Below are positions 1 through 64,000 of a DNA stretch of 64,000 nucleotides, piece by piece (the stretch's first letter is position 1; each line of letters starts with the position of its first letter). The translations under genes and the position numbers were made by a program. Origin of the DNA: Mytilus trossulus (Eukaryota); contig NC_086376.1 in NCBI RefSeq assembly GCF_036588685.1, positions 3,782,001-3,846,000 on the forward strand. The letters run 5' to 3'. The notes below the pieces were generated by a model. It worked only from the letters and a program-made list of their open reading frames with translations, had not been told where the DNA came from and did not search any database.

Positions 1-2604
1 ATGTTTCCTGGTCCTTCATTTGGTTGAAATCTAGCTGATTTTGTCAAATTTCACCAAAATCCCTGATTTTGACCTTTTTTGGATGTAAAAATCAACGTGT
101 TAGATTTAAACTTTGACAAAAACAGTTCTCTTTAACTTTCTAACATGTCTTTAAGGCAACTTAAAACATTTATTGTCTTATAACTATGAACTTTATAATT
201 GGGGCCAAATATGGCCCTTACCGAACTTACTCCTTTCAGATTCTCAGTTACGTTTTCTTTAAGCTCTGTGTTCATGTCTAAAATTAAGCATATCAATTTT
301 GACTTGCGTCTTCCTTGGAAAATGGTCCTGGTTGTTTATTGTTTTTACAAATAGTCACAAAAGAGTAATTTACCCATTATAGTTTGTTTCTGTGTGAGTT
401 GTATTTTAGTGTTGTGTTTCTGTTGTATCGTTGTTCTCCTCTTATATTTGATGTGTTCCCCTCAGTTTTAGTTTGCAACCCGGATTTGTTTTTTCCTCAA
501 TGACAGAATGTGATTGTTTATAACATGTATTTGTTTCCGTTGAAATGCATGTATATAAAATGTATGTAATATATTTCAATTATACAAGGCTGAAAGATAG
601 ACATCCCATTTTAATTACAACATTACCAAGGGTTGATTGACGTTTATAATACACATATTAATATGTTTGATACATTATAGGTTTCATTAAATTTTATTAT
701 TCATTTCATTTATTTGTCGAAAAATGTTATTTTGTGACGGTTGTACAATTTTCATACGTTTTAAAAGTTATGGAAATGAAAAATATGGAAAGTTAGCATA
801 AAGTTATATATATATGTACTTCTACAAGTGTTAAACATTATAAATATCAGTTTTAAATCCTGATACAACTCATATACAGATGATAAAGGCACTGAATTAC
901 ATGTGCATGTAAGTTGGACGACGTGTTAAAATGCCTTACACGTATTTATTTGCACTCAATTCGACAGGTTCATGATCACTTTATTATGTAAAGTATACAT
1001 TATGTATATAAGCAGGGTTGTCGAACCAGATAGAATTCACTTATATCATCGTTATTTATACCATTATAGGGGTAATTGAATATGTATTTTTGAAGGTAAT
1101 TGATAATCTGATAGGATTCAAGATTTCGTTTTGTAGTTCTAGGTTGGTGACAAATTTATGGGCACCTTTCGTAAAGATATCCAATAGATACACATCACAT
1201 AATCTTGATATTACATATTAACATAATAATAAAACAATCCATCAAATCATTTGTATACACAGTTCAGACGATGGGTTTATCTTAAAATGTAAATACGTCT
1301 TCTGTTAAGAAACAATTTCAACTGAATAATTTTTTTTTAACTTTCACCAATCGCCTGTTCAAAAAGATTATCTTGAACTACATTTCAGTTGCATATTTCG
1401 GTGGTAAAATATCTGATAAGCCGATTGCATCTTTTCATCGAACCATGAAACAGAAAGGACCTAAAGTTAAAGTTATTAAGAAATGATTGAACAATTTATC
1501 TATTTCAACGTAGCAGAGAGATAATCATCAATTGTTTCTTCAGAAGAGATCGTTATGTTTGATAATTAAGGCTATAATAATGCCAATCTACCTCTTATTC
1601 TTTTACATGTGCTCGCCAGTTGTTGATATATCTGTTCTTGATCTTCATAATTCCATGTTAGAAAATCCTAAGCATAATAATAAAATGAATATTGGTGAAC
1701 AGATAAGATTCTTATTTCCGGAATATATTACTTTATTTAATGTTATTGTAACTGGAAGTTATAACGTTTATGTCTTTGCTTATTGATTTGTAAACTTTTA
1801 TGAATCGACATTAACGCCCCTAGTTCCTCAGATTCTCTACCATTAAAAAATGGCAGCTTTATAGTATTGGAAAACCACTGAAACATTGTAATCAAAACAT
1901 AATACATTTTGGTTTTAATCGTTGGGGTCTCACTGACGTTCACCCTATATCCTCTTTTATTCATTTGATCGTGGTTTATCAAGTCGGGAATATAATTGCT
2001 TTCCATTCGTTTTATATACTTCAGTTTTGTTATTATCTTCGATAATAGAATTGCCGATATGAATTTTACTCGGAGGTTGTTTTTTTTTTACTTTTTACTA
2101 ATCAAAACAGATCTTGAAAGACATAAAAGTAAATCAACATGTCACATACAACAAGTCGTTCATTATTTATTTGAATATATTCACTGGTGAACATCAAGCT
2201 CCGTTCAGACAATTCGCTTCCAATCGATACAGAATACATGACATTAACCTGTTCAACATATACTCTTCAGTAATATGAGGTAATACTTGGCGTATAATTT
2301 CCCAATAGAGGATTAATGTACCTTGGAAAACAATGCTCGACATGAAGATTGGTCAATATTATGCTAACAATTTCACGAAATTGTCTTTTTTCTTTTTTCT
2401 TTTTTTCTTTTCTAATTTATTAAATTGTCAAAAATTGCCAGAATCGGCCATTCTTTCAATATCCGTTTGGGTAATCAACACATGGAAATTCTTTAGAAAG
2501 ATAAAAGACATTATGATTGACTAGCTCAAGTACCCATTTTCTTTTGTTAAAAGTCAACACAATTTGTCAAGTCGCTTTTTGTAAATGACACAATTGGTTT
2601 TAAA

Positions 2605-4745
2605 TAAAGGCAACAGTAGTATACCGCTGTTCAAAACTCACAAATCCATGGACAAAAAACAAAATCGGGGCAACAAACCAAAACAGAGGGAAACGCACCA
2701 AATATAAGAGGAGAACAAGGACACAACACCGAAACGCAACACACACAGAAACGGACCAAGCATCAGACAAAACACCACGAGAATAACAAATATAACATGA
2801 AAACTAAATACATGAATTTGGGATAGACAAGTACCGTGCCACGTCTTATCTCAATATCTCAAAAGTAAGAGAAAACACAAACGACTCAACGTTAAAATGC
2901 AACACACACAGAAACGAACAATAATATAACAATGGCCATCTTCCTGACTTGGTACATGACACTTTTAAAGGGGAATAAAAGTGGTGGGTTGAACCTGGTT
3001 TTGTGGCATGCCAAACCTCGCACTTTAATGGCAAAGTTAAATATAACATTGAAATGACAACATAATATTACAGGACTACAATACAAATAAATAGAACATA
3101 TTAGACAAAGAAAAACATGATTAATAGATAACAAAAAGCATCAGGTTTAAAATTCAATACGCAAAAAACGCGCCTTGTCCACACAAGACTCACCAGTGAC
3201 GCCCAGATATAAAAGATCGAAAGTGAAAAGCACTGAAGATCAAAAGTTGAAAATGTTTCGCCAAATACGGCATTGTTTTTATGCCCGGGATAAGAACATT
3301 CTTATTATATAGAACAATTCATGCTATTGCAAACAGTAAATTTTATCAAATGAATATGAAAGAGATATACATAAAGAAAATGAAGTATTAACTAATTACA
3401 GAAAACTAAACCCGAATACATAATGCTTAGTTTATCACAGAATAGACACACCCGAATCAGTCCAGGCGTCAACGTAATTAAAAAAATGTGACGTCACATA
3501 CGATGGCGAAAAGGCACAAACGTTATGCCACATTTGAATTTATGAAATTTAGAAACAGCATGACGTCACATATGAAAAATTATCATTCAAAAGTGAGATA
3601 GAATTAGGATTGATTTAAGATTGTATTAGAACTAAATACTGATAATTCATTTAAACAAAATGCATATTGCAATACTTATTAATAGCAATTAACTGTAATA
3701 TATATATATATGTCCAGTTTGTTATGAATCTAACTTCAAACGTAAATAATCGTACAAAATTTAATATCATTAATAAAGAGGCGGTGATTAATTTTTCTAT
3801 CAGTAACACCTAAATATAAAAAAAGACGTCAACACATTTGACAAAATCCGATGAGAATTACAAATATAACATTAAACAAGTAAACTAAATACATGAATTT
3901 CGGATAAACAAGTACAGAAACACGTCTTATAGTAATGCGAATTCACATTCAGCAAAACAGTCACAATCGGGAATAAGTCACGTTTGGTAATTCAAAGATT
4001 AGACGACATAATGACAAACCATAATCTACCATGTGGTAAAAATGTCCTTAGCTGGTTTGGTTAAAGAGACATCATATGGATCCGCTAATTCGTGATGGTG
4101 TCCATAAAATTTACGGAGTGTCAATTTTAATCTGTCCTCCTCGTAACTTTGTTGGAGCAGTTTCTGCGTAAGGAGCACACTCCTGTATATGAAGTCCGTA
4201 TAGTGTGAACAAGCACGTGAATAACGTATCAATTATGATATGTAAACACCATACGAAGGGGCAGAGGGTATGTTACTGCTGTGAAATGGGAAATTGATAA
4301 TTGGGAAGTTGAAATCGTCCCGTTTATCATAGATTTTCGTGTGAAGTCGTCCATATACGTCAATATTGAGGAAAAGATCAAGGTATGAAGCAGTCCTTCT
4401 AGTATCAGTAGTATCCCTAATTTCAAGTTCACTGGGATATATGAGATGTAAGTATTGGCTAAAGTATGGGTTGTTCAATGATAAAACATCATCAATATAT
4501 CGGAAAGTAAAATTAAAGAATTTCGCAAGGTGCTGTTTCTTTTTGTCTTTTAGAAGGTTCTGAATAAATTCTGCTTCATACGAATACAAAAACAAATCAG
4601 CCAGCAGGGGTGCACAGTTAGTACCCATTGGAATACCGACTGTCTGTTGAAATATAAGTCCTCCAAACTCAACAAATATATTGTTGATCAAAAAGTCCAG
4701 CATTTTAATAATATCATCTTCAGTACATGTTCTAGTTCTTTTAAG
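2605..4745 (-). mobile_element. 5'-truncated Penelope-like element: RT fragment (4745-4026) plus 3'/pLTR region with a degenerate hammerhead (~3160-3205)
   Basis: QTVGIPMGTNCAPLLADLFLYSYE, FRYIDDVL and KIYDKRDDFNF; in-frame stop at 4233; duplicated 3' segments (~2755-2850 vs ~3835-3930). Confidence 0.85.
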
Positions 4746-6596
4746 TTTGCACATTTGTTTTGCAAATTATTTGCATTAAGCATAGACAGTAAAAAAAATG
4801 TTTTCAATCGTTTTCGAACAAAGAATCAGTATAAACGTAGTACGTCTTTATCCATAGTCTTTATTCTATATTTTAAAGGCAGTATTCATATCCCTTGCAT
4901 CCACTCCGTCGAACTGACATGAACAGAAAATATTATGGAGTCTATAATTATATAAAGAAAGACAACAGAAGTATATCGATGTTCAATAGTCATAAATTGA
5001 TTAAGCAAATACGAACCCAGGTCTCACACCAAAACGGGAAAAAACTCAAAACTTTTGTATAATAAAATTGATCCTTAATATTAAGGAGTATATGCTTCAC
5101 TGGTTGGTGTCATCTTCTAACCGGTCTGCAAATAGACTGGACTGATCTTGATTCACCACAAGCGAATCCTCTTTTGTCAATGTAATGTAACTATGAACGA
5201 CTGTCCTACAAGTGAGATGTTAATAGTTATCAAAGGTACCAGTATTATGATTTAATACGCTCGTTCGTCTTCACAAGACTCATCAGTGGCGTTCAAATCA
5301 AAACAGTTCTAAAGACAAACAAGTACAAAGTTGAAGAGCATTGAGGACTTAAAATTCTAAAAAGTTGTACCAAATACGACTACGATAATCTATATATAAC
5401 TGGGTTAAGAAAATCCTTAGTTTTTCGAAAAAATCAAAGATTTGTTACTGGAAATTTATAAAAATGACCATATAATTGATATTCATGTCAACACCGAAGT
5501 GCTGACTACTAAGCTGGTGATACTCTCGGTTTAAGCTAGATATCAAACCAGGTTTCGTTTACATTTTCCAAGTACCAAGTCAGTTGTTTTTCATTTATTC
5601 CGTTGGTTCATTTAGGCCAACGTTTGAATTGTCAAGTTTATGGACTCCCTCGTTTTAAATACCGGTACAGCTTTTAATTCGGTATTATTATTAAAAAAAA
5701 ATCCCGAAAACAGAGCCACATTTACTCTTGCATTTGTTTTATACTTTTCGAAATGAGTACTTTTTTATATCGCAATTACTGTGGAGTTATTGTGATGTAT
5801 TTTCAAAAGAGATGAGGATTTTTTTTAGATTGTGTATCACATCAATGTGTCATCACAGCATCGCAAGTTAATGTTTCTGTAGCAATCATTCATTTGTGAT
5901 CTTGTAAATTGCAGAAATATTATAATAAAAGTGACATTGTCTGATTAAAAAGAATAAATAAGAAGCATTATTATACAAAATGCATATGTTGAAGAAAAAA
6001 ATTGAAGCAATACTTAATAAATTTCATACGCCCAAAATGTTTTCTGGATTTAACTCCATCAGGAACACTCAAAGTCGAATACTCGAAAGCTGGATATATA
6101 AAACCGAAAGAATTCAAGAGCCATATAAAAGGACCTATACAGTTTACTGTATATAGGTGATTGTTTACATTTTTATAGACACTATCAATCTGTTAATCTT
6201 TCAAGTAGCTGTACAATTACATTTTATGTAGACAATTAATGTGTGTGTTTTGTTGTGTCTGTTTATGTCGGCGCACAATTTATGTTCAAATCTCGAATCA
6301 CAGAAATACTTTTTATACCCTCGATCGATTCTTAAAATTATCGTTAAGGCTTAGGAAAAGTCAATAGTTGTATTTCTGTTATTGTTTATACATGTTTCCT
6401 TGCATTCTTACCATAACTTCTATTAAAAACAACTTTCAGATCATTCAATACGTCTTCAAGGGCATATTTCTTTGGCTCTGCTGTTTATTTGTCAAGTAAC
6501 TTCGTATATCGCGATGCTGACATTATGACAAAATATGCTAATGTGTTTAACAGATAATTTTGGAATTAATTTGCTGGAACGTGGCCATCTACTGAA

Positions 6597-6659
6597 ATGT
6601 ACTTTAAGCAAAGTTATTTGTTGTACTGTTCATATCTATCTGCACTAGGGTTCCTGCAG
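6597..6659 (+). CDS. Candidate first coding exon (signal peptide) of the ADAMTS-like gene
   Basis: ATG-initiated MYFKQSYLLYCSYLSALGFLQ ends at a phase-0 donor CAG|GTTAGG. There is an upstream acceptor ttaacag at 6553. The phase is compatible with exon 13995. Confidence 0.45.
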
Positions 6660-7506
6660 GTTAGGCGTCTGAAAAATTGAATTATTAAGTTGTTATATTC
6701 AAATAATTGCTAATAACATCCTTAGAGGATAATATAAAAATGTAAACAAAGACTTAGCTATTCTTTATAAAAAGATATATAGCTCTAGACGTTGGTTATG
6801 GTGACATTGAGCATATGAATAAGAAGTTTTTAAGTAATGATTTGACGTTTTATTTTTTATAATATTTCTTTACATTGTACATATAGAAGTCATCCCAGCT
6901 TGTCGTAAGACACTTGTAAATCAAACATTCTTGATCGTGCACATTTTATAAAGTCAAGACCGCAACTCAAAATAGGTTTGTCACATTTTGTCTAGCTATT
7001 TTATTTTCTACTTTGATTAATCTTCTAGTCTTTAAAGCTCTCCTAGATCTTTCTTTCCTATGGCTACATACATTCTTACTAAGCAGACCTTTTTCCAAGT
7101 CCGGAATATGACAGTGTTATCCATTATATAAAAAAGAAGATGTGGTATGAATGCCAATGAGACAACTATCCACAAAAGACCAAAATGACACAAACATTAA
7201 CAATTATAGGTCATCATTAGTTTGATGTGTTTGAGCTTATCATTTTATCATTTGCTTAGGGTTTTTCCTTTTAGAATTTTCCTCGGAGTTCGGTATTTTA
7301 CATTTTTCTAGTTGGTGATTGGTAATTCGTTCATCTTTTTAAGGCATCTGTTAATTTACTGTTATCTAGGGCTATTTCAAATTCCTCGCATATTTTTCAC
7401 AGTCTCTTCCTTTTCATATTGATTATTTGTCTTTTGTTTTCTTTAACATGAAAAACAAATAAAAGGATATAGTTATAGTAATAAAATTAATGGTACCAAT
7501 TTTCTT

Positions 7507-7550
7507 GCACCAGATGCGCATTTCGACAATACATGTCTCTTCAGTGATGC
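7507..7550 (-). ncRNA. Minimal type I hammerhead ribozyme, second family
   Basis: Reverse complement reads gcauca-CUGAAGA-gaca(uguau)uguc-GAA-augcgcau-C-uggugc. Confidence 0.8.
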
Positions 7551-10229
7551 TCGCGGCCAAAATATTTGAAATCCAAAGCTTAAATAAAAGATGAAGAGCT
7601 ATAATCCAAAAGGCGCGAGTGTACGCCATGTTACTACCAATTAACACCAGATTCATTTAGTAATTGTCAGATAAAAAAGTAAGAAGAATACGAAGAAAAA
7701 CGTTTCTTGGATCATTATAGTTTTGCACATCAACTGCACATTTTACATAAAAACATTGCTTATACAAATAAAGGCACATTTATTTTACTTATCGTCGAGG
7801 TGCCCATTTAAAGGCAGATAAAAAGTATAACAAATATATCTTAAAAAAACAATAATGATTTTATGGATTATATAAAAACACGCAACTATATACTATATAT
7901 TTGTATTACAAACACCCTCTATTCAATATTTATTAGTATCTTTTCCGTAACTATGAATAAAAATAAGAAGATTTGGTAAAAATACCAATGAGACAATTCG
8001 CCATCTTAGACTATGTTACATAGAACATACAACAGAACAGCCTTCAACAGTGAGCAAAACCAACACTGCACTGTCAGCTATAAAATACCCCGAAATGACA
8101 AATGTACTACAATTCATATGAGCAAACTAGCGGCCTGATTTATGAAAAAAATACATGAATGAAAAACAAATATGATATCCACAACAAATATATGGTGTAT
8201 GAGAATACAGATCTTTAATTAATTCATATAAAAACGTTTAAACACAGACATGTACATGTAGTCTGATTTTAAATAAGTCCCAGCTATCGTTTGTTACAGA
8301 AGTTCAATTTACAAATGATTAATGACAACGATTACTTGTCAGTAGAAACATCGTTATTGTCATCTTAGTTTATTATGTAATGAAAAGATTATATGCGAAC
8401 ATAATTAAAGTATTATTACATTTTATACTGATAGATAGTTTAAGGGAAATGAAATAAAACTGTATTAAAGAACTTATTTGAATCATGTATGTAAGGTGTC
8501 AGTTATCATACGATGTCGATCGTATGATGTCCCTCCAAACACTGTGTAATACATTCAGCTATTTCAATTAACCAAACTGACAGGAAATAGATCTTTATTA
8601 ATTCCCCATCATTTTTAACTCTAAGCTATTAGACATAGACTTTTTTCTATTTAAATGACCTGACAAAAAAAAGCGATCAAATAACTATATTTCCTACATC
8701 TTCAATTTATTTTAAAGCAAAGATGCGACGATTAAAAAAAATAATCCTTTTAATAATATTTTTTATCTAAGCACAATTTCATTTCATGTTGACTCGCTTT
8801 AAACACGCTCACCCTGTCGATGCGTGTGTTGTTCTTTTTGTAGTTCATGCGTTTTCTCGGGGTGTGTCTGTTTGTAACATTAGTTTCATACCTCTTTTTT
8901 TACCTGTATCAGGCCAAACCTGTTCAACTTCGGACTTCAGTTTGTCTATTGAATTTATTTTATTAGAGCTTCGCTGATGAATTTTTTGTAGACGTAACGC
9001 GCGTTTGGCGCTCACAATTTAAATACTAGCACTTATGCTCAGTTTATCGATGATAAGTTTATTTGATCTCTGATAAGTTTATTTTATCTATGATTAGTTT
9101 ATTGTATCCTTGATAAAATTATTTACAACCACTAGGTCGATGCGACTGCTGGTGGATGTTTCTTCCGGATGGATCATCCGCCTAGTAGTCAGCTCGTCTT
9201 TTGACATGAAATCTATGATATGGTCGTAATCATAAATTAACTGTTTAAATAAATTTAGATTATTAAAAAAACTAAGGAGTGTGTAACCCAGGAATAGATT
9301 ACTTTAGATGTATTTGTCAAAATCTTTCGTAATTTTGGGTCATCAGTGCTCTTCAAATGCTTGCTTCCCTCGGTCTATTTAACGTTTTTATCATAAGAGC
9401 GCCTTTCGTGAGTCTTTTGTAGACAAATCGTCTTCCGTGATAGCTTTTAAGTCTGAAATCTGTGATGAGACTACAGTTTGCCAACATACACATCAGCAAA
9501 TATGCTGGACTGGCGGCATTGGGAAAGCCATTCATAATTGACTGAGATTGCCGCCAGCTAATTTTAGTAAGCGTTGTTGTTTATTCTACTAGAACTGCAC
9601 TTTGATGTCTGAATTACGTAAGACTTATGTTATTAATGTTCCATTGCGTATGATTGGGACAAGTAGCGCATGAGTCCTCCAACCACTAATCAGCTGAAGG
9701 ACGCCTCCGGGTGCGGGAATTTTTCGTTACATTGAAGACCTGTTGGTGACCTTCTGCTGTTGTTTTTTCTATGGTCGGGTTGTTGTCTCTTTGATACATT
9801 CCCCATTTCCATTCTCAATTTTATTAGATCATTTTTTTCAGGAATTGGCATCGTTAACTTTTCAGCTCTATTTAAGATGTCTCAATGTACGAATGTTACT
9901 ACACTTGTAGTCCCTATTGTTGATTAAAGGCTTCAGTCGTACAAATGTTTCAGACCTAACTTGCTACTTTTGGTAAGTGTTGTCTGATGGTTCAGGAATG
10001 TGCAACATTATTCGCTTCTTATAACTTACAATATTATAAATTAATATAACCCTTTATTGATTGTTGTATAACGAACTATCATGTAATGTCGAAATCTTAC
10101 AGAGTTATTATATATTGTTTTGTCTGGATGAATTTGGCGAGCCCATATTAGTCAATGAATTGCAATGGTATTTACATGTACTTGTATAGTATGATGAATT
10201 ATCGTCATATTAAATTTGGTTTTTGACAG

Positions 10230-10256
10230 ATTGTTTTGCCAAACTTATACGAATTT
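10230..10256 (+). CDS. Candidate 27-nt micro-exon (IVLPNLYEF) of the ADAMTS-like gene
   Basis: ttttgacag|ATT...TTT|gtaaat, phase 0-0. It would complete the signal peptide (…GFLQ-IVLP-NLYEF-RNAH…). The donor is weak. Confidence 0.3.
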
Positions 10257-13200
10257 GTAAATATATGAAATGATATTGAAAATGAGGGACTCAAATGAAT
10301 TAAAACACATAAACGCTACAGTTCCAGTTTAAGTATCTATATTCAAGGAAACCTCTCCTCTCTAAAATAGGAAAAAAGATATAAAAAATATTATTATATA
10401 TAAAACTGAAAAAGTCTATGACTTGCATTATCATACTTTTGTCGACATTCATTCGTTTGTAAAAGTTTATGCAGAAATAAGCGCGATACAAAACCAGGTC
10501 CGGCCCACCATTTTTTCATAAAATGTCCTGTACCAAGTCAGGAAAATGGCCATTATTACATTATAGTTCGTTTCTATGTGTTTTACATTTAGGTGTTGTG
10601 TCTCTATTGTGTCGTAGTTCTCTTATATTTGATACGTTTCCCTCAGTTTTAGTTTGTTACCCGGAATTTGCTGTTTCGATTTGTGAATTTTTGAACAGCG
10701 GTATACTACTGCTGCTTTTATTTATACAAAGGTATAATTATATAACATATAACATTGAAATTGAATTATTATTTCTGTTGATATTTCTACTATGTTGTAT
10801 AAAGTTTATAAATGCCTCATATCCTACTAAAATCCTATACATACAGGCTAATTATTTTTTGGATATTTGAATTAAAAATGAATAAAATTAATTAAACGAA
10901 ACACCAACAAAACTTTAATCGTACAGTATTATAGTAATTTACTAATAAAGGAAATCTGGACTTATAATATTAAGATTTTACATTGTATCAAATTCTAGAA
11001 ACTTAAGCATTTTCCCATGTCGATATGATTGTGAGTCAGTATAGTATACCTTTAACTGTTAACCACAGGGGACTTCTCTCTTTACGTGTTTACAAATTAC
11101 TACATAATTACACCTTCATCAATCTTTCTCAAATGACCTGTGAATATTACTACATCTTGTTAGCTACAGAAGGTGAAATAATTAGTTGTAAACTCTGACA
11201 ATTTAAAGGTCAGTTCTTTGATATTGTTTCTCCATCGTCTACATGCTATACGTCTTTACATATACTTTAATTTAGACTACATCATTAACTGTCAAATGCA
11301 TATTCAGTTGTTCACGTATGACTACATGTATCTTAGTTTTCAGCCATACTTCGTATTACATGTATCATAGGTCGTGAGAAAGAGTATGTATATAAATGAC
11401 TAAGTGCTTTTAACAAAACGCCTTTGAAGAAAATATTTCTGAATGTTTACACTTATTTGTTTCATTGTCAAGCATTTTCATAGGTCAGTGTTTTATCCAA
11501 AATGCCACTTTAATAACACAATAATTCAATTCGATATATTAAGCGCATTTTTTAAAACATCATCTTCGATGTTGGTTTGTTTTACTTTTAACAGTGTGTC
11601 GACAATCGATAGTACTTTTCGGCAAATCCATTTTGTTGACAGTTATTAAAGAGAGGCAAAAGATACCAAAGGAAACTCATTTGTTGACAATAAAATTACA
11701 ATGCGATGTAAAAAACAAAATGCGTTCAAAAACAAAAGGCATCAACGGTATACAAAACACAGCCTACATGTATATGTCAAACTAAAATCATAAAGATGGA
11801 AATCTTGACAGCTTATTTTTACTTCTTCTGTTGAAGAATTGTTTCAGTAGGAGAGGTTTCTCAGAAAACGATTTTTAAAAAAGTTAAATTTCTTAAATAC
11901 TGCTGTGTCTTGATTTTGAGTGTATCTCACCACAGTGTGTCCAGTTTGATCACAAGAATCAAATTGTAATTTGATAAGAATTTTGAATGAGCTGTAATTG
12001 GTGGAGAAAACAATTACGATCAAGTGAAAATATCAAACGAATACAAATATATCAGTATAGTAAAGTTTGTGTATATGTAGTTTCTCGTTGATCAGCTTTT
12101 CGCCACTTACTGTGTCAATAAGAATATTTGTGTTTCTTTATTATATATTAATTAACTAGTTTTCATATTGATTAAGATTATAATATAATGCAGACTGCTG
12201 TACCCCAATTTTTTTTTATTTCTACCTATGATGTCTGTTTGTTTTGTTCACACATCGTTGTCAATATTACGGAATTGTACGCGACTGTCAGACAATTGAG
12301 AGGTTTATTTAGCTTTAATACCATGTTTAATCAACCGTTTTCGACAGAAGAACATGTCTGTAACAAGTCAGGCATATGACAATTATTATCCATTTTTTTT
12401 ATGTTATTGTGCTTTTGATTTTGCCATTTGATTTAGGACTTTTCGTTTGAATTTTCCACTGCGGTCGGTACTTTTGTGAATTCACTTTTAACTGTATAGT
12501 TTAAGATTGGTCCGATGATTATTCCTCCTAAATTTTAAAGTAAAAAAAAAGAAGAATGAAATAGAAAAAAGTGTACATTTCTATTTTTAGATTCTGATAA
12601 AAGGCAACGTGAACTAACGATAGCAGAGCTAAGTGTATAATCACATAATGCCTATAATTATATAATAAAAATGTCACACTTTTTTGTTGCGTAACTTTAA
12701 CATAATGAAATAAACGATCATGAGGTTTCTCACGCTTTCGTAATATAAATGAGTTACTAATGAGTGTTCTTCAGGTAATGCCTTTGAGATAATTCCAGAC
12801 ATTCCAGGGTAGATATTTAATTTGTATGACTTTGTATTATAAATGAATATTCAATGGTTTCGTATTTGTGATGGGTGTAAATTGGCCCTGATGCAGAATC
12901 GGTGTCGTCATCAACCAGATGATTTATAAGAATAATTAAAAGATTTGTGTGATATACATGTACGACAAAGAAACGACAAAATAACCAACTGATGTACATT
13001 TACGTCAATAAGATGACTAAATAACAAAACGACATTGAGAGGGCAAAAAACAGACTTCAAAGTAGACCTTTACACATGAAATTCTTTAAATATATACCAA
13101 ATCAGGGCTTTGACTCTGAATTAATAGTTCAGTGAAGATACAAAGTGGTCATTGGGGGATTCGAAATTTTGACAGTTACTTACATAGGTTAAAATCATAT

Positions 13201-13994
13201 GGTACGGCTTGTTCTTACTCGGAGGCTTGGTAAATTTAAAAATATGTACTCTTAACGCGAAAAAAAGTCCAACATTTTAATAAGACGTAAAAATGGATAT
13301 GATCACAGCGCAATTTTTAGTGGCGCCATCACGAATAATTTACTGACAACGTTCTAATTAGCTCGTGTTCCTAGAAAAAAAACTTTTTAAATCTATGTCC
13401 AACTGCGTGTTTGACGCGTGCACAACACTCAACTGTTTTCAGCAAGTAATTTCTGGTTTATGCAGGTTCTTTCTCTTCAAAATTGTTTCTAAACACGAGT
13501 GATATATTGCATCTTGTGTATATGTAACTGAAGATGTTTATTATGTCTATTATTATTTTATCACTGCATGTAGAGCTTAATGATATATGTTCTACATGTA
13601 TGTATGTACCTACTTGTATAAAATTAAAAATTACGATGGAAAATAACGTTCGTTTACAAAATTTTGTTAAGTCCTATCTTTATTGATAGTGCAGCAGTTT
13701 CTTTTTTTTTCAGTTTTTAGTAACATTTGAATATTTTTTAAGTATTGTAAAAGTGACATTTTTGCCTATTATTGAAGTATTTGAAAATCAATAAATATTG
13801 CTATAGTTTCCTCAACGGTCTTGTATGATTTTTGTTTCGACATCAGATCTTTGGTATCTCTGAATAATTAACAATTTCAAAGAAGAATCCATGTGTCCGT
13901 ATCAAAGATATCTAAGATATGTGTAAAAGGCCAAAATCCAACTATGGAAACTCCTTGTACAAAATGTTTCTATTTTTTATGTATTTGTTTTTAG

Positions 13995-14122
13995 AGAAAT
14001 GCTCATCGGCGGCATAATAACCATTTAGACTGGAGTGGGTGGACGGAATGGTCGTCATGTACGGCTCAATGTGGAACTGGTGCCACGTACAGAGAAAGAC
14101 ACTGCATAGACCGACGAATGAG
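13995..14122 (+). CDS. ADAMTSL exon: N-terminal TSP1 (first half)
   Basis: [37 protein letters not shown] contains the WxxWxxWSxC TSP1 motif. Acceptor ttag and donor gtaggt. Confidence 0.9.
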
Positions 14123-17100
14123 GTAGGTCAGATTTCATTAATTTTTCTTATGATTCAAATCCAATGCTTATAACCTAAATCTACAAAGCATAAAAGAAAA
14201 TTTGAAAAGTACAAATGTCCATCTGAATAATTCATTCAATATTATTATAATTTTAAGACATCATTAAATATACTACAAAAGCCAGTCGATATAGCAAGGA
14301 TATTAAAAGCAGCGATATTTAAACTATTTGACAGTTATATTACAGTGACAATAACACTTCCATTTGATGGATCAACCGACTGCTCGACCTTATGTAGAAG
14401 TAATAAACTTAAGAATAAATGTAGCTTTTGTGGGTTTAAGGTGATGATAGATCAATCTCACTTTATGAATACTAAAGGCTACATGCATGTGAAACCAAAA
14501 ATTAAGAGCGCATGAATGAATATGGTATTATGTTCATTTTCAAAATGCAATATTATAAGCAGACAAAATATTTTTCATGTTTGAAGGGACTGGGTGAACA
14601 CATTTAGTCAAATCATAAAAGAGGGTCGACAGATACCAGAGGTACAGTTAAACTCATAGATTGAACATAAATTGACAACGTCATGGCTAAAAATAATTAA
14701 AAAAACACAGAAAAATAATAGTGCAGAACCCACAACATAGGAAACTAAATACTAAGCAACACGAACCCAAACCAAAAACTGGGAGTGATCTCAGGTGCTC
14801 CGGAAAGGAAAGCAGATCCTGCTCCATATGTGTCACTCGTCGTGTTGTTTATTTCATTACAAACCCGGTAAAAAGTCTAAACTCGGTAGGTCAAATTCGT
14901 GAAAAAGAAAGGTATTGTAGTAACTACATAAGGAACATATCCGATATCATCTGTGAAACGGTTATTCCATAACGATCAACCAACTCCTGATGGCGTTCGT
15001 AAAATTTACAGAGGGATCTTTCAACTGCACCATTTGGAAGTCGTGGTTTAATGGATTTTGTGAGCAGCAATCCGCTATCAAGGAAATCATAATAGGAAAT
15101 ACAAACCCGGGAATATTGTATCAATTGGGAGATATGTACTCCCTATGCATGCGCTGCTGGAATGTTGTTACATAGAAAAGGACAGTTCACAATTGGGAAG
15201 CTGAAATCATCTCTTTTGTCGTAATATTTTGTTTTCAACCGACCCTCATTGTCAATTTCTAGATGTAAGTCAAGATATGAGGCAGTCGTAACTGTTTCTG
15301 TAGTATCCTTTATCGCTAGTTCGATAGGATAGATTCGTTTAATATAGTCACCAAGTTTTGTATTATTTAGGGAGAGAACATTATCTATATAACGGAAAGT
15401 AAAGTTAAAGGATATTGCTTACTTCTTATCTTTCTTCAAAAGTTCCTGTATGAAGTCAGCCTCATAATAATACAGAAATATACTCTGTTCTGTTTGGAGT
15501 AATCTCAATCTGTCTTATACTAATGACTTATGCCCTTAGACTGTTTTTGCGATTAATCGGACTATGCAGAAGAAGTTTGTATTTGTAGTTTTAGTCGGTT
15601 CGATTTGATAATTTGTTAGTAATATGTCGCGTTTTTAAATCGCTGTCTACGAAAACATTATGGCAATATGTTCCCGGCCTGTGTTTTTATCCGTCCCATT
15701 GTCCGTCTGTTAAGTATCAGATTAAATATTTTGGTTTGTTGAATTTTAACAATGATGGGGAGGTTCTATCACAATTAGATTTTGAACACTGCTAAAGGTA
15801 TATTCGATATTATGGTTCTGACTTATATTAGCGTCTCACTGGACATAGAACTGTGATACTTAGAGTGGGAGATGGTTTCCTTTGGGCTTATATTCTTATT
15901 TTGAAACCACCTCTTACAAATGGGTATATTTTGTAACGTGTATTGTCAATTGTCTGTTAGTCATTGAATATTTCATTTTATAAACAGAATGCAAATTAAT
16001 ATCAAATATAATTACATTGTATTGTGAATAATGATACAATGTAAACAAGATTTTTAGTGCAGTTTGTTTCTATAGTGATTCTTTGTTTATTTACTTTCAA
16101 TTGTGTTTGTTATGTCTGGTGTATTTGTATTCCGATTCGATTTGATAGTTGAGCAAGCACTATTCTCTAAAGATATATTAGTTGTTTAAATGCACATCTG
16201 TTACAGTAAGGTTCCTACTTAGTTTGTTCTTAAGCGATTCGTGTCTATTTTGTCTTTTAACGTGTTGTTTTTTGTGCTGTTTATCTTTTAATGACTGTGA
16301 TATTTTTTCTGACGATTATCGTTTTTTCTATCTAAGTTCCTGAAAATTCAACGTTTGCCGTTCAAATTTTTACAATAGTTCAAGATGATATTTTGTGGGT
16401 AGACAAGAGATTTATTTTCAACAAAACAATGAAGGTGCTTTATCAATTTAAATTGAAACGGGTTTCAACCAAAATTACACGGCTTGTGTCTCAAGGTGCT
16501 ACAATGGTTGACCATCTTTTAGCAATACCGTTATCCTGTTAGTTTTTTTTTTATGTGATGAGTGTTTGTCCAATCCAATTTTTTACATTCTATTCTTGGT
16601 TTTTGATTACTCTCTTGCGATCATTTTTTTCATTTTTGTTTTTTTAATGTTATGACGCACTATTGTTTTGAACCTTTTGTTTTCTTTGTATGTAATCAGA
16701 CTTTATTTTGTTTATGCACGTACATTTGTGGTGCATAATTTGGAACTTTCACAATTGGCAAATATTTCATGCATTTTCACGATCTTATCAATAAAAAGTT
16801 AATTTAAGAGAGTGTTGATCAAAGTGGGAATTTCCTTCTATTAATATATTACGAGAATGTCAAGCTTTCTCCGCCTTTGGTTTAATTTTAATATGCATAA
16901 AATATAAGTAACATCATATATACGTTCGATACAATTCATTTAACCTGAATGTATAACAAAAAATAAACGATCCAGGTCCTCATACAGGGCTTACCTCAAT
17001 TGTAATCTATATTCATGTTGCCAAATAATAAAGCTTTTGTTTGAAACACTTGGACAGAAACTACTACGCCTAATGTAAAAACTGTAGCCTTTGTTTTTAA

Positions 17101-20100
17101 AATAGCAACAGTAACTTTATTACATAATGTTTTAAGGGGGAATATGACAAAGCCAATTGTACGAGTTATTGATTATTTACATACGGTGTTATTTTAAAAC
17201 GTTTGCACCTGCAAATAAAACATGTAGAATCATTAAATGATTGAAAATTAATGATTTAAAGCTCTAGAAAATACGCAGAACAATCTCATTACTGATGTGT
17301 TACGTAACAACTATATCAAGCATTTTGTTTTCTAATTAGCAAAAAGAGACAAAGAGCAGAGCTTCCGTTCTCATATCACAACGAATTTTACAGATGTGTA
17401 TTGATAACTTTTCCATCTTAATCACTTAATGAATACATTCCTAACTAAACGAAGTTTTCGTAATTTTAACCCACCTCATCGGTTTTATTGCGTATTAAAG
17501 AGAAAATAACTAGAAATCTTAATAACGAAATGTCAGTTGTTCAAGGAGAAAAACAGACATAGTAAGAATAACTTTTTGTACTAGTTCTTACTGCTATACG
17601 AATCATTGAATTTTGATTTGTATAAACATCCATAGGACAATCGTCAATAGTCAAGCTCGAATTGTAAACTTTTTTCAACGTAGTTTTAACCCTTATCACA
17701 CATCTTTTAAGTTAATAATTTGTAAAGTAAAAACTATCGTTTTAATTATAAATAAATAGGACATTATTGCAATGCATGTGCTTTTGAGAAACCAAGTTAC
17801 ATAATAATGTCTTCCTTCTTGTGTGTAGTGAACTAGTTTGCCAGCCAGATTCAATTTTTACTGTACATAGTTGTTAAGATGTATAAGTGGCCGTTCATGG
17901 TAACATCGCGCTATTTCAATGGCATACATATTGCTTCAAAAAGTAAAATATCAAAAATACCGGACTCCGAGGAAAACTAAAAACAGAAAGTTCGTAATCA
18001 AATGGCAAAACAAAAAGCACAAACACATCACACGAATGGATAACAAATGTCATATTACTGACTCGGCACAGTCCTTCAAAGAAATAAAATTTACATGAAA
18101 CATGTATTTGAGTAGTAAAATACCAAGTTCATACAGTAACGGTTATGTCTCAAACATTAACCACCACAAAAAGAGTGCTCTTAAGTGTTTAAGTTTTTAA
18201 ATATTGAATCATATTTAGCTCACATGACCCGTAAGGCTAATATGAGTTACTTTGATTTCGTAGTTCGTCGTCGATTGTACGTCTTAGTTCGCCATGTGTT
18301 TAATTTTACAAACATTTTCTCTTAAACTATTGAACCAAATAAAATCAAACTTGTCCATAATCATTCGTGTAGTATGAAGCTTTTAAACTGTACCCGGTGA
18401 GTCAGCCTGAAACCCAACATAGTCCTTAAGACTAAAAATTGAACAAGGTAGCTGTGATTGTCAATCGACTCCTTTATGAACTCAGCAATTGTAGGAGGTG
18501 TCTTTGAATAACGATTGTTACTAAAAATAATATTTGTATTTGACTAATTGTTTAGACAACTTGAGTAATTAAACAGGGTATTGCAAATATTTCGTGACAC
18601 CTTTTAAAATTTAAGCAGTCCTTCAAACAACTTTAGTTTAGCTATCTACTGTCTCTAGTTAAATTCCTATCGATTATGATTTTTTCAGTTCTTCAAAACA
18701 TTTGTAATTTTACTGTATCAGGTAGGCATTTCGACAATTATTGCCTCTTGGGGGATGACTGTAAAAACTTGATATTAACGTTGAAAAGCTATTATTACCA
18801 AACAGAAACATTAGTATGTCCTAGTAGTTAAAACAAGACAAAAAATCAAACCGAGGAAGCCATATTCCTTCAACTCAATAAATTCTTGAGTCTTGTTTCA
18901 AGAAATATCACTGTACTCTAATGCTTATACCATAGTCCTTGCCTACTGCACTGCATAGTCATCATATCCACAGTGACTAAAAACTAAACGAGCACAGATA
19001 TTGACCCAACGGTATAAATAACATTGCACGATGCCCAATTGACTGCAACATATACACTTTTCAATCGCCGCCTCGGTGATTTTCGATCTAGAATATTTCA
19101 AAAACACGAGTGGAGAAGAATGTGTCAAAAGTACACGGATGCCCCACTCGCACTATCATTTTTCATGTTCAATGGACCGTGAAATTGGGTAAATAATCTA
19201 ATTTGACATTAAAATTAGAAAGATCATACCATAGGAAACAAGTGTACAAAATTTCAAGTTGATTGGACTTCAACTTTATCAAAAACTACCTTGACCAAAA
19301 ACTTTTACCTGAAGCGGGACGAGCGGACGGACGGACGAACAGACAGACGAACGAACAGGCGGACGGACGAACAGACGGACGGACGGACGAGCAAACAGAC
19401 GGACGCACAGACCAGAAAACATTTTGCCCTTCTACTATCGTAGGTAAGGCATAAAAAGAACAACGGAGAAATGGTATTCTGACAAAATGTCTGTCAAAGT
19501 TATGTAAACATTCAAACTAAATTGCAGGGTTAATAACGAAGGAAAACTTGGCATTGCATATGGTGATGCTATGTGGAAAATAAAAAAAATAGGTAAGACA
19601 AATTCTCCAGAACAGAAATGTATTGAAAAAATATGTAAGCTATTAAAAGTATTCTTATTTTTTCGTTTTATCTCAAAAAGTGATAAGTCATTAATTACAG
19701 CTAAATAGAATAGACAAAATAAACTGCATCTTTTCTGTGTAGTGTAATGTCACTAAATTGTAGAACTCAAACTAACACGATTGATCTAAGTGTTAACACC
19801 TGTACTGTATTTTACCCAAAATAAATGCAAATAAAAAAATACCTAAATCACATATTTTCATAATGAATTAGAATGAAAAGTGCAAATGTATATGTATATG
19901 TAGGTTATGTTGTTGTCATAATTCTTATTGGATACTTAGCCAGTTGTAAACGTAATTACGAAGATATGATTTCATTTGGATAATTTTTTTTATTTATAAC
20001 TGAAAGCCAATGAGACAGCAATCATACAAAACAATTAGATCAAATATAACGGGGACATATGAAAGGCAGCGGTAGTTATTATTTTCCATTGATCTCCTTT

Positions 20101-23100
20101 TCCCCTTGAATCTAAAAAAAATATGTAGATAGGGGATAATGGCAATTCATTTAAGCAGGCTACACATTTACTAAATTTTATCATCAGTGCAATGACAGCA
20201 TTCGTAAATACAAATCAATGTGCAGACATCTTATATGTTCGGGTATTTCACATACTGTTATCATGTCATTGAAAATGGTATTTTTGGAATTACACTAGTA
20301 TACAATTGGACTCACTCATAGGTTCTTTGCACCGGAAATAAATAAATCTAAAACCATTGGTTGACATGATAAGGTTATGTTCTCGTATATTTTATACTAG
20401 TAAACCTTTTACGTGCATGGCAGATAGTGATTTATTTTCATATGATGAAGACATCCAATCAGTCTAATTGAGGTTTTGACCTGGCATGTAGGTAACTGCT
20501 GGTAATCCTTTGAAACGTCGCACGATACTGGTGTTACTTTGGTGAAATCGCGGACAAGACGTAATCATGTCATTAATTTATATACATTGAATTTTATATA
20601 CTAAAGTGTTATATATCATGTTAGAGTTTTTTAATTCTTCTTTCCGAATATCGCAATTTTGTATATGTTCCAGGCTGTTTTTATTATGTAAAAAACAATA
20701 AAACCCTCATTTTTTTAAATTATTCACATGTCCCGCGTTACACTTAAAGTTTTGTGAAATTCTGAATATTGCAAAAAGCACACCAAAAAATTCGCCAAAC
20801 GATATAAAAATTTGTTCCGAACAAGCTCGTCATAATGGGTCAATGACGTTATGCCCGTTTTTTTCTACGGACAGACGGATTTACGAAAAAAAGGGATCAA
20901 GCTGATACAAATTATGTGTCCCATGCACGAAAAGTTGATGTCATTTCTGTAATTTATGGTGAAAAAAGTGAATACAAAAGCAATCGCCATGTCGTAAGTA
21001 AATAATTTTTATAAGAGCATTTTGTACAAAGGTCTCGCTTTCCCCTGATGCAATAATAAAGGATTGAGAATTGGTTTTTCTTAAAAATCCAGTTGAATAG
21101 CAATGTCCGACATTTTGTCCCCTTCAAAACAAATTGACGTATGGTTACGTTTTTCCGATTTTTCATGATATTTAATTAAGGCAGTGCTATTCGCTAAATA
21201 AAAAAAAACCATAAGGGATAAAAGTACAAAAAAATATCTCTATTTTGATATAAAATTATCATAGATCTAATCTAAAATATCGGATATCAGATCAAATAAA
21301 AATGTCCGACACAATGTCCCCACATACGATTTTGACGTTTTGTAACAAAATGTATAGAACGTTACGTGTAAATTGTTATGAAAATTAGCCGGGGAAAAAA
21401 ATGAAAAAGATAAAGCACTCAGACACTTACACAACTTAAAAAGGGTGACAACACATGGTATTTTGGACTTATTTTAAATCATTTATCGGGAAAGTTAGAA
21501 TCGGCTACCGGTTACAATAAAACAAATAGTTATGACTACAGAAATTCAAAAGGAAATAAAGGTATATTTTTTTTCTGTAGGGAAAACAAAAAATAATAAA
21601 AACATGGAATACAAAATTAAATTAAAATATTTTCTTTCAGAAAAAACAAAAAAAGCCGAAATAGAGAAGAAAACAGCTGTTGTTCCCGCTGATTCCCTAG
21701 TATATATTTGTGCTGAACTCAATGGCACTGCCATTCTATCTTTACCGGAGTCAATCCACCTCGATATTCTAGAGTGTATCAATGAGCGTGTTGCCGTGCA
21801 TAGTGAATAAAAAGAAATTAATGGCTTTTATGATTAAAATGTAATTTATCAAATGGTCTCAATTTTATTTAAAGTTTAATTTATATTATCTAAGAAAAAC
21901 AGGGATCTTAACTTTTAACATATTTCGTTTATAAAATCTGTTAAAATTGAAGTCAACTGAATAACGTGCAATCTAACTTGATTTTTTTTTATTTGAGTAA
22001 CGTCTTTAGCGTGTAACGTTAGGTAACACCAGTATCGTGCGACGTTTCTTTGTTATTGGATGTGTATCATTGTCATTTGCTTATTCTACCATCGGACTCG
22101 GCCTTTTTTAAATTAAATTTTTCTCTGCATATTGGTGTGTTTTTGTTTATTTCACATTGGTTGTATGACGTATAGGGAGCGTTGAGATAACACAAAACAT
22201 ATTAACCTCGCTGCATGTTTGAGCCTGACCCACGTCAGGAACCTCTGACCTGATGTATTGCATGTTTTATATGAGGCCTAGGCGCCTCCAGTGTTGAAGA
22301 CCCATCGGTGGCCTTGTGCTATTTTCTGCTCTTTTGTATGTTTTTTGTCTCCTTGACACATTCCGTGTTTTTATTCTCAATTTTATTTTCTTCCATTCCT
22401 CTGTCCATATCAGCAATTTATCAAAGCTCGTCACGAAACTGAGACATTTTCAGAGATTTTCAGAGCGCATTATGGATATTTACACAACTGTAATTTGTGT
22501 TTCCGCAGATTTGATATCATAACTTATTTTTTTTAATTGACACTGAAAGCCATCAGCAACAGGTGACAATGGACTTGACTTCAGACATGCTTATAAACGT
22601 TATTGGCGTATTAAATTTTAAACCTGATGCCTTTTGTAAGTTATTATTCATGTGTTTCTTTGCGATTGTCTAATATGTTCTCCTATTTATTTGTATTGTA
22701 GTCCTGTAATATTATGTTGTCATTTTAATTTTATATTTAACATTGCCTTTAAAGTGCGAGGTTTTGCACGCCAACAAACCAGGTTGAACACACCATTTTT
22801 TCTTTAAAAATGTCCTGTACCAAATTACAGGAATATGGCCATTGTTATACTATAGTTCGTTTCTGTGTGTTTTACGTTTTAACGTTGTGTTTCCGTTTTT
22901 TTGTTTTTTTTTGTCTTATATTTCCGTGTGAATTTGCATTACTTTAGGACGTGTCACGGTACTTTTCTATCCCAAATTCATGTATTTGGTTTTGATGTTA
23001 TATTTGTTATTCTCATCGGATGTTTTCTAATGCTTAGTCCGTTTCTGAGTGTGTTACATTTTAATGGTGTGTGGTTGTTCTCCTCTTATATTTAATGCGT

Positions 23101-26100
23101 TTCCCTCAGTTTTAGTTTGTTACCCCGATTTTGTTTTTTGTCCATGGATTTACGAGTTTTGAACAGCGGTATACTAGTATTGCCTTTATTGAGATGAATA
23201 CGTTGTGTTACTACTACATAACTTACATTCACTTGTTTAATCTCGATCGGAGGCAGATCAAATATTATAGTGAAATTTTAAAGTGTGGTAAAGGATTACA
23301 AAGAAAGAAAAAGGAATCCACTCAATTATGGAATTGTTATAGATACAAAAAGACGGAAATCTTACTCATTTGAGTATAATTCAGCCTTTCCCTGAATTTA
23401 GTCTTCCATTTGATTATTATGCACTGAACCTGATTATTCATGATTTTGTTTCTTCGTATTTGGCAAGGTTTTGTCCACCTATCTTTGATTTTGTCATCAT
23501 CCGTTTTAATTTTATCAAAATCCAAGAACTATTTTAATTTGGGAATGGTATTTTTTAATAAAAAAAAATAAAAGTAGATTCGAGATATGTGTCAATCTGA
23601 CAGCAATTAAATTTAAAATGATAAACGTTATGATTACGTCACCTACATGCAGATGTCAAAATACATATAACACATTGAGCTTCGTCATTTACGATTATGT
23701 TTCGATTTTAATCAAAATGTTTGAATGAAGAGTGATCTAAAGTTACATGTATGATAATTTGGCAGATTGCGTGTTCTGTCATTATGCAAAGGGGGAATTA
23801 AAGGTCAATGTTGTATTGTTAGAATAGTCAAAGAGTGAATCAATTATCCTGAATCCGTGTTGTAACAAAAAGGCGGATGTTTCTAAGGGGACTTCAAAAC
23901 TCGTTTGACAGCAATAAAGAAACTGACACCAACATTGCAAAAAATGTTAAACGACGAAAAGACTAGTATTCAAAATACTATATAGAAAATTTCCAAGTAG
24001 CTGTTTTTTCGGCCATTTCTTCTCTGTCCGCGGACTTGTTGTATTGATAAACATTTCTTAATTAACTATTTTTTTCATAAAATGTCCTGTACCAAGTCAA
24101 GAATATGGCCATTGTTATATTATAGTAAGTTTCTTTGTGCGTTACATTTTAATGATTTGTTTCTGTTGTTTCGTAGTTCTCTGATATTTGATGCGTTTAC
24201 CCCTGTTTAAGTTTGTAGAACGGATTTGTTTTTTTCTCAATGGATTTTTGAATTTCGAACAGCGGTGATACTACTGTTGCCTTAATTAAAATTAATATCA
24301 GATATTTTTCCATTTAACATTTATGTTAAAATCATATAAACAGACAACATTTATTATGGTTTAACCAAATGATGATCATTACATGAGATCGAGGGAGAGA
24401 TAATATTTTCATCATATTTCATTCGTCTAAATAGTATTTCAAATAATTCGACAATAAAGGAACTGTTTATTTCTTGCGATCTTTTTAATGCAAATTCCAT
24501 GTCAATTGATTAGAAATATTTCAATGGGACACAAATACCTGAAAAATACAATGGATTTTGAAAAATCAGTCATAAATTATATATAAATTTCAATTTTAAA
24601 TTTCAGGGCCTATTCCAATAAATGTCACGGAAAGAGACATCAGTTTAAGATATGTAATACTCAGGTGAGTACTGCTATGTGTATTTGTATAGACAATTAT
24701 GTATTTTATTGTCAATTATTATGATTAATATGCAGATGCACCATTAGATGCACTATCTTGACTGTAGTATTGAGTCTGAAATATGACAACTAGCTGATTA
24801 CCATCAATATAAATGTTCAAAGTATTAAGGAAAGATTAGAAATTAATAGTATTTAAGTCTAGGAGGTGAACAAATATTACACTATTAGTTAAACTAATAC
24901 TATAAACAGACGATAAAAATATCTAAAGATATAGTTTGAAGATAGATAAAATAATAAAGAGATGAAAGCCAAAATCTGTAGGAAAACAGGATAGAGGAAA
25001 GAACAAATACTTGTCTTGTATATTATCTTCTCTACGTGTATAGTCACGAGGAACAACATGCAGTTTGAACATTTTAACATTAGTAATATTAGAGTAAGGA
25101 TGATTTTTAAGCAAAAGCAAATGTACATTATTTCGTTCTGTTTCCATATCACAAAATAATAGATATTGTCATAATAACTTGTTCTTTTCCTCGAAAGTGA
25201 CCTATAAGGTTTTAGTTATCAGTTATCACCGGGTTTTTACTAACATGAGCAACACAGTGGACGCAACGTGTGGAGCAGAATTTTTTTACCCTTTCGGAGA
25301 ACATGAGGTTACCACCGGTCTTCAACGGTGTTCGTGTTTCTCAGTCTTCATAATTTACTATGTTGTGTATACTGTTGTTTGTCTTTTTATTATTTTTCGG
25401 TTTTTTGCCATGGCATTTTCAGTTCGTTTTCAACTTGTGAACTTGATTATCCTTTTTGCCTCTCTTTTAGCTGATGTTGCAAATATTTGTTTCTTTTTTT
25501 AAATCCGACCCAATCTTATATGCCCATTACGATTAAGTAGACTAACAAATCATCTAGGATTATAAGATAACGTCGAAAGGAGATAAAAGGCTGTGTCTGA
25601 GACAAAAATTAGGGTAATATATACTTTCATCTTTTCTTTAAGGATTGTACACAAGGGCAAGAAACTCTGAGGGAGCAGTTATGTTCAAAGCACAATAATG
25701 ACGTCATAGGCGGCAAACGATATCGATGGCTCCCTTATCTATTACGTAGGTAATTTAATTATATTTTTAATTCTTGTAACAATATATGTTAAATTACTTT
25801 ATTTTCTTATCATCATTCAATTATGTTATACATGTTTGAAACTAAAAATTTTATTGCTGATAGAAAGGCCGTTAAATTCATATCCAAAACTCTGATGATG
25901 TTGAAGTCAATTTCGTATCATTAATAACATCTTAATTGTGTTATTATAGAGGTGTTAAAGAAAGGTTTTCTCTTGACACCACAACGAACAAAAATGCACA
26001 ACAGCAAATATTTCATTTATTTCTTCGTCTTTAGAAAATACAAATGATAAGCTTAATTTAAAAACCATTTACACCACAACATACATCAATAATAATAACA

Positions 26101-29100
26101 GAAATACATCAATTTTCACTACATTTAAGATTCTTATTACAATCAAGTACATTCTTATAACAATCCTACACTAAAATATATTCTAATTATAATCAAAATA
26201 TCTTAGATTCCGCTAGGTGTGAGTTGACGTGTAAAGCAGGCGGTCAAGGTTTCTACAACAGCTTTAAAGACCTTATAATAAATGGTACAACATGTTCAAA
26301 CGACGGGTCATCAGTCTGTGTGGAGGGAGTTTGCCATGTACGTATAGGCTATCTATTATCATACTTTCTTATAATTACGTTTCATACGTCATTCCCTTTG
26401 TTTGTGTCAAATAATAAAATGGTATTAACAAAAAGACTTTATTTTTAATAAGAAAGTTTAGATATGGACGGTGCCCCCTTCTGTCCTGCTATATGCATGA
26501 GTATAGTTCCACATACTTTAGATTTGACGAACAGTAATGTTGGATTGTTCCGCTGTCTGTAAGACACAATCGATGCCACCCACGACTGAGATAAAATGTA
26601 AATTTAACACCACGTTTGATGAACTATAATAAATTGTATTCTGAATGTCTAACTTTCCAGTTATACATGTAATAAACACCAAATTCAACTTTATACTTCC
26701 AGTAGTTATCAGGGTTCAACTTCGCGATATTGAGTGCTGCCTTGTAGAGGCATTAGCCTACTCTTTTTCGAAATCTACAAGGGAGTCTTTTACGTGCAAG
26801 AGATATTGCTCTCTCTTAACACAGGTCAGCAATGTATAGACCCCTTCCGACGGACTATCATTGTTTCCTCAAGATCATACTCGCAAATGGTGTCAAGTTT
26901 TCAATTATATAGTAAGATTTTTGTAAATATATAACTTTCCATTTTTATATATTTTAAAAAGCCCATCAAAATGCTGTTGACTTGTATACATTTGTACTCC
27001 GACTATGTGTACAAACAATCTATAAAATATAAAAGCTGTAGCTCAAATCTATGGGGAGAAGACAGCTAGACAAGCCATGATCTCTTTGTGCAGATAGTAC
27101 CAAAGAATGACTATGTTCAAATACTAGCATTTGTGAATATTTAAAAAATCTAAATTCTTTTGACATGCAGACTTCAATTATGTGTACAAACAATCTAAAT
27201 ATAAAATATTAAGTCGGTAGCACAAACACTGTAAGAAGAGATAGCTGGACAAGCGATCTCTATACGCAGCTAGTACCAAAAATACTTATATACTTGAGTT
27301 ATTAAATGACATATACATGTATGCAACATAGTTCATGACGTTCAAATATTTATGTGTTTTGTATGAGTTACATACATGTACTTGATCAGGAATTCATTTC
27401 TCTTTGTCAAATGTTAATGATACTTATTTCGGTCTTAATTAATGACTTATACGTCTAATCTTACAACTATTTAACAATGGAAGTATGTGCTATGATGGTC
27501 AATGAGACAGTTATATACTAGAACCCACACATGACGTGTATGAAAGCAACTTTAGGTCACCGTATGAATTACAACATGGTTTTTATATTTACTATACATA
27601 GCGTTAACCATTATACATGTTCTAACGGAATTGAATTGAACAGCAAAAACTGAATTAAAAAACAAATTGTCGTAATGTATATCGTTCATTTAAAACAGGT
27701 TGACTATATTACAAGTTGACATTAAACCACAAGACAGGAAGAAAACTCCTTAATCAGACAAAAAAAAATGAAATTATGAATCGTATTCGTAAAGTTGTCA
27801 AAATGTTTTCTGCATTGGTCATCATTTATAACGCACGTACTATGGGTTAAATGAAATTGCAGTTGCCAAGATAGAATATTTTAGTATTCAGTTCCCTAGT
27901 CCATATCTAGAAACATTCACGTTGAATTTTTTTATAGCATATTTTATGCTTTGTTTTGTTTAATGTGGGGTGATAGGACCTTTTTGGGGACTCCGGGATT
28001 TGGTGTTTTTAAGCTCGGAATTTCGTATTTTTAAGCCCGGGATTTCGGGATCAGGACACCTTCCCCCCTTAATTCCTGGTTTAAGTAGATTTTCTACAAT
28101 TGGGTTGATGCATCTTTGGTAAACTGTTAAATTCCTTTGATATATATATAAATGGTCCTATAGGTAATATTCTTGCGTTATTTATGTCTTTATTGAATAC
28201 TTTTCTGTCTTTTAAAACATATGAACCTTATTGATAGATGTATAGAATGATGTTTAAGATAAAGCACAACTATTGATATATTTTACAAAACAGCCACATA
28301 AACCAGTTTGTATAAGATTGCATGTGGTATCAGTAGGAATATCTCAAAGTAAGAACATTCTAGCTTTTTGTTTTGTTTTTACGATATTGTTAGCAGTTTG
28401 AAGATTTTAGATAGTGATCAGAAAGAAACTTCACTAATATGGAGGACAGTATGGTCATCTCTACGTGACTTTTGTTTTTGTTTTGTTTGTGTCATCGAGT
28501 TGCTGTCTCATTGAAATAAAAGCCACATCTTTTTAATATTGCAACTGCAAATGAGTTTTTAGGATATCACAAACTTTATATCAGAAGGATAATTAGTTTT
28601 TATCATTAGACTTGTTATGATACATAGCATTTTATTCCATGTGTCCTCTCTATAAGGATTATTGACCTTTTATGTAGTTAAATTGTTATAAATCATGTAG
28701 CTATCCATCTGTCGATACCCTATAGCAAAACTGATGCATTTTGAATGTACACAAGGACAGTCACATTTTTAATCATTAAAATTTATTGATTGATTTATTG
28801 ATTTTTGTCTAACGTCCAGTGCCTAATATTTCATGTGTGTTCAGGACGAAAACAACTTACCGATACTTATAATAATAGTGTGCTGTAATAGAGGACATCC
28901 ACCGGAATTAAGGTAGCCAAAATTTTGACTGCCACTGAGAAATGGGTGTATGTTGCAAAGGGACAAAAATGGTGCCTGCAAAAGTCCATCTACGAACCCC
29001 TCAAAGAGTTGTTGCAAAGGTTGTTGGAGTAAAGAGAGCGTTGCACTCTCATTACAAGACGCATTGAAAATAACGTCCCTTATCTGACCTGACGTGGCTG

Positions 29101-32100
29101 CGTACTTGTGCAGCAAAACAGAAGCCCACTTTAGCTTGGTGATACGAACCTTGCCCATGTTTTCAAAACAAACTGGATACGTCATACTCATGACAGAACA
29201 ATTCACGAACACATTTACTCTTTCGAGACTTCATCCTTTCTCATTGTCACCTAGCTGCGTAACCGTAGCTCTTATGTCCTTGTGCTATTTTTTTACTATT
29301 TGCAGAACAGCTGCGGAAACGGTCCGCAGCTAATTGTCATCTAGTTCCTCCTTTTCAAAAGAAAATAATAAAATACCACTTGTATATGATACTTATTTGA
29401 GACAGCGTATGTTTACCTTATGGTAGGGTATGTAAATATCTGTTCTTATTGCTATTTTCACTTTAGAAATTTGGATGTGATGGTATAGTAGGATCCAAAG
29501 TTACCAAGGATATTTGTGGTGTCTGTGATGGAGATGGTTCTACGTGTAAAATGGTTCAAGATGTTTATGAAGATGACAAATTGAAATACGGATATAATTT
29601 AGTAACCATTATTCCATCTGGAGCTACAGCAATAAACGTTACACAACTGCGAATCGGCAGAAATTATCTGGGTAATTAAATATAAATTAATGTGTCTGTA
29701 TGTTAGGCGTTCATGCGTACCTGATGGTGAGATTCAAGAAACATATATACTATGTGCACTAAAATTAGTAAAGGGGGATGACACAGTTTTGAAAGGTGGG
29801 ATATAGGGGTTCAAAAGTTGGTATGTTGAATATAGGGATAAAACAAATTAGGGATGTCGGATATAAAAAATATGGGGATTTAGGATGTAAGGGGTAAAAA
29901 GGTAGAATGTGGGATTAGGATGTTACCAAACATTTATCGTTAAACTTTTTCTCGGAAATTGACTTTAAATTAATTCCAATTATGGAAAATTCAGATAGGG
30001 GATTCGGACGCTCGAAATTGATAAAGTGTTAATTTTCATTTTTTCTCATACTCATTATTCTTTTATGTTTTCATTATTGATATGAGCTGATATTGAAATT
30101 CATTTGATAATCTTTTTCAGCCCTAAAATTAAAGAATGGACAATACATTATTAATGGCCATCGTAGATTGTCCGCACCTGGTCAGTACGAAGGTGCGGGA
30201 ACGACATTCACCTATAAAAACCGTGCTTCAAAACATTGTCCTGGTGAATGCTTACTTGCAGATGGTCCAACAAATGAAGACCTAGAAGTGATGGTAATTT
30301 ATGGTCTACTCAAATTTTACTGACCACTTAATAAGTAATAATATTTGTTTTATGGCCAATAAATGTTCGTTTGGATAATATTTGAAACCATAGAACTCGG
30401 TAATATAGAGGAAATATTTGACATATGCAAATAGGAAGGTGAAACTTTCAGTGCAAATCTTATGTATTTTTATATGTTTTAAAAAGTAAATAATCTTTTA
30501 ATAAGTGACATATTTACCGTCCTGCTGTGGGGAGAAAAAAACAGTTCGAAAGGTCACTGAAGTTAATATTTCGTTATCGATTATTTTCATAACTTCTTAT
30601 TACAATTTTCCCAATGGTTTCTGAACGCTTCCAATATAAGTGTTCAAGTTATAACTTAAAAAATATGCTACTTACATATACGAAATATGTTATCTAATTT
30701 GAAAAGAGGGAAGACAGATACCAGAGGGACAGTCAAACTCATAAATCGAAAATAAACTGACAACGTCATGGCTAAAAATGAAAAAGACAAACAGACCAAC
30801 AATAAAATTGAGAAAGGAAATGGGGAATGTGTCAAAGCGACAACAACCCGACCATAGAGTAGTCAACAGCCGAAGGCCACCAATGGGTCTTCAATGTTGC
30901 GACAAACGAGTTACGACGTAAGGAACATATCCGATATCATTTGTAAAACGGTTATTCCATAACGGTCAACCAACTCGTGATGGCGTCCGTAAACGATATA
31001 TTAGTCTTTTTTCAAAAAATGGTCAAGATTAAGATTGTGACTGTTAAGCAAAGAATGGCCACTGTAGGTACAATATCGTATCGGTCTGACGAGTTAACCC
31101 TTTTCCACTGATTCGTTAGCAAAGAATGGCCACTGTAGGTACAATATCGTATCGGTCTGACGAGTTAACCCTTTTCCACTGATTCGTTAGCAAAGAATGG
31201 CCACTGTAGGTACAATATCGTATCGGTCTGACGAGTTAACCCTTTTCCACTGATTCGTTAGCAAAGAATGGCCACTGTAGGTACAATATCGTATCGGTCT
31301 GACGAGTTAACCCTTTTCCACTGATTCGTTAGCAAAGAATGGCCACTGTAGGTACAATATCGTATCGGTCTGACGAGTTAACCCTTTTCCACTGATTCGT
31401 TAGCAAAGAATGGCCACTGTAGGTACAATATCGTATCGGTCTGACGGGTTAACCCTTTTCCACTGATTCGTATAGTGTGTTTTATGATGTTAAACCATTT
31501 TATGTTGAGGGTTTAATACCAGAAAACATGTTTAACCCCACCACATTCTGTTTGTTCTCTTCCAAAGAAATTAATACAGTAGTTGTTGATGTATATCATA
31601 TATTTGGGGTTTTTTTTTGGGTTTTTTTTGGTACTTATTATATCTCTATATTTAGGCCGGTTGGTTTCTCGTTTGTATCTCTGGTGTAGAGAGTTGTTTC
31701 ATATGTGAAAATACTGAATCTTTTTTTATACTAGTAGATTGATTGTTTTGTAGACGTGTTTTAACATGCAGTGTCGATATGTTTAATGGTTTCAATATAC
31801 GTTAGTCTTTACCAAGTCAGACGAGTGGTCGCATGGTAGCACGTATTCGGAGATCACCATTTCAAACATGGATTGAAATGAACTTGAGTTTCAAAACACA
31901 CTTACAGGATTCTGAACCTAAGTTTAAAAAAAGTAATTTAAAATTGTTATGCGTTGATTTTCGTTTGCGTTTATCATACATGCGAGGCAATGACGAAAAC
32001 GAACTGACAATATATATGAACAGTAAAACTCACAATTTAGAAACTAAAGAACGTGCAATACAAGCCCCCTCCCCCTGAACCGGAATAAAAACCGGTGCTA

Positions 32101-35100
32101 CAGTGGTAGGCAATTCCTGCTCCACGTGCGGCATGTCCTCCATATTTAGTTATATGGTTATTTACTATTATGGTTTGTGTTTTAAATATACTTCTCAGTT
32201 ATGATAAAATCTTATTTCAGTTGTTATATTTTGGGAGAAACACTGGTGTTTTGTACAAATTTGGATATCCCATTGACCGAAATGGTATGCTAAAATACCA
32301 AGATCTTTCTCTCGCTAATGGAAACTCTGGGAATTCTATTCGTATTGAAGGTGGCGAAGAAAGACATGCCTCTACTACAAACTATTTAAGTAACGGGTTT
32401 AGTGACAGAAATAACAGAAATCATGACTACAACGGAGATAATGATTATTACAATGCTGTCTTAGGTAACTCTAGAAATAGAAATACTCAATCGAATGGAA
32501 ATCCCGATAGGAGGGGAAACACTGGTTCGAATACATATCAAGATTCGAATAGAAACCAAGAAAGAAATAGAAATCAAGATTCGAATAGGAACCAAGAAAG
32601 AAATAGAAATCAAGATAGAAATAGAAATCAAGATTCGAATAGGAACCAAGAAAGAAATAGAAATCAAGATTCGAATAGAAACCAAGATAGAAATAGAAAT
32701 TCCGAATGGAATAGAAACCGAGATAGACATACGAACCGGAATGACGGAACTAGGAATATATATACTAACAACAGAGGACTTCCACAGACAGAAAGATATG
32801 ATGCAACAGTTGTTATAGAAGAAAGTCAAAGAAGGCCTGATAGAAATCAACCTAAGGACAAAATGGAGAAAAGTTACTATATTTCATCCATTTCTGGCGG
32901 GAAAAATCTGCCGATACCTGCCTATACTCAAAGTTTTCCATTTATGGATAAAATGAAGGATAAAATGCACAAAAATGGAATTTTAGCAAATGGTCAAAAT
33001 GATCCTATGTACCAAAAAACTGGAGCTCTCAGTGATAATGGTAGAAAACCTATCATCGTGTCAGATCCTTTAGACCCTCAAACGGCTCCAGTCATTTATA
33101 ACTGGAGAGTCATTGGTTATACAGATTGTAATAGGACTTGTGGATCAGGTAATTATCATACGCGTTAAACATCTACTAGGATCGGGTTCTTGTCATTTTC
33201 CTTAAAATATAATTGTTTAAAAAAGATTGCCAATGAGACAACTATCCACAAAAGACCAAAATGACACAAACATTAACAACTATAGGTCACCGTACGGCCT
33301 TTAACAATGAGCAAAGCCCATACCGCATACCACATAGTCAGCTATAAAAGGCCCCGATAAGACAATGTAGAACAATTCAAACGAGAAAACTAACGGCCTT
33401 ATTTATTTAAAAAAAAAATGAACGAAAAACAAATATGTAACACATAAACAAACGACAACCACTGAATTACAGGCTCCTGACTTGGTACAGGCACATACAT
33501 AAATAATGTGGCGGGGTTAAAGATGTTAACGGGATCCCAACCCTCCCCTAACCTGGGACAGTGGTTTAACAGTACAACATAAGAACGAACTATAAAAATC
33601 AGTTGAAAATAGCTTCACTCAACAGATAGACAAAAAATACAAGTGGACGTGGCCGGGTACTTATACATCCCGACACAAAAAGACACAATGAACAGATCTG
33701 AGAGTACTCGCAGTTATCTGACAGCTAGTTCAAAACCACTAACAACTAATAAAAAAATCATGCCTCTAAGACTAAACAATTGCCAATTTGTTTAAAGTTT
33801 TTTTTAAGATTAGTTTTGCTTCTTTTTCGTTTGCTTACTCTTTGTTTCCTGCTCCTTTTTTTGTTGTAATGACTTCCTGCAAACCTGAAAAAGCTTACTT
33901 TTAAAACAAATAGCCATGCGCCTGCAAAAGACATTATTCCATGTAAATACATTGTAATACATGTACTTTTTATATATAGATTAGACCGTTGTTTTCCCGT
34001 TTGAATGGTTATACACTAGTATTTTAGGGGCCCTTTATAGCTTGTTGTTTAGTGTGAGCCAAGGCTCCTTGTTGAAGGCGGTACATTGACCTATGATGGT
34101 TTACTTTTTTAAATTGTTATTTGGATGGACAGTTGTTTCATTGGCACTCACACCACATCTTCCTATATCTACTTCATGGGTATAACATGGATGTAATTTT
34201 ACCTAGCAAACAAAATGCAACCGCATAGCAAATGTTTATTATATATATCTTGTAAACATCGATTTTAGGTTAAAATGTGACATAATTAATGGTAGAATAC
34301 AATTATATAAAAAAAATCTTATAAAGAATGATCCTTGCAAATCAAACTAAAATATATACATACATGTTCAATCAGTATTACTTATATTGCAATATTAAAA
34401 AAAGTATATGCACACAAATGAAGAAAAATAATGCAGAAAGTTCCATATTTTTACAACATAACATTACTTACTATTAAAGATTAGAACATGTCTTATATGT
34501 TTTGAAGTGAACTCAATGAATCGAAAACCGCTCTAAAAATGTAGGCCATGCATTTTGCAAAATTTCTCAACGTTTATTTAACATCTTGTATGCTTTCGTA
34601 TTTAGTACCAGGTGTATACTATAAATTTATTCTTATTTTACTTGACAGGGATTCAACATCCTATCGTTAAGTGCGTGCGTGCTTCAAAAGAAGTTCTTGA
34701 AACTCATTGCAGAAAATTACCAAGACCCGACGAAACACCAAGAGATTGTAACACTCAGGCCTGTCCCGCAAGGTTAGAAGTGAATAAGATATATATATAT
34801 ATATAAAATACTTTTATGAACGTTTTAACCTTCTTTATACGTTAAATCAAATTTGATCTTAAATTTAAAATTTATTTTAAGTTAATGGGCGCATAAAAGT
34901 TAATGACGGGAAAATCTACTTTATGTGTTCAAATAGGTGTGATTGTGTACTTGATATACTGAACTTGAAAGTAAAAAGAATTTTACCGTTCCAAATGTAT
35001 CTGATGATGAAATAATGATAGGGTACAGATTTTGAATAATGATACACAATTTGAAACATAATATTGCAATTTAGCTAACATGTATTTTCAAAACTTATGG

Positions 35101-38100
35101 TTGATTATTCGAAGAAAAACAATTGATATCGTATATAGATAAAATGAAATTTTCAGTTGCTTTCATGTTACCTTATAGTATCCCTTTTAAAGCATATTGG
35201 TTCACATAAGTTCTATTTAGTTTTAGTCCAGTTCTCTTATAACACTGATGTAATATTTAGCATCTAGTAATCGATTGCTGGTTGATTTAAGTTTGAGGGG
35301 AAAGCAACTAAAATATAATTGTTAATTTATTGTAGCTGGGAAGCATCACCATGGACTTCTTGTAGTACAACGTGTGATGATGGGATGCAAATAAGAAACA
35401 TTTCCTGTTTAAAAGAAGTCGCAGATTCTCTGTTCCTCGAAAGTACATTGGACGAATGCTCACATCTAGATGCACCCAAAACATTTAGACATTGCAAAGT
35501 AGAAGATTGCTTCAAATGGTCCTCTGATCAATGGAGCGAGGTAACATTATGGTATATTTGATGCGGTATTCGGAAAGAAGCCTTCTGAAATCCTGTTGCC
35601 TTTTTGGATGATTCCCACTATATTTTTGTTAAAAGACCGCTGCTTGAAACTATAGCAGTAGTTCATGCTTGAGAACTGTTATAAAAACAAAACGGCCACT
35701 TTGAAGATAAAGTATATACACCATGTACAGTTTAAGGGAACTAATAGCGTGTAATAACTATGTTTTTAAAAAGTAAGAAACAATGTTTTCAGTCTTTTTT
35801 AGCAGCGAGAATAAGTGCATTTTATATCTTTTGAATATTTGGTATAGATGCTTATTTTTTTATTCATCCCTCAATTTTGCATTTAAGTTAAGTTTGTAAA
35901 TAGTTATCTCGTTTACATTCTAATACGGACTCCTTCCTCAATACCATCTTTGTGGATTACGAAGTTGTTTCATCAATTCAATGTTGCACCTGCACATGTG
36001 TTATTAATATTTATTTTACAAATATGAACAGGATAATTTCTTCTATTCTAGTGCTCTACAAACTGTGGTGAAGGTTTAAAGACACGAACAGTTAATTGTA
36101 CGTCAGCAGATGGTCTTATCGTAAACGACATATACTGTAACAGCACTGACATGCCACCGGAAGAGGAAGGATGTTATTCTACAACCTGCGAAGAATATGA
36201 ATACAGTGCCGCTTGGTATTCTACGAGTTGGGAGGAACAGGTATGCCATCTTTCTTTTTTTTGTAAGCCTCTTTGCTTCATTTTTATGCAGGCAATTCCT
36301 AATTAAGTTCAAGAAACGTCACATGATGTTTCCAAATATTTAGAATTGAAGCACTTTGTTTTAATTTACTATTCATCAGCTATGCAACTAGACAACACTA
36401 AGTCTAAATTCAACATCTCAGGTCAATGCATCAGTTACTTGCTTTAAATTTCAATGTTACTATTCTAATAATATATGGATAGTCATCCTCAATCAAAGAT
36501 GTTACTATTAATCAAATGATTAATGTCAATCTGTTATTCAAGCCAATATGAGTAAGCATGAAGGATACAGAGCAGTCTGTTTTCATTTGTGTTTGTCAGA
36601 CAATTGAAAGGACACAATTTTGCCTTGATTTTGATGTGGTCATCTGAAATCTATTACCAATTGTAAAATGATTAGTGTCAAGTTATTTCTTAGAATGATT
36701 TCACTGAATAGTGTTTCGATACTTGTCTCTTTGAGTTTATTACTTTTAAAGATGTAATTTGCATTTTCTACATGTATTGTATTGTTTTCTGTAAAACATG
36801 ATTTGAAAATGGTGGACAAAATTTTAACCTTATAATACGTTTTTATTATATATGTTATCTTTTACCCTAAAGTGTCCAGTTACATGTGGCGTAAGTAAGC
36901 AGAGACGCAGGGTTGTTTGTGTAAGTGAAAACCCATCAGGTCCAGACTGTGAAGAGGGCGGGAAACCAGAAGATGAACGTGAATGCAGAGCACGTCAGAA
37001 TTGTAATGGTTATTGGTTCAGTGGTCCTTGGCTACAGGTTTGTTTTTGTTCCTGCTACATGTTCGGTTGTTATTATCAATATGTGACGAAAGGAATAAAT
37101 GTAAAAGTGTTCCGAATGGTACTTTAGCAAATACTTTTATCGGTAATAATTTTCTAGTAACCTGGTTTTAATTTATTTATTAGCTATCTTTCGTTCCGTT
37201 TTTATATTGCTTCTAAATAGTATACATCAATATTCTTGATGCATATTTTCGTAGCGTTAGATACATGTTTCTTGAACTACCATCTTTGCCTAGGTTAACA
37301 TTTTTGGAAGTCAAATTATGTTTGTGAACCCGATTTTCAGAAAGGAATTAAATACACAGGCCAGTTGTTATTTGATCTTAAGTTGATATTTCTTCCGGGA
37401 ACCATACCACACCTCCTTATATTTTACTTTTACAGCACACGTTGCTTTGGAACATGGAGAGTTGCAATTCTAGTTCAGTCAGTCCTGAAGCATATTTCAA
37501 TTTTAAATATTGTATGGTTCCGGTGTACATTTTATGCGACTCATTTCAATTTAATAAGAAATATGTTTACTGTTTGATTGGTATTTCAGTGTAATTCTAC
37601 CTGCGGTGAGGGAACTAGAAGCCGTCAGGTCCTATGTTTACGAGAAAATGGAAATACAGCTCATGAGGTTATACCAAATAGTTATTGCGATATGGATGAG
37701 AGACCTGTCGAGCATGAAATTTGTAAATCCTCATCATGTCCGCCAGAATGGTTCATGACTGAATGGAGTCAGGTATATGATGTTCTAATAAAAATTCTTT
37801 AGGAACGTGTATAAATTCTGCATATGTTGTATTGATTTCCATAAAAAAAATCTACGGAAGGATGCGTCCTGAAAAACAAACTGACATATTTCTTTGCATA
37901 ATAATAGAGAACATTACAAATGTCGAATTTAATACAAAAATAGTACAAATATAGACAGTATACTGAACGGAAGAAATAAAGAAGGGTTAATATTTATTTT
38001 TTTATTTTCATTAAACAAATACTTGTTGTTTTAACACACAAAAAAGTACGTCCACCTTGTCTTTATGTCTAACAAAATAACAGAAATAGCTTTAATATAA

Positions 38101-39425
38101 TATTTATTATTATTTTAAAGTGTTCTGTAACCTGTGACAAAGGAGAGAGATCACGTGACGTGTTGTGTATTGACACAGATAACCGTGAGGTGAATGCCTG
38201 TGATATTACCATGAAACCAAGCAACTCAGAGGAATGTGGGACTAACCCTTGTAATAGTTATACAGATCCTTCGGGTGAGTAACATGTATTTGGTTAGCAT
38301 CTTGAAATGTAGTATGTATCTCCAAGTTATTAAGATATTTTTAAAAGAGCTTTTAAGATATTTAACATAACGGGTGCACATATCGGAGCAGAACCTGCTT
38401 GTCATTCTAGCCTTTGAAATCACTGCAGTCACAGTGGTGTTTCTGTTGATAGATTTTAGTTTTCTAAGTTGTGAATTGTGTACACTGTCTTATCGTCGTC
38501 TAGCATTTATGTTTCTTTGGGGAGAGGATTTTTGCGTTGTAACTTTTCTAGGTTTGTAAGTTTTGAATGTTCCCTGGTATTTGCCACCTCTTTCTTTGTT
38601 TTTTATAAATCTATAAATTTTCCATCGGAACATTTAATACAGCAATAAAATCATATTAGTTTCAATCACTGACATATGTGCATGTTGACTTCCTCGATGA
38701 CTTGAAATCCACCTGCAGTAGTATATATATAATTTACAAATTTGATTCGTCAGAAAGACTTTTCTGGTGACATTATCAATGCTACAGGAATATACTGAAC
38801 TATTTAATCTGTTATAAAATTCAATGCATACTAAATATATGCATATTTTGGTTTTGCCCCTTCCAAATGAAGGTAAATAAAAAAAATAAAGCAACAGTTT
38901 TTTCTATCTTTTGTAATCATTAAATTTCATACAACAACAAAAAAGACAACGCCATGGGTAAAAATCAAAAGACTAACAGACAAATCACAGTACAAAAGAC
39001 ACTACATAGAAAATTAAAAACTAAGCTACACAAACCCAACCAAAATACTGGGGGTGATCTCAGGTGCTCCGGAAAGGGTAGTAAGCAGATTCTGCTATAC
39101 ACGAATGTCGAATTATGAAATAGACAAACACGCGAATAAAATGGTAAAAATCGACTGAATTCCTGACAAATGAGACCAGGTGTGTCGACATAAAAATAAG
39201 ATCTTACTCGCTATGTTCACATCTTTTTTGTGTAATTTCTACGTTATACAATGTTTCAAGGTCAGATGCATTACAAAACATGTATTGTAATAGAAGAAAA
39301 CATTTTGTTTTACAGAAAGATGTGAAGATACATATCCAAACTGTCCATTAGTTATTCAAGCCGGAATGTGTAAGCATGACGGATACAGGGCAGTCTGTTG
39401 TCAATCGTGCCTGTCAAACAATTGA
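13995..39425 (+). CDS. ADAMTS-like secreted matrix protein (THSD4/ADAMTSL2/4/6-type architecture), spliced gene, 951 aa from these exons
   Basis: Exons 13995-14122, 24607-24664, 25643-25745, 26207-26337, 29467-29671, 30121-30293, 32221-33148, 34649-34772, 35336-35540, 36052-36240, 36873-37037, 37590-37772, 38121-38274 and 39316-39425. All have AG/GT boundaries and matching phases, and together they give 2856 nt in frame. Domains are TSP1, Cys-rich, spacer, low-complexity insert, 6 TSP1 and PLAC. No metalloprotease domain was seen. Confidence 0.9.
14620..15480 (-). mobile_element. Degenerate Penelope-like element fragment (same family as 45516-46230)
   Basis: The reverse strand contains FRYIDN and [11 protein letters not shown]-like segments and the shared 3' sequence. 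Confidence 0.8.
19116..19457 (+). mobile_element. HINE/pearl-like non-autonomous element with (GACG/GACA)n microsatellite
   Basis: aagaatgtgtc start, core repeat, gacggacg microsatellite, 3' short palindrome and ggcataaaaa end. Confidence 0.65.
20513..22047. mobile_element. Non-autonomous TIR DNA transposon, 1.5 kb
   Basis: Perfect 25-bp TIR aaacgtcgcacgatactggtgttac, flanked by CTTTG on both sides. Confidence 0.88.
22618..23190 (+). repeat. Copy of the Penelope-associated 3' repeat
   Basis: Reverse complement of ~2605-3150; partial copies at ~360-500, 10490-10720 and 24075-24285. Confidence 0.8.
24607..24664 (+). CDS. ADAMTSL exon: end of first TSP1
   Basis: [19 protein letters not shown]; tttcag / gtgagt. 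Confidence 0.85.
25643..25745 (+). CDS. ADAMTSL exon: Cys-rich module
   Basis: [18 protein letters not shown]…YRWLPY, resembling the ADAMTS FRxxQC…WxPY motif. Confidence 0.85.
26207..26337 (+). CDS. ADAMTSL exon: Cys-rich module
   Basis: [14 protein letters not shown]…INGTTC…SVCVEGVCH. Confidence 0.9.
29467..29671 (+). CDS. ADAMTSL exon: Cys-rich end / spacer start
   Basis: [27 protein letters not shown]…[17 protein letters not shown]…NYL. Confidence 0.92.
30121..30293 (+). CDS. ADAMTSL exon: spacer domain
   Basis: [13 protein letters not shown]…[13 protein letters not shown]…[13 protein letters not shown]. Confidence 0.92.
31048..31471. repeat. 71-bp minisatellite, 6 near-identical units
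   Basis: Unit starts at 31048, 31119, 31190, 31261, 31332 and 31403. Confidence 0.95.
32221..33148 (+). CDS. ADAMTSL large exon: spacer end, N/R/Q/D-rich repeat insert, start of TSP1 #2
   Basis: Lies within ORF 32170-33168. Reads [14 protein letters not shown] … ([12 protein letters not shown])n … [18 protein letters not shown], with acceptor tttcag and donor gtaatt. Confidence 0.9.
32539..32718 (+). repeat. Coding 18-nt tandem repeat (hexapeptide Q[D/E][S/R]NRN x9, plus degenerate copies)
   Basis: caagat/gaa tcg/aga aatagaaac/t units read directly. Confidence 0.9.
33222..33790 (+). repeat. Interspersed repeat family (gattgccaatgagacaact…)
   Basis: Inverted full copy at ~56712-57270; partial copies near 7125, 7965 and 57392-57630. 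Confidence 0.8.
34649..38274 (+). CDS. ADAMTSL exons encoding the C-terminal TSP1 array (34649-34772, 35336-35540, 36052-36240, 36873-37037, 37590-37772, 38121-38274)
   Basis: Repeated W..W..CS.TCG.G.R.R.V.C motifs, with canonical splice sites and phases. Confidence 0.92.
36495..36670 (+). pseudogene. Degenerate intronic duplicate of the PLAC terminal exon and start of the 3'UTR
   Basis: Aligns to 39316-39487 and reads [27 protein letters not shown]. Two Cys are lost and there is an in-frame TAA just upstream. Confidence 0.8.
39316..39425 (+). CDS. ADAMTSL terminal exon: PLAC domain and stop
   Basis: [36 protein letters not shown] shows the 6-Cys PLAC pattern. Confidence 0.9.
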
Positions 39426-42065
39426 AATGACACAAAACTGCCTTGATTTAGATATGGTCACCTGAAATCTATAAACAATGATAAAATATGAAAACGGGTA
39501 AAAGACTAAATGGAATTTACAATGATACAACAGTTGATGGTCTATTGTTTGGCTGTAAAGAACAGTTGTATTTGATATTTGTTTATTTACATGTATTTAA
39601 TGTTTTATAGTATTGCCAAAAAATCTGACCGTTGGTCATTCAATTTGATGAAATGCTGTATAAAATATAAACATTGTTATATAACTATTGAATGATATAA
39701 AGAGAGAAACGTACTAGAATGGAAGGGGACGTGACAAACATTGCCAAAAGAAAAAAGACACGAACTCGGTTCAACACCCAAACGTAATCATATTTAAATG
39801 CAGGCAGCATTATGTATTTATGCTTAATTCAAAATTACTCATTTAAAAGTGCCTTTTATTTCAAATATCGTCAGAATAACTAGTTAAGTACCTGCGAATG
39901 CTCAACTCTCTTTGCAAACAAGATAATAGAATTTCAAAATTTATTAATCAAATATATCTTTTTTCTTTTTACAATTCATTTGAAATATATGTATATGAAA
40001 TGATATCTGTTTATTCTATACGTTCATGCTATGTACAATTAAACCTTTATTTATGCCTCATAACGAAGTCTTAAAACGTACATTTGGTGTTTCTCTAAAC
40101 GTCAAATAACAGCGTTCGTATTCTGAAACGTAAATCAATGTTCATTATTTATAACGTCTATGTATAAAACAGAGGTGAAAAATACCAAGGAGACATTCAA
40201 AATACATAAGTCGAGATACACTGGCAACGCCATGGCAAAATAAATGAGAGACTAACAAACAGATAACATGTTAAAGATAAACACTACATAGAAAACTAAA
40301 GCGTGAGCGACACAACACGACACTTGAACACAGATACCAGATCCTGCTCCACTAGTGGCACACGTCGTTTGACTCATGGTAAGGACACATTATACGAAAC
40401 GTCTCTTTTAAAGTTATCACGATCGAGGAGGGGACGACGGGATTGGAGATCAGAAAGTTTGAATACATCGATGGTCCTCGGTGACACCGATAATACATAA
40501 CTGTCAAACAAACTCGTGATAGCTTTTTTAGCTTTTTGTGATAGAATTGAGAATGGAAATGGGGTTTGTGTCTATAGGACAACAACTCGACCAACGAGCA
40601 GAAAAAAGCGATTGCCACATGTTGTGTGTCCACTTTGGGTATTATGTTTCATAACTATATCATCAACCTGTGAGTTTCTTAAACAAATTACAAAAAAAAG
40701 TTAAAAAAAGGTGGACCATTTTCTGCTAACGTAGATGTTAAAACAAACAACATATTATTCGGCCGATTTAGATATACTAGATCTGCAGATATAAGATTCT
40801 GTAATATGACTTTGTGTTGTTTGTTAGTAACTATATTTCACATTTTGGAGATTTGTATATGAATATTACCGTGCTACATTTAGTTATATGAATATCATCT
40901 TTTGCCATTTGTATATGTTTTATTTGCATGTTAATGAATTGTACAAAATGTAAGATATTGCTTTGTCATCAATAAACTTAACGTGTAGATGTATTTTTAT
41001 ATTTATTTCAAAAGTTATTTTTTTTATATATTTATTTACCCAATGACTAATTTTGATCATATGTAATTGCAATGAAAAGATACATAAGTCATGTGTGAAA
41101 TACAATTCACTGTTTTCAACAAGAGTTATTACCCATTTCTCGTGAAAATATAATAGTGCAGTTTCTAAAAAAAAATGTATATATCAAGGACAACAGTAGT
41201 TTACCGAATTTCAAATCTCGCGAATCCACTTGGTATAAACAAATAGGATACTATAAAGCTGACTGAATCGTGTCTGCTACTACAGGGGCGACACTTTTTG
41301 TGCATCTACAAAGAAACGTCTCTTGTGAAACATGCATCACGTACCATGCGGATCAACACTTCGAAGAAAAGTCGCAAATGGGAAAAAGACTTAATCTGCT
41401 TGTTTATTTAAGTTAATTTCAACTGATCTTGTTGAATTAAGAAGGACATAGCATAACTGGCACTACTTCAATTAAAATATTAAAGAGTATGTAATGAATT
41501 AACGGTACCAATTGTTTTGTACCAGATGTGCAATTTAGCCATTAATGTCTCTTTAAGTTCAAATTTGTTCAAATTTTACAAAAGTTTATATTCTTAAACT
41601 AGTTTGTTGATAAATGAGTCAGTCCCACGATAAAACATTGTGATTGCTTTATAACACTTGATACTCTCAGGAGCATACATGGCTCAACTTGATCAATCAT
41701 TAAGAATATAAAATGGTCATCATTTTCACCATTATACTACATGTAGTAACATAGCTATATTTTGTGCAATGTCAATTTCATCATGGAGAACTTTTTCACC
41801 AATCAGGGGTTCTTAAAGGATGAAACTAATTTTGTAATTAGTATTACAATTTAAATAGCTATATGTATTAAATTAAGTTGCAGTATAAAAACAATATTAG
41901 GTAGAACTGAGCTCTTCACCAGTTTTGCACGGAATACAAAAAGTTTATATTTTTCTGACATTGGCCTGATATTGTATATCTATAGGATGCTATTTGAAGA
42001 TTTCGTTGAAAATTTAACCTATCAAGTAATATTTGCATGTCTTCTTAAAATGTTCAATACCTTTG

Positions 42066-42659
42066 TTAATCAACTGGTTGACCTAACTTGTGTATTATCT
42101 CTTGCATGATTTGGTGGTCAGCGTTAGAAAAATCTATTGCATATCCTAATCTAAGAAATGCTTTCATGATTTTTTGTTTAACACATCCAGTTTCCATGAT
42201 ATCGTAGTTAATTATGACAATTTGTTTGGAATAGGATCTGTCGTCTCTATAAGTATTCCAATTTAGTTTCCATTCGAGGTTTGCATAGTGATCTTCCAAA
42301 TATGTATCCGACAGTACAACAATAAAAGACTTGCATTTTGAAATAACTTTTCGAATTTCTACTTCGCGAATCGCCCCTATTTCAAAATCGCGACATGGTA
42401 AAAAGAGTTTATAACCTTTGGCTTCTAAATGTTTTATCAAATCTTCTACAACCCATTTCCGAATAATTTCATTGTTGTCGTCAAATGATAAATATGCATC
42501 ATAGCATATAGAGTTGTAGTCTATTTCAACAAGTTCATTGATTCCACATGTATAGTGAAAGGATATGTCATTTAATCTTCTAGATTGTTGTTGCCTTGAG
42601 AATAGCAACACTTCATATTTGAATTGATAACACAGGTATGATGCTATTGTGTAAGCCAA
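42066..42659 (-). pseudogene. TLR C-terminal piece: TM end and intact TIR domain ORF
   Basis: YDAYLSF (box 1), GYKLFLPCRDFEIG (box 2), SFIVVLS and LEW motifs. Confidence 0.9.
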
Positions 42660-43935
42660 AAAAGTGTCCCATGAAATTGTGTCCTCTAGAACATTATTTC
42701 ACAGTTCAGCTGTGAATTTTTGTTCATGGGACAAAATATCACATTTGTTAACCATAAAATAGTGTCTCCCTTAGTGAAACATTGTCCCTAATACTTGTAC
42801 ATAATTTCATGGATGATTTATAAAAGTATATCACAAAGGACAATATTTCATAGTGTAGCTATTTTTTTCTGTCCCTATAGAAGGGAAATAATTTAGAAAT
42901 CATTCAAATGTTTTAATCAATTAGTTAAATCATAATTGAAAATTAGATAAAGACAACACAGATATGAACAAAAATGGAAAGTGATGAATATAAACAGCTG
43001 TATAATTATGTGTCTTATGGTCAATTTCCTCCAGAATTAATAATGATAGGAGATCATTGAGAAGGAAGGCAAAGCAGTTTCAAATTAAAAACAATGAAAT
43101 GTATTATATACATGTTGACAAAAAAACCACAAGAGCAAACATTAAAACTTGTAATACATAAAGACAAATTAAAACCAGTGTTGTATTTATGTCATAATGA
43201 GAGTGAATGTTATTCCTGACATTATTGATTTTGTTAAAAAGGATTATTCAAAGATGTTTAAACAATAGACCACTTTCGAGTTCATCCGTCACCAGAAAAA
43301 ACTCGTCAATTATATGCGCCTTTATGACGTCATTTACCAGATAGAGGGGGTCGCCTGTATCCCTGCACTATTAACGTTCTTCAAGCGTCTTAGTGATCGT
43401 CATTGTGCAGGATAAACTAGAATTTATGGTTGTTTTGTAGGTACTTAATGACAATTCCCATATTAAATGACAGCAATGCTGATTGTCAATTTTGAGAATT
43501 CAATTTGCAGAATATTTCGTACAATATAGAATTATAGTTTTCCAACCACTCGCTCAACATTGGAATGGAAGTGATGCCGCCCCTAAACGCACAAATGATG
43601 TTCACTAAAACCAGATTTTTTGACGGAAACACATCGGACTCGAAAGTTGTCTATTCATAGATACCTATTGTTTATTTAAATACAAATGTCAATTTAGTCT
43701 TATTATTTTTTGTAAAATAAATTTTGTAGAATTAGACAAGACTTTTATGCAATATGGACATGATTTCACTATGAAAAAATGTCCAACGAAGGTCACAATA
43801 GTATCTCTTGTCAAGGGACACTTTTACATAGAGGTGGACAATATTTTATAATAAAATTATGTCCTGGACCAAATTTCATAGATCATATCTATGAAATTGT
43901 GTCCATGGGACATAATTTCATGGGGGACATTATTT
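42660..43935. mobile_element. Non-autonomous TIR DNA transposon inserted in the TLR TM-coding region
   Basis: Imperfect TIRs aaaagtgtcccatgaaattgtgtcc / ggacataatttcatgggggacattattt with subterminal tgtcc/ggaca repeats. Removing the element restores GAIVG(F)LAYTIA. Confidence 0.8.
43264..43655. mobile_element. MITE nested in the TIR element
   Basis: 18-bp TIR aatagaccactttcgagt / actcgaaagttgtctatt with 1 mismatch. Confidence 0.75.
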
Positions 43936-44785
43936 AATCCTACAATTGCTCCAAATATAAAAACTCCTATCGTGATAATATTCAAAATCTTTTGTTCTAT
44001 GTTTTGATCTTCGCCGCACAGATCAGATTTTGAAATAAGAGCAGCATTAATGAAGCTTTTGTGTGTTTCACATGTTATTTCGTTGTATGAACAGTTAATT
44101 ACATGCTGTCTCTCTAACCAAAGCTTGATCCATATCATGCTGCACGTACATTCTATAGTGATTTTGCCAAATCTAATGACACATGGATCTTTTAACAGGA
44201 GTTCTTTGTGCAACATTTGGATACGATTGTTTCTGAGATCAATAAAGTCCATATTTTGTATAATTCCGTATATTGAAGAATCCGTATTGAAAATGAAGTT
44301 GAAGGATAAATCATTTCTTATTGTTCTTTCGAGGTATTCGTGCTTTTTGAAAAATGTTATTCTGTTGTGTCTTAGGTCAATGTCTAGACCAGACATGTCA
44401 GGAACTACATGGGGCATACTAATATACAGTTGTGATGTGCAATTCACCACAACCCTATTTTGGGAAGGTTGATCAAAACAGTTACATCTATGAGGACATT
44501 TTTCTTTTTCTGTTATGTTGCAAATCAATAGGTCTGCAGTATGGGTTTTCATACTAAACAATCCTAGACTAAAGCCCTTTAAATGAGGTGGATGGACACA
44601 TTCAGACAAACCCAATATATAATACTGGTCCATAGCTTGGGAAGCCATAAGTATTAACCAAGTATTCATCCAACATTTTACAATCGCATATCCATGTATT
44701 ACCTCTTACATCCATTGTGTATCTGAACGCAGTTGTCATTGCATCTTCAGCAGAAAATCCCAAAGTAATATATATTACGTACATG
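43936..44785 (-). pseudogene. TLR middle piece: LRR-CT, LRR-NT, LRRs, LRR-CT, TM start
   Basis: ORFs 44602-44865 and 43857-44669 joined by a frameshift; includes IDLRHNRI, IDLRNNRI and CTCSMIWIKLWL. Confidence 0.88.
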
Positions 44786-44790
44786 GGGGG

Positions 44791-44837
44791 ATACAACGTT
44801 TCCGGAAAGTACGGATTCAACATACAGATATATAACA
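44791..44837 (-). repeat. Truncated 3' LTR (47 bp), preceded by the polypurine tract at 44838-44846
   Basis: 47/47 identity to 53038-53084. Confidence 0.85.
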
Positions 44838-45515
44838 TCCCCGCCCAAAAATTAAAAATTCCCATATTTTTCGAAAATGTTGAATTCGTACTCCAAGAAG
44901 AAAAAGATTCAAAATTTCATATAGAACAATACAACATACAAAATAACAGGCACCTTTAAACTTCATCATCTATTAATTTCCCATGTTTCACAGACATGTA
45001 AATACACATACATATGACCAAATGCTAGTTACTCTCTAACTTCAACATAAATATGATGTGGCGAAATCTTATAAAATATAGCATATTAACATTTACTGAA
45101 TTTTAGTGTGCTTGCTAAAAAGTGATTGATATACAGTACGAGATTAGATTCAGTGGAGTCCCTACTCCTACTAATGGTTAGATACACCTTATAATGAATA
45201 AAATTTATAGGTTACACTATGAGGGAAAAAAAATAATCTACTATTGCGCCAACTTTCATGGTACCATCCCTATCATACACAGATTCTCTCGATAAAATAA
45301 AACAATAAAGTGATACAAATAAATTTCAGCAGAACAAGACTATCAACTAGGGTTTATTTCTGAGTCATCTCTAATGCACCACTATCACACAAATCAGATT
45401 TCCTTTTCTTACTGTGCACAGACAAATGGAAAATTTAAATGCTAGGATTTCCATCAAATCAGTCATACATAATGTTCGTTATCATACCAAATCAATTCTT
45501 CATCAATCTTTATCT

Positions 45516-46230
45516 TCTATCCCATCGAATTGGAGATAAAGGATACTACAGATACAGTTAAGTCGGCTTCATATCTTGACTTACATCTAGAAATTGACAA
45601 TGAGGGTCGGTTGAAGACAAAACTTTACGACAAAAGAGATGATTTCAGCTTTCCAATTGTGAACTTTCCATTTCTAAGTAGCAACATTCCAGCAGCACCT
45701 GCATACGGGGTATATATCTCCCAATTGATGCGATATTCCCGTGCTTGCATTTCCTATCATGATTTTCTTGATAGAGGGTTACTACTCACAAGGAAGCTAT
45801 TAAACCAAGAGTTCCAAATGGTGAAGTTGAAATCATCCCTTCGTAAATTTTACGGACGCCATCACGAGTTGGTTGACCGTTATGGAATAACCGTTTCACA
45901 AATGATATCGGATATGTTCCTTACGTCGTAACTACAATCCCCTTCCCTTTCATGAATTTGACCTACCGAATTAGACTATTTACCGGATTTGTAATCACAT
46001 AAGCAACACGACGGGTGCCGCATGTGGAGCAGGATCTGCTTACCCTTCCGGAGCAAATGAGATCACCCCTAGTTTTTGGTGGGGTTCGTGTTGTTTATTC
46101 TTTAGTTTTCTATGTTGTGTCATGTGTACTATTGTTTTTCTGTTTGTCTTTTTCATTTTTAGCCATGGCGTTGTCAGTTTGTTTTGGATTTACGAGTTTG
46201 ACTGTCCCTTTGGTGTCTTTCGTCCCTCTC
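45516..46230 (+). mobile_element. 5'-truncated Penelope-like element (RT thumb and 3' region) nested in the Gypsy 3' region
   Basis: ELEIKDTTD…SYLDL…[24 protein letters not shown]…YGVYISQL, with no C-terminal GIY-YIG before the stop. Confidence 0.85.
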
Positions 46231-46900
46231 CTTTACTAACAAGTAAATTTAAGTATCGCAGTACTTCATTTTAAAACATTAACTTCTACCTCTATGACTT
46301 TTCAAAATATTTCACATATTGAGGTATACCAAAAAAAACTAACCATTAGCAACTCAACTACTTAAAAAATACAACAATAAATCCAATAAAATAGCTTGAC
46401 TATCTAATCTAATCAACATATTTACATGTGGACCAACAACGAAAAAAATCATTCAACACAGTGAACTTTGACGGTATTTTCACACTCAGTGTATTTCAAA
46501 AAAAAATAATTAATTGATTCATTTAAATCTTTTTAGCAATTAAACAATTTACTGTCTTAAGTGAGCCAAAACATGAAAGTCTTTTCAAATGGAAACTTTT
46601 AAAAAGAAAAATTAATACTTTCTCAAAACTTTGTATGTCGTTATATTCAAATAGTTAAAATTAATACTTAAAAAATAACAGTTCTGTGACAAAAAAAAAC
46701 CAACATCTTCAATATGTGTTTGCAATAAATGATATTACTACATGTACTAATCATAAAATGTATCAATAAAATGTATCTTCAAAACAGTTCAAGTAAATTG
46801 TATCTTGTTCTGTAACTTTCGATATGCATGAGATAAATCTCACAGCAAAATATGTCTTATTCAGCCTTCTGTTTGCGATATAAATCTCACAGACATGCGT

Positions 46901-49900
46901 TTACGGAATAATCGGAGGTGGTCTCGACTTCAATAAGGCACGCGCCTTTGGTCCTAACTGATTGTCTTCGATCCAAATTGCGTTTTGCGCCGGTTCCCCT
47001 ATTAAATGCGCAAGGTAGCGAGTATTTCCATCGTGATTTTTCTTTGCTAAAAATCTTTTCACTTTTAATAATGTCCCGTCTGACGCAGAGCTTGTTTCGG
47101 TGCCTGATGTTACAAAATAATCGTCTCTGAAGCGAATAGGTTTTTGTCTCTGTCTTGTTGATCGCCGGAGATTTGGCACTTCTTGAATTACGTTATTTGT
47201 GCTAGATTGTTCACTAATCAAATTATCATGACTTGCTGAAGCAGTATCCACGATATCTTGTTTGTTTATAACACGATCCATAAAATATTCACATGGATTT
47301 GGTACACGAATATACGCTGGTTTCAAACGGTATGCACTTTTGGAATAATTTTGTTTGTATTTAGGTCCATTAACGAATAAAGATGTAGACTGTCTATTTG
47401 ATGAATGAAATACGGTCCTGCATGTTTTAGCTTAAATTTCTGACCAGCCCCTCTGGGGTCTTTTCCTAAGTACACATAATCCCCTTTTTCTAGAGACAAA
47501 TTATGAGCTTTCTGATAAGCCCTTTCGATCATTGATATTTTAGATTTTTCTGAATTTTCACGCACTTGTTTTCGAATAAATTCAAGTTTGTCAGCAAACT
47601 CTCGGATATAATTGTGATAATCTTTGGGAATTTCTGAAAATGCGGTTTTTGATACACACGATAAGGGAAATGATGGTCTTTGTCCATAGATAATCTCAAA
47701 TGGTGAATATTTTGTTCCTTCATTTACGGAATTGTTCATAGAAAAGACGATGCTTGGAATAAAATCCTCCCAATTTGTATTGTTCAACAAATACGGTGTA
47801 ATTCGCTCTGCTAATGTTCTGTGTGAGCGTTCGCAAGTTCCCAAACAGTGATGTGTAAAACTTGGTGTGAATTGTTGTTTGATATTTAAAAGTCTACATA
47901 TTTCTTTTGTGCATTTTCCTATCATCTCGGATCCATGATCGCTAATTAGAGTATCAAAAACACCAAACTGAGTGATTATTTTATAAAGTGCATGCGAAAC
48001 AGTAATTGGGTCGGAATTTGGTATAGGCTCTGTAAAAATAAACTTGCTAAACATATCGACTGCAGTACACACGTAACTGTTGCCTGACTAAGACACTGGA
48101 ACAGGACCAAAAAGGTCAATTTCCCAAACTTGAAAAGGACGAATTGGAGTTTGAAAAGCAACAATGCCGGCTTTAGTCTTTCTCGTAGTCATCTTACGAC
48201 ACTGGCAAGCATGCCAAGATTTTATGAAGTCGGACACTTTTCCTGCTAAATTTGAAAAATAATAATGTTCCCTTATCAAATCTACTGTATGCTGAATCCC
48301 GCCATGGCCTCCAAGTGGTGAATCGTGGTAAAGCGAAATAATTGTTTTTACGGCTATTTCAGGTAATGCAAGCTGATACTGACAAAATTGTTGTGTTCGC
48401 TTAGATCTTGCGACTCTAGTGTGAAAAAGCAAATCATCGAATAACAAAATTTCTCCTGATTCAAGTAGAACTTTACGGGCTAGTTTTTGTGATTGTGGTA
48501 AATCACCATTTTCTAAATATCGGAAAATATTGCCAAATTGCGGGTCATTAACTTGTAACTGTTTTAAACTTTTCGGACTGAAATCACAATTTCGGAAAAT
48601 TTTCATCGATTCTATTTTCTGTTGGACAGTTTGCTCATCGGAAATAAAATTAACATCTGACGAATCGTCTACAGTTGCCGATACTATGCTATCACTTTCA
48701 GGGATATTTGATGAGCTTAATGCAGATTGGCTCGTTTCGACGTTATTTGTAATAAATTGACTTGCTTCGCTTGAATTGTTCATCATAAGGTATTCATCAC
48801 TTGTTTCACCTTTATCGTAAGATTGGACAGAATGTTCTCTTTCGGAAACTTTTGTAGTTGAGTCGGAAATGTCAGACGCCATCGGTTTTTCGACTATCGA
48901 TATGGGTCGATTCATGCGAATTCGTTTCTTAGTAAATTTGCGTTTAACACAATCATCATTTTCCTCGGTATCGCCATCATATTCAAGGTCTGTTTGTTTG
49001 AAAGATTCACTGACTGGCCTACTAAACAAATTTTGCAAAATATCAATATTATTCAGCTGTAGCTCGTCAGTGTCACTTGATTTGTCACTACACAATAAGT
49101 TGGTAAAAGGTATGCCATTCGGAGTAATAATATTTCCGACATTTTCGGTGTGATAGGGAAAATATGGATCAATCTGGTCCGGACTTTCAAAACCTGTTGT
49201 TGACGATTTGTTAGACGCACGGGACAGAGCGTCGGCGACTTGCATGTCTTTACCCGGTTTATATCTCAATTCAAAATTAAACTGCTGTAATATGGCAATC
49301 CATCTTTCATAGATTGCTCCTTTTAACTGTTTTTGAAAAAGTGGCTTAAGTGCTTGGTGATCGCATTCAACTACGAATTTTTGTCCCCTTAAATACATTG
49401 AACAGTCTAATATTGCTGTTACCATACCAAGAATCTCCAATTTTGTGGGACCATAAGACCTCTGCCATTTACTTAGAGACTTTGAACCAAAACGAATAAC
49501 ACGCAATTCTTCACTAGAATCATCCATTGGGTGTTGTTGATATAACATATATCCTATTCCTTTACACGATGTGTCAACTGCAAGGTAAAACGGCAGGTCG
49601 TACTTCGGAAACGCAAGAACTGGTGAGTTTGCTAGTAATGTTTTAACTTTCTTAAAAGCCTGTTCCTGTTCGATTCGCCATTTAAGTTTTACAGATTTTT
49701 TCAGTAACTTGGTCATTGGGTCAACTTCCGCACTAAAGTTTTGTATGTACTTTCGAAACCAGTTAAAAAGTCCAATGGCTCGCCGTAAATCTGTAACCGA
49801 TGTTGGCGATGGCATATCTAGTACTGCACTAACACGATCGGCGGGAGGTTGAATTCCATCTTTTGATATCAGATGTCCAAGAAAAACGCAAGAACTTTGT

Positions 49901-51597
49901 GCGAATGAACATTTCTTCGGTCCGAGCTTTAATCCGGCAGTGGCAAGACGATTGAAAACTTCATTTAAATCACCAATATGATCCTCAAATGTTTCAGAAA
50001 CTATCAGTATATTGTTCAAGTAACATAAACAAGATCAAAATGTCAAGCCTTTCAAAACTTTGTCCATTAATAGCTGCATGGACGCTGGAGCAGAACTTAA
50101 ACCCATTGGTAAACGGAGAAATTTATACGATCCAAAACAAGTGTTAAACGCAGTATATCGTTGACTTTCCATTGAAATAGGTAATTGGAAAAATCCAGAG
50201 CTCAAATCTATTGATGTAAGAAAAACTGGTTTTCGGTCAGAAAAAGATTCGGTTAAGTCTTGTAAATCTGGTATTGAATACCGGAAGTCTTGACATTGAC
50301 TATTTAAGTACCTAAAGTCACAACAAAATCTGAACTGAGACAAACTTGTAGATTTATTCATTGAAGTGTTTTTGGATTGAGGTCTCGTTCTTTTAGATAC
50401 AAGAACTATCGGACTAGTAATCGGTATATCTTCCGTTTCTTGAACCGGTGAAATAATGCCCTGTTTTAGTAATTCATCCAAGTGATCACGTAGTACATTT
50501 TTCTTGTCCGGTGACAATCTATACGATTGTTGATGCTTCGGTTTAAAGTCTGGTTTTAAGCAAATGTTATGTTTAACAAGTTCTGTATATCCTAACCTTG
50601 GATTTTCATCGGTAACAAACAAATCTTTATATTGAATTAAAAATTGTGATATTTGCCGCTGCTCATCGGTTGATAAATGTTTCGGCAATTCAAAGTTTGA
50701 CAAAAACTTGGACTCTGTTTCCTTACCTGAATTGTGACTACTTTTATCTAATTGTACATTTTGAACAAAGTGTTTGTCTTTGTCATCTGCATTGATCAAC
50801 ATGTAATCTTCCGTGAACGGTTCAAAACTAGCAATAATGTCTCCACGTGAGATAAATATTTGGTCATTAGTAGGATTTAATAACTTGATCGGAACAGTTT
50901 TATGACTATTTACAGTTACAACGGCTTTTGAAATTAGAAGTCCGCTTTTCAACAAATGAGAACTATTCTGACACATTCCTGTTTGTCCCTGTAGAATAAA
51001 GTTTGCCACTTTACCCCATATCAAAAGTTCAGAATTTGGATCTACAGTAACATGCTTTTGTAATTTTATTTTCGCTGTTTTATTTGAGACAGATAAACTA
51101 CTAAAATCCAATACAATTTTCTTTGAAATTAAGTAACTCGTACCAAGAATCAATGGATGTGAAGATTGAGTTAGAATATATGTATGTATCCAATGCTTGC
51201 CCTGTGGCACTTGTATTTTGACGGTACATTTGCCAACAATATTAACGGACTGGTTATTCGCCAAAACTATTTTCTCTGATACCGAACATATCGAAGTTTT
51301 ACAAGTGTCAGGCAAAGAATCATAAAAACTTTTAGAAATAATGTTTATTGAACTTCCAGAGTCTACAAGTGCAGCGACAGATATGTGATTGACCTTGACG
51401 GGCATATGAATAAATTGAGATTTGAAACTAGTTAAATTTTCATCAGTAAATTCGCAGTCTTCAGTATCAGTGGTATAATTAACATAGTTTAGTTCTTCAC
51501 GTTGACGACTTTGAGGCGGACTCCTTTTTCTGGCACCTATGGATGAACGCCCGGAGGAGCGTGCCCTATGACCCCCGGGTTCGACTGGTTTCCCGGA
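46901..51597 (-). pseudogene. pol: Gypsy Pol (PR-RT-RNaseH-IN-chromo-like), disrupted
   Basis: Protease LVDSGS. RT has FCCDFRYLN, IDLSSGFFQL and LPMGL, with YLDD read as YLNN. RNase H has AVDTS, CDHQAL and ADALSR. IN has an H2C2 remnant and DDE (IDLFGP, SDHGSE, ERSHRT). Stops at 50035 and 48088, frameshift near 47325. Confidence 0.92.
51532..51594 (-). promoter_or_regulatory. gag-pol -1 ribosomal frameshift signal (G GGA AAC plus stem-loop/pseudoknot)
   Basis: Slippery heptamer at 51594-51588 in the gag frame. The pol frame is -1 and opens at 51597. A downstream stem cccggggg/cctccggg has loop ggcac complementary to downstream gtgcc. Confidence 0.75.
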
Positions 51598-52661
51598 TTA
51601 CTATGATGGTAACACTGAAAAGCACCATGACCGAATTGCTGACAAAGTTGACACTGCGTAGTTGGACTTATTTCACCGTGACCATTCCATTTGCAATTTG
51701 CTCGATAATGACCAGGAGCCTGACAATTAAAGCATGTTTTTTGTCGGTTATTTCCTGCCTGACCTGAAAAGTTATTGTTGTAACGAGGGTTGTTGTAACG
51801 AGGTTTTTGATATTTTGGAGGCATTTCTGGTTTGATATCGGTACTTTGTGATTTTAATTCTGATAATGCTTTTGTGAGCTCTTTAACTTGGTTTTGTAAA
51901 TCTTGAACCGCATTATTATCATTAGCAACCATTGGCTTAGCAGCTGCTACACAAACTTCATCATTCTTCCTATACCCATAGGCTTCGCCCATTTTAGCTG
52001 CAGCCAACGCACTAACACTGTCTTTATGTGTACCAGCCCTAAAAAAAAACGCAAGCTGTTCCGATAAACCCTTGATAAACTGAGAGAGAATTTCATGGTC
52101 CTTCTTTTTCAAAATCTGAGCTTTCTTAACTATCTGTCCATAAAAATCTTCCAAAATTTGACCCCTACTTAATTTCATATTTTGAAAATTTTCGCTCTCA
52201 AGGAACACAGTTGGACTTTGCCAATCTAACTCAATATACTTTTCTTCAAAAATTGTAAGAAAATGTCTCCATGTACGTTTGCTTCCCGAATCTAGTGAAT
52301 TAAACCATGTTAATGCAGGCCCTGTTAAATTAAGGTGGAAAGCGGCAATCATTCTCTGATCATCGATATGGTCAATTTTGTGCAGAGTTGCAAATGAAGT
52401 AAATTCTTTCATAAACACTGACGTATTTTCGTGAGGATACCCCCCAAATTTGCGACAAGCAGCCAATTTTTCCATTATTGTATCTGAATCTCGAATGAAA
52501 CTTCCTGATTGATTTGCCAATGACACAGAATTATTGGGAGTGTTAATTTTAGGAACTAAAGAAAGTAATTCGTTGAATTCGGCATCCTCAGATTCGTAAT
52601 TTCGTGGCAAATAAGGGTCATGAAAAAGAGCTAGATCGTCTTCACTATCATATCGGTTCAT
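51537..52661 (-). CDS. gag: Gypsy Gag (374 aa) with two CCHC zinc knuckles
   Basis: Retrotransposon gag core (LTGPALTWF…) and knuckles CFNCQAPGHYRANC and CQLCQQFGHGAFQC. Confidence 0.9.
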   Translation of the reverse strand: MNRYDSEDDLALFHDPYLPRNYESEDAEFNELLSLVPKINTPNNSVSLANQSGSFIRDSDTIMEKLAACRKFGGYPHENTSVFMKEFTSFATLHKIDHIDDQRMIAAFHLNLTGPALTWFNSLDSGSKRTWRHFLTIFEEKYIELDWQSPTVFLESENFQNMKLSRGQILEDFYGQIVKKAQILKKKDHEILSQFIKGLSEQLAFFFRAGTHKDSVSALAAAKMGEAYGYRKNDEVCVAAAKPMVANDNNAVQDLQNQVKELTKALSELKSQSTDIKPEMPPKYQKPRYNNPRYNNNFSGQAGNNRQKTCFNCQAPGHYRANCKWNGHGEISPTTQCQLCQQFGHGAFQCYHHSNPGNQSNPGVIGHAPPGVHP

Positions 52662-52871
52662 GGGTGACGCTTCTTGTCATAGAAAATTCAAATGTAACGA
52701 GATAAATCTCACATACATAAATAAACAGTTTTATTCAAACATACAGCCATTTTCTGCCCTTATGTAATGTTGCGAGTCATACCACGTGTGTTGCACTGTT
52801 GACATTATTATCTTCATTTTAATGTTTCATATGTTCATTTTGTAATATTAGGTACCAATTGTTCGATTTTT

Positions 52872-52884
52872 GGTTCCTCCACCA
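52872..52884 (-). promoter_or_regulatory. Primer-binding site (TGGTGGAGG…, tRNA-Ala-like 3' complement)
   Basis: Directly follows the LTR terminal CA and begins TGG. The tRNA identity is an inference. Confidence 0.65.
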
Positions 52885-53084
52885 TGTGATATACCTGACT
52901 TAGGTTTGGGGGACTAAAGACGAAGTATGTATATTGCAAATAAAAAGAAGAACTTTCATATTATGATCCTTTACTTTGGATTCAAACGCCAAAAGAGGCT
53001 GATACATGTAATCATCACAACAATCATGGTTAAGACAATACAACGTTTCCGGAAAGTACGGATTCAACATACAGATATATAACA
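52885..53084 (-). repeat. 5' LTR (200 bp)
   Basis: TG…CA ends with short inverted termini; the first 47 nt are identical to 44837-44791. Confidence 0.88.
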
Positions 53085-53086
53085 TA

Positions 53087-53665
53087 CTAGCACGGAGTCG
53101 GGGGTCCCGTATGGCTTTCCATACAAAAGGTCCTGGGATGGAGTATTTTTCTAATCAACAGCATTTTCCTATATTAGTTATTAATAAAGTTGAATTCTTT
53201 GATTCGCTGTTTTACGTCATGCCCGCTAACAAATTGAAAACTGTACCTATACGCCTTATTTTTAGTATTCGTATTATTATCTTATAAAGCCTTACTGATT
53301 AAAATACTACAATAGGTAACAATTAATTATTTGACAATTTAGTAGTGTCAACCCTGTGATTATGACCCGTGTATATAGCATATCCTGAAAACACCGTTTG
53401 GTGGTGCGCCTGTCAAATGCAGAACGTACAGATAAGGTAAAAGGTAACAGATGAATATACTATTGGTATCGGTATCGGACTCGACCCGGAACTTCTTAAT
53501 TATTGGCAATATTAATTACGTGGAAAACAAAAGGGCCTGGAGTGGTGTAATTTTTAATCTACACCTTTGTACTATATTAGTTATATATAAAGTTGAATTC
53601 TTTGATTCGTCGTTTTTACGTGATGACGGCTGACAAATTGGACCTCGTAATTTTAGTATTATAGA
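53087..53665 (-). mobile_element. Non-autonomous Helitron
   Basis: On the - strand it begins A|TCTATAATACTAAAA and ends with a GC-rich hairpin then CTAG|T. It has no TSD and carries an internal ~70-bp duplication (53169-53237 vs 53572-53640). Confidence 0.75.
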
Positions 53666-54325
53666 TACATAGGAAAGTGAGTCAAAGAGTTATTCATAAT
53701 CTGAATCAATCCCCCTCCAATTGAACCATTTACGAAACCTGTAGTATTCTTCAAATTTGTAATTGTTCTTATATCGTTATTAAATACTTTTATAAAATCG
53801 AAGTAGTGTTTCAAAATTAAATCTCTAATATCAATACTCTTTATGTTATTGTATTGTACGTGTATTTTCAGAAGACTTCCTGGTCGGTATGAGAAACATC
53901 CGGGTTCTAAATACTCGATTTTGTTATACGATAATATAAGTCAATTTGCCTCAAATTAGACAGACTAGCTAGAGACGAAATGTCAATTCTTTTAATGTTG
54001 TTATCAGACAGTATCAGAATGTCGATAGATCTTAGACAGTCAAGGTTTGGTAAATACTGGATACTATTCCATGACAAATCAATGTCATTCGGGAAACTGT
54101 CAAGCGGGGCTCCGACATTTGCAAAATATTAAGTTGCTTGATGAAAACTTTGATGAACTCTTATGTTACTATATAAAGTTTCTGCTTCAAGTTTTGACAG
54201 TTAAAATATTCTTTATGTAAATACGAACCAATGAATATAACGTTTCTGCTTCAAGTTTTGACAGTTAAAATATTCTTTATGTAAATACGAACCAATGAAA
54301 TAATAAGAAAGATATATGCATTCAA
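53666..54325 (-). pseudogene. TLR 5' piece: degraded signal/N-terminus and about 5-6 LRRs
   Basis: Manual reverse-strand translation shows LxxLxLxxNxI repeats. It ends in FPMY, which joins ITLGF on the far side of the insertions. Confidence 0.8.
54172..54299. repeat. 64-bp tandem duplication in the TLR 5' region
   Basis: 54172-54235 and 54236-54299 are near-identical. Confidence 0.9.
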
Positions 54326-55910
54326 ACGTTTTCCTTAGAATGGTTGAGCTCCTTGTAAAACGATCAAAATTGTCACACAACACTGATAAAAAATGCCAAA
54401 TAAACATCGAAAAAATCAATGTTTGCTACCTGAATTTTCACATGAGCCTTTTCTTATATATAGTCTTACCTGTCTGAAAGTTTCAAAGCTATTGTCCCAG
54501 TAGAAATCTATATTAATTTTCTCCATGTCGGATATTTTTATTGACTGTACAATCGCTTGCAAGTTTACTGTAATATCACTCGGAGCATCCCTTTACAATC
54601 GCTTGGAGCTTTTCTTTTCATCGTTTGGCCAACTAGACTGCTCCGAAAGGAAGGTAACATACTTTACCTTGTTATGACTTCACGGTCCAGCTAGCAAGCA
54701 AGCTAGTCAAAGGTATAACGTTTCCTACACACTCATTGCATTTTGCTGTAATAGCTTCTAGTGGCATATGACTAATTATAACTCTTAAGAAGATAATGAT
54801 TACTACTATCTTTTCTGCCACATTCATGATCAATTTATGTTTTCCATGAAACTTTTGTCATATAAATATTTATTATAACTACTGCAATCCAATACAATAT
54901 ATGTCTGGCATGATTTTTCTCTCCTTTTCCTGTTACAATTTTTGGTATTGTCATCAATTTGTGTTTTAACCAAAATTATACACTCAAAAGAGTTGAATAT
55001 ATTTGAAGCTTTTATTTGAATTGCTGCAGCCTGCATTAGCGGATCAGGTATGCGGGGAGAGGGAGTTTTGGTGGTTGAAACCCCATTTTTTCGATTTTTT
55101 TTTTATTTTGTGGACGTTTCAGGGTGTTCAGTGGTTTGGATCCCCCTTTTGTAGAAAGGCGGGATCCGCACCTAGTCTGATATCGTCAATGATAGTATGA
55201 TGATCCGATCATTCATCTGATTTTTTTTATAGTTTGGTCTTGTGCTGTGCTAGTTTTTGAGAGAAATGAGCGCACACAGACATTTTTTGCTAGTTTTGGG
55301 GAGAAACCCTGCTAAATTCTATATGTACCTGTTTCAAGTCAAGGGCTCGTAGTTCAGTGGTTGTCGTTGGTTCATGTCTGTCAGATATGTTTTTCGTAAA
55401 TTGTTTTATCATGAATTCGGCCGTCAATTAAATTCGAAAGGTATTGATTCCTATTTTCATGTCGGGACCTTTTATAGCCGACTATAATTGCTTAAATCCA
55501 ATTATTTTTTTTAACTTTGACTATCATATCACATCTCCTTATTTTTATATTGAAAACATAAATGTGGTTTGATAAAATGTTGTTTTCACTAATAAAAATA
55601 CCAACTGTTTCGTTCGTTTGTCGGATGCTATAGTTGGTAATATTGAAAAGTTCCTGAATCGTGACATTGATACAAAGAAAATCATGTTGAAGGATTTTGT
55701 GTTTTCTCTGTCTTTCAGATAACAAGTCCTCTCCCATTTAATTTTACTGGAGCTTTTTCTACCAGTAGCTATAGTTTGTAATAAACAGTCATCTTATTTG
55801 AAATTATACCACATCTTCTTATTTTAATATCATGTTTATTGACATATACGTGTCTTTTCTTAGATCAGTGGTTAGCTACCACCATTCCACTTTCGAATTC
55901 CTTGTTATAG

Positions 55911-56030
55911 TTACCAAATTAAAAATTATTGGGTATGTGTAGATACACCATAGGAGGGGCTAAATTTCACGAAAAACTTAGTTCATCCTATGATGTATCT
56001 ACACATAGCCAATAACTTTTTTATTTGGTA
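55911..56030. repeat. Long imperfect palindrome (~45-bp arms), part of a foldback-type element
   Basis: ttaccaaat…tatgtgtagatacaccatagga / tcctatgatgtatctacacata…atttggtaa. Confidence 0.75.
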
Positions 56031-57834
56031 AATGACATGTGTCAAAGTTCACAACTGATATCACAGGAAAGAAAATGTGTTACATTGTAGTTTTTGGCTA
56101 AAAGTGTGAGGTATCTAACATACACCACATGACAATTTTTAATCTTCTGGTAAACCAATCAGAGGGTCGATTTGGAACTGTGGTGTATGTGTCGATACAC
56201 TCACACTTTGTCAATAGAAAATCAAACAAACTATGGTACATATAAAGTTACAATATACCGATCCTGTGATGAAAAATTCTTTGTTGTATTGTTCAAGTAT
56301 GTATGTCCCAAGTCAGGAGCCTCTGGCCTATGTTAGTCTTGTATTTTTTTAATTTTAGTATCGTGTTTACAATTTGGAAATAAGTATGGCGTTCATTATC
56401 ACTGAACTAGTATATATTTGTTAATGGGCCAGCTGAATGACGCCTCCGGGTTCGGGAAATTCTCGCTACATTGAAGACCTGTTGGTGACTTTCTGCTGTT
56501 GTTTTTTCTATGGTCGGGTTGTTGTCACTATGACACATTCCCCATTTCCATTCTCAATTGTATTTATTATTTTTTTAATTGCTGGTAAATAATATATTAA
56601 GTAAAATTCTAAAATGCTAATTACCCTTCCAGAGAATCTAGACTAAGTTTTCGCTGGCTGTATATGACGTCTTTATACTAAATCCATTGGATGTTGGATG
56701 TGTACACGGATTGATAGTTTAGTCTTAGATGCATGATTTTTTATTAGTTGTTAGTGGTTTTGGGCTAGCTGGTAGATAACTGCAAGTACTCTCAAATCTG
56801 TTTTTGTGTCGGGATGTATAAGTACCCGTTCACGTCCACTTGTATTTTTGTCCATCTGATGAGTTAAGCCTTTTTCAACTGATTTTTATAGTTCGTTCTT
56901 ATGTTGAACTGTTATACCACTGTCCTAGGTTAGGGAGAGAATTGAGATCCCGTTAACATGTTTAACCCCGCCACATTATTTATGTATGTGCCTGTCCCAA
57001 TTCAGGAGCCTGTAATTCAGTGGTTGTCGTTTGTTTATGTGTTACATATTTGTTTTTCGTTCATTTTGTTCATATAAATAAGGCCGTTAGTTTTCTCGTT
57101 TCGTATTTTTTGCATGGTCTTATCGGGTCCTTTTATAGCTGACTATGCGGTTTGGACTTTGCTCATTGTTGAAGGCCGTACAATGACTTATAGTTGTTAA
57201 TGTCTGTGTCATTTCGGTCTCTTGAGGACAGTTGTCTCATTGGCAATCATACCACATCTTCTTTTTTATAAGTCACCTTTTCGGTATATATAAATATTTA
57301 TTTTGTAGTATACGATGATTATTTTCATTTTTATTTAAGATTAGATTCTTAGCATATTTTGTACTGTCTTTTTTCTTTTTGTCTTTTATACTTATTTTGT
57401 GGTTGTTTGTTTATGTGTTACATATTTGTTTTTGTTCATTAATAAGCCGTTAGTTCTTTGAAGTCGTTTTACATTGTTATTTCGGGGCATTTTATAGCTG
57501 ACTATGCGGTATGGGCTTTGTTCATTGTTGACGACCGTACGGTGACCTATAGTTGGTAATTTCTGTGTCATTTGAGTCTCTTGTGAAGAGTTGTCTCTTT
57601 GGCAATCATACCGCATCATCTTTTTTATGTTTATTGTACACATTTTGTTTTTTGTCTCAGATATATTAAAAGGGTTCCTTGATAGAATCTTAATTCTCAA
57701 AATGACTGGTTTTGTGCTTATTCTCACTTCAAATACCATAGATGAATATAATAGGACAACAAGAAACAATCAATGCAATGCATATGCAATGTATTTAATA
57801 AATTTGGCCAAGCATTTCTACAGGAAAGCTCCCA

Positions 57835-58161
57835 AGACAGGTAAGACTATATATAAGAAAAGGTTTATGTGAAAATTCAGGTAGCAAACATTGATTTTTC
57901 GATGTTTATTTGGCATTTTTTATCAGTGTTGTGTGACAATTTTGATTGTTTTACAAGGAGCTCCACCATTCTAAGGAAAACGTTTGAATGCATATATCTT
58001 TCTTATTATTTTATTGGTTCATATTTACATAATGAATATTTCAGCTATCAAAACTTGAAGCAGAAACGTTATATAGGAACATAAGAGTTCGTCAAAGTTT
58101 CCATCAAGCAACTTGTTATTTTGCAAACGTTGGAGCACCGTTTGACAGTCTCCCGAATGAC
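57835..58161 (+). pseudogene. Inverted partial duplicate of the TLR 5' end
   Basis: Matches the reverse complement of ~54084-54475 but lacks the 64-bp duplication. Reads …QATCYFANVGAPFDSLPND and is then truncated. Confidence 0.85.
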
Positions 58162-58318
58162 CAAATTATTAGAAAACCGTACAGTTCCGTTCCCACACTG
58201 TGCTAATGATGATTGTGGATAAGTTTGGTCGAATTTGTCATATCTGTTTCAGAAGAGAAGGTTACAACATTTTACCAAAACATATTTTTAACAAGGCTTT
58301 TAAACTATTTTGATCTGA

Positions 58319-58362
58319 GCGTCACTGATGAGTCTTATGTAGACGAAACGCGCGTCTGGCGT
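58319..58362 (+). ncRNA. Minimal type I hammerhead ribozyme
   Basis: gcgtca-CUGAUGA-gucu(uaugu)agac-GAA-acgcgcgu-C-uggcgu; palindromic stem III; predicted cleavage after 58356. Confidence 0.88.
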
Positions 58363-58673
58363 ATAAAATTATAATCCTGGTACTTTTGATAACTATTTAC
58401 ACCACTGGGTCGATGCCACTGCTGGTGGACGTTTCGTCCCCGAGGGTATCACCAGCCCAGTAGTCAGCACTTCGGTGTTGACATGAATATCAATTTTGTG
58501 GTCATATTATAAAATTTTCTGTTTATAAAACTTTGAATTTTTCGAAAAACTAAGGATTTTCTTACCCCAGGAGTAGATTACCTTAGCCGTATTTGGCACA
58601 ACTTTTTGGAATTTTGGGTCCTCTATGCTCTTCAACTTTGTATTTGTTTGGCTTTTACACTATTTTGATCTGA

Positions 58674-58717
58674 GCGTCACTGATGAGTCTTATGTAGACG
58701 AAACGCGCGTCTGGCGT
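58674..58717 (+). ncRNA. Minimal type I hammerhead ribozyme (second copy)
   Basis: Identical to 58319-58362; predicted cleavage after 58711. Confidence 0.88.
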
Positions 58718-58995
58718 ATAAAATTATAATCCTGGTACTTTTGATAACTATTTAACAAGATGGTCCAATAATGACCAAATTTAGTTAACTTTTGCTCCGA
58801 TGATTTTAGTAAAATTATAGGGAGGACATCAAGTGATGAGAAAAGCTCACCTCGCCCAGCTAATAAGATGAGATTATTTTTTTAAAATGCAAGTTCACAA
58901 GAAAGTCCTAATGGTAATGTGTCACCCTATCCCAGACTCAATATTTCGACTCCTAACACTAGCATTCATAGCGTAAGAACCAGTATATACCAATT

Positions 58996-59611
58996 TTAGG
59001 CCTAAAATAAAATATTGTGTGTTTCCCCAATCCCGACCGACCCTGCAAAAACAGTGCTACTCATAAAATTTTATTGTCAAAACTAAGTCAAATATTATTT
59101 TATTCATTTCCAATTTCCTGGCTTGCCGGATTGTATGATATTGTTCAAACTTTTTAGAAAAATAAAATTATTTCCCTACCTACCAACCAACACCTGACTT
59201 GGCAGGGTCGGGATTGGGAAAACAAACAATATTTAATGAATGGCTACTGATGATTATCTACTTTGAATTTATTGAACCATAAAACTATTTTTTGACTCTT
59301 CACATTGAATAATCCGCGAAGCGGATTATGTAAAATGTGAAGAGTCAAAAATTAGTTTTATGGTTCAATAAAATCAAAATATATTATTGCCATTCATTAT
59401 AAATAAATTTCTATCAAAAGTAAGGCTCACAGAACTTTTTATATTGTATATTTTAACAATAGCAACGAACACATATGTTGGCGCATGAATACACAACGCC
59501 AGAGTGGGCGTGTCGCCATCAAAATTGACAGCATTGAAAATAAAACTTATAATTTTAACCAATCAGAAGACAGTAAAAACACAAAATTTATTTATATTAA
59601 TTTAGGCCTTA
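58996..59611. mobile_element. MITE (taggcc… TIR) whose right TIR is interrupted by a palindromic element (~59232-59596)
   Basis: Left TIR is taggcctaaaataaaatattgtgtgtttccccaatcccgacc. The right TIR is split between 59205-59233 and 59597-59611. Confidence 0.65.
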
Positions 59612-59789
59612 GTCTAGTTCCACTTTGCTGTGCTTCAAACACCGTCAGGAGTACTGAGGCTGTTTTTAAAAAGTTTAAAAGAGGCTTGGATATAAAATGA
59701 TGTATGCCATTATAGAATGGGTTAGTGACCTTGCTTGTGATCTACACCCTACATAAATTCCAGCATTCTAAGACTGATGAAACGTATAT

Positions 59790-60108
59790 GAAGGGTTAGA
59801 TCTCACAAACATGTTTAACCCCGCCGCATTTTTGCGCCTGTCTCAAGTCAGGAGCCTCTGGCCTTTGTTAGTCTTGTATTATTTTAATTTTAGTTTCTAG
59901 TGTACAATTTGGAAATTAGTATGGCGTTCATTATCACTGAACTATATTAGTATATATTTGTTTAGGGGCCAGCTGGAGGACGCCTCCGAGTGCGGGAATT
60001 TCTCAGTCGCTACATTGAAGACCTGTTGATGACCTTCTGCTGTTGTTTTTTTATTTGGTCGGGTTGTTGTCTCTTTGACACATTCCCCATTTCCATTCCC
60101 AATTTTAT
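59790..60108 (+). repeat. Interspersed repeat ending gacacattccccatttccattctcaatttta
   Basis: Copies at ~9690-9825, 22250-22390 and 56305-56565; inverted copy at 30800-30900. Confidence 0.8.
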
Positions 60109-63100
60109 GAGAATAAACTTACTACAAACATGACAGCAAAGATACAGAAGAAACGTTAGAACAACGTTGAGAACAAAAGAATAAATTGGAATAAGGTTGA
60201 TAAAACTGCTTATCAGGAAGAGATTGAGAATAAACTGTCAACATGGACTGATGAAATAAACCTTAATTTGACATTTGATAATATACCAGATAAGATAAAT
60301 GAACTTTGTACAATCATGGCAGCGACAGCTTCTAAATGTAGCCGTTCTAAACGCTCAAAATGTAAAAAGTTAAAGAAAAAGCCCTGGACTCCAGAATTGG
60401 AAAATATGGCTAAGGTAAATAGAGATCATTTTGCAAAGTGGAAAGCCGCTGGCCGACCTACTGATAAAAGTAACATTTTATTCCAAAATATTCAGTTTTA
60501 CAAAAAGAAGCTTAGATCAATGCAAAGGCAACTTGAGGCAAGTTTAAGAATTAACAAATATCAGAAAATTATGGAACTTCACGAGGGAAATGATGCTGGT
60601 TTTTATTCTTTAGTAAGGAAACAAAGAAATCCAGCAAATACCACAACTTCTTCGATTACTTTTAATGATATCTCTTTAAATAACGATAACTTGATTCGTG
60701 ATGCATGGATGGATTACTTTCAAGATTTGGCATCTCCTATGGATTCTGAAAATTTTGATAAAGAACATTTTAGTCTGGTTGAAAATGATATAAAACATCT
60801 AACTAAAACTTTTACTGAAAATAAGATAGAAAATATTTCACCTGTAACAGAAGTTGAAATGAAAAGTATTTTAGCATCTATGAAAAATAATAAATCTGCT
60901 GATGAAGAAAACATAGCAGCTGAACATTTGAAATATGGTGGACCTATTATGATAACTATAATGACTTTTCTTATAAATGCTATTTTTAAACATTTACATA
61001 TTCCAACTTTATTAAAAGGTGGGATAGCCTGTCCTGTTTTGAAAAATGGAAAACCAAAAATTGATCCGAACTCATATCGGAAAATAACTATAACAAGTAC
61101 AGTAGGAAAAGTTGTTGAGAAAGCTCATTTATCTCAAAATAAAAACTCTGTAATTAAAAACCAAAATAAATTACAAAAAGGATTTACCTCTGGAGAAATG
61201 CCTATTATTGCTGCTTTAATTTTAACTGAACTTATAATTCAAGCAATTAAGACAAAATCACCACTTTATGTGGCTTTAATGGATGCAAGGAAAGCTTTTG
61301 ACATTGTGTGGCATCTTGGCCTGATGAGAGAAATGCACAAGTTTGGATTAACGGGGGACAATTGGTTATTCTTTAAAAGATGGTATGAAAATCTTAAATC
61401 AAAAATTAAATGGAAAGGGTTGCTTTCAAACTCAATAGAGGAACAACAAGGTGTACGACAAGGCGGTATCTGGTCACCGACAGCCTATAAAATATTTATA
61501 AATTCACTTTTACAAACGTTTGAAAGAAATCAATTAGGAGCATGTATTGGACCCATTTATTGTGGTATCCCAACAGTAGCTGACGATGTTGCTTTAATCT
61601 CAACAGATCCATATGAATTACAAACAATGTTAAATGTACAGGCAGATCATGCAAACAAATTGAGATATCTACTCAGTGAGCAAAAATCTACTATATTAGT
61701 ATATAACGATAAATTGCCAAAATCTTGGTTTTTGAATGGAAAATCAGTAACACTTTCTGAATCTGCAGTTCACCTTGGAATAGATAGAAATATAACTAAA
61801 AATGCAGGGGTTAAAGAAGTTGTGAACAAGCGTATTACTACGGCAAGGAAAACTGTATACTCTCTTATGGGTGCTGGGTTACACGGTTTGAATGGAGTAA
61901 ATCCAAAAGTTTCTGTACACTTGATTCAAATATATGTTATACCTAGACTACTATATGGTTTAGATGTCATATCGCTCTCAAATACAGATATACAAAAGAT
62001 GGAACTATTCTTTAGACAATTATTAAAGCAAATTCAGCACCTGCCTAAACGCACATCAATAGCTGCAACTTTACTATTATTAGGGCGTATTCCTATAGAG
62101 GGAGAAATTCATAAGAAAATTCTGAAAACATTTGGAAACATAATTAGAAATGATAAGTCTGTTGAAAGAGAAATTGCTTTTAGACAATTGGCTATGAAAG
62201 ATGAAAAATCTGGAAGTTGGTTTACAAAACTACACAATTTAACTGTAATTTATGGATTGCCATCGCCTTATGATATCATTGAGAATCCACCATCAAAAAT
62301 AAGCTGGAATAGACTTGTGAATAACTGTATAAATAATCATTTTTTACAAAATTTAAAGAAGGAAGCTAAAGAAAAGTCATCCTTGAAATATATTAATTTT
62401 AATGATTCCAACATAGGAACTGTGCATAATATTTGGAAAAGCAGTGGGACTGACCCGTACTCTGTTAATATGGCTGCAATTAAAGTTAAAATTGCCACCG
62501 GAATAATGATTCTTCAGTATCAGAGGTCTAGATTTTCAAAAAACTGTATCTCAGCAATCTGTCCATTATGTAACATTGAACCAGAAGATATGACTCACTT
62601 TATACTTAAATGTGAAAAACTGTCAAGCATAAGAAATCGCTTTATGCAAGAGTTGAAATCTCTTCTCGTAGATTGTAATAAGCCACCTTTGCTAATTCAA
62701 GAACTATTTGATGACAAGGAGAATCTTTTACATCTAATTATAGACTGTACATCATATCATTTTCTTACCTACAAGGAACAGGTCCGTATAGAGACATTAA
62801 CCAGAGGTCTGTGTTACAAACTATATCACAAACGTTTACTTTTAATGTCTGAGTAAATTTGATTCGCATTTACTGGATTGTGTCAGGATTTATTCTGCAA
62901 TATTGAGAGATGGATAGTGTTTGAACTGAAAACTCGTATCCAAGGCTTGTAAAATATCAAGTGGTTTTAGATTTTAAATATTTTATTAGCGTGTTTTATA
63001 TGGAATAATTGCTTACCAAATGAACAGTGAAACGTTTTTTAGATTTTAAAGATACCAAGGACAGTGTTTTGAACAGTAAATGCTATTGCGAGGGCAGGAG

Positions 63101-63396
63101 TGTTTTAATTATAGTCTATAACACTATGTTATATGGAGATATAATAGTGATCCGGCTATGAACGATTGGACTGTGTAATATATATAGTAAACTACGTTTA
63201 CATGGTGATGGATTAGTCCGCATGCTGTATATATGTTACTGTTATATAAATCATTATAATAACTACCTACGTATATTGATTTTATGAGTGCCCCGTGTGT
63301 AAGGGTTAGGGTGCAAATAAGGGTGCAAATTGGAATTACGCTATAGAAGCGAAGCTCCTGCTAGAGGAGGAAGATAAAGACTAGGTAACAGGTAAC
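60109..63396 (+). mobile_element. 5'-truncated non-LTR retrotransposon (LINE, possibly RTE-X-like)
   Basis: Long RT ORF, ~540-nt 3'UTR and short aggtaac tail repeats. The endonuclease domain is missing at the 5' end. The clade is an inference. Confidence 0.85.
60268..62856 (+). CDS. LINE ORF2 fragment: reverse transcriptase and C-terminal CCHC zinc finger
   Basis: YRKITITS, QKGF, LMDARKAFDIVWH, GVRQGGIWSP, VADDVAL and CPLCNIEPEDMTHFILKC. The frame is open from 60160. Confidence 0.9.
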   Translation: MTFDNIPDKINELCTIMAATASKCSRSKRSKCKKLKKKPWTPELENMAKVNRDHFAKWKAAGRPTDKSNILFQNIQFYKKKLRSMQRQLEASLRINKYQKIMELHEGNDAGFYSLVRKQRNPANTTTSSITFNDISLNNDNLIRDAWMDYFQDLASPMDSENFDKEHFSLVENDIKHLTKTFTENKIENISPVTEVEMKSILASMKNNKSADEENIAAEHLKYGGPIMITIMTFLINAIFKHLHIPTLLKGGIACPVLKNGKPKIDPNSYRKITITSTVGKVVEKAHLSQNKNSVIKNQNKLQKGFTSGEMPIIAALILTELIIQAIKTKSPLYVALMDARKAFDIVWHLGLMREMHKFGLTGDNWLFFKRWYENLKSKIKWKGLLSNSIEEQQGVRQGGIWSPTAYKIFINSLLQTFERNQLGACIGPIYCGIPTVADDVALISTDPYELQTMLNVQADHANKLRYLLSEQKSTILVYNDKLPKSWFLNGKSVTLSESAVHLGIDRNITKNAGVKEVVNKRITTARKTVYSLMGAGLHGLNGVNPKVSVHLIQIYVIPRLLYGLDVISLSNTDIQKMELFFRQLLKQIQHLPKRTSIAATLLLLGRIPIEGEIHKKILKTFGNIIRNDKSVEREIAFRQLAMKDEKSGSWFTKLHNLTVIYGLPSPYDIIENPPSKISWNRLVNNCINNHFLQNLKKEAKEKSSLKYINFNDSNIGTVHNIWKSSGTDPYSVNMAAIKVKIATGIMILQYQRSRFSKNCISAICPLCNIEPEDMTHFILKCEKLSSIRNRFMQELKSLLVDCNKPPLLIQELFDDKENLLHLIIDCTSYHFLTYKEQVRIETLTRGLCYKLYHKRLLLMSE

Positions 63397-64000
63397 GTTA
63401 GACCAAGAAATTTATATATGTTGTCAGTTTGTTTTAGATTTACGAGTTTACCTGTCCCTTTGGTATCTTTCGTCCCTCTTTTATATAAGACTGGAAAGCA
63501 AATTTTCTCAGAAATAAAAGAAACATTAATACAGTGTAAGTGTGCTAATCACTGCATCTTTAACTGCAAGATGATGCTGTTACAATTGATGAAAAGCTGC
63601 AACCCTATCAAGTTACTGAGAAGTGCTACAATGTTTATATATAAGCAGCACATAATCAGTAACAAAAAAGGCTGTTAACTTATTAATTTTTGACAGCAGT
63701 ACTTTTAGAAGTTGAAATGTTTACTCGAGATTTTTGAAGAAAATAAGAACTACACAAGAGAAAAAAGAAAACTGCACTTCCATTAGACCAGTACATCAAG
63801 CCCTAATAAAGAAATTAACATTCTCTTCCTAACTTCTTTACATACAACTCTTAATATTACCCTCATCTACTCAATTTTTTCTTTTTCTCCCTATAGAACA
63901 TATATCCATACATACCACTCTCATTATTTACCCTCATCCACCCTCCATTTCTCTCTTATCCATATCAACCTTAACCACCTATATTAGCCTAGCTGCTACT

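Follow-up and report, generated by a model that had tools for sequence, protein, structure and literature searches.

Mussels hold, to our knowledge, the largest Toll-like receptor (TLR) repertoire known in animals. According to the available part of the family survey, mussel TLRs show tandem duplication, 30% of them are under presence/absence variation, and all single-TIR mccTLRs are placed in the group SPP (PMC10279657). The M. galloprovincialis pan-genome paper leaves the role of transposons open in its available sections (PMC7653742). A limited literature search by titles and abstract starts returned no report of a transposon-split mussel TLR. The main text of PMC10279657 contains no occurrence of 'pseudogen', 'transpos' or 'intron', and its supplements may list the paralog described here, which lies in a 64,000-nucleotide stretch of the Mytilus trossulus contig NC_086376.1 (hereafter, the window). 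By domain layout alone, the gene resembles the single-TIR mccTLRs of group SPP as presented in the available part of that survey, with an internal LRRCT-LRRNT pair and one TIR domain (alignment, by eye). As far as the available part of the pan-genome paper goes, it is also similar to the dispensable genes of M. galloprovincialis in belonging to a young, expanded immune family with structural-variant haplotypes (PMC7653742), and unlike them it is present but dead; coverage-based calling would likely score it 'present'.

The closest relatives of the window copy were Mytilus 'protein toll-like' or TLR8-like entries, namely XP_071167834.1 (M. edulis), VDH88868.1 (M. galloprovincialis), XP_063431046.1 (M. 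trossulus), XP_052100721-4 (M. californianus) and CAC5369694.1 (M. coruscus). The window copy shares their domain order, and its five minus-strand pieces (54083 to 42066) are collinear with residues 148-747 of the intact proteins (homolog P0001). It was 70-90% identical to known Mytilus TLRs. Identity to the entries above was highest across the second LRR stretch (85-92%), falling to 67-85% in the middle and 69-74% in the TIR piece; a separate comparison of piece C with Mytilus TLRs gave 68-72%. Unlike these TLRs, it lacks the first ~147 residues, carries two frameshifts and five insertions, and forms a long branch of its own. In the tree of pieces B and C, this branch (0.24) was sister to the M. 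edulis, M. galloprovincialis and M. trossulus copies (95/97). As judged from distance, the window copy is not an allele of any of the listed Mytilus TLR entries. In M. coruscus, a single contig carried two TLR copies (P0011; P0013 plus P0030). The birth-and-death turnover in an expanded TLR family suggested by the first-pass annotation fits these results, as the homologs are Mytilus TLRs, for which tandem duplication and presence/absence variation are described in the available part of PMC10279657. Among metagenome contigs searched for related loci, none of 115 pattern matches was confirmed, and a viral collection gave no match for two patterns.

Table 1. Positions of the TLR pieces, inserted elements and adjoining repeat within the window
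Feature	Position	Strand	Remarks
TLR piece C	42066..42645	-	Membrane helix end, linker, TIR domain
4-bp target duplication CAAT	right 42646..42649, left 43945-43948	-	
Non-coding TIR element, Ginger-like	42650..43944	.	1295 bp, termini TGTA..TACA, degenerate arms ~130 bp
Nested high-copy element	43264..43655	.	392 bp, 18-bp TIR (17/18 match), no clear TSD
TLR piece B	43945..44768	-	LRR, internal LRRCT-LRRNT cysteine clusters, LRRs, LRRCT, membrane helix start
TLR piece B frameshift	~44665	-	+7 bp
TATA target duplication and 18-nt filler	44769..44790	-	Filler stands in for most of the 3' LTR
Ty3/Gypsy element	44791..53084	-	Pfam Retrotrans_gag, RVT_1, RT_RNaseH, Integrase_H2C2, rve
Gypsy 3' LTR remnant	44837-44791	-	47-48 bp
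PLE-like fragment	45508..46230	+	723 bp, very high-copy retroelement, nested in the Gypsy 3' region
Gypsy 5' LTR	53084-52885	-	200 bp, TG..CA
Two host/TSD bases between Helitron and LTR	53085..53086	-	
Non-autonomous Helitron-like element	53087..53665	-	579 bp, TC..CTAG
TLR piece A	53666..54083	-	LRRs corresponding to 148-285 in the 751-aa homolog; frameshift of +5 bp at ~53935
Repeat family abutting the TLR mid-element	54084..57766	+	Loci L001, L003; marks the gene's 5' loss
Partial inverted copy of the repeat	57835-58211		

The split TLR gene is real, and its pieces, their order, the junction sequences and the lesions are directly observed (Table 1). The window was compared with four of the 20 listed sequencing runs (X1, X3, X5 and X8). 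The retained TLR sequence amounts to 1824 nt spread across 12,018 nt, less than the ~2.1-kb coding region given in the first-pass annotation, and no intron interrupts it, as had been stated there. The receptor assignment was borne out by Pfam, which placed the TIR domain of piece C above the cut-off (PF01582, 2.6e-12), matched TIR_2 there as well (2.3e-11) and detected LRR_9 (2.7e-6) and LRR_8 (1.3e-5) in piece A, both below curated cut-offs on such short pieces. Against homologs that pass LRR_8, the LRR ectodomain was 73-92% identical in the LRR region. A single membrane helix lies between the LRRCT and the TIR domain; joined at the target duplication it reads GAI|ASYLC, yields a 19-mer with a mean hydropathy of 2.15 and restores the overall spacing of the homologs. 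The join proposed earlier, GAIVG to LAYTIA, is 21 nt too long (102 letters from 44015 to 42634, versus 81 in both the TSD-based join and the uninterrupted X8 contig, record 25), and its VG and LAYTI are sequence of the TIR element, whose limits had been set at 42660-43935, inside the CAAT-flanked ones. The stop codon of piece C (TAA) lies four codons upstream of the homologs' stop.

The first-pass annotation had also held that excision of the transposons reassembles the receptor in frame. The split gene and the collinearity of its pieces stand, but the frame does not: all 30 variants of that splice (3 starts x 10 cut points) stopped within 58 codons, and the TE-free frame built on the TSD-based join had its first stop at codon 58. 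The frame fails because of the two small frameshifts, which that annotation does not mention. At the +5 bp site, five gap letters were found in X8 record 25 and none in X1 record 8, and the gaps in piece B comprised 10 letters (7+3) in X8 record 25 and 7 in X5 record 19. The FPMY join abuts exactly as in the homologs (FPMY|ITLGFSA; FPMY DDLGFSA and LPMY NTLGFSA) and in X8 record 25, which has five letters from 53665 to 44764, the number predicted; the cut, however, lies at 44769/44772 and not at 44775. The segment 53666-54325, previously read as LRRs throughout, encodes them up to 54083, but 54084-54325 belongs to a repeat cut mid-element. Matching of the 5' piece and the rest confirmed their abutment and family, although similarity to known copies is higher for the 5' piece (86-92%) than for the remainder (65-85%). 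All five of the inserted elements counted earlier are present (Gypsy, Helitron-like, PLE-like, TIR element and nested 392-bp TIR element); no class is assigned to the nested one.

The N-terminal 144-230 residues of the homologs had no match in the 64-kb window for any of five homologs (best E 0.072), and neither the signal peptide nor the N-terminal region (first ~147 codons) was matched within the window. A signal-peptide-like frame at 54321 (MHISFLLF..) was rejected, as it stops after 14 codons inside the repeat. Other copies of this repeat extend ~340 bp further, and the depth in X1 was 1318 at 54148, within the repeat, versus 10-17 on the TLR. Of four candidate loci for the repeat, L002 and L004, sharing a common 20-mer only, were dropped; the copy L003 has no inverted arm. 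A Mutator-like interpretation of 54084-58161, with long TIRs and a TSD of 9 bp (7/9 match), was rejected, because the bases taken for the right TSD, and others besides them, are part of the repeat (L001, L003). The 5' junction is spanned, with 42 letters, by X1 record 8, which departs from the window at 53665, where the Helitron-like element starts. X1 has both the 5' break and the first frameshift but lacks the Helitron. We infer that the 5' loss is a deletion joining codon 148 to mid-repeat, and the 5' part could, rather than being deleted, lie beyond the window's end. With the front end lost and two frameshifts present, the gene copy is dead, and no receptor can be made from the window allele. 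RNA rows of small share provided no evidence of expression. Nesting of the TLR in an intron of its neighbour was rejected, as the ADAMTS-like gene ends near 39425 with its PLAC exon, placed at about 39294-39422.

The Gypsy domains follow the order expected on the minus strand, gag and then protease-RT-RNaseH-integrase (Pfam), the latter frame carrying two in-frame stops and one frameshift. A PBS, a PPT and the TATA target duplication are present. Helitrons insert between A and T. The Helitron-like element lies between the A and the T within the Gypsy target duplication, has no TSD, and its 5' TC and 3' CTAG are the termini described in the available part of PMC12001565. It contains an internal 115-bp duplication, and its 3' subterminal hairpin is weak (-5.6 kcal/mol, z -1.6; 12 of 200 shuffles equally good). 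The joint 45507-46231, which skips the PLE-like fragment, was seen in three of the four runs (X1, X5 and X8), and the fragment itself has a depth of ~10^6. It is 69% identical to an RT-coding fragment at 4210-4439, a related fragment (4236-4766) matched RVT_1 (E 0.0016), and the 152-aa frame of the PLE-like fragment had no Pfam or PDB match. From a resemblance, it may be Penelope-like (Naiad). Among the TEs of M. galloprovincialis, PLEs rank first in abundance (PMC8557442).

Ginger transposons have TGTNR termini and a 4-bp TSD (PMC2836005). The element inserted in the membrane helix is like Ginger2/TDD in its termini (TGTAG / TGTAA), 4-bp TSD (CAAT) and arms within 50-180 bp, and unlike it in having degenerate arms, no transposase and a target, GCAATA, that does not match the Ginger preference (CCGG or RTATAY, the latter for Ginger2/TDD) (PMC2836005). 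Neither the Gypsy-like integrase of Ginger nor any ORF of 100 aa was found inside it, and its features would class it as Ginger-like only. For the nested 392-bp element, the depth in X1 was 62,511, and X8 showed loose ends at 43264. Two X5 contigs (records 18 and 17) were identical to the window (0 differences across 317 and 685 nt), and their breaks coincide with the two CAAT copies to the letter. The TIR element is probably missing from X5, as suggested by a 4+26=30 letter overlap with no joint seen. No joint for the TLR empty sites occurred among the 15 joints listed out of 2556.

We consider it likely that the window holds a dead, intronless Mytilus TLR copy, marked by 5' loss, two frameshifts and five insertions, which probably went on gaining transposable elements after being disabled. 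The intact gene broken by stacked transposons that the first-pass annotation implied does not agree with the ~147 missing 5' codons and the two additional small frameshifts, nor with the 5' break and first frameshift of the Helitron-free X1. The copy would have arisen by duplication, likely in the blue-mussel lineage, and then likely diverged as a working receptor, mostly under purifying selection. In pieces B and C, private residues occupied 8 of 111 deeply conserved columns versus 66 of 342 others (p=0.002). Among 602 codons there was no internal stop, plus a single one close to the end, where neutrality would predict roughly 5.6-8.4 (estimated against one relative contig). Such few disabling point changes indicate that death was recent, and the window copy is likely a recently dead paralog. 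Gene conversion likely kept the 5' LRRs nearer to the sister copy than the rest. The early lesions would include the deletion to mid-repeat and the +5 bp frameshift. The Gypsy element, possibly after these lesions, would have inserted at TATA and afterwards lost the greater part of its 3' LTR, where a repair scar was likely left; it now holds the PLE fragment. Late steps would be two insertions that are likely still polymorphic: the Helitron entered the Gypsy target duplication, and the Ginger-like element the membrane helix.

The same data could be read as a null allele of a living gene, in line with the null haplotype that the first-pass annotation held possible: a transposon, most likely Gypsy, would have struck first, and undamaged alleles of this paralog would still segregate in mussels. 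The insertions appear polymorphic, with the Helitron absent in X1 and the TIR element probably absent in X5 (0 differences across ~1 kb), the few disabling changes imply recent death, and 30% of mussel TLRs vary in presence (available part of PMC10279657). We nevertheless regard this reading as unlikely, as the 5' break and first frameshift recur in X1, and no intact protein of the window paralog was found, the closest being 77% (5 of 591 candidates), 71% (2 of 202) and 70% (1 of 160) identical. This absence is weak evidence, because the searches were word-based and covered four of the 20 listed runs. Moreover, the uninterrupted X8 contig differed from the window by 7-17% and had the indel pattern of the sister paralog. 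Contig depths, which are not copy numbers, were ~34 for the window type and 73 for the sister copy in X5, and ~5 and 5 in X1.

Another reading treats piece A and pieces B and C as two tandem paralogs fused by a deletion from the Gypsy 3' LTR to just before ITLG, the 18-nt filler being native sequence of the second copy. Private residues fall from 75/455 to 6/138 across the Gypsy site (p=1e-4) and the filler holds CCC ATG TAC in frame (chance ~4e-4), encoding PMY; each is consistent with two copies having fused. The 3' LTR is cut short, piece A is 86-92% identical to edulis-complex proteins compared with 65-77% for B1, B2b and C, its branch length is 0.077 versus 0.22-0.27, and its nucleotide differences to X8 record 25 (26/360) are fewer than those of the rest (152/1141, p=0.0014). 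On the other hand, TATA occurs at either side, the pieces join with single-base precision, and the filler would add three codons that are present in none of the seven full-length Mytilus homologs aligned. The filler also ends in a 14-bp perfect palindrome across its junction with the flank (12 such palindromes occur in 64 kb), and its remaining 6-mers can be found in the LTR, a pattern like that of a templated repair scar. Divergence breaks most sharply at residue 394, not 138, B2a (9/106) is as conserved as A1 (4/49), and mammals provide documented cases of conversion between tandem TLRs (PMC2077338). AU tests did not separate the rivals. We consider a fusion quite unlikely. An assembly artefact, with repeats mis-joined into the TLR or sequencing errors read as frameshifts, is highly improbable: the region is dense in high-copy repeats and no contig of the compared runs spans all of it, but target duplications flank two insertions on both sides, X1 independently shows the 5' junction and is free of gaps at the +5 bp site, both X1 and X3 enter the TIR element at the same place (29 letters only; tool standard 31), and the +7 bp insertion, as seen in the window assembly, copies a neighbouring 7-mer.

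The dead TLR copy is thus a well-resolved but ordinary pseudogene, of the kind expected in a fast-turnover gene family. Since duplication, conversion, pseudogenisation and nested insertion are all known, its value is that of a test locus and not of a new mechanism. There is a small chance that haplotypes of the paralog still form a graded series in living mussels, running from an intact receptor through alleles with a single insertion or several to those with the full set. If so, stepwise transposon stacking would be a hidden form of immune-gene loss, scored 'present' by coverage-based surveys, and population data at a single locus would give the order of each insertion. The locus offers a base-resolved example of the death of a TLR copy, in a 'present but dead' state that mussel presence/absence surveys likely miss, and gene models and TLR counts overlook such dead copies.

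The locus is a recently dead, 5′-truncated, twice frameshifted Toll-like receptor (TLR) paralog with five insertions. It lies in AT-rich animal DNA (approximately 33% GC) with many repeats, where five minus-strand reading-frame pieces, running from 54083 down to 42066, were similar to Mytilus TLRs. Among 591 candidates, the middle piece matched five proteins, led by M. galloprovincialis VDH88868.1 (751 aa, 77%); an M. californianus TLR reached 71%, and cluster members included proteins of M. edulis, M. trossulus and M. coruscus. In tblastn, five segments of the 751-aa protein (residues 148-198, 196-285, 284-323, 312-558, 551-751) were collinear on the window. Pfam identified the TIR domain (2.6e-12), with weaker LRR matches, and alignment with homologs revealed one TIR and an internal LRRCT-LRRNT pair. 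This architecture is named SPP in mussels (PMC10279657) and is common to the window copy and mussel SPP TLRs.

The first-pass annotation had proposed that the copy could be reassembled in frame by removing stacked transposons. Its Gypsy/Helitron join and its five insertions were confirmed, unlike the in-frame reassembly and the membrane-helix join. The LRR piece ended in FPMY at 53666, and two bases separated the Helitron-like element from the first Gypsy LTR. The LTR was followed by a primer-binding site, gag, protease, RT, RNase H, integrase and a polypurine tract, the frames carrying one frameshift and two in-frame stops. The 3′ LTR retained 47-48 of 200 bp, followed by 18 nt of filler, and TATA flanked the Gypsy on both sides once the Helitron was disregarded. 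An uninterrupted relative in sequencing run X8 (contig record 25, 2170 nt) carried 54029-53665, 44764-44015 and 42634-42234 in a single contig, with 5 letters between 53665 and 44764, exactly as the removal of both elements predicted. The target sequence of the Gypsy, GTATAT (44767-44773 and 53666), agrees with RTATAY, the preference that the integrase-like transposases of Ginger2 are reported to have. Another X8 contig (record 27, 1710 nt, on 44791-53019) joined the Gypsy 3′ region to the 5′ leader (46877 to 52693); it derives from this Gypsy's family by internal deletion and is non-coding. Contigs of three of the four runs bypassed a 723-bp fragment in the Gypsy, which is therefore a separate insertion. 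From its resemblance, we tentatively label this fragment PLE-like; the label also draws on a weak RT match in a related fragment and on the reported abundance of PLEs in Mytilus (PMC8557442).

With all insertions removed, a stop was met at codon 58, and all 30 variants of the proposed recipe stopped by that codon. The frame was broken by insertions of +5 bp near 53935 and +7 bp near 44665, and in the two pieces concerned X8 record 25 had 5 and 10 (7+3) gap letters, respectively; the terminal stop at 42066 was four codons premature. The proposed GAIVG|LAYTIA join left 102 letters between 44015 and 42634 versus 81 in X8 record 25, the latter being exactly the spacing of the CAAT-based empty site GAI|ASYLC. 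The inserted TIR element had inverted ends (TGTAGG.. at 43944, TGTAAG.. at 42650), both flanked by CAAT. TGTNR ends and a 4-bp duplication are shared with Ginger transposons (PMC2836005); however, the element lacked a transposase and its target fell outside the preference reported for Ginger, so it is named only Ginger-like.

TLR homology ended at 54083, and the N-terminal parts of five of five homologs had no match anywhere in the window (best E 0.072). The adjoining sequence from 54084 is a repeat to whose middle the TLR is joined, as indicated by the depth of run X1 (1318 at 54148 versus 10-17 over the TLR) and by longer copies in two of four loci from one search (metagenome contigs L001 and L003), which belonged to the same family and extended approximately 340 bp beyond the window copy's end. 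This junction is most simply explained by a deletion; alternatively, the missing 5′ part may be located past the end of the window. A Mutator-like identity for the repeat, with a 9-bp duplication, was dropped once metagenome relatives (L001) were compared. The repeat contains a 64-bp tandem duplication (54171-54303) that neither its inverted copy (57835-58211) nor L001 shares.

Comparison with other samples covered contigs of 4 of 20 listed runs (X1, X3, X5 and X8). Over 54125-53665, X1 record 8 showed 4 differences without any gap; it carried the 5′ junction as well as the first frameshift and departed from the window at the Helitron start. X1 record 1 and X3 record 10 entered the Ginger-like element for 29 letters, which weakly suggests that those runs have it. 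X5 record 18 matched 44261-43945 with zero differences, followed by 26 unmatched letters, and X5 record 17 began at 42649 with zero differences over 685 nt; X5 likely carries the empty site, since an overlap of 4+26 = 30 letters is expected from 31-letter words. Given the X1 and X5 contigs, the Helitron, at least, is younger than some other lesions or variable among mussels, and the same probably holds for the Ginger-like element.

Identity to seven full-length Mytilus proteins was 73-92% (piece A), 65-85% (piece B) and 69-74% (piece C); the M. edulis and M. californianus proteins were 76-91% alike across all parts. In the B+C tree, the M. edulis, M. galloprovincialis and M. trossulus copies formed the sister group of the window copy (support 95/97), whose branch measured 0.24 versus 0.01-0.07 for theirs. 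Together, these values point to a duplicate that arose within the blue-mussel lineage. Three protein searches for a closer relative gave best values of 77%, 71% and 70%. Private residues occupied 8/111 deeply conserved columns versus 66/342 others (p=0.002), and no internal stop occurred in 602 codons (neutral expectation 5.6-8.4 under a rough model), from which we infer that the copy diverged mostly while a working gene and died recently. One M. coruscus contig held a whole copy (protein P0011) plus a split copy (P0013 with P0030), in line with the tandem TLR duplications reported in mussels (PMC10279657). X3 record 9, on 41934-42313 (TIR end and 3′ flank), was 9% off the window, with the sister paralog at 17%; intermediate between allele and sister paralog, it is possibly a third copy.

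Private residues were fewer in piece A (6/138) than in the remainder (75/455, p=1e-4), as were nucleotide differences to X8 record 25 (26/360 versus 152/1141, p=0.0014). Separate paralog origins of the pieces had been named as a point against the reassembly; the lower divergence of piece A bears this out in part, yet the join is exact. We lean towards gene conversion as the origin of the pattern in the 5′ LRRs, a process known between tandem mammalian TLR1 and TLR6 (PMC2077338). Fusion of two TLR copies at the Gypsy site, suggested by CCC ATG TAC lying in frame in the filler (chance approximately 4e-4), seems less likely: besides the exact join, TATA is duplicated around the Gypsy, the sharpest divergence break falls at residue 394, the filler and its flank form a 14-bp perfect palindrome at the filler end (12 such in 64 kb), and the remaining 6-mers of the filler are present in the LTR, as expected for a repair scar. 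In the first LRR stretch (54083-53937; homologs P0007/P0006), the M. edulis protein was 86% identical to the window copy versus 78% to M. galloprovincialis P0001, the two proteins being 94-98% alike outside it, which hints at conversion between paralogs.

The TLR copy and a plus-strand ADAMTS-like gene stand tail to tail, approximately 2.6 kb separating the last (PLAC) exon from the TLR stop, and the gene is a useful synteny anchor. More TSP1-like exons lie upstream in it, and the 352-codon open frame is probably one of its exons, long and of low complexity. The 898-codon frame is a young-looking non-LTR retrotransposon.

Features of the TLR locus and its surroundings (window positions)
Feature	Position	Strand	Details
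TLR piece A	53666-54083	-	
TLR piece B	43945-44768	-	
TLR piece C	42066-42645	-	
Helitron-like element	53665-53087		579 bp; TC..CTAG ends
Gypsy 5′ LTR	53084-52885		200 bp
Second Gypsy LTR, start	44837		
Nested element	inside Ginger-like element		392 bp; 18-bp inverted ends
ADAMTS-like gene, multi-exon	14031, 33103, 35319-39422	+	Pfam: five TSP1_ADAMTS exons, terminal PLAC exon
352-codon open frame	32110-33168	+	Asn/Arg/Gln-rich 18-nt repeat array 32526-32731; runs into TSP1-like exon end
Tandem units	31047-31471		six nearly perfect 71-bp units, 99% match; beside PLE-like fragment 30693-30993
Stop-free 898-codon frame	60160-62856	+	RVT_1 1.2e-21

The papers listed by keyword searches of the literature included no report of this TLR locus, which supplements may list. 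Mussels reportedly have the largest animal TLR repertoire, with 30% of TLRs under presence/absence variation (PMC10279657); the main text of that paper has zero occurrences of 'pseudogen' and 'transpos', and the description of the open pan-genome leaves the role of transposons undecided (PMC7653742). The proposed snapshot of birth-and-death turnover, possibly a null haplotype, is partly supported; the copy is a recently dead paralog carrying its insertions, some of which are likely polymorphic.
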